From Candidatus Latescibacterota bacterium (GTDB lineage Bacteria; Latescibacterota; UBA2968; UBA8231), in NCBI GenBank assembly GCA_965242865.1, contig CBDETK010000013.1:3072001-3136000 (forward strand): a stretch of 64,000 nucleotides of DNA, in the 5' to 3' direction. A program made the translations under genes and the position numbers. A model generated the notes under the pieces. It had not been told where the DNA came from. It saw only the letters and a program-made list of their open reading frames with translations, and did no database searches. Shown here piece by piece: positions 1-64,000 of the stretch (position 1 is the stretch's first letter; every line of letters begins with the position of its first letter).

Positions 1-375
1 GAAGCGGCGCACAAAGCCAATGGTCAGCCGCACATCGGCTTGGCGGCAAGCATTCGCCATGCGCCGCGCATCGGCTACCTTCAGCGCCATGGGCTTCTCG
101 CAGAAGACGTGCTTGCCGGCTTTGGCCGCGGCGACGACCGGCGCGGGGTGCTCAAAGGTGGGGGTGCAGACCCACACCGCGTCGATAGCGGCTAGGTCGA
201 GCAGGTCGCGAAAGTCCGCGAAATGGTGGTCGGCGCCGAAGTCGCGGGCGAACGCTGCGGCCGCGTCGGCCACGACATCCGCAGCCGCGAGAATGCGTGC
301 GCCCCGGATTTGGGATAAGCATTTGGCGTGATGGCGGGCAATGCCGCCGCAACCGATAAAACCGATGTTCAGCAT
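1..375 (-). CDS. Gfo/Idh/MocA family oxidoreductase (5' part, truncated by window edge)
   Basis: Manual translation from ATG at 375: MLNIGFIGCGGIARHH...AIDAVWVCTPTFEH...GKHVFCEKPMAL. Rossmann GxGxxA and EKP motifs; GGAGA RBS upstream. Confidence 0.9.
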   Translation of the reverse strand, partial: MLNIGFIGCGGIARHHAKCLSQIRGARILAAADVVADAAAAFARDFGADHHFADFRDLLDLAAIDAVWVCTPTFEHPAPVVAAAKAGKHVFCEKPMALKVADARRMANACRQADVRLTIGFVRRF

Positions 376-591
376 GATCTTCTCCTATTGGCACGTAGGG
401 GGTTGCGAGGACAAAAGTAATGGCGTCTAGCGCGGCGTTTGTCAAGGGCCGGTCCACAAATTCAAAAGAAGCAACTCCTTGTCAAACAAAATGTTACAAC
501 GCCTAGAAGCACTTGACTTACCTTGACTTTTCCCTAGCCCAAGCATAGCTTTTTCCATCACTTTTCTCTGTGGAAAGGCAAGCAAAAGGTC

Positions 592-2334
592 GTGCAGACC
601 TCATTTCCCATACAAGTCGCGCTGGCGTCGTTGCTCTTGGCTGCTCCCGCGCTCCGCGCCCAACCGCTCATGGCGCCCAGCGAGCTGCGCCGCGGCATGA
701 GCGGCTTTGGGCTGACGACCTTCCAAGGCACTGAGATCGACACCTTCCAAGTCGAAATTTTGGGGGTGCTAAAAGGGGCTTTAGGGCCGCGCATGGACAT
801 GATCCTCGCTCGGCTCTCGGGCGGCCCGTTGGAGCACACCGGGCTGATAAGGGGCATGAGCGGCAGCCCGGTGTACATCGACGGGCGGCTCATCGGCGCC
901 ATCGCTTACGGCTGGTACTTTTCCAAGGACCCCATCGGCGGGATCACCCCCATCGCCGATATGCTCGAAGTCGCCACGCGCCAACATCCCACGCCAAACC
1001 AGTACGGAAAAGCCTTAGACCTAGACGAAGAGACCACCCGCCTGCTCGGCGGCGAAGGCGTCAGCACCCTAGCGCCGCTGGGGCTCCCCATAGCTCTTGC
1101 CGGCTTCAGTCCGCGGGGGCGGCACGTGTTGCGCGACGCGCTCGACGCGCCGGGCATCCAGCTTTTGGACAGCCCGGCCGGGCAGGTGCTGCCCGACCGA
1201 GAAGCGTCCGTCGCGCCGGGGGCCTCGCTGGCCGTGCAGCTAATCCGCGGCGATTACAGCGCCGCGGCCATCGGCACCCTTACCTGGGTCGGCGACGGAC
1301 GCTTCGTCGGCTTTGGGCATCCGATGTTTTTTCTTGGGGCCACCAACCTGCCCGCCGCCGGCGCTTACATCCACCAAGTCATCCCCGTTCAGACCGCCTC
1401 CTTCAAGCTGGGGACGCCGACCAGCGCAATGGGGGCGGTGCGCCAAGACCGCTTGGCCGCGATCGCCGGGACGCTGGGCCAAGTGCCGGACATGCTGCCC
1501 GTGCGAGTGGCCCTGCGGTCGGCGGCTGGCGATCGCGCCTTCCGCTGCGAGGTGCTGCGCCACCCCGAGCTGAGCGCGTCCTTTGTTCGCTCGGTTTTGT
1601 TCAACGCGCTCGAAACAACCGAAAAGCTCTTTGGCGACGCGACGCTGCGGATGCGTACCCACATCGCCCTGACCGATGGTCGCACGGTGGAGCGCGAGCA
1701 GATGTACAGCAGCGGCATCGCGCTGCTCACCGCCGCGATAGACGCCGTGCAGCCGGTTGAGGTGCTGCTCAACAATCCCTTTGCCGGGCTGACGTTAGAT
1801 TCGCTGCACTTTGAGTTGGAAATCGGCGAAACCCTAGCGCAAGCCCGCATCACCGGCCTGCGGCTGTCGCCGCCCGATCCCAAGGTTGGGCAGCGGGTTT
1901 TGCTGCAAGCGACGTTGCAACCGCATCGCGCCGAGCCGGTTACAGAGCATCTAGCGTTGGACTTGCCCGCGCATCTCGAACCCGGCTCCTTCGTCGTGCG
2001 CGTCGGCAGCGGCGTGGCGAGCACCGGTTGGGACGCGGCGCGGCGGCCCGATGCGTTGGTGCCGCGCAATGCCGCCGACTTGCTCGCATTGCTAGAGCGC
2101 ACCGGGGCCGCGGACGAACTAGTCGTCGAAGTTTTTCGCGCTGGGGCGGGCTTTACGGTGGACGGGCGCGAGTTGCCCGGTTTGCCGCCCTCGGCGTTGG
2201 CCGTGCTGAGCGCGGACCGCTCGGCCGGGCATCTAGGACCGGTGCAAGGCGAGGTCGTCCTCCGCCGCACTTTAACCACTGCGTACGTCCTCTTAGGCGA
2301 GCAAAGTCTCGACATGACCTTGAGAAAGCCCTGA
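592..2334 (+). CDS. Secreted SpoIVB-like peptidase S55 domain protein
   Basis: Signal peptide; GLIRGMSGSPVYIDGRLIGAIAY (catalytic Ser motif) and FGHPM; long C-terminal extension. Confidence 0.85.
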   Translation: MQTSFPIQVALASLLLAAPALRAQPLMAPSELRRGMSGFGLTTFQGTEIDTFQVEILGVLKGALGPRMDMILARLSGGPLEHTGLIRGMSGSPVYIDGRLIGAIAYGWYFSKDPIGGITPIADMLEVATRQHPTPNQYGKALDLDEETTRLLGGEGVSTLAPLGLPIALAGFSPRGRHVLRDALDAPGIQLLDSPAGQVLPDREASVAPGASLAVQLIRGDYSAAAIGTLTWVGDGRFVGFGHPMFFLGATNLPAAGAYIHQVIPVQTASFKLGTPTSAMGAVRQDRLAAIAGTLGQVPDMLPVRVALRSAAGDRAFRCEVLRHPELSASFVRSVLFNALETTEKLFGDATLRMRTHIALTDGRTVEREQMYSSGIALLTAAIDAVQPVEVLLNNPFAGLTLDSLHFELEIGETLAQARITGLRLSPPDPKVGQRVLLQATLQPHRAEPVTEHLALDLPAHLEPGSFVVRVGSGVASTGWDAARRPDALVPRNAADLLALLERTGAADELVVEVFRAGAGFTVDGRELPGLPPSALAVLSADRSAGHLGPVQGEVVLRRTLTTAYVLLGEQSLDMTLRKP

Positions 2335-2338
2335 TCGA

Positions 2339-4369
2339 ATGATGCGTACTACGACCCGAGCCCTGCTTTTGTTTTTCTTGCTGCTGTCGGCGGCCAGCGC
2401 GGCCGACGCCGGGCGCACCAAGGCTTGGCAGCAGCATGCGTACGACGACTTTGCCCAAGGCGAGAGCGAAGGCATCTCCATTGCCGCAGACGGCGCACTG
2501 GAGCTAGCACCCGCGCTCGTCGAGCTAGCGGCCTTAGACGCCGAGCGCGTCTGGTCCGTGACGCCCAATCCCAAGGGGGGGCTTTACGTGGGCACTGGCG
2601 ATTCGGGCCGGCTCTTTGTCGTTGATGACGAGGGGCAAGCCGAGTTGCTGTTCGATTCGCCCGAACTCGTCCTCCACGCCCTGCTCGTCGGAGCCGATGG
2701 TCGGCTCTACGCAGGCTCGGCCCCCGATGGCCTAATCTACGCGCTCGACGGCGAGGGGCCGGCGGAAACCCTGCTCCAGACCGGCAGCCACTACGTGTGG
2801 GACTTCGCCCTAATGGACGGCCAGCTCTACGCGGCCACGGGCGAGCCCGGCCGAGTGCTCAAAGTTGCCAACGATGGGTCGCACGAGGTCTTTTTTGACC
2901 CTGAAGACCGCCACGTTATGACGCTGCTCGTCCACCAGGGGCGCCTGTACGCCGGCACGGCCGGCAAGGGCCGCATCTACGAGCTCGACCGCGAGGGCCG
3001 CGGGCGGCTGCTCTTTGAAAGCGAGCAAGATGAAATTCACAACCTCGTGGCAGGTGCCAATGGGAAGGTTTTTGCCAGCGCGATTCCCGCGCAGGGCAAC
3101 GGCGAAAGCTCCCACGAGGTCCCAGCAGCCGTGTACCGAGTCGGCGCGGAGGGGGCGGTCTATCCGATCTGGGAGGATGCCGAAACCCAGTTCGTCAACC
3201 TCGTGGCAGCCGGCGAACACCTGCTGCTCAGCACCTCCAGCCCGGCGCGGCTTTTGCGCCTCAGCGCCGATGGCGGCCGGGCGTTGGTCGCGCAATTCGA
3301 GAGCTTTGTCCCCAGCCGCCTCTGGTTCGGGCCAAGGGGCGCGCTTTATATGGGCGGGGCGCAAAATGCCGTCGTCTCTGTTCTGCCCGGGGCCGGCCGC
3401 CGCCACGGGCACTTTGAATCCGCGGTTGAAGATTTTGCCATCCACACACGGTGGGGGGTGCTCGAATGGCGCGGCACCCAACCGGCAGACACCCGCATAA
3501 CCGTGCAGACGCGCACCGGCAACAGCGAGGTGCCGGGCCAGACTTGGAGCGCGTGGTCTGAGCCGCTGACTGAGAGCGGCCAAACCATCACCAGCCCCCC
3601 CGCTCGCTTTATCCAATACCGGGTCGAGCTGGAATCCACCCACGACGAGGCCACGCCCCGGCTCCGCTCAATCGAAATCCGCGGCGTCCAAGTCAACCTC
3701 AAGCCGCGCATTACCGAGCTGCAAATTTTTCCCTTCCGGCCCCAACAATCCGGCAACGGCGGCCAACCCCAAGGCGTCCCTCAAGCGGGCCAAGGGCGGC
3801 GCAACAATCGTCCCCCTCACGCCAAGAGCCTGCGCCTAGTGCGCTGGCAAGCGCAAGACCCCAACGAGGACGGGCTGGTGTACGATCTCTATCTCAAGGG
3901 CGAGGGGCAACGCACGTGGAAGTTGGTCGAAGAAAACATCGCGCAAACCTCGATTGTCTGGGACACCGAAGCCATGCCCGAAGGCCAGACCCAGCTCAAG
4001 CTGGTGGCCTCGGACCGCTTGGACAACTCAGCGGCCGAACGCCTGCGCGACGAGCGAGAAAGCGCGCCCTTTGCCATTGACAACAGCCCGCCAACCGTTG
4101 AACTCAACGCCCAGCTCAAGGCCGAGGGCGCAGTCGTCGAAGTGGCGATTCGCGACCGCATCTCAGCGGTGCAAAAAGCCTATTACACCATTGATTACGG
4201 CGAACAACAGCACCCCATCGCGCCGCTGGACGGCGTCTTTGACAGCCGCGGCGAACAGGCGCGCTTTGCCGTTGAAGGGCTGGCGTCGGGCGAGCACGTC
4301 ATTGTCGTGCAGGCCATCGACGCCCTCGACAACATCGGCGTGCGGCAAATCGTCGTCCAAATTGAGTGA
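2339..4369 (+). CDS. Secreted beta-propeller plus Ig/FN3-like protein, partner of the S55 peptidase
   Basis: Signal peptide; repeated LYxGTGxxGxxY blades; C-terminal WxAxDPNxDxLxY and IDNSPP Ig-like motifs. Confidence 0.7.
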   Translation: MMRTTTRALLLFFLLLSAASAADAGRTKAWQQHAYDDFAQGESEGISIAADGALELAPALVELAALDAERVWSVTPNPKGGLYVGTGDSGRLFVVDDEGQAELLFDSPELVLHALLVGADGRLYAGSAPDGLIYALDGEGPAETLLQTGSHYVWDFALMDGQLYAATGEPGRVLKVANDGSHEVFFDPEDRHVMTLLVHQGRLYAGTAGKGRIYELDREGRGRLLFESEQDEIHNLVAGANGKVFASAIPAQGNGESSHEVPAAVYRVGAEGAVYPIWEDAETQFVNLVAAGEHLLLSTSSPARLLRLSADGGRALVAQFESFVPSRLWFGPRGALYMGGAQNAVVSVLPGAGRRHGHFESAVEDFAIHTRWGVLEWRGTQPADTRITVQTRTGNSEVPGQTWSAWSEPLTESGQTITSPPARFIQYRVELESTHDEATPRLRSIEIRGVQVNLKPRITELQIFPFRPQQSGNGGQPQGVPQAGQGRRNNRPPHAKSLRLVRWQAQDPNEDGLVYDLYLKGEGQRTWKLVEENIAQTSIVWDTEAMPEGQTQLKLVASDRLDNSAAERLRDERESAPFAIDNSPPTVELNAQLKAEGAVVEVAIRDRISAVQKAYYTIDYGEQQHPIAPLDGVFDSRGEQARFAVEGLASGEHVIVVQAIDALDNIGVRQIVVQIE

Positions 4370-5463
4370 ACGCGCCCGCGCAATACATGCGCCGCGCCCT
4401 GCGGTTGGCGCAGCGAGGGCGCGGTAAGGTTAGCCCCAATCCCATGGTCGGCGCGGTGGTGGTGCGCGAGGACTGCATCGTCGGCGAAGGGGCGCACTTG
4501 CAGGTCGGCGGCGCCCATGCCGAGGTCCACGCCCTGCGCGGAGCCGGGGCCGAAGCGCGAGGGGCCGATCTCTATGTTACACTGGAACCCTGCTCCTTCC
4601 ACGGCCGCACCCCCCCCTGCACCGAAGCCGTGCTGCGCGCTGGCATTAAAAGGCTCTACTGCGCCATGGAAGACCCGGACGAGCGCGTGTCCGGGCGGGG
4701 GCTTGCCGCGCTGCGGGAAAAGGGCGTTGCCATTGAGGTCGGGCTTGGCGCCGAAGAGGCGCAGCGCCTCAACGCCGCGTACATCAAACACCGCACCCAA
4801 AACCTGCCCTGGGTCGCGCTCAAGCTGGCGCAGACCCTCGACGGGCGCATTGCGGCGCGCAGCGGCGATGCGCGTTGGATCACGGGGCCCCGAGCGCGGC
4901 GTCACGTCCATCGCTGGCGGTCTTGGGTCGATGCCGTAGTCGTGGGCGCGGGCACCGTGCAAGCCGACGATCCCCTCCTGACGGTGCGCCACGTGTCCGG
5001 GCGCGATCCGCGGCCCATCGTCATCGACGGCCGCTTGCGTACGTCACCCGAAGCGCGCGTCTATCAGCGGCCTGGGGCCGTACTCGTCACCGCCCAAGAC
5101 GCGCCCGCCGACAAGCGCCGAGCCTACGCGGCCCAAGGAGCCGAGGTTTGGCTTTTTCCGGCGGCGGCCGGGCGCATTGACCTGCGCCAACCTTTCGGGC
5201 GCATGGCGTGCGAGGGCATGACCAGCGTCCTCCTCGAAGGCGGGGGCCAGTTGGCCGCGGCCGCACTCAGCGACCGCGTCGTCGACCAAGTCCTGCTTTA
5301 CCTCGCACCGCGACTGATGGGCGCGGGCGTGGCTGCCATTGGCGACTTGGGGATTGAACGCGCGGCCGAGGCCATTCAACTGGCGTCCAGCCGCACCCAG
5401 CGACTCGGCCCCGACCTGCTCTACACGGCTGAGGTCCGATACCCTTGTTCACCGGACTCATAG
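4366..5463 (+). CDS. ribD: Bifunctional riboflavin deaminase/reductase
   Basis: SPNPMVG, HAEV, TLEPCSFHGRTPPC, KLAQTLDG and EGGGQL motifs. Confidence 0.97.
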   Translation: MNAPAQYMRRALRLAQRGRGKVSPNPMVGAVVVREDCIVGEGAHLQVGGAHAEVHALRGAGAEARGADLYVTLEPCSFHGRTPPCTEAVLRAGIKRLYCAMEDPDERVSGRGLAALREKGVAIEVGLGAEEAQRLNAAYIKHRTQNLPWVALKLAQTLDGRIAARSGDARWITGPRARRHVHRWRSWVDAVVVGAGTVQADDPLLTVRHVSGRDPRPIVIDGRLRTSPEARVYQRPGAVLVTAQDAPADKRRAYAAQGAEVWLFPAAAGRIDLRQPFGRMACEGMTSVLLEGGGQLAAAALSDRVVDQVLLYLAPRLMGAGVAAIGDLGIERAAEAIQLASSRTQRLGPDLLYTAEVRYPCSPDS

Positions 5464-6074
5464 AAGAACTCGGAAGGGTGCGCGGCCGCGTGCGCCGCGG
5501 CAGGTTCCAGCGGTTGGAGATCGAGGCCGAGCGCGTTCTCCCCGGCTTGCAGGTGGGGGACAGCGTCAATATCGACGGGGTTTGCCAGACGGTCGTGGCC
5601 ATCGCAGCGAGCGGCTTTGCGGTCGAGACGGTCCCCGAAACGATCGCCCGCACGACCTTGGGGCTCCTCGGCATCGGGCAAGCCGTCAACCTAGAGCGCG
5701 CCCTCCGCGCCGACCAGCGGCTCGCTGGACACCTCGTCTTGGGGCACGTCGATGGCATAGCCCGCATTCGCCGGTGCATTGAGCGCGATGGCGAGCATCG
5801 CTTGGAGATCGAGCCGCCGCCCGCGCTCGCTTGCTACATCGCTGCCAAAGGCTCGGTGGCCCTCGACGGCATCAGCCTGACGGTGGCCGAGGTCCGCGGC
5901 CATGCCTTTACGGTCGCGGTCATACCGCATACATTTGACAATACTACGCTTAGCCACCGGCGCACCGGTGATTCCGTCAACCTCGAAGTGGATGTGATCG
6001 CCCGCTATGTCGAGCGTTTGCTCGGCAGGAACCCCCCGCTCAGCTTTGAGAACTTGCGCGATATGGGATACTGA
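5445..6074 (+). CDS. ribE: Riboflavin synthase (alpha chain)
   Basis: N-terminal MFTGLIEE; VNLERA, GHLVLGHVDG, KGSVALDGISLTV. Confidence 0.97.
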   Translation: MFTGLIEELGRVRGRVRRGRFQRLEIEAERVLPGLQVGDSVNIDGVCQTVVAIAASGFAVETVPETIARTTLGLLGIGQAVNLERALRADQRLAGHLVLGHVDGIARIRRCIERDGEHRLEIEPPPALACYIAAKGSVALDGISLTVAEVRGHAFTVAVIPHTFDNTTLSHRRTGDSVNLEVDVIARYVERLLGRNPPLSFENLRDMGY

Positions 6075-6077
6075 GCA

Positions 6078-7325
6078 ATGCTCGATTTTAACACCATTGA
6101 AGAAGTGGTCGAGGACCTGCAAGACGGCCGCATGGCCGTGCTCGTCGACGAGTGCGAGGCCGTGGGCGAGGGCGTGCTGGTAATGCTCGCCGAGCGAGCC
6201 ACGGCCGCCTCTGTCAACTTCATGACGCGCTGCGCTAGCAGCCCGCCCGTAGTCGCCGCCGCTAGAAAGCACCTCAAAGCCCTCGAACTACACCTACAGG
6301 TCTCCAAGGCCCACGAGCCTAGGGACGCCTCGATCATGGTCTCGGTCAGTGCCCGCGCCATTGAGGGCACCGGCGTTTCAGCGCAGGACCGCGCCGCGAC
6401 CATCCGCAAACTAGCCGACCCCAACAGCGTACCCGAAGACTTCGTCCAGCCCGGGCACGTCACGCCGCTCCAAGCCCAACCGGGCGGCGTGTTGCGCCGC
6501 GCCGGGCACACCGAGGCCGCGGTTGATCTGGCGCAGATGGCCGATTGCCAGCCCGTGGCCTTAATCGCCGCCATCCTCGACGAAGCAGGGGCACTGGCCG
6601 ACGCATCCTACTTGCTCGGCTTCGCCCGCGACCACGGCTGCAAAATTACGACCATCCACGACCTGATTGCCCATCGCCGACGCACCGAGAAACTGATTCA
6701 CCTAGAGGCTCAGTCGCCCATGCCGACCCGCTACGGCGAATTCACGGCTTACGCGTACCGCAGCTTAGTTGACGACAACCCGTACCTTGCTTTAGTGCAT
6801 GGCGAGGTCGCCGATGGTCGCGACACGTTGGTCCGCATGCACTCGGGGTGTCTGACGGGCGACGCGCTCGGCTCGCTGCTGTGCGACTGCGGCGAACAGC
6901 TAGCGCAATCCATGCAGCTCATTGCCGCGGAGGGACGCGGCGTTATCGTCTATATTCAGCACCACGAAGGGCGCGGCATCGGCATTTTGCACAAGCTCAA
7001 GGCTTATGAGCTGCAACAGCAGCAAGGGCTCGACACCATTGAGGCCAACCACGCCCTCGGCCACCCCATGGACTCGCGCGACTACGGCATCGGCGCCCAA
7101 GTGCTCTACGATCTAGGGTTGCGCCGAGTGCGCTTTTTGACCAACAATCCCAAGAAGCGGGTCGGCTTGGAGGCCTACGGCCTAACCGTCGTGGAGCAAG
7201 TGCCGATTGAGGCCGCGCCCAACCCGCACAATATCCGCTACCTAACAACCAAGCGCGACAAGATGGGCCACGCCCTCTTGCTCAAGTGCGCCGCCGAGGA
7301 CCAAAGCAATGCCAAAAGTGCATGA
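6078..7325 (+). CDS. ribBA: RibBA fusion: degenerate DHBP synthase domain plus GTP cyclohydrolase II
   Basis: GCHII motifs [25 protein letters not shown] and TNNPKK. The N-domain keeps PGH and RAGHTEA but lacks RENEGD. Confidence 0.93.
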
Positions 7326-7776
7326 AGGACAGCTCGACGCTCGGGGCCGCAAGTTCGGCATTGCGGTCAGCCGCTTCAACGACTTGGTGACCACCCGGCT
7401 CCTCGACGGCGCGTTGGACTGCATCCAGCGGCACGGTGGCGACGGCAATCACATTGAGATCGCCTGGGTGCCCGGGGCCTTTGAGTTGCCCATTGCCGCC
7501 AAAAAGCTAGCGCACTCGGGGCGCTTTCACGTCGTCCTCTGTCTGGGGGCCATCGTCCGCAGCGATACGCCCCACTTCGACTACGTGGCGAGCGAAGCGG
7601 CCAAGGGCATCGCTCGCGTCGGCCTCGACAGCGGCATTCCAGTGATCTTTGGCGTCATCACGGCCGACACAGTAGAGCAGGCCGTGCAGCGCGCCGGCGT
7701 CAAGGCCGGCAATCGCGGCTGGGACGCCGCCCTCAATGCGGTTGAGATGGCCAGCTTAATGGCCGAGTTGGGATGA
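7309..7776 (+). CDS. ribH: 6,7-dimethyl-8-ribityllumazine synthase
   Basis: [29 protein letters not shown]. Confidence 0.97.
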
Positions 7777-8240
7777 GCGGCGAAGACGATTTTTTTGGCG
7801 ATGGGACTTCGGCCGACGAGGCGCCGCCCAACAACCGCCACGGCGCTCGCCAAGTGGCCTTGCAGGCGCTGTACTGGGAGCAGAGTGCCCAGACCGATTC
7901 ACTCGACGCCCTAGCCGAGCTGTGCGGGCGCTTTGGCTTGACGCAGGAGGTGCAATCCTTTGCGGCCAAACTCTTGCAGTGCGCGACCGAACATGCGGCC
8001 GAATTGGACGCGCTGGCCGCGGCCCGGGTCCAGCACTGGCACTGGGAGCGCGTCGCCCGCATCGATCGCCTGATCCTGCGCTTGGCCTTGGCCGAAATGC
8101 TCTTCATCGAGGAAATTCCCGTCCGGGTCTCCATTTTTGAAGCGGTCGAACTCGCCAAGTCGTACAGCACCGACAAGTCTTACGCCTTCGTCAATGGCGT
8201 CCTCGACGGCGTCGTGCGCCAGAAGGGACTCAGCGTCTGA
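7773..8240 (+). CDS. nusB: Transcription antitermination factor NusB
   Basis: [32 protein letters not shown]; follows ribH. Confidence 0.95.
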
Positions 8241-8284
8241 ACGTCAGTCCGCCCACACTGGGCCTAGTTTTATGAGGATTTAGC

Positions 8285-11545
<3,261 letters not shown>

Positions 11546-11559
11546 GCGGTTGAAGCGAC

Positions 11560-13026
11560 ATGGCCTTTTGGGAAGTACTCTGTCTGGTGGTGTACAGCGC
11601 GATCATCGCCGTTCTCGGGGTGTACGGCTTCCACCGCTACCAGCTACTGCGCCTGTTCTATCGGCATCACCCAACCCCGATTCCCGCGCCCAGCCGCTTT
11701 GCCGAGTTGCCCTTTGTCACGGTCCAGTTGCCGCTCTACAACGAATATCACGTCATTGACCGCTTGCTAGAGGCCGTGGGCCGGATCGACTACCCACGCG
11801 ACCGCTTGCAAATCCAGATTCTCGACGATTCGCAGGACGAAACCCGCGACAAGGCCCGGGCTTGGGCCGCCCGGCTGATGGCCCAAGCGCTAGAGGTCGA
11901 GTACCTGGGCCGAGTCCAGCGGCACGGCTTTAAGGCCGGGGCCCTGGCCGCTGGGCTGGCGTGCGCCCGGGGCGAATTTGTGTTGGTCCTCGACGCCGAT
12001 TTCGTGCCGCCGCCCGACATCTTACAACGGGCTATTCACTACTTTACCGACGATTCCATCGGCCTAGTCCAGATGCGGTGGGGGCATCTCAACCGCTCCT
12101 ACTCGCTCCTAACGCGCATCCAATCGATCTTTCTCGACGGGCACTTCGTCGTCGAGCACACCGCCCGCAACCGCTCGGGCCGCTTCTTCAACTTCAATGG
12201 CACCGCCGGGATCTGGCGCAAAAAGGCCATTTACGACGCCGGCGGCTGGCAGCACGACACCCTCACGGAAGACCTCGATTTGAGCTACCGCGCCCAGCTA
12301 GCGGGCTGGCAGTTTCGCTACCTGCCCGAAATTGAAGTGCCCGGCGAGATTCCCGTTGAGATCAACGCCTTTAAGTCGCAACAGCACCGCTGGACCAAGG
12401 GCGCGGTACAGGTGGCCAAGAAGGTGCTGCCGCAGATTTGGCACTCTGCGCTCCCGGCCAAGATCAAGGTCGAGGCCACCTTTCACCTGACGGCCAACCT
12501 CTGCTACATCATGATGTTCTTGATGGCCCTGTTGACCCTGCCGGTGCTCTCCATTCGCTCGCAACTGGGCTGGGAGCGGCTCTTTATCATCGATTTGCCG
12601 CTGTTTTCCTTTGCCACCATGGCCATTTCCGGCTTCTACATTACCTCCCAGCGCGTGCTCTACCCGGACTGGCGACGGCAGATCAAGTACCTGCCCATGC
12701 TGATGGCTATTGGCATGAGCCTTTGCATCAACAACACCCGGGCGGTGATCGAGGGGCTCGTCGGCTACCAAACCGATTTCCTGCGGACCCCCAAATACGG
12801 GCTTACCGGACGCCGAGGCCAAGGCCAGCCGCGCAAGTACCTAAGCCGCTGGCCCCTGCTGTCTTTGGGCGAGCTGGGCATGGCGTTCTACCTCGTCGTC
12901 GCCGTCTATCACGCCTACGCGACCGGCCTGTACTTGGGGATGCCCTTCCTGTTGCTCTTCCACGCCGGCTTTCTCTACACCGGGTTGCTCTCCAGCAGCC
13001 AGCACTGGTTCCACCGAGGGGGCTAA
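11560..13026 (+). CDS. Processive GT2 glycosyltransferase (cellulose synthase-like)
   Basis: DDS, FKAGAL, DADF, TEDLD and QQHRW (QxxRW) motifs; N- and C-terminal TM helices. Confidence 0.92.
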
Positions 13027-13030
13027 ATGC

Positions 13031-13064
13031 AAAAAGCCCCCGGGCCACGCGGCCTGGGGGCTTT
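13031..13064. terminator. Probable bidirectional intrinsic terminator
   Basis: AAAAAGCCCCCGGGCC-ACGC-GGCCTGGGGGCTTT hairpin between convergent genes. Confidence 0.8.
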
Positions 13065-13089
13065 GTTCTCGCTGATTGCGACAGTGCGG

Positions 13090-13572
13090 TCAGTTAGAGG
13101 GCCACACGAGGGGATAGGGATCGGTGAGCCGCCGCTGCAACCACAAGATATCGACGGCTTTGTAGTGCCGTTTGGTCAGCTTCTCGATGTGGCGCACCCC
13201 AATATCCACGTTGCTCTTTTCGCGCCGCAGCTCGCGGCCTTTGTCCCCGGACAGTGGAATTGATTCCGCTACATTTGTGACGTAGAGGTTGTGGGCCAAG
13301 CGCAATTCTTTGTAGTCCAGATTGTCCGGCACGAGCCCTTTCAACTCGGTGACATAGTCGTTGATGAGCTGGCGCGCTTTGGCCAAGTCCTGCTCAGAAA
13401 TCTCGGAGAGCGGTTTTCTCAAATGCTCAATGGTCTCGACAACCTGCTTGTTTTTGCCGTCTAGCTTCTGCATCTGCTCAACGTAATCAAGCAGGATCTG
13501 TCTCTCCGCCTCCTCGCCACCGCAGGCGACCAGACCCACTGCCAACGCCAACACAGCCAGTTTCTTCGACAT
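13090..13572 (-). CDS. Hypothetical alpha-helical lipoprotein
   Basis: MSKKLAVLALAVGLVAC lipobox; GGAGG RBS before ATG 13572. Confidence 0.8.
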   Translation of the reverse strand: MSKKLAVLALAVGLVACGGEEAERQILLDYVEQMQKLDGKNKQVVETIEHLRKPLSEISEQDLAKARQLINDYVTELKGLVPDNLDYKELRLAHNLYVTNVAESIPLSGDKGRELRREKSNVDIGVRHIEKLTKRHYKAVDILWLQRRLTDPYPLVWPSN

Positions 13573-13737
13573 ATAGACCTCCCTGTAGGGTGAGATTCTC
13601 TGTTTCGTCGGCCTCAAAATACGCCTCAGAGAGGCGAAAATCAAGCACTCTCTACGCCGGACCTATTGACGGAGTTCGGGTGCGCTCATAATATCAATTT
13701 TTCGCATCCCACGATCTCACCTGAGGGCATCTATTCC

Positions 13738-14706
13738 ATGGTAACTCGCGAACAAATCCAAGCCCAGCTCGACAACTGCCTGCTGGAGGCCAAATTCCCC
13801 CAATGGGAGTCGCACTACAAGCGCGGGAAGGTGCGCGATATGTACCTCCTCGAAAACCATCGCGTCCTGATCACGACGGATCGCCAGAGCGCGTTTGACC
13901 ATGTGCTCGGCACCATTCCCCTCAAGGGCCAAGTGCTCAACCGCCTTGCCCAGTTCTGGTTTGAGCAGACCCAAGACATCGCCCCCAATCAAATCATCGC
14001 GGTGCCCGACGCCAACGTCACCGTCGCCCGCGAGCTAGACATCTTGCCCGTTGAGGTGGTGGTGCGCAAGTATCTAACGGGCAGTTCGGACACCGCCATC
14101 TGGACCCACTACAACAGAGGCGTCCGCCACTATTGCGGCCACGCGCTGCCCGATGGCATGGTCAAAAACCAGCCCTTCAACGAAGCGATTATCACGCCGA
14201 CGACCAAGGACGACGTCCACGACGAATTGATTTCGCGCGACGAGATCATCGCCCAAGGCTTGGTGCCCGCAGACTCTTGGGCCCAAGTCGAGGAGATCGC
14301 CTTCGCGCTCTTTGCGCGCGGCGAGGAGCTAGCGGCCCAGCAGGGGCTAATCCTCGTGGATACCAAGTACGAGATGGGGCTAGACGCGGACGGGCGCATC
14401 ACGCTCGCCGACGAGATCCACACGCCCGACTCGTCGCGCTTCTGGATCAGAGATACCTACGCAGAACGCCACGCATGCGGCGAAGAGCCCGAAAGCCTCG
14501 ACAAGGAGTTTTTGCGCCTTTGGCTGCGCGACAAGGGCATCTCCGACGACAATATCCCCGCCCTCGACGACGACATCCGCATCCAAGTGGCCGAGCGTTA
14601 CATCGACCTTTTCCAACGGGTTACAGGCACGAGCTTCAAAGCCGAGCTCGGCGCAAAGCCGGTCTTGCAGCGCATTGAGGAGCGGATTTCGGAGTACCTC
14701 CGCTAA
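13738..14706 (+). CDS. purC: SAICAR synthetase
   Basis: RGKVRDMY, TDRQSAFD, TPTTK, LVDTKYEMG, DEIHTPDSSRFW, SLDKEFLR. Confidence 0.97.
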   Translation: MVTREQIQAQLDNCLLEAKFPQWESHYKRGKVRDMYLLENHRVLITTDRQSAFDHVLGTIPLKGQVLNRLAQFWFEQTQDIAPNQIIAVPDANVTVARELDILPVEVVVRKYLTGSSDTAIWTHYNRGVRHYCGHALPDGMVKNQPFNEAIITPTTKDDVHDELISRDEIIAQGLVPADSWAQVEEIAFALFARGEELAAQQGLILVDTKYEMGLDADGRITLADEIHTPDSSRFWIRDTYAERHACGEEPESLDKEFLRLWLRDKGISDDNIPALDDDIRIQVAERYIDLFQRVTGTSFKAELGAKPVLQRIEERISEYLR

Positions 14707-14716
14707 TTAGAGCGCT

Positions 14717-14902
14717 ATGGTCAAAAACTTGCTCCGCGCCTTTTTGGTCTTTCGCTTGGAGTTTCACCAGCCCACCCTCCACGTCGAGGCCATGTTGAGC
14801 TATTGGCGGCGAACCCCCATCGTCCAGTACGTGATTGAAGACGACGGCGCCGAGCGCAGCCTCGCGCTTGAGCACCGGCTCGACGAGATTTATCCCTTCT
14901 AA
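14717..14902 (+). CDS. Small hypothetical protein (61 aa)
   Basis: Fills the gap after purC; its stop overlaps the next start (TAATG). Confidence 0.5.
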   Translation: MVKNLLRAFLVFRLEFHQPTLHVEAMLSYWRRTPIVQYVIEDDGAERSLALEHRLDEIYPF

Positions 14903-15180
14903 TGCTGCATCGCCAGCTCAGAAACGCCTTGGAGGAAATTTTCGGCGTGTCCTTTGTCGCCGAGGCACTCGCCAACGCGCCCATTGCCCACGTCGTCCTG
15001 TACGAGCGGCGCGAGGATTTCAAAAAGGCCGTCCGCGGCTTCCAGCGGATCAATTTCCGCGACGAACACACCGCGTATGCCGAGGACCTGGAGCGCGAGT
15101 TGAGCATCGCCCTCATCTGCGCCCTCCTCGACAACGACACGCGCGCGCTGGTTTCCGAACTCGGTCTCAACTATCTATAG
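14902..15180 (+). CDS. Small hypothetical protein (92 aa)
   Basis: Protein-like composition and host-like codon use; translationally coupled to the upstream ORF. Confidence 0.7.
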   Translation: MLHRQLRNALEEIFGVSFVAEALANAPIAHVVLYERREDFKKAVRGFQRINFRDEHTAYAEDLERELSIALICALLDNDTRALVSELGLNYL

Positions 15181-15200
15181 CAATCCTACATCATTCAAGA

Positions 15201-15227
15201 CTGGATTCCCGCTTTCGCGGGAATGAC
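15201..15227. repeat. REP-like palindromic element
   Basis: CTGGATTCCCGCTTTCGCGGGAATGAC. Its complement GTCATTCCCGCGAAAGCGGGAATCCAG matches a widespread REP/dRS3-like element. Confidence 0.75.
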
Positions 15228-15288
15228 GCCTCTATACAAAACAGGGCCGATGAACATTCCATGCTTTCAAGTCATTTAGGGTAGCTAT

Positions 15289-16758
15289 ATGAGCAAGCTG
15301 CTCGCCTTTGACCTAGGGGCCGAGAGCGGCCGCGCCATCGTCGGGCATTTCGACGGCGAGCACCTAGTGCTAGAAGATCTGCACCGCTTTGCAAACGGTC
15401 CCGTTCGCGTGTTCGACCGGCTCTACTGGGATCCGTTGCGCCTCTTCGCCGAGATGAAGCAGGCCCTCGGCCTCTTTGCCCGCACCCATGGCCAAGACCT
15501 CGACGCGCTGGGCGTCGATACTTGGGGCGTCGATTTTGCCCTCCTCGGCCCCGACGACGCGCTCTTGGACAATCCGCGCAACTACCGCGACCCGCGCACC
15601 GACGGCATGTTGGCGGAAGCCTTCGCCCGGGTGCCGCGCGAGGAAATTTTTGCCCGCACCGGCGTACAGTTTTTGCCGCTCAACACCTTGTACCAACTGC
15701 TTTCGTTGCGCGACTCGCCCGTGCTAAAATGGGCGCAGACCTTCCTGATGATGGCCGACCTTTTCAATTTTTACTTTACCGGCACTAAGACTTGCGAGTT
15801 TTCCAACGCCACGACCACCCAGTTCTACGACCCGCGCCGAGGTCGGTGGTCGGTCGAGCTCCTGGAAGGGCTGGGGCTGCCGACCCATTTCCTGCCCCAG
15901 ATCGTCCAACCCGGAACCCGCCTAGGCTCGCTCCTGCCTTCTATTGCCGCTGAAACAGGGCTTCGTTCGGTCCCGGTTATCGCTCCAGCTACTCACGATA
16001 CGGGCGCGGCCGTGGCGGCCGTGCCCGCCCAAGGCCGCGACTACGCCTATATCAGCTCGGGCACTTGGTCGCTGATGGGCGTCGAGCTCGACCAGCCGCT
16101 CATCAGCGAGCAGGCATTCCAGTACAACTTCACCAACGAAGGCGGCTTCGGGCCGACCTACCGCTTCCTCAAAAACATCATGGGGCTGTGGCTGATACAG
16201 GAATGCCGGCGCACGTGGCAGCGCGAGGGACGCCCCTTTTCGTACGACGCGCTGACGGCCATGGCCCAAAGCACCCCCCCCTTTACCGCTTTCGTCGATC
16301 CAGACGCCGAGTGCTTTCTCGCGCCGGGCGATATGCCGGCCCGAATCCGCGCCTATTGCCAAGAGACGGGCCAAACCATTCCCGCCGACGAAGGGCACGT
16401 CGTGCGCGTGGCCCTCGAAAGCCTGGCGTTTAAGTACCGCTACGTCCTCGACGCGCTAGAGGCCATTCTAGGCCGCCGCCTCGAATGCATCCACATCGTC
16501 GGCGGCGGGATCCAAAATCGCCTGCTCTGCCAATTCACCGCCTCGGCGACCGGCCGGCCGGTCGTGGCCGGGCCGCTCGAAGCGACGGCCATCGGCAATG
16601 TAATGCTCCAGCTCATTGGCCTCGGCCAACTCGCCTCGCTGGCCGAAATCCGCCAAGTGGTGCGGCACTCCTTCGCGCCCGTTGAGTACGAGCCGGAACG
16701 AGCCGCCGCTTGGGACGCGGCCTACGACCGCTTCCGCTCGCTGCTCCCCCCGGCCTGA
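15289..16758 (+). CDS. rhaB: Rhamnulokinase (FGGY family)
   Basis: AFDLGAESGR, GVDTWGVD, YRDPRT, NTLYQL, HDT, SSGTWSLMG, TNEGG, KNIMGLW. Confidence 0.92.
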   Translation: MSKLLAFDLGAESGRAIVGHFDGEHLVLEDLHRFANGPVRVFDRLYWDPLRLFAEMKQALGLFARTHGQDLDALGVDTWGVDFALLGPDDALLDNPRNYRDPRTDGMLAEAFARVPREEIFARTGVQFLPLNTLYQLLSLRDSPVLKWAQTFLMMADLFNFYFTGTKTCEFSNATTTQFYDPRRGRWSVELLEGLGLPTHFLPQIVQPGTRLGSLLPSIAAETGLRSVPVIAPATHDTGAAVAAVPAQGRDYAYISSGTWSLMGVELDQPLISEQAFQYNFTNEGGFGPTYRFLKNIMGLWLIQECRRTWQREGRPFSYDALTAMAQSTPPFTAFVDPDAECFLAPGDMPARIRAYCQETGQTIPADEGHVVRVALESLAFKYRYVLDALEAILGRRLECIHIVGGGIQNRLLCQFTASATGRPVVAGPLEATAIGNVMLQLIGLGQLASLAEIRQVVRHSFAPVEYEPERAAAWDAAYDRFRSLLPPA

Positions 16759-16861
16759 TCCGGGCCGGAACCGCGCCCTTCCTCCGTCGTCTTACTTGCA
16801 CAGGCGCGCTAGAGCGCACTGTGGCACCGTTGCTCATCACTTTTCGCTGGCGTGGGCTACT

Positions 16862-17710
16862 ATGGGAAAGAGCAGCCTCGATTCGCTGGGTCTGACCGAG
16901 TCCTACTGGCGCGACATTCAGCACTTTCAGCCGCTGAGCCGCCAACGGGAGATCGAGTTGGTACACCGAGCACACACGGGCGACGAGCGCGCCATGCACC
17001 AGATTGTCGAAGCCAATTTGCGCTTTGTCGTCCGCATTGCGCGGGGCTACCACGGGCGTGGGCTTTCCTTTATGGAGCTGATTTCCGAGGGCAACCTCGG
17101 GTTGCTCGAAGCGGTCCAGCGGTTTGACGAGACGCGCGGCTTTAAGTTCATCACCTATGCGGTGTGGTGGATTCGCCAAGCGATTCTCCGGGCCTTAGCC
17201 GAACACGGCAAAATTGCCCGCCCGCCCCTGAGCCGGGTCAATGACCTGCAAAAGGTCGAGCGCTGGCGGGGTATCCTCGCGCAAAAACTAGGGCGCGACC
17301 CCATCCCAGAAGAAATCGCCACCAGCGCCGGATTATCGCTGGAGCGGACGCACAATGCCCTGTACATGGCCCAACCCGATGTCTCTATGGACGCGCCGAC
17401 CGCGCTCGACGAGCGGGAGTCGCTACTGGCCTCTTTTGCGGCTGGTACGCCCGATCCGGCCGATAGCTACGAGCGCGCCGCGCTTTCCCACACCTTGCAT
17501 GCCTGCCTCGACCTGCTCGACCGGCGCGAGCGCGTCGTCGTCCGCGCGTACTTCGGCCTCGACGACCAAGAGCCGCAGACGCTCGAACAAATCGGCGGCC
17601 AATTGGGCCTCACCCGCGAGCGGGTGCGCCAGCTCAGAGACGAAGCCCTCGACAAAATGCGAACCCACGCTGGCGATTTACTACTCGAGCTTTCCAACGC
17701 GCTTGCCTAG
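16862..17710 (+). CDS. RpoD/SigA-family sigma-70 factor (short, no region 1.1)
   Basis: EANLRFVV, ELISEGNLGL, RFDETRGFKFITYAVWWIRQAI, TLEQIG..LTRERVRQ. Confidence 0.93.
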   Translation: MGKSSLDSLGLTESYWRDIQHFQPLSRQREIELVHRAHTGDERAMHQIVEANLRFVVRIARGYHGRGLSFMELISEGNLGLLEAVQRFDETRGFKFITYAVWWIRQAILRALAEHGKIARPPLSRVNDLQKVERWRGILAQKLGRDPIPEEIATSAGLSLERTHNALYMAQPDVSMDAPTALDERESLLASFAAGTPDPADSYERAALSHTLHACLDLLDRRERVVVRAYFGLDDQEPQTLEQIGGQLGLTRERVRQLRDEALDKMRTHAGDLLLELSNALA

Positions 17711-17811
17711 CAAGACGCGCCCTTGCTGCGGCCAAAGGGCTTGATAGGGCGCGGCAAAAGGCTTTCTTTCATTAAACAGGACTTTGAATAGCCTTTTCAC
17801 CCAATAAAGCC

Positions 17812-18639
17812 ATGTCTTACAACTTAGCTGATCTCCATACGCATTCCCTGTGCTCCGACGGGTTGCGGACGCCGACTGAAGCCGTCGAAGAGGCTTGCGA
17901 AGCGGGCTTGCAAGCGATGAGCTTGACCGATCACGACACGGTCCAGGGCGTCCCTGAGGCCACGGCGGCCGGCGAGCGGATGGCTATGGAGGTGGTGCCC
18001 GGCACCGAGTTGAGTGCCCACATCCGCGACCGCGAAGTACACATTCTCGCCTACTGCATCGACTACCAAGACGACCAGCTCGGCGCGACGCTCGCCCAGT
18101 CTTTTCAAGCCCGCTACCAGCGGGGAATCGCCATCATCAAAGCACTCAACGCAATGGGGCTGGCCGTCAGCCTCGACGATGTGCTCTTCCAAGCCCAAGG
18201 CAGCCCGCTCGGGCGGCCGCACATCGCCGCGGCCATGGTCGAAAACGGCCTAGTCGCCGACAAGGACGAAGCCTTTAGCCGCTACATCGGCGATCGCGGG
18301 CCGGCTTTTAGGCCCAAACCCTACACCGCGGCCAAAGATCTCATCACCCTCATCCACCGCACCGGGGGAGTGGCCGTGCTCGCCCACCCCAGCATCCGTC
18401 TCCTCGAGTCCATCATTGAGCAGTTGGTCGCCTACGGGCTCGACGGCATCGAGGTCTTCCACCCAGCCCACCAGCCGGCGCAAATGGAATACTACGATCA
18501 ACTCGCCGACCGCTACGGCCTGATCAAGTCGGGCGGGTCCGACAGCCACGGCGGCGACCAAGGCACCCGCATCGGCGAGTACGGAGTCGGGTACGAAGTA
18601 ATCGAGGCCATGCGCGAGCGGGCCGCCACTTATGCTTGA
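17812..18639 (+). CDS. PHP-domain phosphoesterase (TrpH/YciV-like)
   Basis: DLHTHSLCSDG, LTDHD, GRPHIA, LAHP, GGSDSHG. Confidence 0.92.
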   Translation: MSYNLADLHTHSLCSDGLRTPTEAVEEACEAGLQAMSLTDHDTVQGVPEATAAGERMAMEVVPGTELSAHIRDREVHILAYCIDYQDDQLGATLAQSFQARYQRGIAIIKALNAMGLAVSLDDVLFQAQGSPLGRPHIAAAMVENGLVADKDEAFSRYIGDRGPAFRPKPYTAAKDLITLIHRTGGVAVLAHPSIRLLESIIEQLVAYGLDGIEVFHPAHQPAQMEYYDQLADRYGLIKSGGSDSHGGDQGTRIGEYGVGYEVIEAMRERAATYA

Positions 18640-18662
18640 GCCGCAGTAAAAACGCTCGCTTG

Positions 18663-20324
18663 ATGACCTCTTTCTTTTTTCGGCCGGCCCTCCTCTGCTC
18701 CTTTGCGTTGCTCGTCCTCGCGCTGCATCTATCGCCCGGCCACGCGCTCCGGCCCCAGCGGTTCCACCAAGCATCCGAGCCTATCCGCGGGCTATTCGGC
18801 ACCTCAATCGGCGACGTCGTTTGGAGTGGGCGTTATCTATGGGTCGGCACTGAAAGTGGAGTGGCGCGGCTCGATCCCGCGCAAAGCAACGGCCTCAACA
18901 CTACGGACTGGGCCACCTTTACCGAGCTCAACGGCCTCGGCCGCGGTGCGATCAGTGCCCTCGCCGCGGTCGGCGATACCGTGTGGGTAGCCACCTTGGT
19001 CGACTCGGTCATCGCTGGGCAGGGCGCGAGGCAAGCGGGCACGGGGTTGAGCTTTTCCCACGATGGCGGTCGCTCCTGGCGACACCTTCCCAACGAGTTC
19101 ATTTTCGACCCCTCCAAGCCCGGTTTTGAGCGCACTCCCGGCACGACCATCCTCAATGCTTGTTTTGACATCTCCATCACTGGGGACGCCGTGTACGCCG
19201 CCTTCTTCGCCGGCTCGACCGTGCGCTCGCTCGACCAAGGCCGCACTTGGGAACCCTTCTTGCCCGGCGGCGCCGACGAGATCGTCTTTTTCGCCAGAGA
19301 AACGGCCGCCGACAGCCTGCGAAATGTGGCCGATAGCCTCGCCAGCGACAACGCCGATCCGAGCAGAATCGCCTCGCTGCGAACAACCGCCGACAGCTTG
19401 GCCAGCCAAGAGTTCCTGCACCGCACTTTTGCGGTTATGGCTTACGGGGATACGGTGTGGGTCGGCACTTCGGGTGGAATCGCCTTCACCTTTGATGGGG
19501 GCCAACATTGGCAAAACGCCAAAGTGCGCCTCAGCGAAGAGGGCCTTCCCCTCCCGAGCCAGCCAGCCGGCAACTGGGTCGTCGCCCTCGATCGCCAAAT
19601 CCTACCGGACGGCACCACTGCCATCTGGGCGGGAACCAGTACCACAGCGCCCGGCCAAACCCAAGCCATCAGCGTCAGCCGCGACCTCGGCCAGACTTGG
19701 ATGCACACCGGGCCGACTTTTGCTTGGGATGTTGCTTTTACTGCCAATTTTGTTTGGGCTGCCACCGACCAAGGGCTGCTGGCCAGCCCGGACCCAACCC
19801 TGACGACCGACTCAGAGCGCGTCTGGGACCCAATAGAAGTCGTCGATGGCCAGCCCCTAACCGGCACCTTCGTCGGGATTGCCGGGGTGGGCGATGTGCT
19901 TTGGGTGGGAGCCGAGCAGGGCCTGGGACGCTCTGCGGACGAGGGGGCCACTTGGCGCGTCATCCGCGACCTAATTCGCACCCGCACCGTGGACGGAGGG
20001 ACCTTCGTCGGCGCGGGCGGCGTGGCCGACAGCACTGCCCTCGCGTATGCAGCCCCCAATCCTTTCGCACCTTCGCGCGAAGCGGCGACCATCGTCTTTA
20101 GCCTGTCGCGGGACGCCACGGTCTCGGTCGCGATCTACGACTTTGCCAGCGGCCTCGTCCGCACCCTCGCGGCCAACGCGCCCTTTGCGGGTGGCGTTGA
20201 TCACCGCGTCCTTTGGGATGGCCGCGACCAAGGCGGCCAACCAGTAGCCAATGGCACGTACTTTTACCGCATTGCCCTAACCACCGGCCAACAGACCTTT
20301 GGCCGAGTAGTGGTGCTCGATTGA
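18663..20324 (+). CDS. Secreted Asp-box beta-propeller protein with FlgD-Ig/T9SS-like C-terminal domain
   Basis: Signal peptide; Asp-box repeats SHDGGRSW, SLDQGRTW, TFDGGQHW, SRDLGQTW, SADEGATW; C-terminal APNPF...WDGRD..G.YFY. Confidence 0.8.
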   Translation: MTSFFFRPALLCSFALLVLALHLSPGHALRPQRFHQASEPIRGLFGTSIGDVVWSGRYLWVGTESGVARLDPAQSNGLNTTDWATFTELNGLGRGAISALAAVGDTVWVATLVDSVIAGQGARQAGTGLSFSHDGGRSWRHLPNEFIFDPSKPGFERTPGTTILNACFDISITGDAVYAAFFAGSTVRSLDQGRTWEPFLPGGADEIVFFARETAADSLRNVADSLASDNADPSRIASLRTTADSLASQEFLHRTFAVMAYGDTVWVGTSGGIAFTFDGGQHWQNAKVRLSEEGLPLPSQPAGNWVVALDRQILPDGTTAIWAGTSTTAPGQTQAISVSRDLGQTWMHTGPTFAWDVAFTANFVWAATDQGLLASPDPTLTTDSERVWDPIEVVDGQPLTGTFVGIAGVGDVLWVGAEQGLGRSADEGATWRVIRDLIRTRTVDGGTFVGAGGVADSTALAYAAPNPFAPSREAATIVFSLSRDATVSVAIYDFASGLVRTLAANAPFAGGVDHRVLWDGRDQGGQPVANGTYFYRIALTTGQQTFGRVVVLD

Positions 20325-21235
20325 AAACGCTCTTCGCGCTATTGCTCGCGGCCTCGGCCGCGCACGGGGCCGATTTTGCCGCGGCCTTTCTCAGAACGGG
20401 GCTGGGGGCCCGCGGCCTAGGGCTGGGGGCCTTTGTCGCCGCGGCCGACGATGCGTCGTCTCCCTACTGGAATCCGGCCGGCCTCGCCCGCCTGCGCGGC
20501 AAGACCCTCCAGACCTCCATGCAGTCGCGCTCGCTCGGGCGGCAGCAAGGCAGTGCCGCTGTCGCGCTCAATGTGCGCGGCGACATGGGCTTTGGCTTTG
20601 CTTGGTCTCATGCCGCAGTCGGCGGGATCAAGGGCCGCACGGCTAGCGGTCAGTACACTGGGCCAATCGAGGATCGAGCCAACGCTTTTATCTTGGGAAT
20701 CGGGCGCGCCTTTGGGCCGCGCCTCGCGGTTGGTTTGGCCGTTAAAATCCTCAGACAGGGCATCCGCATTCCCGCCGCTCCCCAAGCCACGGCCAACGGC
20801 ACAGGCTTTGACTTGGGGGTGCAGTTTCGCGTGGCCGAGCATACTTGGCTCGGCGCGAGCGCAGCCAATTTTGGCACTGGACTCACTTGGAAGGTGCGCC
20901 GCGCCGACCAGCGGTCGAATACCACGGAGAATGCCCTGCCGCGCATCCTCGTCTTGGGCGCCTCCCAGCGGCTGTTGGAGGTCCTGCTGTTGGCCGCCGA
21001 GCTGCGCGCCGATGGAGAGCAGAGCGTCAACCTCGGGGCCGAGTGGCAGCTCAGTGCGTTGCTCGCAATGCGCGGCGGCCTCCACCGCCTCGGGGCCGAA
21101 GACGGGGGCCAGCTCTCGGTTGGGCTGACCTTGCACCCCATGCACCGCGAGACCTTGCAATTCCAATACGCGTACTTAACCGATCCCCTCGGCGCTGGGG
21201 GCCGCACGACCGTGGGGCTAGTGCTGGCGTTCTGA
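20321..21235 (+). CDS. PorV/PorQ (UPF0164)-like outer-membrane beta-barrel
   Basis: TTG start overlapping the upstream stop; FLRTGLGARGLGLG..AADDASSPYWNPAGL; FDLG; C-terminal F. Confidence 0.8.
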   Translation: MKTLFALLLAASAAHGADFAAAFLRTGLGARGLGLGAFVAAADDASSPYWNPAGLARLRGKTLQTSMQSRSLGRQQGSAAVALNVRGDMGFGFAWSHAAVGGIKGRTASGQYTGPIEDRANAFILGIGRAFGPRLAVGLAVKILRQGIRIPAAPQATANGTGFDLGVQFRVAEHTWLGASAANFGTGLTWKVRRADQRSNTTENALPRILVLGASQRLLEVLLLAAELRADGEQSVNLGAEWQLSALLAMRGGLHRLGAEDGGQLSVGLTLHPMHRETLQFQYAYLTDPLGAGGRTTVGLVLAF

Positions 21236-21239
21236 CCGA

Positions 21240-22097
21240 GTGATGGCTCTCTTATTGGTCGCGCTCTTAACGCTGCCCACGGCTCTGGCCGCGGCCGGGC
21301 TGCCCTCGCTACGCCAAGGGGGCGGGGCGTCAGCCGCGGCCTTGGCCGGCGCGGCGACAGCCTTGCTCAGTGCCCAATCCCTCAACCCGGCGGCCCGGCA
21401 ATCGCGTGGGCGCAGCGTCGCCTTTAACCACCAAGTCTCGATCCAGAACATCCGCCACAACCAGCTACACCTGACGCAGGCTCGCGGCCCCAGTACATGG
21501 GGGCTTTCCGCCCAACTATTGCACGACGGCGACCTAGAGCGGCGCACCGGCCCCTCGACCGAGCCGCTGGGGCGCTTTGGCGTGCATGAGGGAGCGGTTG
21601 GCCTGAGCTATGCCCGCAAGCTGGAGCGGACGCGCCTCGGCGTGCAGTTAAAATTCATCCGCCAGTCCATTTCCACGCAAAACGCCAGCGGTGTGGCCGC
21701 TGATTTTGGGCTGGTGTTTGATGTCGCGGCCCGCTTGCGCTTGGGGGCCACTGTGCGGAACTTGGGCCGCATGAACCGCCTCGACCGCCGGGAGACCGAC
21801 CTGCCCTTAGAAGCTCGCGTCGGCGTCGCTTGGGTCGGCCGGGCCGACATGCGCGTGGCGGTTGAAGCGCAAAAGGCCCGCGGCGACGACCTCACCCTGC
21901 ATCTGGGCGGCGAGTACCGGGCCGGCGAGCGCTTGCGCCTGCGTGCGGGCTATCAGAACACTGAAAACCGCGGCCTCGCGGCCGGGCTGGGCCTCGTGGG
22001 CAAGCACTGGGTCATCGACTACGCTTATGTGCCTTTTGGCGCGGGCTGGGGCGACGCGCACTGGGTCAGCCTCCAGCTAGAAAGGGCAACCCCTTGA
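21240..22097 (+). CDS. Second, more divergent PorV/PorQ (UPF0164)-like beta-barrel
   Basis: LNPAA, AADFG, NLG, LRAGY, IDYAYVPFG..GDAHWVS. Confidence 0.75.
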   Translation: MMALLLVALLTLPTALAAAGLPSLRQGGGASAAALAGAATALLSAQSLNPAARQSRGRSVAFNHQVSIQNIRHNQLHLTQARGPSTWGLSAQLLHDGDLERRTGPSTEPLGRFGVHEGAVGLSYARKLERTRLGVQLKFIRQSISTQNASGVAADFGLVFDVAARLRLGATVRNLGRMNRLDRRETDLPLEARVGVAWVGRADMRVAVEAQKARGDDLTLHLGGEYRAGERLRLRAGYQNTENRGLAAGLGLVGKHWVIDYAYVPFGAGWGDAHWVSLQLERATP

Positions 22098-23038
22098 ACT
22101 TCTGGCGCAAAACAAGGTCGCCCGCGGTGCCGCCCTCTCCGACCCAACGTCCCAATTCCTCGCGCTTGTGGGTCCACCTGCTGCTGTTTTTCTCGACCGT
22201 TGCTTCGACTGCGACGGCCGGCGCCATGCAGCAAGGGGTTGACCCGCTGAGCAGCCTCGCGGCGTGGGTCCACCTCGTCGAGGGCATCCCGTTTGCCGCG
22301 ACCTTGATCTTCATTCTCGCGGTCCACGAATTTGGCCACTACTTTGCCGCGCGTCGCTGGGGCGTCAGGGCCTCGCTGCCGTACTTTCTCCCCCTGCCTT
22401 ACGTTTCCTTCCTCGGCACTTTGGGCGCGGTCATCAAAATTCGCTCTCCCATCCCCAACAAGCGCGCCCTCCTCGACATTGGCGCGGCTGGCCCGCTGGC
22501 GGGCTTTGTCGTCGCGCTCGCGGCCTGCTTTGTCGGGCTGTCGCGCTCGGCCGTGGTTTCGGCCGATTCCTTTCACTCCGCCCCCATCGAATTGGGGGCG
22601 CCCTTGCTCTTTTCCGGCATCGCCGCGCTCGTCTTGCCCGCCATTGGGCCGGACCAGCTAGTCCTTTTAGACCCGGTGGCTTTTGCCGGTTGGGTTGGGC
22701 TGTTTATTACGGCCTTCAATCTCTTTCCGATCGGCCAACTCGACGGGGGCCACATCGCGTACGCTCTCTTTGGCCCCCGGCACCGGCAGATCGCCCGCAC
22801 GGCGTACGTCGCGTTGCTGGCCTTGGGCGTTTACGGGATCCTGTCGCTGCTGTGGGAATGGCCCCAAGGATGGCCGGGGTGGCTCGCGCTGGCCTTTTTT
22901 CTCGCGATCTTTGGCAGGGATCACCCGGCTCCCTACGACCCCTTCGTCGCGCTGAACCGCAGCCGGCACGTTGTCGGCTACCTCTGCCTGCTGGTCTTTG
23001 TCGTCTGTTTCGCGCCCGTGCCTTTTGTCGCCCACTGA
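22094..23038 (+). CDS. Site-2 protease (M50) family intramembrane metalloprotease
   Basis: HEFGH, AGPLAG, NLFPIGQLDGGH. Confidence 0.93.
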   Translation: MNFWRKTRSPAVPPSPTQRPNSSRLWVHLLLFFSTVASTATAGAMQQGVDPLSSLAAWVHLVEGIPFAATLIFILAVHEFGHYFAARRWGVRASLPYFLPLPYVSFLGTLGAVIKIRSPIPNKRALLDIGAAGPLAGFVVALAACFVGLSRSAVVSADSFHSAPIELGAPLLFSGIAALVLPAIGPDQLVLLDPVAFAGWVGLFITAFNLFPIGQLDGGHIAYALFGPRHRQIARTAYVALLALGVYGILSLLWEWPQGWPGWLALAFFLAIFGRDHPAPYDPFVALNRSRHVVGYLCLLVFVVCFAPVPFVAH

Positions 23039-23040
23039 GC

Positions 23041-23799
23041 ATGCTCTCGTCCCGATCCCTTCTGCTTGCGGTGCTGTTGGCAGGCTGCGCCATCGGGGAC
23101 AGCGAACAAGTGGATTGTCGCTGTGTGCCCGACGCGACGAGCGTCCAGCTTTTTCCCCACTGCGCGGACGTCACCGTCGAGGAGGCGCGCCCGGACCCTA
23201 AGACCCCGCTATCGACCCAAATTCCCGATTGCCCCAGCGGCCCCCAACTCTTCCTGCGCGAGCGCACGCGCCCCGAAGCGGTGCTGGCCAATCTCGCTTC
23301 TATCTTTCAAGCCCAACCCGAGTTCCGCAGCCCCCAACAGTACATGGATCAGTTCACCGACGATTTTGTCTTCGTCCCCGACCCCGAGGACGTGCAGCTA
23401 TACCCAGAGATCTACGACGCCGACCGCGACACCCTCTGGGCAGCGGCCGAGGAGCACAACTTCGCCCGCCTCATTCTCTCGCCGGAGCGGATCCATAGCG
23501 CGCGCTTTGTGCGCTGGTTCAACTCGTCCGCGGACGAGCGCATCCTCTCCGACGACGAGCTGCGCCAGACCTTTATCTTTCCCTACGAAGCCGAGTTCGT
23601 CGAGCGAGTCAGCGCGACCGAGTCAGACGCCGCGGAAACGACGTTTAACACCATCGGCATTAAGGGGGTTGCGGAAATCGACTTGGTGACGCTAACGGCG
23701 GAAAATCCCGTGTGGTCCATCGCGGCTTGGCGCGACCAGCGCGCCCGAGCTTCGGCCAAGTTCTCTTGGGGGGAGCTGCGGGCGATCTTCTCGCAGTGA
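23041..23799 (+). CDS. Hypothetical lipoprotein (NTF2-like fold suspected)
   Basis: MLSSRSLLLAVLLAGC lipobox; PEAVLANL...FTDDFVFVP; ends SWGELRAIFSQ. The upstream 511-aa extension is a shadow of the M50 gene. Confidence 0.75.
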   Translation: MLSSRSLLLAVLLAGCAIGDSEQVDCRCVPDATSVQLFPHCADVTVEEARPDPKTPLSTQIPDCPSGPQLFLRERTRPEAVLANLASIFQAQPEFRSPQQYMDQFTDDFVFVPDPEDVQLYPEIYDADRDTLWAAAEEHNFARLILSPERIHSARFVRWFNSSADERILSDDELRQTFIFPYEAEFVERVSATESDAAETTFNTIGIKGVAEIDLVTLTAENPVWSIAAWRDQRARASAKFSWGELRAIFSQ

Positions 23800-23890
23800 A
23801 CGCTCGGCGCGTTCCTAATTCTCTTGTACTGCTCGAATAATGTATATTTCAAGGAGCACAACGAACCCCGTAACGAAATGGAGTACGACC

Positions 23891-24556
23891 GTGAAATCAC
23901 TTGCCCTCCTGAGCTTTTGCGGCCTCCTCGCCTTGAGTGCCTGCAGCAACCCCTTTGGAGCTAAACAGCAAAAACGCGACGACATAGAGCCGGGGCGCCC
24001 CCCCGCCCCCGCGGCCACAACGCCCGAGCAGCTCATGGACAACCTCGACCGCGCCATGGAAACTCGCGACAAGGAGCTCTACGAGAGCTTGCTCGACCAA
24101 GACTTCTTGTTTACCGAGAAAAATTGTCTCCTCGAAGTGGCGTACTTCAACAACTTGGAGGAAGAACTGGCAATCATGGGCGGCAGCCGCGATGGGTCCC
24201 GGCCGGGTATTTTCGACATCTATCGCAATTTTAGTTACGACTTTGAGCAGATTCGCCGCGTTCAAGAACTTGGGGCCGAATACCCGGAAGCCTTTGACGG
24301 CGATCCCGACGGCCACCCAGACGAAGACTGGGAGGTCTTCTACGGCCGGGTGCAGATGACCTTGGTCGACGATAATGGCGATGGCTTCCGCGTGGATCAG
24401 AACATGACCTACAAGCTCCGCCTCGACCCAGAAAAGAACCTGTGGAAGATCGTCCGCTGGGAGAACGATGCCTTGACCGGCTCCTGCGGCGAGGCCGGCA
24501 AGCCCTTGGCAACCGCCTTTAGCTGGGCGGCACTAAAGCAGCAAGTCGCGCCCTGA
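23891..24556 (+). CDS. Hypothetical lipoprotein, probable paralogue of the upstream gene
   Basis: GTG start; LALSAC lipobox then SNPF; TPEQLMDNL...LLDQDFLF; WKIVRW; ends SWAALKQQVAP. Confidence 0.75.
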   Translation: MKSLALLSFCGLLALSACSNPFGAKQQKRDDIEPGRPPAPAATTPEQLMDNLDRAMETRDKELYESLLDQDFLFTEKNCLLEVAYFNNLEEELAIMGGSRDGSRPGIFDIYRNFSYDFEQIRRVQELGAEYPEAFDGDPDGHPDEDWEVFYGRVQMTLVDDNGDGFRVDQNMTYKLRLDPEKNLWKIVRWENDALTGSCGEAGKPLATAFSWAALKQQVAP

Positions 24557-24560
24557 GCCG

Positions 24561-25673
24561 ATGGGCAAACGCTTGGCCAAGCGCCAGCGCCATCCCGGCT
24601 GGCACTTGGCCTTGGGGGGTTTGTTGCTGACCAGCACCATCGCCTTTTTGCTCTATACGCCCGCGCCGGAACCAGCCAGCGACTTACCCATCATCGCGCC
24701 AGCCCCCGCGCCCGCACCCGCCCCAGCAGCCGACGCCAGCCAGCTAGCCGACGCGCTCTACGCTGGCATCGACAGCACCTTGGCCGATTTGGGCCTCTGG
24801 CCGGCGCTCTATTCCAAGAGCCGCGACCGCATTGAGGTCGGCGTCCCCGCCGACTTGCCCCTAGCCGAGGTGAACTTGCGGATCGCGCACTTTGTCCAGC
24901 GGCTCGGCGGCCAAGTCCTCAGTGCCCGCGAGCGGCAAGGGCGCGTCGAAATCCGCTGCGGCTTGGGCGAGGTGCAGACGACCCTCTTTAGCCTCGCTGC
25001 GGTAGCCGAGAGCCGCCGCACCGGCAACATTGCCATTGTCATTGACGACTTTGCCGACGGCCAGATCGCCGCGCACTTCTGCGCCATACCGCAGACCCTG
25101 ACCTTTTCGCTCTTGCCCGGCCCCGGCCCCGCCCACGCCCTCGCCGACCGGGTACACACCAACGGCCACGAGGTGTTAGTCCACCTGCCGATGGAACCCC
25201 GAGGGGGGGCATTTCCCGGGGTGAACGCCATTTTCGTGGACCTCAACGACGCGGAAATCCGCCGCCGAGTGCGCCGCGCCTTGCAGCGCGTACCCCACGC
25301 CCGGGGAGCCAACAACCACATGGGATCCAAGGCCACGGCCGACGAGCGAGTGATGCGCTTGGTGCTCTCCGAGCTAAAGGACCGCAACCTGCTCTTCCTC
25401 GACAGCCGCACCACGGCCTCGTCCGTCGCCTATCAACTAGCGGTAGATATGGATATTAGAGCCGTTAATCGCGACCTCTTTATCGACGAGGTCGCCGACG
25501 CCCAAACCATTCGGGCTAAGCTCTGGGAACTCGCCGCGCTCGCGGCTCAGTCGGGCCAAGCCATCGGCGTGGGGCACAACCGCCGAGAAACGCTCGTCGC
25601 TCTGTTGGCTGCGCTGCCCCAGCTAGAGCGCCGCGGCTTTCGCTTCGTCCCCGTCTCCCGGCTGCTGCCATGA
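24561..25673 (+). CDS. Divergent polysaccharide deacetylase (YibQ-like)
   Basis: IAIVIDD, HLPMEP, NNHMGS, FLDSRT, RDLFID, IGVGH; N-terminal TM helix and Ala-Pro linker. Confidence 0.92.
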   Translation: MGKRLAKRQRHPGWHLALGGLLLTSTIAFLLYTPAPEPASDLPIIAPAPAPAPAPAADASQLADALYAGIDSTLADLGLWPALYSKSRDRIEVGVPADLPLAEVNLRIAHFVQRLGGQVLSARERQGRVEIRCGLGEVQTTLFSLAAVAESRRTGNIAIVIDDFADGQIAAHFCAIPQTLTFSLLPGPGPAHALADRVHTNGHEVLVHLPMEPRGGAFPGVNAIFVDLNDAEIRRRVRRALQRVPHARGANNHMGSKATADERVMRLVLSELKDRNLLFLDSRTTASSVAYQLAVDMDIRAVNRDLFIDEVADAQTIRAKLWELAALAAQSGQAIGVGHNRRETLVALLAALPQLERRGFRFVPVSRLLP

Positions 25674-26815
25674 GCCCCGCGCCCTTCCACTTTGAGCTCG
25701 TCGCCCAAGACGCTGCAACCGGAGCGCGGGCGGGCGTCCTCCACACGCCCCACGGCGCCGTCCACACGCCGGTCTTTATGCCCGTCGGCACCCAAGCCAC
25801 AGTCAAGACCCTCGACCAACAGGACCTAATCGCCGCCCAAGCGCAGATCATCCTCGGCAACGCCTACCACCTCTACCTGCGCCCCGGTCACCAACTCATC
25901 GACCGGCTGGGAGGACTCCACTCCTTTATGAGCTGGCCCAAGCCGATCCTCACCGACAGCGGCGGCTTCCAAGTCTTCAGCCTCAGCGACCGCAACGAGG
26001 TCACCGCCGATGGCGTGCGCTTCCAATCGCACTTGGACGGCTCTCACCACTTCTTCACCCCTGAGAAGGTCATGGAAATTGAGCATGGGCTCGGCGCCGA
26101 CATTATCATGGCTTTCGACGAATGCACGCCGTATCCCTGTGAGCGCACCTACGCGCAAGAGTCCATGCAGCGGACCGTGCGCTGGGCCGAGCGCTGCCTG
26201 AGCCGCCACCGAGAATTGGCGGCCGAGCGCGTCCACCGCCCCCCCCAAGCACTCTTTGGCATTGTCCAAGGCAGCGTCTATCCCGATTTGCGCCGCGAGT
26301 GCGCCCAAGCACTCGTGCAACTCAACCTGCCCGGCTATGCCATTGGCGGCCTAGCCGTAGGCGAGCCGCACGAGGACCTGTTCGCGGTTGTGCGCCAGAC
26401 TACCCCCCACCTGCCCACGGAAAAACCGCGCTACCTGATGGGCGTGGGCCTGCCGCACGACTTGGTCGAGGCCGTTGCGGCCGGCGTCGATATGTTTGAC
26501 TGCGTGGTCCCCACCCGCAATGCGCGCAATGGCACGGCCTTTACCCGCCGGGGCCGCCTGCGCCTCAAAAACGCCAGCCACGCCCAAGACCCCCAACCGC
26601 TCGCCGCGGATTGCGCTTGCGCCACGTGCCGTCACTACAGCCGGGCGTACTTGCGCCATCTCTTCCAGACCAACGAAGTGCTCGGCCCGCGCCTAGCCAC
26701 CTTCCACAACGTCTTTTTCTTTCAGCAGCTAATGAGCGAGATGCGCGACGCGATTCTCCGCGGGCACTTTGCGGCCTATCAGGCGGAATTTCTCGCCGGC
26801 TACCAAAGCCGCTAA
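25670..26815 (+). CDS. tgt: tRNA-guanine transglycosylase
   Basis: TPVFMPVGT, LTDSGGFQVFS, GIVQG, DMFDCV, CACATC Zn site. Confidence 0.98.
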   Translation: MSPAPFHFELVAQDAATGARAGVLHTPHGAVHTPVFMPVGTQATVKTLDQQDLIAAQAQIILGNAYHLYLRPGHQLIDRLGGLHSFMSWPKPILTDSGGFQVFSLSDRNEVTADGVRFQSHLDGSHHFFTPEKVMEIEHGLGADIIMAFDECTPYPCERTYAQESMQRTVRWAERCLSRHRELAAERVHRPPQALFGIVQGSVYPDLRRECAQALVQLNLPGYAIGGLAVGEPHEDLFAVVRQTTPHLPTEKPRYLMGVGLPHDLVEAVAAGVDMFDCVVPTRNARNGTAFTRRGRLRLKNASHAQDPQPLAADCACATCRHYSRAYLRHLFQTNEVLGPRLATFHNVFFFQQLMSEMRDAILRGHFAAYQAEFLAGYQSR

Positions 26816-26825
26816 GCGGACCGGC

Positions 26826-27389
26826 TCAGGCCGCTCGATCGCAGGGGGCGCATACTAGGGCGAATCGCCGCGCTCCGCCCATGTCGAGTTCGGTCGCAAA
26901 ATCCCGCTTGACTGGCACTTGCCGCGCTCCGCAGAAATCGCACTTGCCGCGCTCGGCATATTCGGGAATTGCCGCGCTCTCAAACTCGATCTGTTTGCGC
27001 TTGGCGCGCCCTTGGGAAAACAGCCGGGCAAAATTGAGCACTTGCTTGTCGGTCTCGCGCTCTAAGGTCCGCTCTATGATCGCGTCGAGCGCGGGGTCGT
27101 CGGGCTTACCGCCGTCTTCGAGCGTGTGCCAAGCGGCGCGGCGCACCCGCGCATCTTGGTCTTCGAGCATCCGATAGAGCGCCTTCCAGACCGCGCCGAT
27201 GCTCTGACGCACATGGCAGGGGCACAAAAAGGACGCGGCCTGCAGGCGATCGGCTGGGTCGGCGCTGCGCGACATCTGCAACAGCTCTTGAATCTCTTCG
27301 CGCCCCACGCGCAGCTCGCCTCGGCGGAACGCCGCCCGCTGATGCTTGTTTAGGCCCTTGGGCCGCGCCTTGGGTCGTTTTCTGCTCAT
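26826..27389 (-). CDS. HEAT-repeat protein with CPCH motif and C-terminal C4 zinc-ribbon-like motif
   Basis: GAGGAGG RBS; DPADRLQAASFLCPCH; LEDQDARVRRAAWHTL; CDFC...CAPC. Confidence 0.75.
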   Translation of the reverse strand: MSRKRPKARPKGLNKHQRAAFRRGELRVGREEIQELLQMSRSADPADRLQAASFLCPCHVRQSIGAVWKALYRMLEDQDARVRRAAWHTLEDGGKPDDPALDAIIERTLERETDKQVLNFARLFSQGRAKRKQIEFESAAIPEYAERGKCDFCGARQVPVKRDFATELDMGGARRFALVCAPCDRAA

Positions 27390-27572
27390 GTCCAATCCTC
27401 CTCAGTTCCATCTTAATGACGCCCCTGCTGCAATGTCAACGGGTTTGACAAAGGCGTTCCCGCCTCGTACTCTGAACGCCTTACCCTCGATCCCGGACGC
27501 AACGGGAACACCAAAAAAGGCGGCCTCAAAGCAAGGGTCGCGTACTTAGATTCTACGGAAAGGAATTGCTCC

Positions 27573-27920
27573 GTGTTCGATTTCATCGCCACTGCCTACG
27601 CTATGGGCGGCGCACCCGCCGAAGGCGGCGAACAGCCCAACGCCATCGTCCAGTTCCTCCCCTTTGTGCTGATGTTCTTGGTTCTCTACCTCTTGATATT
27701 GAGGCCGCAGATGAAAAAACAGCGGAACCAACAGCGGATGATCGACGAACTCGAAAAAAACGATAAAATCGTCACCAGCGGCGGAATTCACGGCACCATT
27801 CTCAACATCAAAGACGATATCCTCGTGGTCAAAATCGCCGACAACGTCAAGATCGAGATCTCGCGAGCGGCCGTTTCGCGCGTAAAAAACAAAGAAGACG
27901 CCGGCGGCAAGGGGAAGTAG
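27573..27920 (+). CDS. yajC: Preprotein translocase subunit YajC
   Basis: YLLILRPQMK, DKIVTSGGIHGTI. Confidence 0.96.
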   Translation: MFDFIATAYAMGGAPAEGGEQPNAIVQFLPFVLMFLVLYLLILRPQMKKQRNQQRMIDELEKNDKIVTSGGIHGTILNIKDDILVVKIADNVKIEISRAAVSRVKNKEDAGGKGK

Positions 27921-28837
27921 TGCGGCTCGTGTTTATGGGAACCCCTCGCTTTGCGGTTCCCTCCTTAACAGCCCTCGCCCAGAGCCGCCACCAGATCAGC
28001 GCCGTAGTCGCGAATCCCGACCGACCCCAAGGGCGAGGGCGTCGGCTTGCCAGCCCGCCGGTCAAAGAACAAGCACTAAAGCTCGGATTGGAAGTCCTGC
28101 AACCGGCCTCGGTCAAAGACCCCGCGCTAGCCGCAGCACTGGCCGCCCGAGCGCCCGACCTCTTGGTCGTCGTCGCCTTTTCAATCCTGCCCCGTCGCCT
28201 ACTCGCCATTCCTCGCCTCGGCTCAATCAATCTGCACCCCTCGCTCTTGCCAGCGTATCGCGGCGCGGCCCCCATTATCTGGGCGGTCGCCAACGGCGAG
28301 CAGGAGACCGGCATCACCACGTTCCAACTCAGCCCGCGCATGGACGCGGGGCATATCTTGCTCCAGCGCCGCTTTGCCATCGGCTGCGATGAGACAGCCG
28401 GTGAGCTGGAGGCCCGCTTGGGCGTGGCGGGTGCTCAGATGGTCGTGGAGACCGTGGATGGGCTAGCAGACGGCCGCCTCACCGGACGGCCCCAAAGCGC
28501 GGAGGGCGTCAGCTATGCCCCCAAGCTGACCAAAGAGGACAGCCGGATCGACTGGCGCCAACCAGCCGAGCGGGTCCGCAACCTCGTCCGCAGCATGAAT
28601 CCCGCGCCCGGGGCCTATACCCACTGGCAGGGCAAAACGCTCAAAGTACACCGGACTCAACGCGCTGCGGGCGGCGGTGCGCCCGGCACCGTACTCTGCG
28701 CCGATGGCCGCCGAGGTTTAACCGTGGCCTGCGGCGAGGGTGCCCTCCAACTAACCCAAGTACAACCGGCGGGCCGAGCCGCCATGGAAGGGACGGCCTT
28801 TGTACGGGGCTACCCGATTGTGGCTCGGCTGGGCTAG
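27920..28837 (+). CDS. fmt: Methionyl-tRNA formyltransferase
   Basis: VFMGTPRFA, INLHPSLLPAYRGAAPI, MDAG, YAPKL. Confidence 0.97.
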   Translation: MRLVFMGTPRFAVPSLTALAQSRHQISAVVANPDRPQGRGRRLASPPVKEQALKLGLEVLQPASVKDPALAAALAARAPDLLVVVAFSILPRRLLAIPRLGSINLHPSLLPAYRGAAPIIWAVANGEQETGITTFQLSPRMDAGHILLQRRFAIGCDETAGELEARLGVAGAQMVVETVDGLADGRLTGRPQSAEGVSYAPKLTKEDSRIDWRQPAERVRNLVRSMNPAPGAYTHWQGKTLKVHRTQRAAGGGAPGTVLCADGRRGLTVACGEGALQLTQVQPAGRAAMEGTAFVRGYPIVARLG

Positions 28838-29258
28838 CCTGCTCCTCGTCCTGTTCGCCGGGCGACCGGCCGCCGCGACCGAGGCCGCGACCGATTCGAC
28901 TCGCACCGACGCGCAGCCTTCGGCGCAAGGCGCGCTCCTGCGCTCGGCCGTGTTGCCCGGCTGGGGACAGTTTTACAACGACCGCCCGGTCAAGGGGCTG
29001 TTTTTCGGTGCGGCTAGCGCGACCGCCCTCGCCGCGGTGGTGGTCGAACAGCACCGCATCCGCCCCTCGCGTACGCCCGAGCAACACCAAGCCCACATCA
29101 GCCGCCGCAACAGCCGCCTGCTCTATTTCGCGCTCTCGGTCGCCTTGGCCGCGACCGACGCCTATGTCGATGCCCACCTCGCAAACTTTGGGGCCGAGGT
29201 GCAAGTGGAGCTGCGACACCGCGCCGCGTGGCTCAGCCTGAAAGCAGCCGTGCCGTAG
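28800..29258 (+). CDS. DUF5683-like membrane protein (start uncertain)
   Basis: LRSAVLPGWGQFYN and DAYVDAHL motifs. Confidence 0.75.
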   Translation: MYGATRLWLGWASLLLVLFAGRPAAATEAATDSTRTDAQPSAQGALLRSAVLPGWGQFYNDRPVKGLFFGAASATALAAVVVEQHRIRPSRTPEQHQAHISRRNSRLLYFALSVALAATDAYVDAHLANFGAEVQVELRHRAAWLSLKAAVP

Positions 29259-29318
29259 GTGGCTGGCCTCCACTCCTTGACGATGTAGAGGCAGATTGCT
29301 TATCTTCTTTGCTCTTGT

Positions 29319-29394
29319 GGGGCTGTAGCTCAGTTGGGAGAGCGCCTGAATGGCATTCAGGAGGTCAGGGGTTCGATTCCCCTCAGCTCCACCA
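29319..29394 (+). tRNA. tRNA-Ala (GGC)
   Basis: GGGGCTGTAGCTCAGTTGGGAGAGCGCCTGAATGGCATTCAGGAGGTCAGGGGTTCGATTCCCCTCAGCTCCACCA; cloverleaf, G3-U70 pair, encoded CCA. Confidence 0.98.
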
Positions 29395-29413
29395 TGATAA
29401 GCGGTCAGGTAGC

Positions 29414-29450
29414 AAAGGGTTTACGACATGCCGTCGCAGACCCTTTTTTT
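29414..29450 (+). terminator. Intrinsic terminator after tRNA-Ala
   Basis: AAAGGGTTTACGAC-ATGCC-GTCGCAGACCC hairpin followed by T7. Confidence 0.75.
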
Positions 29451-29526
29451 CGGATTGCCCTACTGCGGACATGCCCGGCCTCGGCTGTTTTCGCTGAAAC
29501 TTCTCTAATAGCACCTTAAAAACGGA

Positions 29527-32500
29527 ATGGATTCGGCCCATTCACTCGATCCCATCGTTCGCCTAACCGCGCAGACGCATAGCTTCAAAGAGGTCTCGGC
29601 CCGGCTTGCGAATGGCGAGCAACCCATCCTGTTCCACGGGTTGCCCACAACCCTCGCCGCGTTTCTCGCCAGTCACCTTCGCACGGCCTTTGAACGCCCG
29701 GTCCTCATCGTCGCGGCCGACGAAGACCGCGCCGAGCAGTGGCGCGACGACCTCCAAGTCATTGCGGGCGAGCAGATGGTCTATTACTTCCCCGCTTGGG
29801 ACACTGGCATCTACGACCGGCAGTCCCCGGACCTCGAAATCACCAGCTTGCGCGTGGCCGTGGCCGACCGGCTCATGCGCGGCGGACCGGCCCTTGTCGT
29901 CGCCCCGGCCTCGGCTCTGCTCGAGCCGCTCATTCCGCCCCATGCCCTCGAATTGGGCACTGAGCTCCTCAAGGTAGGGGAGGAACGCGATCTCGACGCC
30001 CTCTGCTCGCACTGGGTCGCCTGTGGCTTTGATCGCGTCGCGGCCATCGACGGCATCGGTCAGTTCAGCCTGCGCGGCGGCATCCTCGACATATACCCTT
30101 TCGGGGTTGAGCACCCCTACCGCTGCGAGTTCTTCGGCGATGAAATCGAATCCATCCGCCACTTTGACGTCAGCACTCAGCGCTCGCTGAGCACCTGCGA
30201 AGAGGCTTGGGTGCTGCCGGCGTGCGAGGTGCTGCTCGATTCCCCGTTTTACGAAGACTATCTCCAGCGGATTGAGGCCGCGGGCGCGGCCAAAGCCCTC
30301 GCTCCGCTAAAAGACCAGTTGGAGTTCGGCGAGTCGCTCGACGGCATTGAGTGCTACATCTCCGTACTTTACGGCCGCGACGCCGGGCTTTTCGAATACC
30401 TCAAAGAGCCGGTGCTCTTTTTGGAGGAACGCGAGGACCTCGCCGCGGCCCTCGACAAGGCCCTAGCAAAGCCGCGCCAAGAATACGAACGGGCGCGGTC
30501 AAAAGAAGCGCGGCTGCCTCCGTCAGCACTCCTGCGCGACCGGGATTGGCTCCTCGCGCAGCTCGACAACCACCCCCGGCTCGAGCCAGCCCCCTTGGGC
30601 CAGCTCGCCGACGCCATCCGCTTTGAAGCCACCAAGCCGCGCATCTTTGCCGGCGAGCGCGCCCTCCTCCAGCGGGAAATGGACCGACTCGCCACTGAGT
30701 CCTACGCCATCCACATCCGCTGCGAGACCCAAGGACAGGCGAGCCGCTTGCGAGAAATTTTCGCCGATTGCCACGAGATCCACTTAGGGCTTGGCTCGCT
30801 ACATCAGGGGTTCGTCTTTCCGCAAGCCCAGCTAGCCCTGCTCAACGACCACGAAATCTTCAGCCGCCAGAAGCGCCGCTACCGCTACCGTCGGTTCCGC
30901 TCGGCCAAGTCCATCGCCAACTACGGCGCCTTGCAGCGCGGCGATTTCGTCGTTCACATCGACCACGGCATTGGCCGCTACTCGGGCATCCGCCGCCTGC
31001 GAATCAGCGGACGCGAGCACGATTGCCTCGTGGTGGCCTATCAGGACCAAGACCGCGTCTTTGTCCCGGTCGAACAGCTCGACCGCTTGCGCAAGTACTC
31101 CAGCGCCGACGGCGAGATACCCCTGCTCAACAAGCTGGGCAGTGCTGCGTGGGAAAAACTCAAGGAGCGCACGCGCAAAGAGATCTTCAAAATGGCCAGC
31201 GAGCTGGTGCATCTCTACGCCGAGCGCAAGGCAAGGCCCGGCTTTGTGTTCTCGGCCGATGGTGCGCTGCACCGCGAGTTGGAGGCGGCCTTTCCCTTCC
31301 AAGAGACGCCCGACCAGTTGCGCACCATGGAAGAGGTCAAAAAGGACATGGAAACGCCGCACCCGATGGATCGCTTAGTCTGCGGCGACGTGGGCTATGG
31401 CAAGACCGAAATCGCCGTGCGCGCGGCCTTCAAGGCCGTCTGCGACCACAAGCAGACGGCCGTGCTGGTGCCCACCACCATTCTCGCCGAGCAGCACCAC
31501 CAGACCTTTTCGGAGCGCATGGGGCACACCCCGGCGCGCGTCGAGGTGCTCAGCCGCTTCCGCTCGCCCAAGGAGCAGCAGCAGATCCTCCGCGACGTCA
31601 AAAACGGCCAAGTCGATGTGCTCATCGGCACCCACCGCATCCTCTCCAAGGACATTCGCTTCCGCGACTTAGGGCTGCTGGTCGTCGATGAGGAGCAGCG
31701 CTTTGGGGTCCGCCACAAGGAACGGCTCAAGCAACTAAAGCGACTCGTCGATGTGCTGACCCTGACGGCGACCCCAATTCCGCGCACCTTGCACATGTCG
31801 ATGATGGGCGCTCGGGACATGTCGGTGATCAACACCCCGCCGCAGGACCGCCTGCCCATTCACACCGAGATACTCGCTTTTGACGAGGCCCGCATTGCCG
31901 AGGCCATCCACCGCGAGGTCGAGCGCGGCGGTCAAGTCTATTTCGTCCACAACCGAGTGCAGTCGATTCAGCGGCTCGCGGAATATCTGCAAGACCTCCT
32001 GCCCCAGGTGCGCTTCGGCGTGGCCCACGGGCAGATGCCCCCTAGGCCGCTAGAAAAGGTCATGGTCGATTTCTTGGAACGGAAGTACGACTGTTTAGTC
32101 TGCACCATGATCATTGAATCCGGTATCGACATCCCTTCGGTCAACACCATCATCGTCAACCGCGCCGACGCGCTGGGCCTGAGCCAGCTCTACCAAATCC
32201 GAGGCCGGGTCGGCCGCTCCAACGAGCGCGCTTACGCCTATTTGCTGGTGCCCAAGGGCAAGAAACTGACCAAGAAGAGCCGCCTGCGCCTGCGCGCCAT
32301 CGAGGAATTTGCCGACTTAGGGTCTGGCTTCAACATCGCCATGCGCGATCTAGAAATCCGCGGCGCCGGCAATCTAGTGGGGGCGCAGCAACACGGATTT
32401 ATCGCCGCGGTCGGCTTCGACCTCTACTGCCGCTTGCTCGACGAGGCCATGCGCGAAATCAAGGGCGAGTACGCCCCGGACAACCCCGAACCCGAGATAA

Positions 32501-32925
32501 AAATTGCGGTCTCGGCTTATATTCCAGATGAGTACCTGCGCGACCCGGACCAAAAGATGGAGTTCTACCAGCGCTTAGCCGACGCCGGCCGCATCGTCGA
32601 GTTGTTGGACATCCGCGAGGAGATGCAGGATCGCTTTGGACGCCTGCCCCAGCCCGCGCGCGCCCTAATGCACATCATGGAAATCAAGATCATGGCCCGC
32701 CAGCTCGGCCTCGAAAGCGTCCAGTTGGAGCAGAGCCGCTTTCGCCTCGCCTTTCTACCCACCAAGCCGATCGCACCGGCCGACATTCAGAAGATGGTGG
32801 AGCAGTGCTCCACCCGGCTCGACTTCGACTTGGGCGAGCAGCTCAGGGTTGAGGCCCGGGTGCCGGGCCGCGACGAGATAGAGCGTTTGGAAAAGGCGCA
32901 CACCATCTTGGAGGAAATCCTCTGA
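29527..32925 (+). CDS. mfd: Transcription-repair coupling factor
   Basis: RGGILDIYP, VVHIDHGIG, DRLVCGDVGYGKTE, DEEQRFG, TATPIPRTL, QIRGRVGRS, DLEIRGAGN. Confidence 0.99.
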   Translation: MDSAHSLDPIVRLTAQTHSFKEVSARLANGEQPILFHGLPTTLAAFLASHLRTAFERPVLIVAADEDRAEQWRDDLQVIAGEQMVYYFPAWDTGIYDRQSPDLEITSLRVAVADRLMRGGPALVVAPASALLEPLIPPHALELGTELLKVGEERDLDALCSHWVACGFDRVAAIDGIGQFSLRGGILDIYPFGVEHPYRCEFFGDEIESIRHFDVSTQRSLSTCEEAWVLPACEVLLDSPFYEDYLQRIEAAGAAKALAPLKDQLEFGESLDGIECYISVLYGRDAGLFEYLKEPVLFLEEREDLAAALDKALAKPRQEYERARSKEARLPPSALLRDRDWLLAQLDNHPRLEPAPLGQLADAIRFEATKPRIFAGERALLQREMDRLATESYAIHIRCETQGQASRLREIFADCHEIHLGLGSLHQGFVFPQAQLALLNDHEIFSRQKRRYRYRRFRSAKSIANYGALQRGDFVVHIDHGIGRYSGIRRLRISGREHDCLVVAYQDQDRVFVPVEQLDRLRKYSSADGEIPLLNKLGSAAWEKLKERTRKEIFKMASELVHLYAERKARPGFVFSADGALHRELEAAFPFQETPDQLRTMEEVKKDMETPHPMDRLVCGDVGYGKTEIAVRAAFKAVCDHKQTAVLVPTTILAEQHHQTFSERMGHTPARVEVLSRFRSPKEQQQILRDVKNGQVDVLIGTHRILSKDIRFRDLGLLVVDEEQRFGVRHKERLKQLKRLVDVLTLTATPIPRTLHMSMMGARDMSVINTPPQDRLPIHTEILAFDEARIAEAIHREVERGGQVYFVHNRVQSIQRLAEYLQDLLPQVRFGVAHGQMPPRPLEKVMVDFLERKYDCLVCTMIIESGIDIPSVNTIIVNRADALGLSQLYQIRGRVGRSNERAYAYLLVPKGKKLTKKSRLRLRAIEEFADLGSGFNIAMRDLEIRGAGNLVGAQQHGFIAAVGFDLYCRLLDEAMREIKGEYAPDNPEPEIKIAVSAYIPDEYLRDPDQKMEFYQRLADAGRIVELLDIREEMQDRFGRLPQPARALMHIMEIKIMARQLGLESVQLEQSRFRLAFLPTKPIAPADIQKMVEQCSTRLDFDLGEQLRVEARVPGRDEIERLEKAHTILEEIL

Positions 32926-33740
32926 AAACACTGCTCGCCAGCGCGCTCGCGCTCAGCGCCCTGTTGGGGTGTGAATCGTCGAGCCCCCGCGACATCGTCG
33001 CCCGCGTCGGAGACGCCGAGCTCACCGAGGGCGACTTGGTCGGCCAGCTCGCCCTTCGCCCGGATGCCGATGCCGCCGAAGGCGAGCGAGCGCAGCTCAT
33101 CGAGGACTGGGTGCGCCAAGAGTTGCTCTATCAGGAAGCACTCGCCCGGGGGCTTCATCAGCAGACGCGGCTCAAAACGCTTCTGGCGCAGCTGCGGCGC
33201 GATCTGCTGGTAGCGGCCCTGCTCGACGCCGAGTTTCAAGACCGGGAGCTCTCCTTCAGCGAGGCGGCAATTCGCCGCTACTACGACGCGCATCAAGCCG
33301 ACTTCCGCCGGGCTGCCCCCGAGATTCGGGCGCGGCACATCCTCCTGACGAGCCGGCGCGAGGCCAACGCCCAGCGTCAAACCCTGCGCCAGCGCGGCGA
33401 GAGTTTTGCCGAAGTGGCCCGCAAGTACTCGCACGACAGCGCGACCCGCAACAAGGGCGGTGAGCTGGGCTATTTCTCGGAAGCGGAAAACCCCGTGCTA
33501 TGGGCCGCGTGCCAAGACCTGCCGCTCAATCGCATCTCCGAGCCGATATACACCGAGTACGGCTACCATCTCATCCAACTCCTAGAGCACGGCGAGGTCG
33601 GCACGGTCCGCGACCTCGCGCAAGTGCGCTCTCAGATCGTCGAGACGCTGGTGCGCGAGCATCACCAATCTCAGCTCGATCAACTCGTCGCCCAACTCAA
33701 AAACTCCGCCGACTGGGCTATCGCAGCCCCCACCCCCTGA
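32922..33740 (+). CDS. Parvulin-type (PpiC) PPIase lipoprotein
   Basis: ARHIL, GGELGY, GYHLI. A complete lipoprotein signal needs a CTG start at 32922. Confidence 0.85.
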   Translation: MKTLLASALALSALLGCESSSPRDIVARVGDAELTEGDLVGQLALRPDADAAEGERAQLIEDWVRQELLYQEALARGLHQQTRLKTLLAQLRRDLLVAALLDAEFQDRELSFSEAAIRRYYDAHQADFRRAAPEIRARHILLTSRREANAQRQTLRQRGESFAEVARKYSHDSATRNKGGELGYFSEAENPVLWAACQDLPLNRISEPIYTEYGYHLIQLLEHGEVGTVRDLAQVRSQIVETLVREHHQSQLDQLVAQLKNSADWAIAAPTP

Positions 33741-33742
33741 GT

Positions 33743-35080
33743 ATGCCACTGCCTTCGCCAAATCGCCTGCTGTTGACGCTCTGCCTCGCCCTGTGTGTCG
33801 CGCCGCGAGTGAACGCCTTGCCCGAACTCATCGACCGCATCGTCGCCACCGTGGACAACCACACGATCCTCTGGTCCGAGCTCAACTACCGACTGCGCTT
33901 TGAGGCCGAGCAGCGCGGGCTTTCGATCTTTGCCGAATCCGCGGAGCTCGCGGCCGAGCGTCGCGCCATCCTCAACGCCATGATCGACGAGCAAGTGCTG
34001 GTTCTCAAGGCCAAGCAGGACAGCATTCAGATTGATCCCGCCGAAGTCGAGGAAATGCTCGGCCAGCAGTTCGAGATGGCCAAGAGCAGCATGGACGACG
34101 GGGAATTTGAGCGCATGCTGGCGCGCGTGGGCTTGAGCGAGCGCCAGCTCAAGGCTCGCTACCGCAAGGAAATCCGCCACCGCCTGCTCTCGCGCCAGAT
34201 GCGTGCCTTTGTCTCGTACCGGGTACACGTCAGCCATCGCGACGTAGAGGCGTTCCGCAGCGCACACCAAGACACCTTGCCGGCCCAAATCTCGCTCAGC
34301 CACATTCTGGTCAAGATCCAGCCCAGCGCTGAGGTGCTCCAAGAAAAACGGGCGCGAATCGAAGAGCTCCAAGCCCTGCTCGCGGCGGGTGGCGACTTTG
34401 CCACCATAGCCCGCGCCCACTCCGAAGACCCCGGCAGTGCCTCGCTCGGCGGCGACTTGGGCTGCTTCTCGCCTAGGACCTTGGTGCCCGAGTTTGAGGA
34501 AGCGGCCTTCGCCCTCAAGCCGGGCCAGACCAGCGAGCCGGTTTTGAGCCCTTATGGCTACCACCTGATACAGGTGCGCGAAAAACGCGAAACCTCCATC
34601 TGCGCCAGCCACATCCTCGTTTTGGCCAAAACCTCAGCCAGCGACCAAGCCCGGGCGCGGGAGACGCTCGCGGATTTGCGCGGTCGCGCCCTGAACAGCG
34701 AGGAGTTTTCCCAACTCGCTCGCCAGTATTCGGCCAACCCGCAGACGGCCATGCAGGGCGGCCTCTGGGGGACCTTCCCCAAGGACCAGATTCCCAACTT
34801 CCTCCAGCCGTACCTCCGCGACCTCAAGCTGGGCGGCATCAGCGAGCCTTTCTTTTTAGACGATGGGGGCTACATCGTCAAAATCAACGACGACCAAGCC
34901 GTGCTCGAGGGCCTGATTCGCGACATCCGCACCGAAGCGGCCATGCGCCAGTTAATCGACGAATACCGCCAGCAAATCCACGTTGAGATTCGGCTCGACG
35001 AGGAAAACTTGCGACGACCAGTACGGGATGCGACTGGATATATTTCTGAAGAACACGGGGCTGATCAAGCAGCGCAGTGA
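33743..35080 (+). CDS. surA: SurA-like chaperone with two parvulin domains
   Basis: IDRIVATVD SurA N-domain; SHILV, GGDLG, PEFEEAAF, GYHLI, GGLWG. Confidence 0.85.
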   Translation: MPLPSPNRLLLTLCLALCVAPRVNALPELIDRIVATVDNHTILWSELNYRLRFEAEQRGLSIFAESAELAAERRAILNAMIDEQVLVLKAKQDSIQIDPAEVEEMLGQQFEMAKSSMDDGEFERMLARVGLSERQLKARYRKEIRHRLLSRQMRAFVSYRVHVSHRDVEAFRSAHQDTLPAQISLSHILVKIQPSAEVLQEKRARIEELQALLAAGGDFATIARAHSEDPGSASLGGDLGCFSPRTLVPEFEEAAFALKPGQTSEPVLSPYGYHLIQVREKRETSICASHILVLAKTSASDQARARETLADLRGRALNSEEFSQLARQYSANPQTAMQGGLWGTFPKDQIPNFLQPYLRDLKLGGISEPFFLDDGGYIVKINDDQAVLEGLIRDIRTEAAMRQLIDEYRQQIHVEIRLDEENLRRPVRDATGYISEEHGADQAAQ

Positions 35081-35309
35081 AGCCAAGCGGGCCTGCGACG
35101 CCGGCCGAGTGCAAATCGGCGGCCAGCCGGCCAAGGCTTCTCACGCCGTGGTCGTGGGCGAGCAGATCCACCTCGTCACGCCCACTCGCCTGCTCGACAT
35201 TGAGGTGCTCGGCGTCCCAACGCACCCGCCCGCCCGGCGGGACCGCCGCCGCTTTTACCGGATCCTCCGCGAGGAATACCGCGACCCATACGAAGACTTG
35301 AGCTTTTAG
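35028..35309 (+). CDS. S4-domain RNA-binding protein (RqcP/YabO/Hsp15-like)
   Basis: MRLDIFLKNTGLIKQRSEAKRACDAGRV..AKAS; overlaps the surA 3' end by 53 nt. Confidence 0.88.
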   Translation: MRLDIFLKNTGLIKQRSEAKRACDAGRVQIGGQPAKASHAVVVGEQIHLVTPTRLLDIEVLGVPTHPPARRDRRRFYRILREEYRDPYEDLSF

Positions 35310-35319
35310 GACGCGAGCT

Positions 35320-36078
35320 GTGGGCAATGCAGCGCAATCGCCCTATCAAGGGCTAGCCCCCATTTACGACTATGTAATGGCCCATGTCGATTACGGCGCG
35401 TGGGCCGCTTACATCCACGCGCTTTTCGCCCGCTTTGCCCCAGACGCCGTTTGCGTCGCGGACTTGGCCTGCGGCACCGGCAACATGTCTTTCGCGCTCC
35501 ACCGCCTCGGCTATGAGGTAACGGGCGTGGACCGCTCCGCGGCCATGCTGCGGGTCGCCGGCGAAAAGGCCGTCGGCACCGATGTCGAGTTCGTCCAGCG
35601 GGACTTGCGCCAGCTAGCCGGCCTCGGGCCTTTTGACGCGGCCACTTGCCTGTACGACAGCGTCAACTATCTGCTCGCCCCCGCCGATCTCGACGCGGCC
35701 CTGCGCGGCGCACAGGCCATGGTGCAGCCGGGTGGGCTCTTCGTCTTTGACATCTGCACAGAGCGCAATTCGCTGCGCTACTTCCGCAATGCGCGCACCA
35801 GCGAGCGGGGGCCGGGCTTTTCCTACGAGCGGCACAGCATCTACGACCCAGACCAGCGGCTCCAGAGCAACCACTTCCGCATCCGCCGCGACGGGAGCGC
35901 CGTCGCGCTAGAGGAAACCCATGTTCAGCGCATTTATCCGGTCGCGGCTGTCGTCGCCCGCGTTGAGGCGAGTGCTTGGGAGTTGCTCGCGTTCTTTGAC
36001 GGCTTCACCTTTGACGAGGGAACCGAGGAATCAGACCGCATTCACTTCGTCCTACGCGCTCCGCGAGCGGAGAAATGA
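35320..36078 (+). CDS. Class I SAM-dependent methyltransferase
   Basis: DLACGTG, GVDRSAAML, CLYDSVNY, PGGLFVFD. Confidence 0.92.
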   Translation: MGNAAQSPYQGLAPIYDYVMAHVDYGAWAAYIHALFARFAPDAVCVADLACGTGNMSFALHRLGYEVTGVDRSAAMLRVAGEKAVGTDVEFVQRDLRQLAGLGPFDAATCLYDSVNYLLAPADLDAALRGAQAMVQPGGLFVFDICTERNSLRYFRNARTSERGPGFSYERHSIYDPDQRLQSNHFRIRRDGSAVALEETHVQRIYPVAAVVARVEASAWELLAFFDGFTFDEGTEESDRIHFVLRAPRAEK

Positions 36079-37049
36079 CTTTGGACCTGCCCCTAAGAGC
36101 AACGCACGCATTCCTTGAGGAAGCGGACGACTTCCTGCTTACGACCCACGTCAACAGCGACGCCGATGGCCTAGGGGCCTGCATGGCTTGGGCGCAGCTG
36201 CTGAGGGGCCTCGGCAAGCGCGCCGACATCGGCCTGCCCGAGCCGCCCGTAGATCAATGCTCCTTTCTCGCCGGCTGGGACGGCGTGCGCCACTTTGCCG
36301 ACCTCGACTTGGCCCGCTATCGCTGCGCCATTGTCGCGGACTGTCCTTCCCTCGACCGCATCGGCCCGGTGAGCCCCAGTCTCAGCCCCGACATTCGCCT
36401 CCTCAACATCGATCACCACCGCGGCAACGAGGGCTTCGGCGCGGTGAACATCGTGGCGGAAATCAGCTCTACCTGCGAGCTCCTCTACCATCTCGCCATC
36501 GGCCTCGGCTATGCGATCGACGCCGCTGTCGCCGCCCAGCTCTATGCGGGGATTCTCTTTGATACCGGCGGCTTTCGCTTCTCGCTAACGACGGCGACCA
36601 CCTTTGAAGTGGCGGCCGATCTGGTGCGGCGCGGCGTCCGTCTAGACGCTATCGCCGAAGGGGTCTTTGGCAACAAGAGCCTCGGCGCGGTCAAACAGCG
36701 CGGCCAAGCCATTGAGAGCTTGGTGCTGCGCCTTGGCGGCCGCGTGGCAGTGCTCCAGCTCGACCACGAAGCCATGGGCGCGGGCGAACCGGACGAAGTC
36801 GTCAACTACGGCTTGATGATCAGGGGCGTCGAAGTGGCCGTGCTGCTCAAGGAACGCGCCCCCGGGTGCTACCGCATCAGCTTGCGCTCCCGCGACCGGG
36901 TCGACGTCAGCCAAGTCGCCGGCACTTTTGGCGGCGGCGGTCACGCTCGCGCGGCCGGGCTAGAGCGAACGGGTGTGCCCCAAGACATTGTTGAGAGCGT
37001 ATTGGCCGAAATTGACCGGCACTTGCGCTTTAGTAATAATTATTCTTAA
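36075..37049 (+). CDS. nrnA: DHH/DHHA1 phosphoesterase (NrnA-like)
   Basis: HVNSDADG, NIDHH, DTGGF, SLRS, GGGGHARAAG. Confidence 0.88.
   Translation: MTLDLPLRATHAFLEEADDFLLTTHVNSDADGLGACMAWAQLLRGLGKRADIGLPEPPVDQCSFLAGWDGVRHFADLDLARYRCAIVADCPSLDRIGPVSPSLSPDIRLLNIDHHRGNEGFGAVNIVAEISSTCELLYHLAIGLGYAIDAAVAAQLYAGILFDTGGFRFSLTTATTFEVAADLVRRGVRLDAIAEGVFGNKSLGAVKQRGQAIESLVLRLGGRVAVLQLDHEAMGAGEPDEVVNYGLMIRGVEVAVLLKERAPGCYRISLRSRDRVDVSQVAGTFGGGGHARAAGLERTGVPQDIVESVLAEIDRHLRFSNNYS
37031..37048. promoter_or_regulatory. Possible ARG box or AT-rich promoter upstream of argF
   Basis: TAGTAATAATTATTCTTA; 3 mismatches to WNTGAATWWWWATTCANW. Confidence 0.3.
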
Positions 37050-37091
37050 TTATCAATTTTTATTTCACTCCAAAAGGAGCAAGACGTTCCA

Positions 37092-38006
37092 TTGCATTTA
37101 ATTACCTTAAAAGACTGGTCCCCAGCCGATGTGCAGCAAGCTGTCGAGCTCGGCCTCGCGGTCAAGGCTACCCCGCCGCACTACGCCGACGCCCTCTCTG
37201 GCCGCACAGTGGTCCTGCTCTTCCAAAAGACTTCGACCCGCACCCGCTGCGCCGGCGAAATCGGCACCGCTCAGCTAGGCGGTCACGCCCTCTATCTCGA
37301 TTGGGTAAACACCAACTTCGGCCTCGCCGACTTGGGCGACGAGTTCCGCGTACTCTCCGGCTACTCGGACTTCATCGTCGCTCGCTTGCTCGAACACGCC
37401 GATGTGCGCCGCGCTGCCGCGGCCTCGCAAGTACCGCTGATGAACGGCTGCTGCAACCGCTACCACCCCTTGCAGGCATTGGCCGACCTAATGACCCTCC
37501 AGGAGGCTTTCGGGCGGCTCGAAGGAGTGCGCCTGACTTATGTCGGGGTACTCAACAACGTCGCCAACTCGCTCATTGCCGCTGGCGTCAAAGTGGGCAT
37601 GCACGTCACCTGCGTCTGCCCGGAGGTCAACGAGGCCGCCCGCGACGACGAACTCTACGCCGAAGCCCAGCGCTTGGGCCTCTATGAGCACACCGAGGCC
37701 CTGCATCCGGCGTTGGCAAAGTCTGACGCCGTGTACACCGACACTTGGATCGACATGGAGTTTTTCACCGACCCCCAATACGCCCGCGAAAAGGAGCGCC
37801 GGGTCCAGACCTTTCAGCCCTATCAACTCAGCCGCGAGTTGCTCGCCGGCCTAGACCTGAAAATCCTGCACTGCCTGCCCGCCCACCACGGCTATGAGAT
37901 CGAAGGTGCCCTCTTGCACGACGAACGCTCCCTGATATTCACCCAAGCCGAAAACCGCCTGCACAGCCAGAAGGCCGTGTTGCTCAAGCTGGCAGCGGCG
38001 GTATAG
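37092..38006 (+). CDS. argF: Ornithine carbamoyltransferase
   Basis: FQKTSTRT, HPLQ, HCLP, QAENR; YTDTWIDM in place of the usual SMG loop; TTG start after AAGGAG. Confidence 0.88.
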   Translation: MHLITLKDWSPADVQQAVELGLAVKATPPHYADALSGRTVVLLFQKTSTRTRCAGEIGTAQLGGHALYLDWVNTNFGLADLGDEFRVLSGYSDFIVARLLEHADVRRAAAASQVPLMNGCCNRYHPLQALADLMTLQEAFGRLEGVRLTYVGVLNNVANSLIAAGVKVGMHVTCVCPEVNEAARDDELYAEAQRLGLYEHTEALHPALAKSDAVYTDTWIDMEFFTDPQYAREKERRVQTFQPYQLSRELLAGLDLKILHCLPAHHGYEIEGALLHDERSLIFTQAENRLHSQKAVLLKLAAAV

Positions 38007-38012
38007 TACCGT

Positions 38013-38771
38013 ATGATTCGGCATATTGGTTGGGGCTTTGTGGGTTGTGTGCTGCTCGCGCAATGCTTGGAGGCCGAGACCGAAAGAACACACCAAATCG
38101 GCGTTGGTTTCGGTTCGTCTTGGGTGAGAAGCAAAGACGATCTGATTTCGCTTTTTACGTACAATGGGGGTGGACGAGCCGGACTCATTCAATACCGCTC
38201 GCAAAATTCCAAAAGCCATCACTATATATCCTTGATAGCAGGTGCCAGCAGGCTCCCATCGCTCAACAATTCGATCCCATTCTATAGGCGTGAACTCGAA
38301 GCATATCGCATGCAGATACGGTACACATATCGCCGCTACTTCCAACCTGATTCGCCCAAGCGCATACGCCTTCTTTGGGGTGTCGTACAACAGGCATTTA
38401 TCCATTTTCGCCGATACAACAGTAGTAGAAATCTAAATGAGATTTTTGGTGAAGGCGTCGGTTCGGTGCAACCGTTAATAGCACTGCAATTGGAATGGAC
38501 GAGATCGTCTCTGACCTATGAACTATCTGTACCGGCACTCACGTTCTTACTTTACTCCGACTACATCCCTGATATAGATTTCCAGCTAACGAGCCTACAC
38601 CGATTTTTGAGCGTGGAACACAGTCTCGACTGGACGCATAAAATCGGCGACAGGTGGTATATCCACATACAGTATTGGGGACAGTTCTATCGCTATACCA
38701 CACCGAAATCCACGAGTCCCAAGCGAATAGGCATCGATCAGCTACACGGATGGATCTATTGGGAGTTTTAG
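38013..38771 (+). CDS. Hypothetical outer-membrane beta-barrel-like protein (lower GC)
   Basis: Signal peptide; aromatic amphipathic strands; ends WIYWEF. Confidence 0.6.
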   Translation: MIRHIGWGFVGCVLLAQCLEAETERTHQIGVGFGSSWVRSKDDLISLFTYNGGGRAGLIQYRSQNSKSHHYISLIAGASRLPSLNNSIPFYRRELEAYRMQIRYTYRRYFQPDSPKRIRLLWGVVQQAFIHFRRYNSSRNLNEIFGEGVGSVQPLIALQLEWTRSSLTYELSVPALTFLLYSDYIPDIDFQLTSLHRFLSVEHSLDWTHKIGDRWYIHIQYWGQFYRYTTPKSTSPKRIGIDQLHGWIYWEF

Positions 38772-38774
38772 ACC

Positions 38775-39794
38775 GTGAAAACTTGCCGTCCAACACACTT
38801 TATTTTTGTACTCTTATGCGTAGGGTGTAGCCGAGCCATTACCAACGCCCCACCAGAAAGTACACCCGAGCGCAATTTTGAGTACCTTTGGCAAGAATAC
38901 GACCGCCTCTATCCTTCATTTGAACTCAAAGGCGTGGACTGGGATTCGGTCTATGCCGTTTATCGCCCGCAGATCACACCACAAACCACAGATCAAGAAC
39001 TCTTTCTCGTTATGCGCCAGATGCTCGCAACCCTGCAAGATGGGCATGTAAGCCTCGACACACCCACGGAGTATTATTCATACACTGCTTATTGGGATCA
39101 ATATCCGATCAACTATGACCGCGATATTTTACGCACCTACTATTTGGGTGGTGCCATGAAAGGCACAAACAGCCCCATAACATATCGCTTGTTGGACGAG
39201 CAAATCGGATATGTTTACATCGACAATTTCGGAGGTACTAATTGGGGAGATCGTATTGAAATCGCCTTAAAAAGAATGAAGCCCCTAAAAGGGCTTATTG
39301 TCGATGTGCGTAACAACGGCGGAGGCGCCAAACAAAATGCAGAGGATATTGCTGGTAGATTTACACGACAAAAGAGATTATACGCGCATGGTCAATGGCG
39401 CAACGGGCCTCATCGCAGTGATTTAGCTTCTATCCAATTGTACTTTGAACCCAAAGGCAAGGTCAAATTTACCAAACCAACCGTCGTACTCACCAACCGT
39501 TCCTCTTTTAGCTCAGCAGAGCTCTTTGTACTGATGATGCGTACGTTGCCTCATATCACCGTCGTTGGCGACACAACGGGAGGCGGTTCTTCAGGCGACA
39601 CAACCTTTCGTGAACTGCCCAACGGCTGGATCTTTAGAGTTCCGAGCTCATTGCTCTCTGCCCCCAATTTTGAACCTTACCACGAAGGCAATGGTCTGGC
39701 TCCCGACGTCTGGGTTTCGACGCCGGATGACCTTTTAGCAAGTGGAACGGATCGCATTTTTGAAGCAGCCGTTGACATATTGCGAGAGGAGTGA
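38775..39794 (+). CDS. S41 family peptidase lipoprotein (lower GC)
   Basis: LCVGC lipobox; NFEYLW, LQDGHV, IVDVRNNGGG, SFSSAE, GDTTGG, GLAPD. Confidence 0.9.
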   Translation: MKTCRPTHFIFVLLCVGCSRAITNAPPESTPERNFEYLWQEYDRLYPSFELKGVDWDSVYAVYRPQITPQTTDQELFLVMRQMLATLQDGHVSLDTPTEYYSYTAYWDQYPINYDRDILRTYYLGGAMKGTNSPITYRLLDEQIGYVYIDNFGGTNWGDRIEIALKRMKPLKGLIVDVRNNGGGAKQNAEDIAGRFTRQKRLYAHGQWRNGPHRSDLASIQLYFEPKGKVKFTKPTVVLTNRSSFSSAELFVLMMRTLPHITVVGDTTGGGSSGDTTFRELPNGWIFRVPSSLLSAPNFEPYHEGNGLAPDVWVSTPDDLLASGTDRIFEAAVDILREE

Positions 39795-39902
39795 TACACC
39801 ACGCACCCGCCTGCAAGTTGCCGTTGCGTCCGGGATCGAGGGTGTCCCGCCCTTGACCTTGTGAAGACTGTAGTAAGGTTATCGTTCAAAAGATGCATTT
39901 CC

Positions 39903-40381
39903 TCACCCCTCTTCCCGCACCCACGTCCCGCTCTGCCCGCCCCGTTTCTCCACGAGCCGCAGCTCGGAAATCACCATTCCGCGATCGACGCCCTTGCACA
40001 TGTCGTAGATCGTCAAAAGTGCCGTGCTCGCCGCCACCAGCGCCTCCATCTCTACTCCCGTGCGGTCGTCAATCCTCGCCTCGGCCTCGACTTCAACCCG
40101 ATCCGCGCCGACGTGCAAATCCACGCGGACCGCGGTCAGGTTGAGCGGGTGGCACAAGGGGATTAACTCTCCCGTGCGCTTGGCGGCCATGATCCCGGCC
40201 AAGCGCGCCGCTTCCAAGACGCTGCCCTTGGCGACTTTGTCCTCCGCGATCAGCCGCGCCGTCGCGCCATCCATGCGAATCTCGCCGCGCACCCGCGCCC
40301 GCCGCGCCGTCGGCTCCTTGCCGCTCACATCAACCATCTTGAGGCGGCCCTGCTCGTCGAGGTGAGTCAGCGCGTCGGTCA

Positions 40382-40382
<1 letters not shown>
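39903..40382 (-). CDS. moaC: Cyclic pyranopterin monophosphate synthase
   Basis: LTHLD..MVDVS, LIPLCHP, TGVEMEAL, TIYDMCK, EKRGG. Confidence 0.97.
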
Positions 40383-41635
<1,253 letters not shown>

Positions 41636-41719
41636 AAGAGTAAGACTCCTCGTTCTTTGTATTTAAGGGAATAAAAGGAATAATCGGCCCCTGGGGCCGA
41701 GCGGTCGCGGCTTTTGAAT

Positions 41720-42406
41720 CTAAGGATTTCGCTCGAGACGGCCAATGCGAGCCGCCAAGGCCCGGCGCTCGACCTCGACCAACTCGCAGGCGAATACCTC
41801 GCTATATGCGCGCAGGAGTTCAGCCTCGACTTCGCTCTGGTCCAACGTACGCCCCAGCAGCGCGGTCATCGTAGTCATTTCCTCGCTTCCCAAGCCGCAG
41901 GGCTTGATCGCCGCAAAGTAGCTCAAGTCGGTAGTCACATTCAGGGCCAGACCGTGCGCCGTGATCCAGTGCCGCACGTTGACGCCGATCGACGCCACTT
42001 TGGACGAGCCGACCCAAGCACCGGTCAAGCCGCCCCGCGCCTCTCCCTCCAAGCCAAAAGCGTCCAACGTGCGGATTAGCACGGTCTCCAGATCGCGCAA
42101 GTACTGGTGTACATCCCGACCGCGCTGACGCAGATCGACAATCGGATAGGCCACAATCTGGCCCGGCCCGTGAAACGTCACGCTGCCTCCGCGATCAATC
42201 GCGACCACCGCTAGCCCTTTGGCTAGGAGATGCTCGGGCCGCGTCGCCCGTCCGCCGGTATAGGTTGGCGGGTGTTCAACCAACATCAGCGCGTCTGGAA
42301 TTTGCTCGGCTCGCCGCAACTGGCGCAGCGACTTTTGCCAAGCCCAAGCCCGGGCAAAATCGATCCGCCCGACTCGGCAAAGGTGCGTTTCATTCGACCT
42401 ATTCAA
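41720..42406 (-). CDS. lipB: Lipoyl(octanoyl) transferase
   Basis: EHPPTYT, RGGSVTFHGPGQ, KVASIG, HGLALN, PCG. Confidence 0.95.
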   Translation of the reverse strand: MNRSNETHLCRVGRIDFARAWAWQKSLRQLRRAEQIPDALMLVEHPPTYTGGRATRPEHLLAKGLAVVAIDRGGSVTFHGPGQIVAYPIVDLRQRGRDVHQYLRDLETVLIRTLDAFGLEGEARGGLTGAWVGSSKVASIGVNVRHWITAHGLALNVTTDLSYFAAIKPCGLGSEEMTTMTALLGRTLDQSEVEAELLRAYSEVFACELVEVERRALAARIGRLERNP

Positions 42407-42457
42407 GGATTGTCCAAGCTACCTTTCACGATATATCTTTTTGGTAAGGAACCATTC

Positions 42458-42693
42458 ATGCTCATCAAAATTACTTCCAAGCACCAAGTCACCTTCCCTG
42501 CCAGCGTATTGGACGCGCTAGGCGTAGGGCTAGGCGATCGGCTCTCCCTAGAGGAAGGCCCGGATGGCTTCATACTGCGGCCCCAGCGAATTGATTCCAC
42601 ACGCCTCGCCCCCTCAAAGATAAGCTAGTGCGCGGCAAGGGGGCGTTCGATCTCCAGTCCTTCCGAGACCAATTTCAGAGCTTGCTCGATTAG
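42458..42693 (+). pseudogene. AbrB/MazE/SpoVT-type antitoxin, probably frameshifted; no toxin partner
   Basis: MLIKITSKHQVTFPASVLDALG..GD. After the C5 run at 42609-42613, the -1 frame continues LKDKLVRGKGAFDLQSFRDQ. Confidence 0.65.
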
Positions 42694-42848
42694 TATTTAG
42701 CCCCCTCTGCCCACACCCGCTACGGCTACCGAGCAGCTGTCGGCGGCGATGCGGATTATCCCACCCCACCGGGCGTCCGGCAAAAAGTAGAGGTCATTTT
42801 TGCACAAAAAGGGGGAGATGTCTATATTCAACAGTTCAACTTTGCTTT

Positions 42849-42875
42849 TTAGCACTCTCTTTTTTTGAGTGCCAG
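42849..42875. promoter_or_regulatory. CIRCE element (HrcA operator)
   Basis: TTAGCACTC-N9-GAGTGCCAG, about 60 bp upstream of groEL. Confidence 0.9.
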
Positions 42876-42895
42876 ATTTTATTTAATGGCTATAA

Positions 42896-44575
<1,680 letters not shown>

Positions 44576-44595
44576 ATAGCCCTTCTGTCGCATAG

Positions 44596-44633
44596 AAAAG
44601 GCTCGCTGCTTCTTTGGCAGCGAGCCTTTTTTT
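44596..44633. terminator. Bidirectional intrinsic terminator
   Basis: AAAAGGCTCGCTGC-TTCTTTG-GCAGCGAGCCTTTTTTT. Confidence 0.9.
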
Positions 44634-45384
44634 ATTGCCACAATCTATAGAGCAAGGGGTCGCGGAACTGCCCATCCTCTTGAACGGCGTAGTGCAACCC
44701 CGGCCTCTGGGATCTACGCCCTGCGTCCAAGAGCGCGATGGACTGCCCCTTGAGCACGTAGTCCCCCACCTTGACGAGCAGGCGAGCGTTGTACCCGTAG
44801 TGGGTCAACAGACCATTGCCGTGGTCGAGAATCACCACGTAGCCGAGGTCCTTGTCGTAGCTCGCTTGCAGCACTTGACCAGCGGCACTAGCCCGTACCA
44901 AGCTGCCCGCGGCCCCAGCAATAACAACCGAGGGGGCGGCCTCGCTAAAGGGCCTAATCACTGGCCCGCGCAACGGCCACAAGGTGGGGACGGTATGCAC
45001 TTGCCCCCAACTCAGCCGCTGCATGGAGGAGATGTAAGGGGGATCCTCGCGGCGCGGCGCGGCCTCCTCGTCTAATGTCCCGGGCTTGCCCAAGATGGCG
45101 CGTAGTTGGTCGTTGCCGCGCTTGAGCCGAACCAGCATTTTTTCGAGCCGGTCGATCTGCCCTACTTGCTCCTCGAGCAGGGCATTGTCTTGCTCTAGGC
45201 GTGCTGCCTTCTGCGCTATCCCGCGCATGTCGAGATAGGAACTAAGCCCAAAGGACAAGAGCACGAGCAAGGCGATGCTGCCCAACCCCAGCAACCACAC
45301 GAGTACGCCGGCGAGCTTAAACTCAAAGGTCTTGCGGCCCTTTTCCGGGACGACGATCAAGGTAATGTTGTTGCGCTTGAACAT
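44632..45384 (-). CDS. TM/coiled-coil protein with degenerate M23 (LytM) domain
   Basis: WPLRG, DHGNG, VKVGD..KGQSIA; Zn-ligand motifs altered. Confidence 0.85.
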   Translation of the reverse strand: MFKRNNITLIVVPEKGRKTFEFKLAGVLVWLLGLGSIALLVLLSFGLSSYLDMRGIAQKAARLEQDNALLEEQVGQIDRLEKMLVRLKRGNDQLRAILGKPGTLDEEAAPRREDPPYISSMQRLSWGQVHTVPTLWPLRGPVIRPFSEAAPSVVIAGAAGSLVRASAAGQVLQASYDKDLGYVVILDHGNGLLTHYGYNARLLVKVGDYVLKGQSIALLDAGRRSQRPGLHYAVQEDGQFRDPLLYRLWQ

Positions 45385-45467
45385 GGGTTAATACCAGTCC
45401 GTTTCTTTTCTTACATTTATTCGACGCCTAAGCTGCGCTTCTTCCCTAAAAAAACAACCGATCGCCC

Positions 45468-47777
45468 TTGTCGCCATTCCGCCTCTTGCCCTTAGCACTG
45501 TGCATGCTCGTGCCGTTCAGCAGCCCCATTTGCGCCGAACGCCTAGTGATGAGTTCGGCGGATATCTGGGAACACTGGGTCTATCCTCCCGGTGCCCTGC
45601 GCCTAGACCAAGCAGGCTCGTTGCGGCCGGTGCGAATCGGCAAAGACATTGACCCGCTCGCCGAGGCCGCCATTCGCGGGGTCGGCGTGGCGCGATCCAC
45701 GGCTGCCCACGCCTTTGACGGCGACCTCGCCACTCGCTGGACGCCACCGCCGGGCACGGCCCCAAAAGACTGGTGGATCGAGATCGACTTGGGGCAGGTG
45801 TTTCCCGTCCAGCAGATTCGCTTGCGCTTCGCCCGCGATGCGCCGCCCCTGCCCTTTTTTGATGTTTCGCTCTCCAAGGGCGAGCGCTTTATCAACAGCG
45901 CCAATGTGGTCGTCGAAGGGACCCTAATTTACAGCCACAGCCAGCGCTTCGCCTTCAACGAGCGGCGCGATGTGACGATCGACCTCAACGACGAACTCGT
46001 TCAAGTCCTCCGCTTAGAGGCCACCCGCGCAATGATCGGCGCGCCCGCGCTCGCCGAAATCCAAGTCAGGGCTTTTGGCGACAACATCGCCTTTGACTTG
46101 ATTGCCAAAGGCGGCACCGTTGACGTTGAAGCGGCCATCGTCGCCGTGGCCGGCATTCCTTCCGTCATGTTCGACGGCGACCTCTCGACCATGTGGCGCG
46201 TCAACCCCCTCGCCAAAGGCTCCAGCGGCGGCAGCGAGACCTTCGGCGACTACCGCATTGATCTGGGAGCGACCTATTGGATCGATTCGGTCTGGCTCTT
46301 GGGTGAGCCGTTGGGCATTCCGCCGCGGCTGCGGCCGTCCTACGCCAACTTCCTCTCCTATCAATTGCAGTACTCCGACGGTTCGCTGGCCCCCGACGGT
46401 TCGCTGGCTTGGCAAGCCTTGGCCGCCATTCCCCTCGACCCCCGCAACCTCTTCGAGGTGCGCAATTTTCGCCACCATGTCCCCCTAATCGCCGCCCGCT
46501 ACCTGCGGTTAATGTACCCCACGAGCCAAGGCGGCTACATCATCGGCGGCGGCCTGTCGGGCCGAGATTTCGACAACACCGGTCGCTTGGACGGGTTGGG
46601 CCTAGTCAGCGAGTTCCAAGTGTACGGTGAGGGGTATCCGGCCCTCGTCGTCCTTCGCTCGCCCGTTATCGACCTCGGCACCAATTGGAACATTACTGCG
46701 ATTGACTGGGAAATTGACGCGCCGCTCGGGGCTCAATTCGCCTTGCACAGCCGCACCGGCGACCACGTCGTCGAGGAGATGCGCTACTTCGACAAAAACG
46801 GCAAGGAAGTTTCCAAAAGGCGCTACGAAAAGCTGATCGCCTCGTTCCGCGGCCCCATCGAAACCACGCTCCAACCGAGCGAGGGCTGGAGCGTGTGGAG
46901 CGAGGAGTACCTCCACGCCGGCACCCGCTTCCGCTCGCCTTCGCCCCGGCGCTACGTCCAGCTCCAAGCCGAGCTGCGCGCCGACAACCCGCAGGCCGGC
47001 ATTGCCCTCGACGCGCTGAGCTTGAACTACTCCCGTCCTTTGGCGCGCACCGCCATCGGCGAAATCTACCCGACGCGAGTCGAGCCGGGGGAGCAAACCG
47101 ACTTTACGTACTTCCTCCGCCCAGAATTTGCCCGCGACAGCCAAGGCTTTGAGGCCATCGCCCTCGAAGCCTCGGTTCCCCTCGCGTTCCGCACCCTGCA
47201 AATCGACGGCGCGTCCGTCAACGCCGAAGTAAAAAAGACGCAGGCGGGCTTCCGCTTGCACTTGCCCGCCCCGGTCGCCGCGGCCGAGCGCGTAGAGTTG
47301 GGTTTTGCCGCGACCGTGTTTCAAAACAACACCCGCTTTCGCGCGTTCTTAGAGCGCGTAACCGGGCCTGACACCTTGCGTCAGCAGGTAGATCCGGGCG
47401 ACGTCGTCCCGGATCTAGAGGGCACTGGCGATGCCGTTGCCCTGCCCATCGACGAGGGCCTGCTCGCCCACCTCGCCATCGGCAGCGGGATTTTTACGCC
47501 CAACGGCGACGGCGTAAACGACGAGCTCGCCATCTCTTTTGACGTGCTCAAGGTCATCGACGCCCGCCCCATTGAAGCCCGCATCGTTGACCTGCGCGGT
47601 CGCCTCGTCCGCACCCTGCGAGACGCCCGCGGCGTGGCCGGTCACTACCAGCTAACGTGGGACGGCCGCCGGGACTCCGGTGCTATGGCCCAGCCCGGCC
47701 TCTACCTCCTCCGTTTGCGGGTCGCTGGCGACTCGCGTACCCGCACCCTCGTCCGCACCGTCGGCTTGAGCTACTGA
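45468..47777 (+). CDS. Secreted discoidin (F5/8 type C)-like protein with FlgD-Ig/gliding-motility-type C-terminal domain
   Basis: AFDGDLATRW..IEIDLG and MFDGDLSTMW..IDLG; C-terminal FTPNGDGVND...WDGR..G.Y. Confidence 0.8.
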   Translation: MSPFRLLPLALCMLVPFSSPICAERLVMSSADIWEHWVYPPGALRLDQAGSLRPVRIGKDIDPLAEAAIRGVGVARSTAAHAFDGDLATRWTPPPGTAPKDWWIEIDLGQVFPVQQIRLRFARDAPPLPFFDVSLSKGERFINSANVVVEGTLIYSHSQRFAFNERRDVTIDLNDELVQVLRLEATRAMIGAPALAEIQVRAFGDNIAFDLIAKGGTVDVEAAIVAVAGIPSVMFDGDLSTMWRVNPLAKGSSGGSETFGDYRIDLGATYWIDSVWLLGEPLGIPPRLRPSYANFLSYQLQYSDGSLAPDGSLAWQALAAIPLDPRNLFEVRNFRHHVPLIAARYLRLMYPTSQGGYIIGGGLSGRDFDNTGRLDGLGLVSEFQVYGEGYPALVVLRSPVIDLGTNWNITAIDWEIDAPLGAQFALHSRTGDHVVEEMRYFDKNGKEVSKRRYEKLIASFRGPIETTLQPSEGWSVWSEEYLHAGTRFRSPSPRRYVQLQAELRADNPQAGIALDALSLNYSRPLARTAIGEIYPTRVEPGEQTDFTYFLRPEFARDSQGFEAIALEASVPLAFRTLQIDGASVNAEVKKTQAGFRLHLPAPVAAAERVELGFAATVFQNNTRFRAFLERVTGPDTLRQQVDPGDVVPDLEGTGDAVALPIDEGLLAHLAIGSGIFTPNGDGVNDELAISFDVLKVIDARPIEARIVDLRGRLVRTLRDARGVAGHYQLTWDGRRDSGAMAQPGLYLLRLRVAGDSRTRTLVRTVGLSY

Positions 47778-47810
47778 GCCGCTAATCACTGCTAGGCGAG
47801 CCAAAAACGA

Positions 47811-47847
47811 CTACGGGCATTGCACCTAAGTAGCGCAATGCCCGTAG
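47811..47847. terminator. Hairpin between convergent genes
   Basis: CTACGGGCATTGC-N11-GCAATGCCCGTAG. Confidence 0.7.
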
Positions 47848-47871
47848 CATAGACCCGCCGCAGCGTTGTCT

Positions 47872-48456
47872 CTAGTTGAGGCTGCTTTTTAGCTGGCCCC
47901 AAGTGGTGTGCTCAACCGCCGTCGGCGCCTCGGCGGCCGGATAAAAGCCCGAGCCAATTATGAACTCTTGCCCCAAGACGTTGAGCGGAGCGGCATAGCC
48001 CACTTTAAGCGAGCCGCTTTCTTCGTCGCCATCTACGACCGGGTTGTCCCAAAGATACTCGACATAACCGCCCCCATCGGCGGCCGCACTGATGAGCTCT
48101 TGCAGGATTTTGACGCCGTTGGCATCCTCAAGGTCAATTAGGTCTTGGCCCTCGAGGCTTTGATCGGCACCGTGAAAGACGCCGACCCCGGCGGTGGTAA
48201 AAACGAAAAGATAGATCGGGCCTTCGTTCCACTCGCCTTCTGCCCTGAAGGTTTGAAAAGAACCCAGCGCCTCCGCAAGGGAGGTAAAGCCCTCCACCAC
48301 GGCCTTGGCTCTCAGGACAAACGCTTCCAAAGTAGCCCGATCGACCACGTCGCCAGCCGTTATCTCGTCGTCTTGGGCAAAGGCCGGTCCCGCGCTGCAA
48401 AACAGGACCGCCAGCCCTAACACGCACGCAAAACGCGCAATGCACTTGCTCTTCAT
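47872..48456 (-). CDS. Secreted stand-alone single Cache domain protein
   Basis: Signal peptide (AFA-Q); IYLFVF, DLEDANG, GGGYVEYLW, K.GY, IIGSG.Y; ends TAVEHTTWGQLKS. Confidence 0.85.
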   Translation of the reverse strand: MKSKCIARFACVLGLAVLFCSAGPAFAQDDEITAGDVVDRATLEAFVLRAKAVVEGFTSLAEALGSFQTFRAEGEWNEGPIYLFVFTTAGVGVFHGADQSLEGQDLIDLEDANGVKILQELISAAADGGGYVEYLWDNPVVDGDEESGSLKVGYAAPLNVLGQEFIIGSGFYPAAEAPTAVEHTTWGQLKSSLN

Positions 48457-48528
48457 AATGAACTTGCTCCTCTGCATGAGTTGTGGTTAAGAGACCAAGC
48501 GGCCTCGTGCGCCTTACTGCCCTTACTG

Positions 48529-49695
48529 TCAGAAGGTCGCGTTGGTTAATAGAAATGCAAAAGTCATGTTGCCCTTCAATCCGTTTACCGCTGCCATGGC
48601 GTCGTCGGAGACGACCTGCGACAGCCCCCCTACTACGGCGACGTTTGGCCGATACTGATAGGTCAGCGTCAAATCGACCTCCTCGCACAAGTGCTCGCCT
48701 TTTGCGGCAGTGAAAAACGAGTGCCCGTGGACGGCCAGCGAGGTGCGGGTGCCCAGCGGCACAGCCCCTTTGAGCGCGAAGTCCTGTAGGCCCAATCCGT
48801 TGGTGTGTACTGGGATATTGAGAAAGCGGTCGGCGAAACCGTAGAACTTGTGATTCGTGGCAAAGAGCGTGTCAAAGACCTTGGTTTCGCCATCGTATGG
48901 GTCGCTGTCGCCGGACAGGTAATCGTACCACAGGTCCAGTTTCAGCCGGCCAAAGGGGCGGCCGACTCGACCACCGAACATAAACGCCGCCACGTCCTCG
49001 CCGCGGCGCGTACCGGTCTGATACGAACCTTCCACGCGGTACGCGTAGGCCGCCCTCTGCCCGGCTAGACGCAAACCGAGCGTAACTCGGTCGGTAGTCG
49101 GGGCCCCTGCCTCTTTGTCGTAAAGCCCGAACATGTCCAAGTCCCCCAACGTCGCATAGATACCGGCTAAATAGGCGTCGTGGGAAAACTGCGCCGAACT
49201 CGCCTCGGCTAGCTGGATGGCCACCACATCCACCTTGCCCCAAGACGGCGCGAGCGACAAGCGCAGCCCGTCGAAAACCCGGCCTTGCTGGGTCCATTCA
49301 ACGGCGCCGATCAAGCGCTGGCCGCCGAGCGCAACGGCTTGCCGCCCGATCTTGAGCGCGTGGCGGCTGCCGCCGAGCTGCTTGAAGTGAATATAGGCTT
49401 GATGCAGGTCGAAGTTGTCGGCGCTGTAATCGGCCAAGGTGTTCTGCTCCTCGCCGAAGAAGCGCACGTCTTGGAGCTGGATCATCGCGTCCACATCGCC
49501 GGCGAGCGCAGCATCGAGCTGGGCGCGTACCCGCATTGAGGTAAAGGCTGCGGTGGCCTCGGTGCCGTCGCGCAACGGGTTGCGGAATTCGTAGCGCGGC
49601 CGGATTTGGCCGCTTAGGCTGATTTCCCTTTCGGCGTAGGCCCCGTCGCAAACGACATAAGTACATAGCAAGGTGAGATACAGCGTACAACGCAT
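48529..49695 (-). CDS. Alginate-export (AlgE-like) family outer-membrane porin
   Basis: GQIRPRYEFR, LQDVR, DLHQAY, GRQ..GGQRLIG..W.Q.GR.FDG, YDYLSGD, FATNHKFYG; C-terminal F. Confidence 0.85.
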   Translation of the reverse strand: MRCTLYLTLLCTYVVCDGAYAEREISLSGQIRPRYEFRNPLRDGTEATAAFTSMRVRAQLDAALAGDVDAMIQLQDVRFFGEEQNTLADYSADNFDLHQAYIHFKQLGGSRHALKIGRQAVALGGQRLIGAVEWTQQGRVFDGLRLSLAPSWGKVDVVAIQLAEASSAQFSHDAYLAGIYATLGDLDMFGLYDKEAGAPTTDRVTLGLRLAGQRAAYAYRVEGSYQTGTRRGEDVAAFMFGGRVGRPFGRLKLDLWYDYLSGDSDPYDGETKVFDTLFATNHKFYGFADRFLNIPVHTNGLGLQDFALKGAVPLGTRTSLAVHGHSFFTAAKGEHLCEEVDLTLTYQYRPNVAVVGGLSQVVSDDAMAAVNGLKGNMTFAFLLTNATF

Positions 49696-49729
49696 GTCGT
49701 GCCTCCTTGATGAGCGCAAAGACATTTTA

Positions 49730-49753
49730 ATATACGCAAATATACGCATTTAT
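49730..49753. promoter_or_regulatory. Imperfect inverted/direct repeat, candidate operator of the porin gene
   Basis: ATATACGCAAATATACGCATTTAT: two ATATACGCA copies, 16 of 24 positions self-complementary. Confidence 0.4.
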
Positions 49754-49788
49754 TGAGATAGCTCCACGTTCTAAAATGAAGCCCTCGC

Positions 49789-50106
49789 TTAGCGCAGCAA
49801 CCGCTCGCTAAATAGCGTCCGCGCCAAGGCGCGCACATCTCGCTCGCCAGCCGAATAGACCTGCCCTACCGACACCAGCACCACCTCGACCTCGCCAGAG
49901 CCTATCCGATAGACAATGCGGAACCAGCCGCCCGGCGGACGCAAGCAGCGATAGCCCTTTAACTCGCCGACCAAGGGCCAGCCCTGGTCCTCGGGATCGA
50001 TTGCCAGCCCTGTGACGTATTGATCCACCTGCTCGGCAATCCGCCGGTTGAGCAGACCTTGCAGCGACTCTGAGGCGCACTGGGCCAAGACGACGCGAAA
50101 TCTCAT
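49789..50106 (-). CDS. RelE/ParE-family toxin (divergent)
   Basis: GWPLVGELKGYRCLR..FRIVYRI; lies downstream of a Phd-like antitoxin. Confidence 0.8.
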   Translation of the reverse strand: MRFRVVLAQCASESLQGLLNRRIAEQVDQYVTGLAIDPEDQGWPLVGELKGYRCLRPPGGWFRIVYRIGSGEVEVVLVSVGQVYSAGERDVRALARTLFSERLLR

Positions 50107-50135
50107 GGAAAACCCCTCCCTTCAGGGGCGGTGGA

Positions 50136-50393
50136 TTACTGGACCTCCCAATCGGTGCGCTCGCCCGCCTCGATCTGGCGAATACCCTCGCGCAGCGCAG
50201 CGCACTGGGCCTCGTCCCCGAGCACCTCTAAGGTTTCGACAATGCCTTGATAAAGCGACCACGGCATCAGCGCGAGCACCGGCTGGCCGCGGCGCGTTAC
50301 GGCGAGGGCACTTGCTTCGGGTTCGGCGGCGAAGCGGTCGGGCAATTGATTCAGGACTTTGCGGGCTTCGGCAATGGGCATGGATTGAAGCAT
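50136..50393 (-). CDS. Phd/YefM-family antitoxin
   Basis: MPIAEARKVL, AVTRRGQPVLALM, ETLEVL; AGAGGA RBS. Confidence 0.88.
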   Translation of the reverse strand: MLQSMPIAEARKVLNQLPDRFAAEPEASALAVTRRGQPVLALMPWSLYQGIVETLEVLGDEAQCAALREGIRQIEAGERTDWEVQ

Positions 50394-50405
50394 ATTTCCT
50401 CTTTT

Positions 50406-50434
50406 GTACCTTATATAGTACTAAATTAAGTACT
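50406..50434. promoter_or_regulatory. Putative TA operator
   Basis: Three GTAC cores spaced 8 nt apart, including AGTAC-TAAATTAA-GTACT, just upstream of the antitoxin. Confidence 0.6.
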
Positions 50435-50623
50435 CTAAGACGATGGTTTGGTTGGCTCATAATTGTAGGATTTTTCCATGAACCGGCGAGCGCGTGGAAT
50501 TTGCTAACGTATAACTCCCTAATAATACGCTACTTTTGCGAATCCTGAGAAAAGCACCTACTTGCTATGTACGTCTAAAGGTGCGAAAAAAGGTACTCCA
50601 GTTCTCTGCTCGCCGTGGGGGGC

Positions 50624-51190
50624 TCAGCGAGCATCAACAGGCTCTGTGCCGCCTTCGGAATCACCTCGCCCTAAGACTTGCAGGCTTACAAACTCAATAA
50701 TCTGCGGCAGTGTCATAGCACCAATGCGTCGGGCCTCGCGCAACAAGAGCAGTGCGGCGACGGTCGCTTGGATGATCACTTCTTGAAGCCTGCTAGCAAG
50801 GTACGCACAGCAATCCCCGTAGTGGGCGACGCAGGTTGGAGTTCCGCGCCCACACGCTTCCTTGAACCAACGATGAACAAAGGCATACGTTTTCTGATCT
50901 CTCGTGCTTTTTGTATCGAGGTTGTGGGCCACATAGGTTCGCAGACGAGACACTTCCTTGCGGAACGAATTGTCCGCCTTCAAGGGCGGCAGGTCGGTGA
51001 GAAACGCAAGCGGGATCTTTGCTGCCTCTTGGACGAGAACATAACCCCAATTGACTAGCCGATAGAACGCCAACTCATCGCCGAAGTCGGATGGCAACGG
51101 CAGCGAGATTTCGGCGCAACTGTTCGGACAGTGGACGGCAACGCGAGTGCGAAGTGTTTGATACAGGTTGCTGAGTTCGATCGGCGTCAT
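50624..51190 (-). CDS. Hypothetical protein with HEPN-like RxxxxH motif
   Basis: VSRLRTYVAHN in a helical context; ATGA overlap with the upstream large gene. Confidence 0.6.
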   Translation of the reverse strand: MTPIELSNLYQTLRTRVAVHCPNSCAEISLPLPSDFGDELAFYRLVNWGYVLVQEAAKIPLAFLTDLPPLKADNSFRKEVSRLRTYVAHNLDTKSTRDQKTYAFVHRWFKEACGRGTPTCVAHYGDCCAYLASRLQEVIIQATVAALLLLREARRIGAMTLPQIIEFVSLQVLGRGDSEGGTEPVDAR

Positions 51191-54100
51191 CGTATGCGCC
51201 TCGGGCGTGAGAGCGGATCGGCAATGGGGCCAATATAGTTGAAGGCGATGCCAAACTCTCGCAGCTCTCGACCATGGGCGAGCTCAGCGTTTGGGAACTC
51301 GCGCGCCAGCAATGAGATGGGCTCCTCAATACCCTCTACTCGCACTTGCCAGTTGTTTTCTCTCCTCGCTTCGACGCGCCCCCGAAATTGACGCGGGGAA
51401 CCGTTCTCATCCGTTGCCAAAAGCCACCGCTCTACTCGCGCTCGATCCTCGTAATCTGTATCGCGCGACAGCGACCGCCATATCTCGATGGCGCGCTTCG
51501 TGTCTTTGAGTAGCCAGCATAACACCGCTTCGAGAAACCGCTCCCGGTTGCGGGCATCGCCCCCGGCTTGTTCGTTGAGATCACTTACGATTTTACGCAA
51601 CTCAAAAATCAGGTCCGTGTCCACGGGGGTGCATCCACGCTGATTGAACATCAGACGCTCGCCCGTTGCCTGCGCCCACCGCAACCTGAGCAAGAGCCGT
51701 TGGCAACGGTCATCCAACACAATTCCTTTCTTGACGCGACGGGATATGTAGTCTGCCGCTTGATCTGCGATCTTGCGAGCTTTGTCGTCGAAAGGCGGCT
51801 CGCCCATATACACTTGCTCCGCCTGCCGCTTTGCGATGAGAAAGGTTGCTGCCGCGGGCGCGATATTTTCCAATTCAGCAAGCGTCTCATCGCTCAGTTT
51901 CGCGTCGTCCATAGCGTCTGCAACACGGCTACGACGCTCGAGATACCTCGTTTTTTGATCTAAGGCGGCTAACCCCTCGTCCAAGTCACTGTCTTTTTGT
52001 AAATCATTCGGGATTCCAGCCTTCTTTCCTTTCACTCTGAAGACTTCATCGGCAACATCAATGGTTGCGTACAGGTCGGCCAAAACTTCCGCGCGTTGTG
52101 CATCGGACATTTCGTCCTTTTTTAGTTTGAGCACATCGCTCGCTGTCCAAAGGGCGATGTCAATGGGATGGGTGTTTCTGCCAAGCCCAATGGCTTTCTC
52201 GCTTGCCGTCCTTGCAGCGAGATAGTCCGACCAAAAGTCCTCGCCGCCACTAGACCGCGCACGCTCAATAGCGAGGTATCCGTATATCGCCGAACGTTCT
52301 GCAACAAGGCTTTGTTTAGTCTTTCTAGAGACTGAAATTATTTCTTCGTCAATTTGACGGAGCGTCTTTTCGACTGTAGCGCGAGCCTCATCCAAAATAG
52401 CCAATCGCTCGTCGTCGGTTCTATCATCGTAATCGCTTTGTGACCGGGAAACCGCCCTTCGCCGAAACACGCACTCGGGCAAAACGAGGTCTGGGTCGGA
52501 CATTTTGTTGTGCTCTCGCAACTTCTTGAGCGCGTCGGAAAACCGCAGATACCCAGAACGGTACGCCTCTTTGCGCGGTCCGTTCCGAATCATGAACAGC
52601 AAGTTGAGCAAGAACGAACGCTCGGCACTTTGATCCAATCCAAATCTGACGCTGCCGATCAAATCGATCAGTCGCTCAATTTCCTGCTCGGGAGTAAGTC
52701 TTCGCTTACATATAAGCTCTGCCTCGAGCTGTATGCGTGGCGAAATCAGAAAATCCGCTCCTTCTTGGTCATCTATCCAACGGAACAGATCAAGACCGGC
52801 GAGGAGGTAAGTGATTTGATCCAGATGCAGCCCCCTACCTGACCGAGCAGGCGAAAAATAACATTGACGGGCACTGCACAATCCAGCCGACCAGCTACCA
52901 TCACATAGTCAATTAGTTGTCCCGCTTCGTCCAAACCCAAAGCCGCGAGCTCTTCATCTTCCTCGAACAACGGCGAAGTTGAACTGGCAAGGCCCAACTC
53001 AATCAACTGTTCCGCTAAGGGAGATAGTCCAGTAGATGGTTGCGGCATATACTTTGCCCGTTCCCGCACCATACTTTCCGTAACTCTTGCCTCCGATGAC
53101 ACGCCTACGGCGAGGCGTTCGCGTGAGGCGGGCAACCTGCGGTATAGCATGGCAAAGATCGAGTCAGTGGTATAGGGTAGCGAGTGATCATAGCCGAATG
53201 TGTTCAGCAATTTCTCAAACGCGACCCGTTCATCCGGCGAAACACTAACGGGGGCCTCGACAAGTCGCTTTAACTCACCTTCGCTCTGTGCTTCCATCCG
53301 ATAGCAAGTTCCCACTATGAGCAACCTGCGGCCCCGACTTCGCAGCGCAGAGGCCAAATCGTCGTAGCGTTGCGGAGGTTGGCTGGCGTCGCAGACCAAG
53401 ACCGTCGCTTTCGCTCCCAAACGTTCGGCCTCCAAGCAGAATGCTTCAATGTCCATGGGATTCGGTATCCGATTCGTCGCGACCACAACGGGCAGGTGTA
53501 GTTCGCGACGAATCTTTCGGGTCAGCCGTGCGAGCGCGATGCTCTTTCCCGTGCCCGACTGCCCATGCAGGATAATCACATCGTCGGAATCGGCTTGTCC
53601 AAGTTGCTCCAACTCGTTGTTCACTGTCTGCCACAGGGTTTGCTCAAACTCGCGCTCTACTGCAAATCCACGCGCCACCCCCTCCACCAGCGATCTGAAA
53701 TTGCCAAGTGTGCCGTGAAAGCGGCGGAACGCATCGTCTATTTCGGAGCTGCTATAAGGCTCTGGCTCTTCCGTCCACCCATCATCGACAATAGCTGCCG
53801 ACGCTTCTACTCGGAGCCGTAGAGCCGGCGTAATGTCTAGCGCCGCTTCCTCGGCAAACGACACCATGCCCGGGTCGTCTGGAGCAGCGGACCCTGCAAT
53901 ATCGAGCACACCGCGGAGTTCAAGTTGGCTTATCGCGCTTGCAAGGGTCGTTTCGGTCACAATGAGCGAACGGTGCTGGATCATCGCGTCGGCGAGCCCC
54001 GATTCCCCTTTGCCGGAATAGCCGAACCATAGAACCTTGGGGCCTGCCTGATCGAATGGAGCCAATAACGAGTCCAGTTGCATCCAATCTTTGCTTGGGT

Positions 54101-54666
54101 CATAGCCCGCTATGATCACCAAGCCGTGTGCTGTCGCGGTTTCCGCAATGCGATTCAGCAATTCCGTCGCGTGTCGGCTAAGGCGGCGCGTCAGATCAAT
54201 TTGATTGCCGGGTGCTCGCGCATACTCAACGGTTTCATCGGATTTTCCCAAGAGATAGTGAATCGGCGGCCTTGAGCGACTACGCGGGACCTTCGCGTAG
54301 ATGTCTTTGGAAAGCACCGTTTCGGGCTGCCGTCCCCTAGTCTCGAAACGTCGCGCAAACCGGGGATCTATGGACGAGGTAAACACCGCACTCCATGCGA
54401 CATCGAAGTGTTCCCTCGGCCGCGGCCGAGGGAACACTTCGGTCAAACCGTTCAGAAAGCCACGCCATATCAGCCCCACTTATGCCCTGCTTGAGGGCTA
54501 CGCGCCATCCCGAATTGCGCTCTGTGCATCCAAAGCGATCGAGGAGGGAACCAAGTACGGCATCATGGGCCGAGTCGAGACTCTGGCCTGCGAACAACAC
54601 CAACGGCCGCTTCGCCTGAAGCGCGTCCGCGAGTATTTCAAGGGGATCCGTCGATGAACTTAGCAT
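51187..54666 (-). pseudogene. SAMD9/Avs-like protein (SIR2-like, STAND NTPase, helical repeats, OB fold), about 1159 aa, split by two frameshifts
   Basis: ORFs 54666-54337, 54479-52773 and 52881-51187 join via +1 and -1 shifts. Motifs LVLFAGQS, WSAVFTSSID, IHYLLG, LIIAGY-like; Walker A GQSGTGKS; Walker B VLVCD; C-terminal FGIAFNYIGPIA. Confidence 0.75.
54404..54441. repeat. Perfect 38-bp palindrome
   Basis: CGAAGTGTTCCCTCGGCCG|CGGCCGAGGGAACACTTCG is its own reverse complement. Confidence 0.95.
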
Positions 54667-54834
54667 GGTCTATTTCTAAGAATTATCATTGATTATGGAA
54701 TGTGGAAAAACCGAATCAGGCGAATCCCCCATGCGCTCGGGTACGGGGAAAATCTACCTTGCTCACGTTAATAAGGTACACTCTGCGGAAACCCCGCGCT
54801 ATCCGCGTTTTGCCGCAATTCCTATCTTATCTTC

Positions 54835-55833
54835 ATGCCCCAACTCGCGCCCCCATACCTGTTGTTCCTCGGCGACGCCGCCGACCAACTCGCCGCCAAA
54901 ACGGCCGTTGGCATCGCCCATTGGCGTCCCGAGCGATGCCTAGGTCAGCTTCGCCTTCCGGGCTGCCGCGCCGACCTCGGCCTACCCGACCAAACCCTCG
55001 CCGACGCCCGAGCCGCTGGTGCCCGCACCCTCATCATCGGCGTCGTCAATCGCGGCGGCATGGTGTCCGACCTCTGGCGCGACACCCTCTTGCAGGCCAT
55101 TGACCTCGGCTACGACCTCGCCAGTGGCCTACACACCCGCCTCAGCACCATCCCCGGCTTGGCCGACCGCGCTCGCGCAAAGGGCACTCGCCTCGTGGAT
55201 GCTCGCTTTTCCGACCGCGCTTTTCCCATTGCAACCGGCGTCAAACGCCCGGGCAAACGCCTGCTCACCGTTGGCACGGACTGCTCGGTCGGCAAGATGT
55301 TCACCGCGCTGGCCATGGAACGCGAGATGCAAGCGCGAGCCATGGCCTGCACCTTCCGCGCCACCGGCCAAACCGGCATCTTCATCGCCGGGACGGGCGT
55401 TGCGGTTGACGCCGTGGTTTCCGACTTCCTCGCCGGAGCGGTCGAGCTCCTGACCCCGGCCAACCACCCCGAGCACTGGGACCTAATCGAAGGCCAAGGC
55501 TCCCTGTTCCACGCCTCTTATGCCGGCGTGTCGCTGGGCCTTCTGCACGGTGCCCAGCCCGACGCGCTCGTCCTCTGCCACGATCCCAACCGCCCCCATC
55601 TGCGCGGCCTACCCGAATACCAACTGCCCGATCTGCTCGACTGCATTCGCCTCAACGAGCAGTGCGGTCGCCTCACCAACCCGGCCTGCCGCACCGTTGG
55701 CATTGCAGTCAACACCTCGCACTTGCCGGAAAACCGCGCTTCCGAACTGCTCGGGGCCATAGAGCGTCAAACCGGCCTGCCCGCCGTTGATCCGCTGCGC
55801 CAAGGGGCCGGGTGCTTGGTGGATGCCTTGTGA
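54835..55833 (+). CDS. dgcN: DUF1611 family D-glutamate N-acetyltransferase
   Basis: PYLLFLGDA..LAAKTA.GI..WRPE, SGLH, VGTDCSVGKM, ATGQTG, EGQGSL. Confidence 0.85.
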   Translation: MPQLAPPYLLFLGDAADQLAAKTAVGIAHWRPERCLGQLRLPGCRADLGLPDQTLADARAAGARTLIIGVVNRGGMVSDLWRDTLLQAIDLGYDLASGLHTRLSTIPGLADRARAKGTRLVDARFSDRAFPIATGVKRPGKRLLTVGTDCSVGKMFTALAMEREMQARAMACTFRATGQTGIFIAGTGVAVDAVVSDFLAGAVELLTPANHPEHWDLIEGQGSLFHASYAGVSLGLLHGAQPDALVLCHDPNRPHLRGLPEYQLPDLLDCIRLNEQCGRLTNPACRTVGIAVNTSHLPENRASELLGAIERQTGLPAVDPLRQGAGCLVDAL

Positions 55834-56810
55834 CGCGCTTTTCCGTCCGCAGTGAGAGCTTTCCCCTCGCCCAGCCCTTCGCCATCGTGCGCGGCGCCAA
55901 AACCACCGCTGTCGTCGTCGTCGTGGAACTGAGCCGCGATGGCTATGTTGGGCGCGGCGAATGCCTCCCTTATCCCCGCTACGGCGAAAGCGTGGCCGGG
56001 ACCATAAGCGCGTTAGAAGCGCTGCGACCGCAGGTGGAAGCCGGCCTCGACCAAGCGGCCTTGCAACGCGCCCTGCCGCCCGGTGCGGCCCGCAACGCCT
56101 TGGACTGTGCCCTGTGGGATCTAGAAGCCAAACTCAGCGGCCGCCCGGCTTACCAGCTAGCTGGTCTAGTCGCACCACGCCCGGTCGCGACGGCCTACAC
56201 CCTCTCGCTCGACGACCCCGCGGCCATGGGTCGGGCCGCGGCCTTGCACGCCAACCGCCCGCTGCTCAAGGTCAAACTCGCTGGTCGCGACGATCTCGAC
56301 CGCGTCGCCGCGATCCGCGCCAACGCCCCAGACGCAACCCTGATCGTCGATGCCAACGAAGGTTGGGCCGCCGACCAAGTCGAGCCGCTGTCGGCCGCAC
56401 TGGCTCGCTTGGGCGTCGCGCTCATCGAACAGCCGTTGCCCGCTGACCAAGACGCCTTGCTCGCCGAGTTTGAACACCCGGTCCCCTTCTGCGCCGACGA
56501 GTCCTGCCACACCGCCGCCGATCTCCCCGAACTGGCCTCCCGCTACGAATGCGTCAACCTCAAGCTCGACAAGACCGGCGGCTTCAGCGAGGCCCTGCGC
56601 TTGGCCGCCGAGGCGTCTGCGTGCGGATTGGACTTGATGGTCGGCTGCATGGTCGCCACCTCGCTGGCCATGGCACCGGCGGTCCTACTGGCCCAACGCG
56701 CCCGGTTCGTCGATCTCGACGGGCCTTTGCTCTTGCAAACAGATCGGGAACACGGGCTGCGCTACGAAGGCAGCCTCCTCCATCCGCCCGATCCTCAACT
56801 CTGGGGATAG
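55830..56810 (+). CDS. dgcA: N-acetyl-D-Glu racemase / dipeptide epimerase (enolase superfamily)
   Basis: GECLPYPRYGES, GAARNALDCALWDL, KVK, DANE, EQP, DES, KLDKTGG, GCM, DLDG. Confidence 0.88.
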   Translation: MTRFSVRSESFPLAQPFAIVRGAKTTAVVVVVELSRDGYVGRGECLPYPRYGESVAGTISALEALRPQVEAGLDQAALQRALPPGAARNALDCALWDLEAKLSGRPAYQLAGLVAPRPVATAYTLSLDDPAAMGRAAALHANRPLLKVKLAGRDDLDRVAAIRANAPDATLIVDANEGWAADQVEPLSAALARLGVALIEQPLPADQDALLAEFEHPVPFCADESCHTAADLPELASRYECVNLKLDKTGGFSEALRLAAEASACGLDLMVGCMVATSLAMAPAVLLAQRARFVDLDGPLLLQTDREHGLRYEGSLLHPPDPQLWG

Positions 56811-56866
56811 TCCGCACCTTGCTGGACGCAGGTCGCGATTCAGCGTATTCTTCCCATTTCAATCTG

Positions 56867-57829
56867 ATGAGCAACGCACTTCTATTGTTTGCCCGCGGGC
56901 TGGACGAGGCCGCGCTGCAACGCGCCGTCCCGCCATCCCTCTGGCCCAACCAGATCGAGCCGTTGGTATGCGGCGCGTTCTCGGTTGACTTGCCACCCGC
57001 AGTGCTAGAAGGGGCGCTAGAAATCCTGCCGTGCCTCTCCGTCGTCCACGACGGCGCGTGGGGCTATCAGTTCGCAGTGGAATGCGAAACCAAAACCGGC
57101 CAGCGCCACCGGGCTGTCCTCGATCCGGTCGGCTCGTTTCTCGGGGCCGAAGTAAGCGAGGCAACCGAGGCGGTCGAAGCGGCTATCGACCTCCTACGCA
57201 TCCGCACCCCATTGCAAGCAGCCACCCTCCACTTGCGCGTCCACGGCGTCCCCCCCGAGGCCCCGGCCTTGCTCTCGGTCTCAGTGCGCCACCAAGGCGC
57301 AGTGCCCGTTCCGACGCGCCGCGATACGGCCCTAACGGTGCCGCGGCAAAGCCAGATGGTGCTGCGGCCCGCGCTCGCTTCTCGCGTCTGCTCGCCGACC
57401 AGCGTCGCCATGGTCCTCGCTTATTACGGCCACAACGCGAACCTCTACGACGTGATCGCCGCGGCGCACCACCAGCCGAGCGGACTATACGGCGTGTGGC
57501 CGGCCAATATCCACGCCGCGGCTCGCCAAGGGCTTTTAGGCTATCTATTGCACTTTCCCTCTTGGGCCGCGGCGCATGCGCTGCTCGCCGCCGGCTTTCC
57601 CATTGTTGCCTCCGTCCGCTACGAGGCTGGCGAGTTGAGCCGGGCGGCTATTGAGCGGACGGCCGGGCATTTGCTGGTCGTGCGGGGTTGCGCCGGAGAT
57701 ACCGTGCTGGTCAACGACCCGGCCGCAGCCACCGACGCCGAGGTTGCCCGGGCGTACGACCTCGGGGAATTCTGCAAAATCTGGTTGGAGCGCAGTGCCG
57801 TGGGCTACGTGCTCTTTCCCGCGTTGTAA
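56867..57829 (+). CDS. Peptidase C39-like protein
   Basis: SQM..VCSPTS (Cys), GHLLVV (His), VNDPA (Asp). Confidence 0.8.
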   Translation: MSNALLLFARGLDEAALQRAVPPSLWPNQIEPLVCGAFSVDLPPAVLEGALEILPCLSVVHDGAWGYQFAVECETKTGQRHRAVLDPVGSFLGAEVSEATEAVEAAIDLLRIRTPLQAATLHLRVHGVPPEAPALLSVSVRHQGAVPVPTRRDTALTVPRQSQMVLRPALASRVCSPTSVAMVLAYYGHNANLYDVIAAAHHQPSGLYGVWPANIHAAARQGLLGYLLHFPSWAAAHALLAAGFPIVASVRYEAGELSRAAIERTAGHLLVVRGCAGDTVLVNDPAAATDAEVARAYDLGEFCKIWLERSAVGYVLFPAL

Positions 57830-57834
57830 TCGCC

Positions 57835-58698
57835 ATGGACAAATCGACCTTCACGTCCATCGTCTTCGGCGAGATCCTCTACGATTGCTTCCCCGATCGC
57901 ACCTGCTTGGGAGGGGCCGCCCTGAACTTTGCTTGGAACCTGCGCCAACTCGGCTTTCCCGTGGCCATGGTCAGCGCGGTGGGGCGGGACGAACTAGGGC
58001 GACGAGCGCGGGGCTTTCTCCAGCGCACCGACATCGATCTGCAATGGGTCGCCGATCGGCCCGAGCCTACGGGCACGGTCGAGGTGGCACTCAACGCTGG
58101 CCAGCCCACCTACGCCATTCGCGCCGGCGTGGCGTGGGACTACATCGAAGCGAAACCAACATTGGACCGGCCCATCGACCTGATTTACTATGGGACAGCC
58201 GCGCAGCGCAGTCCGGCCAATCGTCCGGGGCTAGCTCACTTGCTGGCGGCCAAGCCCCGGCATCGGTTTTTCGATGTCAACCTGCGCGAGGGCTGCTACA
58301 CGCCGCAGACCGTGCGCTTGGGGCTTGAAGCGGCGACTAGTGTCAAACTCAACCGCGAAGAGTGGGAGGTCGTGCGGGACTTGACCGCAGTCTCCGCGCC
58401 CGCCGACTTGCTCGCCCGCTACGCGCTGGACCGCCTCGCGATTACCTTTGGCCGCGACGGCGCTCAACTCCACGTTCCGGGGGCCTCGTTTGCCGCCCGG
58501 CCCGCGCCAGCGTCCGTCGTCGATGCGGTCGGCGCCGGCGACGCCTTTAGCGGGGTTTTGGCCGCCAGCGCCCTGCTCGGCACCAACCCGCAACAGGCCC
58601 TAGACTTAGCGTGTGCCGCCGGTGCCAGCGCGGTGCAGCACCGCGGGGCGCATTGCCCGCTACCCCAAGCCGTGAAAGCGGCGTTTGCCCTTACCTAG
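57835..58698 (+). CDS. PfkB-family carbohydrate kinase
   Basis: FGEILYD, GGAALN, DVNLR, KLN, DAVGAGDAF. Confidence 0.92.
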   Translation: MDKSTFTSIVFGEILYDCFPDRTCLGGAALNFAWNLRQLGFPVAMVSAVGRDELGRRARGFLQRTDIDLQWVADRPEPTGTVEVALNAGQPTYAIRAGVAWDYIEAKPTLDRPIDLIYYGTAAQRSPANRPGLAHLLAAKPRHRFFDVNLREGCYTPQTVRLGLEAATSVKLNREEWEVVRDLTAVSAPADLLARYALDRLAITFGRDGAQLHVPGASFAARPAPASVVDAVGAGDAFSGVLAASALLGTNPQQALDLACAAGASAVQHRGAHCPLPQAVKAAFALT

Positions 58699-58713
58699 CG
58701 AAAGGTTTTCCCC

Positions 58714-59658
58714 ATGCAGACCCCTATCCCTTTGTGCGACCCCCACTTCCACCTCTGGGACCTAGCCGAGCGGCCCAACCCCAATCTCGGGGCCGTCATG
58801 CCGGCGTACCGAGCCGCCGACTACGCCCAAGACATGCGCGAACTGCCCTCTGAGTTGCAGCGGGTCAGCGGCGTCCACGTCGAAACCGTCGTCGGCCAAG
58901 TCGCCGGCGGCGTTTCCGTCGATACCGTCGAGGAAACTCGCTGGGTGCGCGACCAGCTCGAACCGACCGCGGCCGAACAGCCCTTTGGCATGGTCGCGTA
59001 CGTGCATCTGGAGCGCGACTTGGCCGCGGCCGAGCGCACCATTGAACAACACGTAGAGGCCGCTGGGGGCCGGCTGCGCGGCGTGCGCATGATCCTCAAT
59101 CACCATCCCGACAATCCCGACCTGACTTGGCCGCAGGTCGAAGACGGCGTGTTGCAGAGCAGCCGCTTCCGCGCGGGCTTGGCCCTGTTAGAACGCCACA
59201 ACCTCGCCTTTGACCTTTCCTGCAATCCCCACCAAGTGGCCGACGCGGTCGCGGTCTTCCGCGATTTCCCGGACCTCCGCGTCGTCGCCAACCACCTCGG
59301 CTTCCTCCACGACGGCGAGGACCAAGCGCACGAGGACCTCTGGCGCGAAGGCATGGCCGCGCTGGCCGCCTTGCCCAACATCTATATGAAGCTATCTATG
59401 GCGTGGTTTGCCCGGGCCGCCTTCCACGAAGACGCGGCCAAAGAGGCCAAAATCGCCGCGGTCGTCCACGAGCTGATCGAGCACTTTGGCTGTAGCCGCT
59501 GCATGTTTGCCAGCAACTATCCCGTTGACAAACTGCGGGGCATTAGCATCGGCTACCTCTACGCCAAGTTCCTCGAGTGGAGCACCGGCTTTTCGGGCGA
59601 CGAGCGTCGGGCGCTCTTCCACGACGCGGCTCTCAGCGCTTACGGGCCGCTTGCGTAA
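58714..59658 (+). CDS. Amidohydrolase_2 family protein (sugar lactonase-like)
   Basis: DPHFHLWD, GVR, NHLG, MKLS, FASNYPVD. Confidence 0.85.
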   Translation: MQTPIPLCDPHFHLWDLAERPNPNLGAVMPAYRAADYAQDMRELPSELQRVSGVHVETVVGQVAGGVSVDTVEETRWVRDQLEPTAAEQPFGMVAYVHLERDLAAAERTIEQHVEAAGGRLRGVRMILNHHPDNPDLTWPQVEDGVLQSSRFRAGLALLERHNLAFDLSCNPHQVADAVAVFRDFPDLRVVANHLGFLHDGEDQAHEDLWREGMAALAALPNIYMKLSMAWFARAAFHEDAAKEAKIAAVVHELIEHFGCSRCMFASNYPVDKLRGISIGYLYAKFLEWSTGFSGDERRALFHDAALSAYGPLA

Positions 59659-59664
59659 TGCGCC

Positions 59665-60156
59665 ATGAACACCAACGACTATACCCACTGGCGCGACAGC
59701 ACGGGCGCGCCGCTGACGAAAAGGCCCGACCGGCTCGGCGTGGCGACCAACGGCTTTATCCGCGACAAGACCGGCAAAATCCTGCTGCAACAGCGTGCGG
59801 ACAACGGCTTTTGGGGCCTGCCCGGCGGCCAAGTTGAACTCGGCGAATCCGTCGAACAAGGCGTGGTGCGCGAAGTGTATGAGGAAACGGGCTTACAGGT
59901 ACATGTCGAGCGGCTGATTGGGGTGTACTCGGGGCTAGCAAGCTATCCGTTTATGCGCTATCCCAACGGCACCGTCGTCCACTACCTCACCGTCGTCTTT
60001 GCCTGCGACCCGGTCGCTGGCACCTTGCGGCTCTCCCCCGAAAGCACGGACCTCGGCTATTTTGCCGCCGATGCCCTGCCCGCACAGACCTTGCTCTCGC
60101 ACCGCCTCCGCATTGAGGACGCCCTGACCGGCCTAGTGTACCCGTTTATTCGCTAA
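59665..60156 (+). CDS. NUDIX hydrolase
   Basis: Nudix box GGQVELGESVEQGVVREVYEETG. Confidence 0.93.
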   Translation: MNTNDYTHWRDSTGAPLTKRPDRLGVATNGFIRDKTGKILLQQRADNGFWGLPGGQVELGESVEQGVVREVYEETGLQVHVERLIGVYSGLASYPFMRYPNGTVVHYLTVVFACDPVAGTLRLSPESTDLGYFAADALPAQTLLSHRLRIEDALTGLVYPFIR

Positions 60157-60236
60157 CCCCCTGCTGTTGACCGCACTCTGCCCAACAGCAGATATTCTTG
60201 TTCGCTCGCCCCACCCTTCACCAGAAGAGGAACGAC

Positions 60237-61214
60237 ATGATCAAAATTGCCGAAGTCCTGCCCGATCACCCCACGCCGCTGTGGCGGATGGTCAAGCAAT
60301 GCGGCGTCGACCACGTGGTCGGCGGCTTTTCCACCCCGGGCGACCCCGCCGACATCCATCCCGAGCAACGGCCTTGGAGCTACACCAACCTCGTGCGGCT
60401 GAAGACCGCGTTCAACGATGGCGGCTTCTCCCTCGACGTCATTGAGGCCCGCCCACCGCTCAACAAGGCCAAGCTCGGCCTCTCCGACCGCGACGAGGAG
60501 ATCGACTACGCCTGCGAGCTGATTCGCAACATGGGCCGGGTCGGCATTCCGGTCTGGTGCCCCGAGTGGATGCCCGTGCTCAACTGGACTCGCACCTCCA
60601 TGGCAGCACCCGGGCGCGGCGGTGCCATGGTCACCGGCTTTGACAACGAGCTAATGAAAAACGCGCCCCTGACCGACGCGGGCGTCGTCACCGAAGAACA
60701 GCTTTGGGACAATCTGCAGTACTTCCTCGAACAGGTCGTGCCGGTCGCCGAGGAAGCCGGCGTCAAACTCGCCATGCACCCGGACGACCCGCCGCTGTCG
60801 CCCCTCCGCGGCATGGGGCGGATCATGCGCAGCGTCGAAAACTACCAGAAGCTCCTCGACCTAGTGCCCAGCCCGGCCAACGGCATCTGCCTGTGCCAAG
60901 GCAACTTTACCCTAATGACCGACGACTTGCCCGAAGTCATCCGCCACTTTGGCGACCGCATCTACTTCGTCCACTTCCGCGATGTGCGCGGCACCCCCGA
61001 AAAGTTCGTCGAGACCTTCCACGACGAAGGCAAGACCGACATGCGCGCCTGCATGGAAGCCTACCGCGACATCGGCTTTGAAGGCGTCCTGCGCCCCGAC
61101 CACGTGCCGACGATGGAGGGCGACCGCAACGACAGCCCGGGCTACTCGTCGATCGGGCGCTTGTTTGCCATCGGCTATATCAAGGGGCTGCGCGAAGCCG
61201 TGTACGCGAGCTAA
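60237..61214 (+). CDS. uxuA: Mannonate dehydratase family
   Basis: WMPVLNWTRT, LWDNLQYFL, HPDDPP, FVHFRD, RPDH, AIGYIKG. Confidence 0.88.
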   Translation: MIKIAEVLPDHPTPLWRMVKQCGVDHVVGGFSTPGDPADIHPEQRPWSYTNLVRLKTAFNDGGFSLDVIEARPPLNKAKLGLSDRDEEIDYACELIRNMGRVGIPVWCPEWMPVLNWTRTSMAAPGRGGAMVTGFDNELMKNAPLTDAGVVTEEQLWDNLQYFLEQVVPVAEEAGVKLAMHPDDPPLSPLRGMGRIMRSVENYQKLLDLVPSPANGICLCQGNFTLMTDDLPEVIRHFGDRIYFVHFRDVRGTPEKFVETFHDEGKTDMRACMEAYRDIGFEGVLRPDHVPTMEGDRNDSPGYSSIGRLFAIGYIKGLREAVYAS

Positions 61215-61233
61215 ATCAGGAGGCAGTCACCGC

Positions 61234-62052
61234 GTGAAACTCTACTACAGCACTTATGGCATGAAGCAACTCGACGTCTTTGAAGCCCTGCCGCGCCTCG
61301 CGGACATGGGGTACGAGGGCATGGAAATCGCCGTCACCCCGGGCTGGCCGACCGAGCCGGCCAACATGGACGCGGCCGGGCGCAAAAGGCTCGCCGACCT
61401 CCTCCGCCAGCTCAACTTCCCAACGCCGGCCCTCATGGCTCTGCTCTCGCCCTGCGTCGAAGGCGAGGGACGCTCGGCCGCGCTGGCGCAGTTCAGGGCG
61501 ACCTTTGAACTGAGCCGGGCACTCAGGCTCGACGACCGCCCCATGGTCGTCAGCACCACCCTCGGCCATCCCAAACCCCCTTGGGCTACCGGCAAAGAGC
61601 GAATCGTCGCGCTAGTGCTCGAAGTAGCCGACCTGGCCGCCGAATACGACGTCATCGTCGCGATTGAGCCGCATGCCGGCGACGACTTTGAGACGCCGGA
61701 AAAGGCCGCTTGGCTCATGCAGCAAACCAACCACCCGCACCTCGGCCTCAACTTCGATTACAGCCACTTCTGGGTAGAGGGAATCGACTTGCAGCACTCG
61801 ATTGACCTGAACCTCCAGTACTCGGTCCACAACCACATCAAGGACGGCTATCTCGACGAGGAAGGACGGGTCCGCTATCTCCTGCCCGGCAGCGGCCAGT
61901 TGGACGTGACGGCCTACTACAAAGCCATGCAAGACGCCGGCTGGAATCAGTACCTGTGCCCAGAGGTCACCGGCCAAATATGGAACGCAGCCGGGTACGA
62001 CGCCTGGAGCACAGCGCAATTTTGCTACGACTCGCTAGACGCGGCGCGGTAG
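61234..62052 (+). CDS. Sugar phosphate isomerase/epimerase (xylose-isomerase-like TIM barrel)
   Basis: GYEGMEI, IEPH, NFDYSH, HIKD, PGSG; GTG start after GGAGG. Confidence 0.88.
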   Translation: MKLYYSTYGMKQLDVFEALPRLADMGYEGMEIAVTPGWPTEPANMDAAGRKRLADLLRQLNFPTPALMALLSPCVEGEGRSAALAQFRATFELSRALRLDDRPMVVSTTLGHPKPPWATGKERIVALVLEVADLAAEYDVIVAIEPHAGDDFETPEKAAWLMQQTNHPHLGLNFDYSHFWVEGIDLQHSIDLNLQYSVHNHIKDGYLDEEGRVRYLLPGSGQLDVTAYYKAMQDAGWNQYLCPEVTGQIWNAAGYDAWSTAQFCYDSLDAAR

Positions 62053-62125
62053 GCATGGCGCTGAGCAGCGCAGTCGCCCCTCTCGCTCGTCCCGCTTCCT
62101 CTATCCCCGTTGCCGACTTGCTGCC

Positions 62126-63118
<993 letters not shown>

Positions 63119-63134
63119 TTAGGAGGAACGCTAC

Positions 63135-64000
63135 ATGAGCAAGAAAACCATCTTTTCGACATACTTGAAAAATCTCGCTGCCGTCGCCCGGCAAGGCGAT
63201 GCACGGGAGGAGAGCTTCTACCCGGCACTGGCGGACATGCTCGCGGAAACGGCCCGCGCCGCCGGGAGGACTGACATACACGTCACCACGCTGCCCAGAC
63301 CTACCGAGGGCGGCAACCCGGATTTCCGGCTGTGGAATGGGACGGACCGGATCATCGGCTATGTCGAGGCCAAGAAGCCGACCGAAGAGCGATTGGATCT
63401 CGTCGAGGACTCCGAACAACTCCAACGCTATCTCTCGACATTTCCCAACCTCATCCTCACCAATTTTCTCGAGTTCCGCCTGTATCGCAACGGCGAGCGC
63501 GTTCAGACGGTCAGCGTTGGTCGGCCCTTGGTGCTCAACGCGCTGGGCACAACGCCGCCGCTGGAAAATCAAGCCGAACTCGCCGCCCTTCTCGACCGCT
63601 TTCTCGACTTCGCGCTGCCCTCAATGTTCACCGCCGAATCCTTCGCCGTTGAACTGGCAAAACGCACGCGCCTGCTCCGCGCCGTGATCGGCGAGCAGTT
63701 TGAGCAGGAACGGAACGCGCCCGGGATGCTCTCTGGTTTCTTTGAGGCATTTCAGACGTATCTCATCGGCTCGCTGACAACGGACGATTTCGCCGATCTG
63801 TTCGCGCAGACGATTGCCTACGGCCTCTTTGCCGCTCGCACCCGCGCTGGAGATGGCTTCAATCGGCGCGTTGCGTTCGACAATATCCCGCACACCATCG
63901 GCGTCTTGCGCGACCTGTTCCGCTACATCTCGCTCGACGACTTGCCCGCCCCACTCGCTTGGTGCGTGGATGACCTCGCCGAGGTGCTGGCCGTGGCCGA
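63135..64000 (+). CDS. Type IIG/ISP-like restriction-modification enzyme (5' part, truncated by window edge)
   Basis: Manual translation: MSKKTIFSTYL..REESFYPAL..GNPDF..GYVEAK..QLQRY..ILTNFLEF..FADLFAQTIAYGLF; AGGAGG RBS. Confidence 0.85.
   Translation, partial: MSKKTIFSTYLKNLAAVARQGDAREESFYPALADMLAETARAAGRTDIHVTTLPRPTEGGNPDFRLWNGTDRIIGYVEAKKPTEERLDLVEDSEQLQRYLSTFPNLILTNFLEFRLYRNGERVQTVSVGRPLVLNALGTTPPLENQAELAALLDRFLDFALPSMFTAESFAVELAKRTRLLRAVIGEQFEQERNAPGMLSGFFEAFQTYLIGSLTTDDFADLFAQTIAYGLFAARTRAGDGFNRRVAFDNIPHTIGVLRDLFRYISLDDLPAPLAWCVDDLAEVLAVA

What the first reader, a model, noticed from the sequence alone, without database searches (positions are those of the whole stretch)
50624..54666. 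Candidate two-gene antiviral system: SAMD9-like STAND sensor coupled to a separate HEPN-like effector
Seen in sequence: a lower-GC island with foreign codon use. Three minus-strand ORFs join into one 3480-nt frame (about 1159 aa). It has a SIR2-like N-terminus, a P-loop (LHGQSGTGKS; VLVCD), a long helical region and a beta-rich end (FRGRVE...FGIAFNYIGPIADP). Its stop overlaps (ATGA) the start of a 188-aa gene containing RTYVAH (Rx4H). Established: human SAMD9/SAMD9L and bacterial Avs9-like homologues have the order SIR2-like, STAND NTPase, TPR, OB fold, and as I recall SAMD9 ends in a similar F.LGFS..GP.A. Rx4-6H is the HEPN RNase signature. Inference: this copy has no N-terminal AlbA nuclease, so the effector may be the separate HEPN-like protein, a split sensor/effector layout I do not recognise as a named system. 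An adjacent Phd-RelE module fits a defence island.
Basis: partly seen in the sequence, partly recalled or inferred. Interest (0 to 1): 0.85.

Follow-up and report, generated by a model that had tools for sequence, protein, structure and literature searches.

The report
Broken two-gene SAMD9-like immune module
This is a decayed copy of a rare, mobile two-gene module in which a SAMD9/Avs5-like sensor ATPase with a non-catalytic sirtuin-like head is paired with a small helical partner protein of unknown fold that probably acts as, or carries, the killing activity.

The parts
54337..54666 (-). Large gene, fragment 1: start of the SIR2-like domain (about residues 1-83 of the intact protein)
   Evidence: tblastn of intact relative P0001, residues 2-78, 94.8% identity, frame -3
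54410..54435 (.). Lesion 1: a +1 frame change at the edge of a perfect 26-nt palindrome
   Evidence: Sequence read; DNA alignment to L001-L007. Contigs of runs X1 and X2 lack one base at 54409/54410. Not bridged by X10 contigs, which stop at 54355 and restart at 54457, so it is not independently confirmed.
52773..54479 (-). [quoted passage not shown]
   Evidence: P0001 residues 65-609, 93.9% identity, frame -1. Pfam nSTAND_NTPase5 at 30.5 bits against a cut-off of 34. Walker A residues are invariant in 41 relatives.
52830..52833 (.). Lesion 2: loss of one base (a C) that shifts the frame back
   Evidence: DNA alignment. X1 and X2 contigs have an extra C behind 52830. X10 and X13 contigs (two studies) are identical to the window here.
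51187..52881 (-). Large gene, fragment 3: helical TPR-like arm and small C-terminal beta domain
50624..51190 (-). Small partner gene, an in-frame deletion allele (188 aa instead of about 299). It keeps the invariant R-x4-H-N but lacks residues about 139-249.
   Evidence: P0121, a 98%-identical 188-aa protein, shares the deletion.
50773..50777 (.). Lesion 3: junction of the 333-nt deletion in the small gene
   Evidence: blastn to L001 places the two sides 333 nt apart. X10 and X13 contigs cross the junction unchanged. X1 and X2 contigs run on into the missing segment.
50136..50393 (-). Phd/YefM-type antitoxin gene downstream of the module
   Evidence: PF02604, E 4.2e-10, 39.7 bits against a cut-off of 29.8. 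Syntenic in L001, L004, L007, L009 and L016.
49789..50106 (-). Probable ParE/RelE-superfamily toxin gene
   Evidence: Sub-threshold only: ParE_toxin E 0.0092 (17 bits against 23); TIGR02385 E 0.052

Best explanation
Window 50624-54666 holds an inactivated copy of a conserved, horizontally mobile two-gene module.

Gene 1 (about 1160 aa when intact) is an NLR-like STAND NTPase of the SAMD9/Avs5 structural type. From N to C terminus it has a SIR2-fold domain that has lost the canonical catalytic Asn and His, a P-loop NTPase, a TPR-like helical arm and a small beta-rich C-terminal domain.

Gene 2 (about 299 aa when intact) overlaps gene 1's stop codon. It is all-helical and carries a universally invariant R-x4-H(-N) site together with E55. 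Across the wider family its C-terminal part matches the tail domain of tRNA nucleotidyltransferases.

Inferred mechanism: the sensor arm recognises an invader-derived trigger, and NTP-dependent assembly of the STAND follows. The non-catalytic SIR2-like domain serves as the docking platform for the partner. The partner delivers the output. In this subfamily that is most likely an RNA- or tRNA-directed activity at the R/H site. In relatives it is a fused TIR or PNP domain.

Shown: fold similarity, gene linkage, residue conservation, predicted docking and decay of this copy. Inferred: defence role, trigger and partner chemistry.

In this genome the module is dead. It has a +1 and a -1 frame change in gene 1 and a 111-codon deletion in gene 2, and that deletion removes most of the predicted docking surface.
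For: Fold of the large protein:
- Foldseek: human SAMD9 9zjw/9zjr/9zjs at E 2e-16 to 4e-15; EfAvs5 9jap at 9e-13; AVAST5 9nc9 at 3e-9.

Inactive SIR2-like domain:
- In 16 diverse loci the motif is F-T-[ST]-[STG]-[IVL]-D, and [FL]-G stands where His-Gly is expected.
- A PDB profile hit aligns FTssiD to YTTAYD of a sirtuin-type chain.
- One of 16 members hits Pfam 'Inactive Sirtuin' at E 0.0021.

Linkage:
- The small gene is directly downstream in 25 of 27 genome-contig loci, from at least seven phylum-level labels and down to 34% identity of the large protein. L025 and L027 end before the site.
- The same 12 of 168 genomes of the phylum hold both genes, and the genes are adjacent.
- No third gene recurs across the loci.

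Cassette behaviour:
- Outside the syntenic relatives, only 50624-54677 aligns at DNA level, at 72-85% identity, in other lineages.
- A viral-class contig carries the pair beside an integrase, a resolvase and a Bro-N protein.

Partner:
- R84 and H89 are present in 137 of 137 representatives that cover the columns, E55 in 130 of 131 and W108 in 139 of 140.
- 23 of 38 broad-family members match PF13735, best E 7.2e-7.
- Fused forms carry TIR_2 (P0281, P0366) or PNP_UDP_1 (P0331).

Docking:
- ipSAE was 0.73/0.74/0.75, and the best of 3 controls was 0.00. That mark was reached by 58 of 80 solved complexes and 2 of 110 mismatched pairs. The runs share at least 79% of contacts and the partner pLDDT is at least 73.
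- The interface is large-protein residues 28-106 and 237, and small-protein residues 63-75 and 148-211.
- It includes residues invariant within the close family: R68, R71, V73, T104 and G106 in the large protein; L67, P68, D154, R157 and L158 in the small one.

Decay.
Against: - No experiment links the pair to phage defence.
- PADLOC-DB v2 recognises neither gene.
- The window's own neighbours are housekeeping-type genes apart from the toxin-antitoxin pair.
- Defence neighbours in other loci are patchy. Each listed PADLOC family hit only 2 of 129 flank ORFs, 8 of 10 large flank ORFs had no hit, and no background control was run.
- R84 and H89 are also invariant in the TIR- and PNP-fused forms, which fits a ligand-binding or regulatory site as well as a catalytic one.
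- The identity of the canonical SIR2 catalytic residues is recalled, not taken from a call.
- The complex score is a model's own confidence, and my own alignments were used, so the calibration holds only roughly.
- SIR2-partner complexes such as KomBC are solved, so some memory effect cannot be excluded, although the partner here is unrelated.
- I did not test docking on the C-terminal half of the large protein.
Confidence: 0.6

Rival explanations
1. One reading: the small protein is a HEPN-fold RNase, with R-x4-H as the composite active site of a dimer, and the STAND sensor switches it on.
For: - R-x4-H-N is invariant in 29 close relatives, in all 25 locus copies and in 137 of 137 representatives.
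- The domain is all-helical.
- The nearest named ESM Atlas clusters for the whole protein and for residues 1-150 are RnlA/RNase LS HEPN clusters, scoring 0.75-0.80. The tool rates this as a lead only.
- An RNA-linked tail domain (PF13735, 23 of 38 members) would suit an RNase.
Against: - Foldseek found no PDB match at E <= 0.001.
- 0 of 38 members hit any Pfam HEPN family at E <= 1.
- hhalign against an RnlA-type profile gave probability 0.1-0.2%, and against a HepT-type profile 3.8% and 0.3%.
- These profile tests had no power: the control of RnlA against HepT, two true HEPN families, gave only 0.4%.
- In the model, R84 ends a helix and H89 lies in a loop. As I recall, HEPN motifs normally sit at the start of the fourth helix.
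Confidence: 0.25
2. The small protein is not an enzyme but an adaptor or regulator. It docks on the SIR2-like domain and couples the STAND to an output. That output is fused in some relatives (TIR, PNP) and lies elsewhere, or is simple sequestration of RNA/tRNA, in the unfused form. The R/H site would bind a ligand or RNA rather than cleave it.
For: - Fusions of the whole small-protein module to TIR_2 (2 proteins) and PNP_UDP_1 (1 protein) among the 10 longest representatives scanned.
- R/H is invariant in those fusions too.
- Docking is predicted through residues 63-75 and 148-211, away from R84/H89.
- The interface residues are conserved in the close family but variable in the wide family (P68 in 44 of 131, R157 in 27 of 140), as expected for a lineage-specific docking surface.
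Against: - Most family members (about 300 aa; length list) have no fused enzyme, and no third conserved gene exists. An adaptor would then have nothing to deliver.
- I could not obtain the genomic context of the fused forms, so their pairing with a SAMD9-like STAND is unverified.
Confidence: 0.25
3. The pair is a housekeeping or signalling STAND module, for example transcriptional or stress regulation, and not an immune system.
For: - Housekeeping-type neighbours in the window.
- The locus is syntenic in five related genomes.
- No PADLOC match.
- Sigma-like weak structural matches for the partner.
- Mekhedov et al. 2017 (PMC5445408, passages read) proposed signal transduction for bacterial SAMD9-like proteins.
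Against: - Patchy presence: 6 of 31 genomes of the genus, 12 of 168 of the phylum, and none of 400 further sampled Pseudomonadota.
- 72-85% DNA identity of the cassette across phylum-level labels.
- Carriage next to an integrase, a resolvase and a Bro-N protein.
- TIR and PNP fusions.
- The closest structural relatives are immune proteins.
- Recent loss of function here, while about 98%-identical strains keep the module.
Confidence: 0.1
4. The breaks are sequencing or assembly errors, and the organism's genes are intact.
For: - Lesion 1 lies at a perfect palindrome. Contigs of run X10, otherwise identical to the window, stop at 54355 and restart at 54457 with adapter-like loose ends, so this break is seen only in the window's assembly.
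- Large genes split into two ORFs also occur in 3 of 27 other loci (L014, L024, L025), mostly metagenome bins.
Against: - Lesion 2 and the 333-nt deletion are reproduced without any difference in contigs of X10 and X13, which belong to two different studies. X10 may be the window's own sample.
- The deletion allele also exists as a distinct 98%-identical protein, P0121.
- Lesion 2 alone truncates the large protein after the NTPase.
Confidence: 0.05

Closest known systems
Human SAMD9/SAMD9L and bacterial Avs9 (AlbA_2-SIR2-like-STAND-TPR-OB)
   Same: - Same domain order from the SIR2-like domain onward.
- In SAMD9L the Sir2-like domain is proposed to be a scaffold rather than an enzyme (bioRxiv 10.64898/2026.02.01.703102, passages read). 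This matches the loss of catalytic residues here.
   Different: - No AlbA_2 nuclease and no SAM domain: the protein begins with the SIR2-like domain.
- No sequence-level match to any SAMD9 chain.
- The output is presumably supplied by a separately encoded partner, which neither SAMD9 nor Avs9 is described as having (PMC12680541, passages read).
- The OB fold is not demonstrated.
Avs5 (AVAST type 5, SIR2-STAND NADase)
   Same: - N-terminal SIR2 fold followed by a STAND NTPase and a helical sensor.
- The Avs5 sensor is reported to cluster with SAMD9 (PMC13581612, passage read).
   Different: - Avs5 is a single-gene system whose Sir2 domain hydrolyses NAD+ (10.1101/2025.07.08.663546, abstract and passages). 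Here the catalytic Asn and His positions are substituted and a second gene is obligatory.
- The Avs5 NTPase is called nSTAND3 in that preprint. This one scores best with Pfam nSTAND5.
- No PADLOC model matches.
Avs6 (PNP-SAMD9-like core)
   Same: A SAMD9-like core combined with a PNP-type effector (PMC12680541, passage read). A PNP domain also appears in this system's wider family (P0331).
   Different: In Avs6 the PNP is fused to the N-terminus of the STAND. Here it is fused to the C-terminus of the separate partner in a relative, and the window's subfamily has no PNP at all.
HEPN RNase effectors (RnlA/LsoA, HepT, PrrC-type anticodon nucleases)
   Same: A strictly conserved R-x4-H in an all-helical domain, and association with an NTPase and with an RNA-linked domain.
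   Different: No fold, Pfam or profile match to HEPN. The motif placement in the model is atypical (the usual placement is recalled).

Membership tests
SAMD9/Avs9 architecture | N-terminal AlbA_2 nuclease domain | tested here: not met
   Model residue 1 aligns to SAMD9 residue 392, i.e. the Sir2-like domain. No AlbA_2 hit in Pfam on three intact relatives.
SAMD9/Avs9 architecture | Variant SIR2-like domain preceding the NTPase | tested here: met
   [not shown]
SAMD9/Avs9 architecture | STAND-type P-loop NTPase | tested here: met
   Walker A H-G-Q-S-G-x-G-K is invariant in 41 relatives. Foldseek hits to SAMD9, Avs5 and the STAND-TPR protein 6mfv. Pfam nSTAND_NTPase5 is the best family.
SAMD9/Avs9 architecture | TPR-like helical repeat arm | tested here: met
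   [not shown]
SAMD9/Avs9 architecture | C-terminal OB fold | tested here: inconclusive
   Five predicted strands at 1091-1147. The C-terminal profile's best PDB hit is the OB region of a proteasome-activating nucleotidase at E 0.31, with no SAMD9 chain. The fold searches barely sampled this part.
Avs5 (SIR2-STAND) | Catalytically competent SIR2 NADase (canonical Asn and His; the motif identity is recalled) | tested here: not met
   The Asn position is S/T/G and the His position is F/L in all 16 diverse loci. Register supported by the alignment to a solved sirtuin-type chain. Enzymatic activity was not assayed.
Avs5 (SIR2-STAND) | Single-gene system recognised by defence-system models | tested here: not met
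   An obligatory second gene. No PADLOC-DB v2 hit beyond P-loop noise (E >= 0.016). That the library holds Avs5 models is recalled, not checked.
Pfam PF25199 nSTAND_NTPase5 | Score at or above the gathering cut-off (34 bits) | tested here: inconclusive
   25.7-31.5 bits in my scans. The protein collection's precomputed labels give PF25199 to most relatives listed.
HEPN superfamily | Conserved R-x4-6-H motif | tested here: met
   R84 and H89 in 137 of 137 representatives covering the columns, and in 25 of 25 locus copies
HEPN superfamily | HEPN four-helix-bundle fold | tested here: inconclusive
   [not shown]
HEPN superfamily | Profile similarity to a described HEPN family | tested here: inconclusive
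   0 of 38 members hit a Pfam HEPN family. hhalign against the RnlA profile gave 0.1-0.2% and against the HepT profile 0.3-3.8%. The RnlA-against-HepT control also failed (0.4%), so the test lacks power.
Phd-ParE/RelE type II toxin-antitoxin | Antitoxin and toxin both above family cut-offs | tested here: inconclusive
   Phd passes (39.7 against 29.8 bits). The toxin is below cut-off (ParE 17 against 23; RelE_StbE 14.1 against 27.9).

The most novel reading that the evidence does not exclude
The catalytically dead SIR2-like domain of this STAND clade is a dedicated socket for a new family of exchangeable, separately encoded output subunits. Each subunit has a helical module with an invariant E/R/H site and a tRNA-nucleotidyltransferase-like tail, used alone or extended by TIR or PNP. 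This would be a 'plug-in effector' NLR. It would imply that the enigmatic Sir2-like domain of human SAMD9/SAMD9L descends from, or works as, an effector-docking scaffold. It would also imply that the unfused partner is a new, non-HEPN class of tRNA-directed nuclease.
Probability: 0.25. Interest if true: 0.8.

Novelty: new variant of a known kind. Interest (0 to 1): 0.6.

Why it matters
SAMD9/SAMD9L are human antiviral and disease genes, and the role of their Sir2-like domain is unclear. Bacterial look-alikes described so far (Avs5, Avs6, Avs9) carry their effector in the same polypeptide. This clade appears to have a dead Sir2-like domain that holds a separate partner. That gives a simple two-protein system for testing what such a domain does, and a conserved partner family of 428 representative clusters with no assigned fold or function. 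The window's copy also shows how quickly such modules decay: it has three lesions, while strains about 98% identical keep the module intact.

Tried and rejected
- HEPN by profile: single RnlA-like sequences and a 28-sequence RnlA profile gave probability <= 0.2%. A 30-sequence HepT profile built in a script gave 3.8% and 0.3%. At least one row of that HepT alignment looked mis-framed. The RnlA-against-HepT control gave 0.4%, so I draw no conclusion from these negatives.
- ESM Atlas: only RnlA-type leads at 0.75-0.80, which the tool rates as chance-level.
- Sequence search of PDB: nothing significant with the whole large profile, the small profile or the C-terminal profile. The N-terminal profile's best hit, a KdpD histidine kinase at E 0.0034, looks spurious.
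- Rosetta-stone fusion of large and small proteins: none among 148 representatives.
- Context of the TIR/PNP-fused relatives: not obtained. The metagenome scan with P0432 found no relative, and alignments A4 and A8 were too diverse to seed a scan.
- Sampling of 400 further Pseudomonadota genomes found no additional copy.
- A third conserved gene: none.
- Promoter and terminator scans were at shuffle level: 4 found against 2.7 expected, and 4 against 5.8.
- Literature: four searches found no description of this pair (terms SAMD9/STAND/bacterial/HEPN; nSTAND5/nSTAND; inactive Sir2/STAND/effector/tRNA nucleotidyltransferase; STAND NTPase/separate effector/two-gene system/Sir2-like/anti-phage). 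A term search of PMC13581612 for separate, accessory or adjacent genes found no such system. Its supplementary tables of 589 STAND clades were not available, so this clade may be listed there.
- Codon usage was not computed.
- Docking of the partner on the C-terminal half of the large protein was not tested, because only one complex job was allowed.

Full report
**Observation.**
The minus strand of 50624-54666 holds three ORFs: 54337-54666, 52773-54479 and 51187-52881. Together they span 3480 nt. A 188-aa ORF (50624-51190) follows, and its ATG overlaps the upstream TGA as ATGA. The first and third ORFs share a frame and the middle one is shifted. GC falls to 0.51-0.59 across 50500-55000, against 0.63-0.69 on either side. 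Codon use was not computed.

**Relatives and lesions.**
- The middle ORF finds 428 long proteins (E <= 0.001 among 8000 scored). The 120 listed are 1076-1255 aa, and the best, P0001, is 94% identical.
- The small ORF finds 115 proteins (of 551 candidates). Most are 284-305 aa and cover only 79% of the query.
- tblastn of P0001 and P0122 against the window gives three pieces for the large gene (residues 2-78, 65-609 and 609-1156) and two for the small gene (1-149 and 251-299).
- DNA alignment with intact loci shows the three lesions:
  - Lesion 1 is a +1 change at the edge of a perfect 26-nt palindrome (54410-54435).
  - Lesion 2 is the loss of one base near 52830.
  - Lesion 3 is a 333-nt in-frame deletion in the small gene, with its junction at 50773-50777.
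- Contigs of public runs test these lesions:
  - X10 and X13, from two studies, match the window exactly across lesion 2 and the deletion junction.
  - X1 and X2, about 98% identical (64 differences in 3920 nt for X1), have the extra C at 52830 and one base fewer at 54409/54410. They also run on into the segment deleted here.
  - X10's contigs stop at 54355 and restart at 54457, so lesion 1 is not independently confirmed.
- A distinct 98%-identical 188-aa protein (P0121) shares the deletion.
- In the window's phylum, 12 of 168 genomes carry the pair. Only the window's genome has it in pieces.

**The large protein.**
- Pfam gives only a sub-threshold nSTAND_NTPase5 match (25.7-31.5 bits against a cut-off of 34).
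- Walker A is invariant in 41 relatives.
- An AlphaFold2 model of P0001 (mean pLDDT 76.9) matches these by Foldseek:
  - human SAMD9 at E 2e-16 to 4e-15;
  - EfAvs5 at 9e-13;
  - AVAST5 at 3e-9;
  - a STAND-TPR protein at 5e-6.
- There is no sequence-level hit to any solved chain.
- In an alignment of the N-terminal domain from 16 diverse loci, the conserved motif is F-T-[ST]-[STG]-[IVL]-D-P, and the residue before the invariant Gly is F or L.
- A profile hit aligns that motif to Y-T-T-A-Y-D of a solved sirtuin-type chain (E 1.1).
- One of 16 members hits Pfam 'Inactive Sirtuin' (E 0.0021), and two hit SIR2_2 (best E 0.037).
- From recalled knowledge of sirtuin and ThsA-type motifs, these are the positions of the catalytic Asn and His. 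I therefore read the domain as non-catalytic.
- The C-terminal 70 residues are predicted as five strands. An OB fold is not shown: the best PDB hit is the OB region of a proteasome ATPase at E 0.31, and no SAMD9 chain was found.

**Linkage.**
- A scan of one genome per species returned 27 loci. Their labels are Latescibacterota, Binatia, Acidobacteriota, Gemmatimonadota, Alpha- and Gammaproteobacteria, Caldilineaceae, Myxococcota, Burkholderia and Thiohalocapsa.
- The small gene lies directly downstream in 25 of them. L025 and L027 end inside or just after the large gene.
- Apart from shadow ORFs, nothing else recurs beyond five syntenic relatives.
- The window is syntenic with L001 at about 90% DNA identity over 47854-59667. 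In other lineages only 50624-54677 aligns, at 72-85% identity.
- The same 12 of 168 phylum genomes hold both genes, adjacent to each other. Within the genus it is 6 of 31, counting the window's genome.
- None of 400 further sampled Pseudomonadota genomes had the small gene.
- One IMG/VR contig carries the whole pair between a phage-type integrase, a PIN protein, a resolvase and a Bro-N protein.

**The small protein.**
- No Pfam, NCBIfam or PADLOC family matches the window copy or three intact relatives.
- The AlphaFold2 model of P0122 is all-helical (pLDDT 83).
- A profile search of 1.84 billion representatives finds 428 clusters at E <= 0.001 (308 at 1e-10).
- Among the 150 listed, conservation is as follows:
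  - R84 and H89 are present in all 137 that cover the columns;
  - E55 in 130 of 131;
  - W108 in 139 of 140;
  - positions such as P68 (44 of 131) and R157 (27 of 140) vary.
- Of 38 broad-family members, 23 match PF13735, the second domain of tRNA nucleotidyltransferases (best E 7.2e-7), and none matches a HEPN family. P0122 itself does not reach E 1 for PF13735.
- Of the 10 longest representatives scanned, two carry a C-terminal TIR_2 domain and one carries PNP_UDP_1. One TIR form is named as a TIR protein by NCBI.
- All HEPN tests failed or lacked power. The only pointers are Atlas scores of 0.75-0.80 to RnlA-type clusters.

**Docking.**
- A complex of large-protein residues 1-650 with the partner scored ipSAE 0.73, 0.74 and 0.75. 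The best of 3 controls scored 0.00.
- That mark was reached by 58 of 80 solved complexes and 2 of 110 mismatched pairs. The runs agree in at least 79% of contacts, and the partner pLDDT is at least 73.
- The model supports binding but does not show it.
- These include residues invariant within the close family.
- They flank the would-be NAD pocket motifs.
- The window's deletion (about residues 139-249) removes most of the second patch.

**Context.**
- The window's neighbours are isocitrate dehydrogenase, GroEL, an M23 peptidase, a surface protein, a Cache protein, a porin, DUF1611, an epimerase, a C39-like peptidase and a PfkB kinase.
- Only the Phd plus sub-threshold ParE/RelE pair is conflict-related.
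- Among 129 flank ORFs of 19 non-syntenic loci, the PADLOC families seen (2 ORFs each) included type III methyltransferase, mad6, PtuA, MkoA and PD-T4-6 kinases.
- PifA sits next to L012 and DUF499/HmaC next to L020. Eight of the 10 large flank ORFs tested had no hit.
- No background control was run, so this context is suggestive only.

**Comparison with what is known.**
- Passages of PMC12680541 describe the known bacterial look-alikes:
  - Avs5 is SIR2-STAND.
  - Avs6 is PNP plus a SAMD9-like core.
  - Avs9 is AlbA_2-SIR2-STAND-TPR-OB.
- PMC13581612 notes that the Avs5 sensor clusters with SAMD9.
- The Avs5 preprint calls its NTPase nSTAND3 and shows NAD+ hydrolysis.
- The SAMD9L cryo-EM preprint proposes a scaffolding role for the Sir2-like domain.
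- None of the passages I read describes a SAMD9-like STAND with an obligatory separate partner. Four literature searches found none either. Supplementary tables were closed.

**Verdict.**
This is a real, conserved and mobile two-gene module of the SAMD9/Avs5 structural kind, with a dead SIR2-like docking domain and a partner of unassigned fold. A defence role is likely but untested. The HEPN label is unproven. This window holds a recently inactivated copy.

Noticed in passing
window 54410-54435: A perfect 26-nt palindrome lies exactly at the first frame change. Contigs of run X10 end on both sides of it (54355 and 54457) with adapter-like loose ends, so this stretch may be hard to sequence or assemble.
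   Followed up: partly
L014, L024, L025: The large gene is also split into two ORFs in 3 of 27 other loci. This may be recurrent decay of the module or errors in metagenome bins.
   Followed up: no
L023 10309-11625 (also L040/L045): The small-gene ORF in the Myxococcota locus is 439 aa and matches the family profile twice (positions 26-254 and 172-269). This suggests a partial internal duplication of the C-terminal part.
   Followed up: no
L078 (IMG/VR contig) 138-16826: The complete pair sits between a phage-type integrase, a PIN_12 protein, a serine resolvase and a Bro-N protein. The pair is therefore cargo of an integrative element or prophage.
   Followed up: partly
window 49789-50393: The Phd antitoxin and the weak ParE/RelE-like toxin are conserved in the same position in five syntenic relatives (L001, L004, L007, L009, L016). 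They belong to the lineage's locus rather than to the transferable two-gene cassette.
   Followed up: partly
genomes of the window's phylum: HepT-type HEPN genes are very common in this phylum: 109 of 168 genomes, often several per genome. The window's own genome has one at G000:C13:1604546-1604824.
   Followed up: no
L012 13889-16267; L020 7096-10197: A PifA-like gene (E 1.8e-119) lies about 2.6 kb downstream of the pair in the Xanthobacter locus. A DUF499/HmaC-like ATPase gene (E 1.1e-205) lies just downstream of the pair in a Gammaproteobacteria bin.
   Followed up: no
P0357, P0360, P0378: Three representatives carry an uncharacterised N-terminal extension of about 300 aa before the small-protein module. 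The extension gives only weak AAA_lid_14 hits and does not match the large-protein profile.
   Followed up: partly
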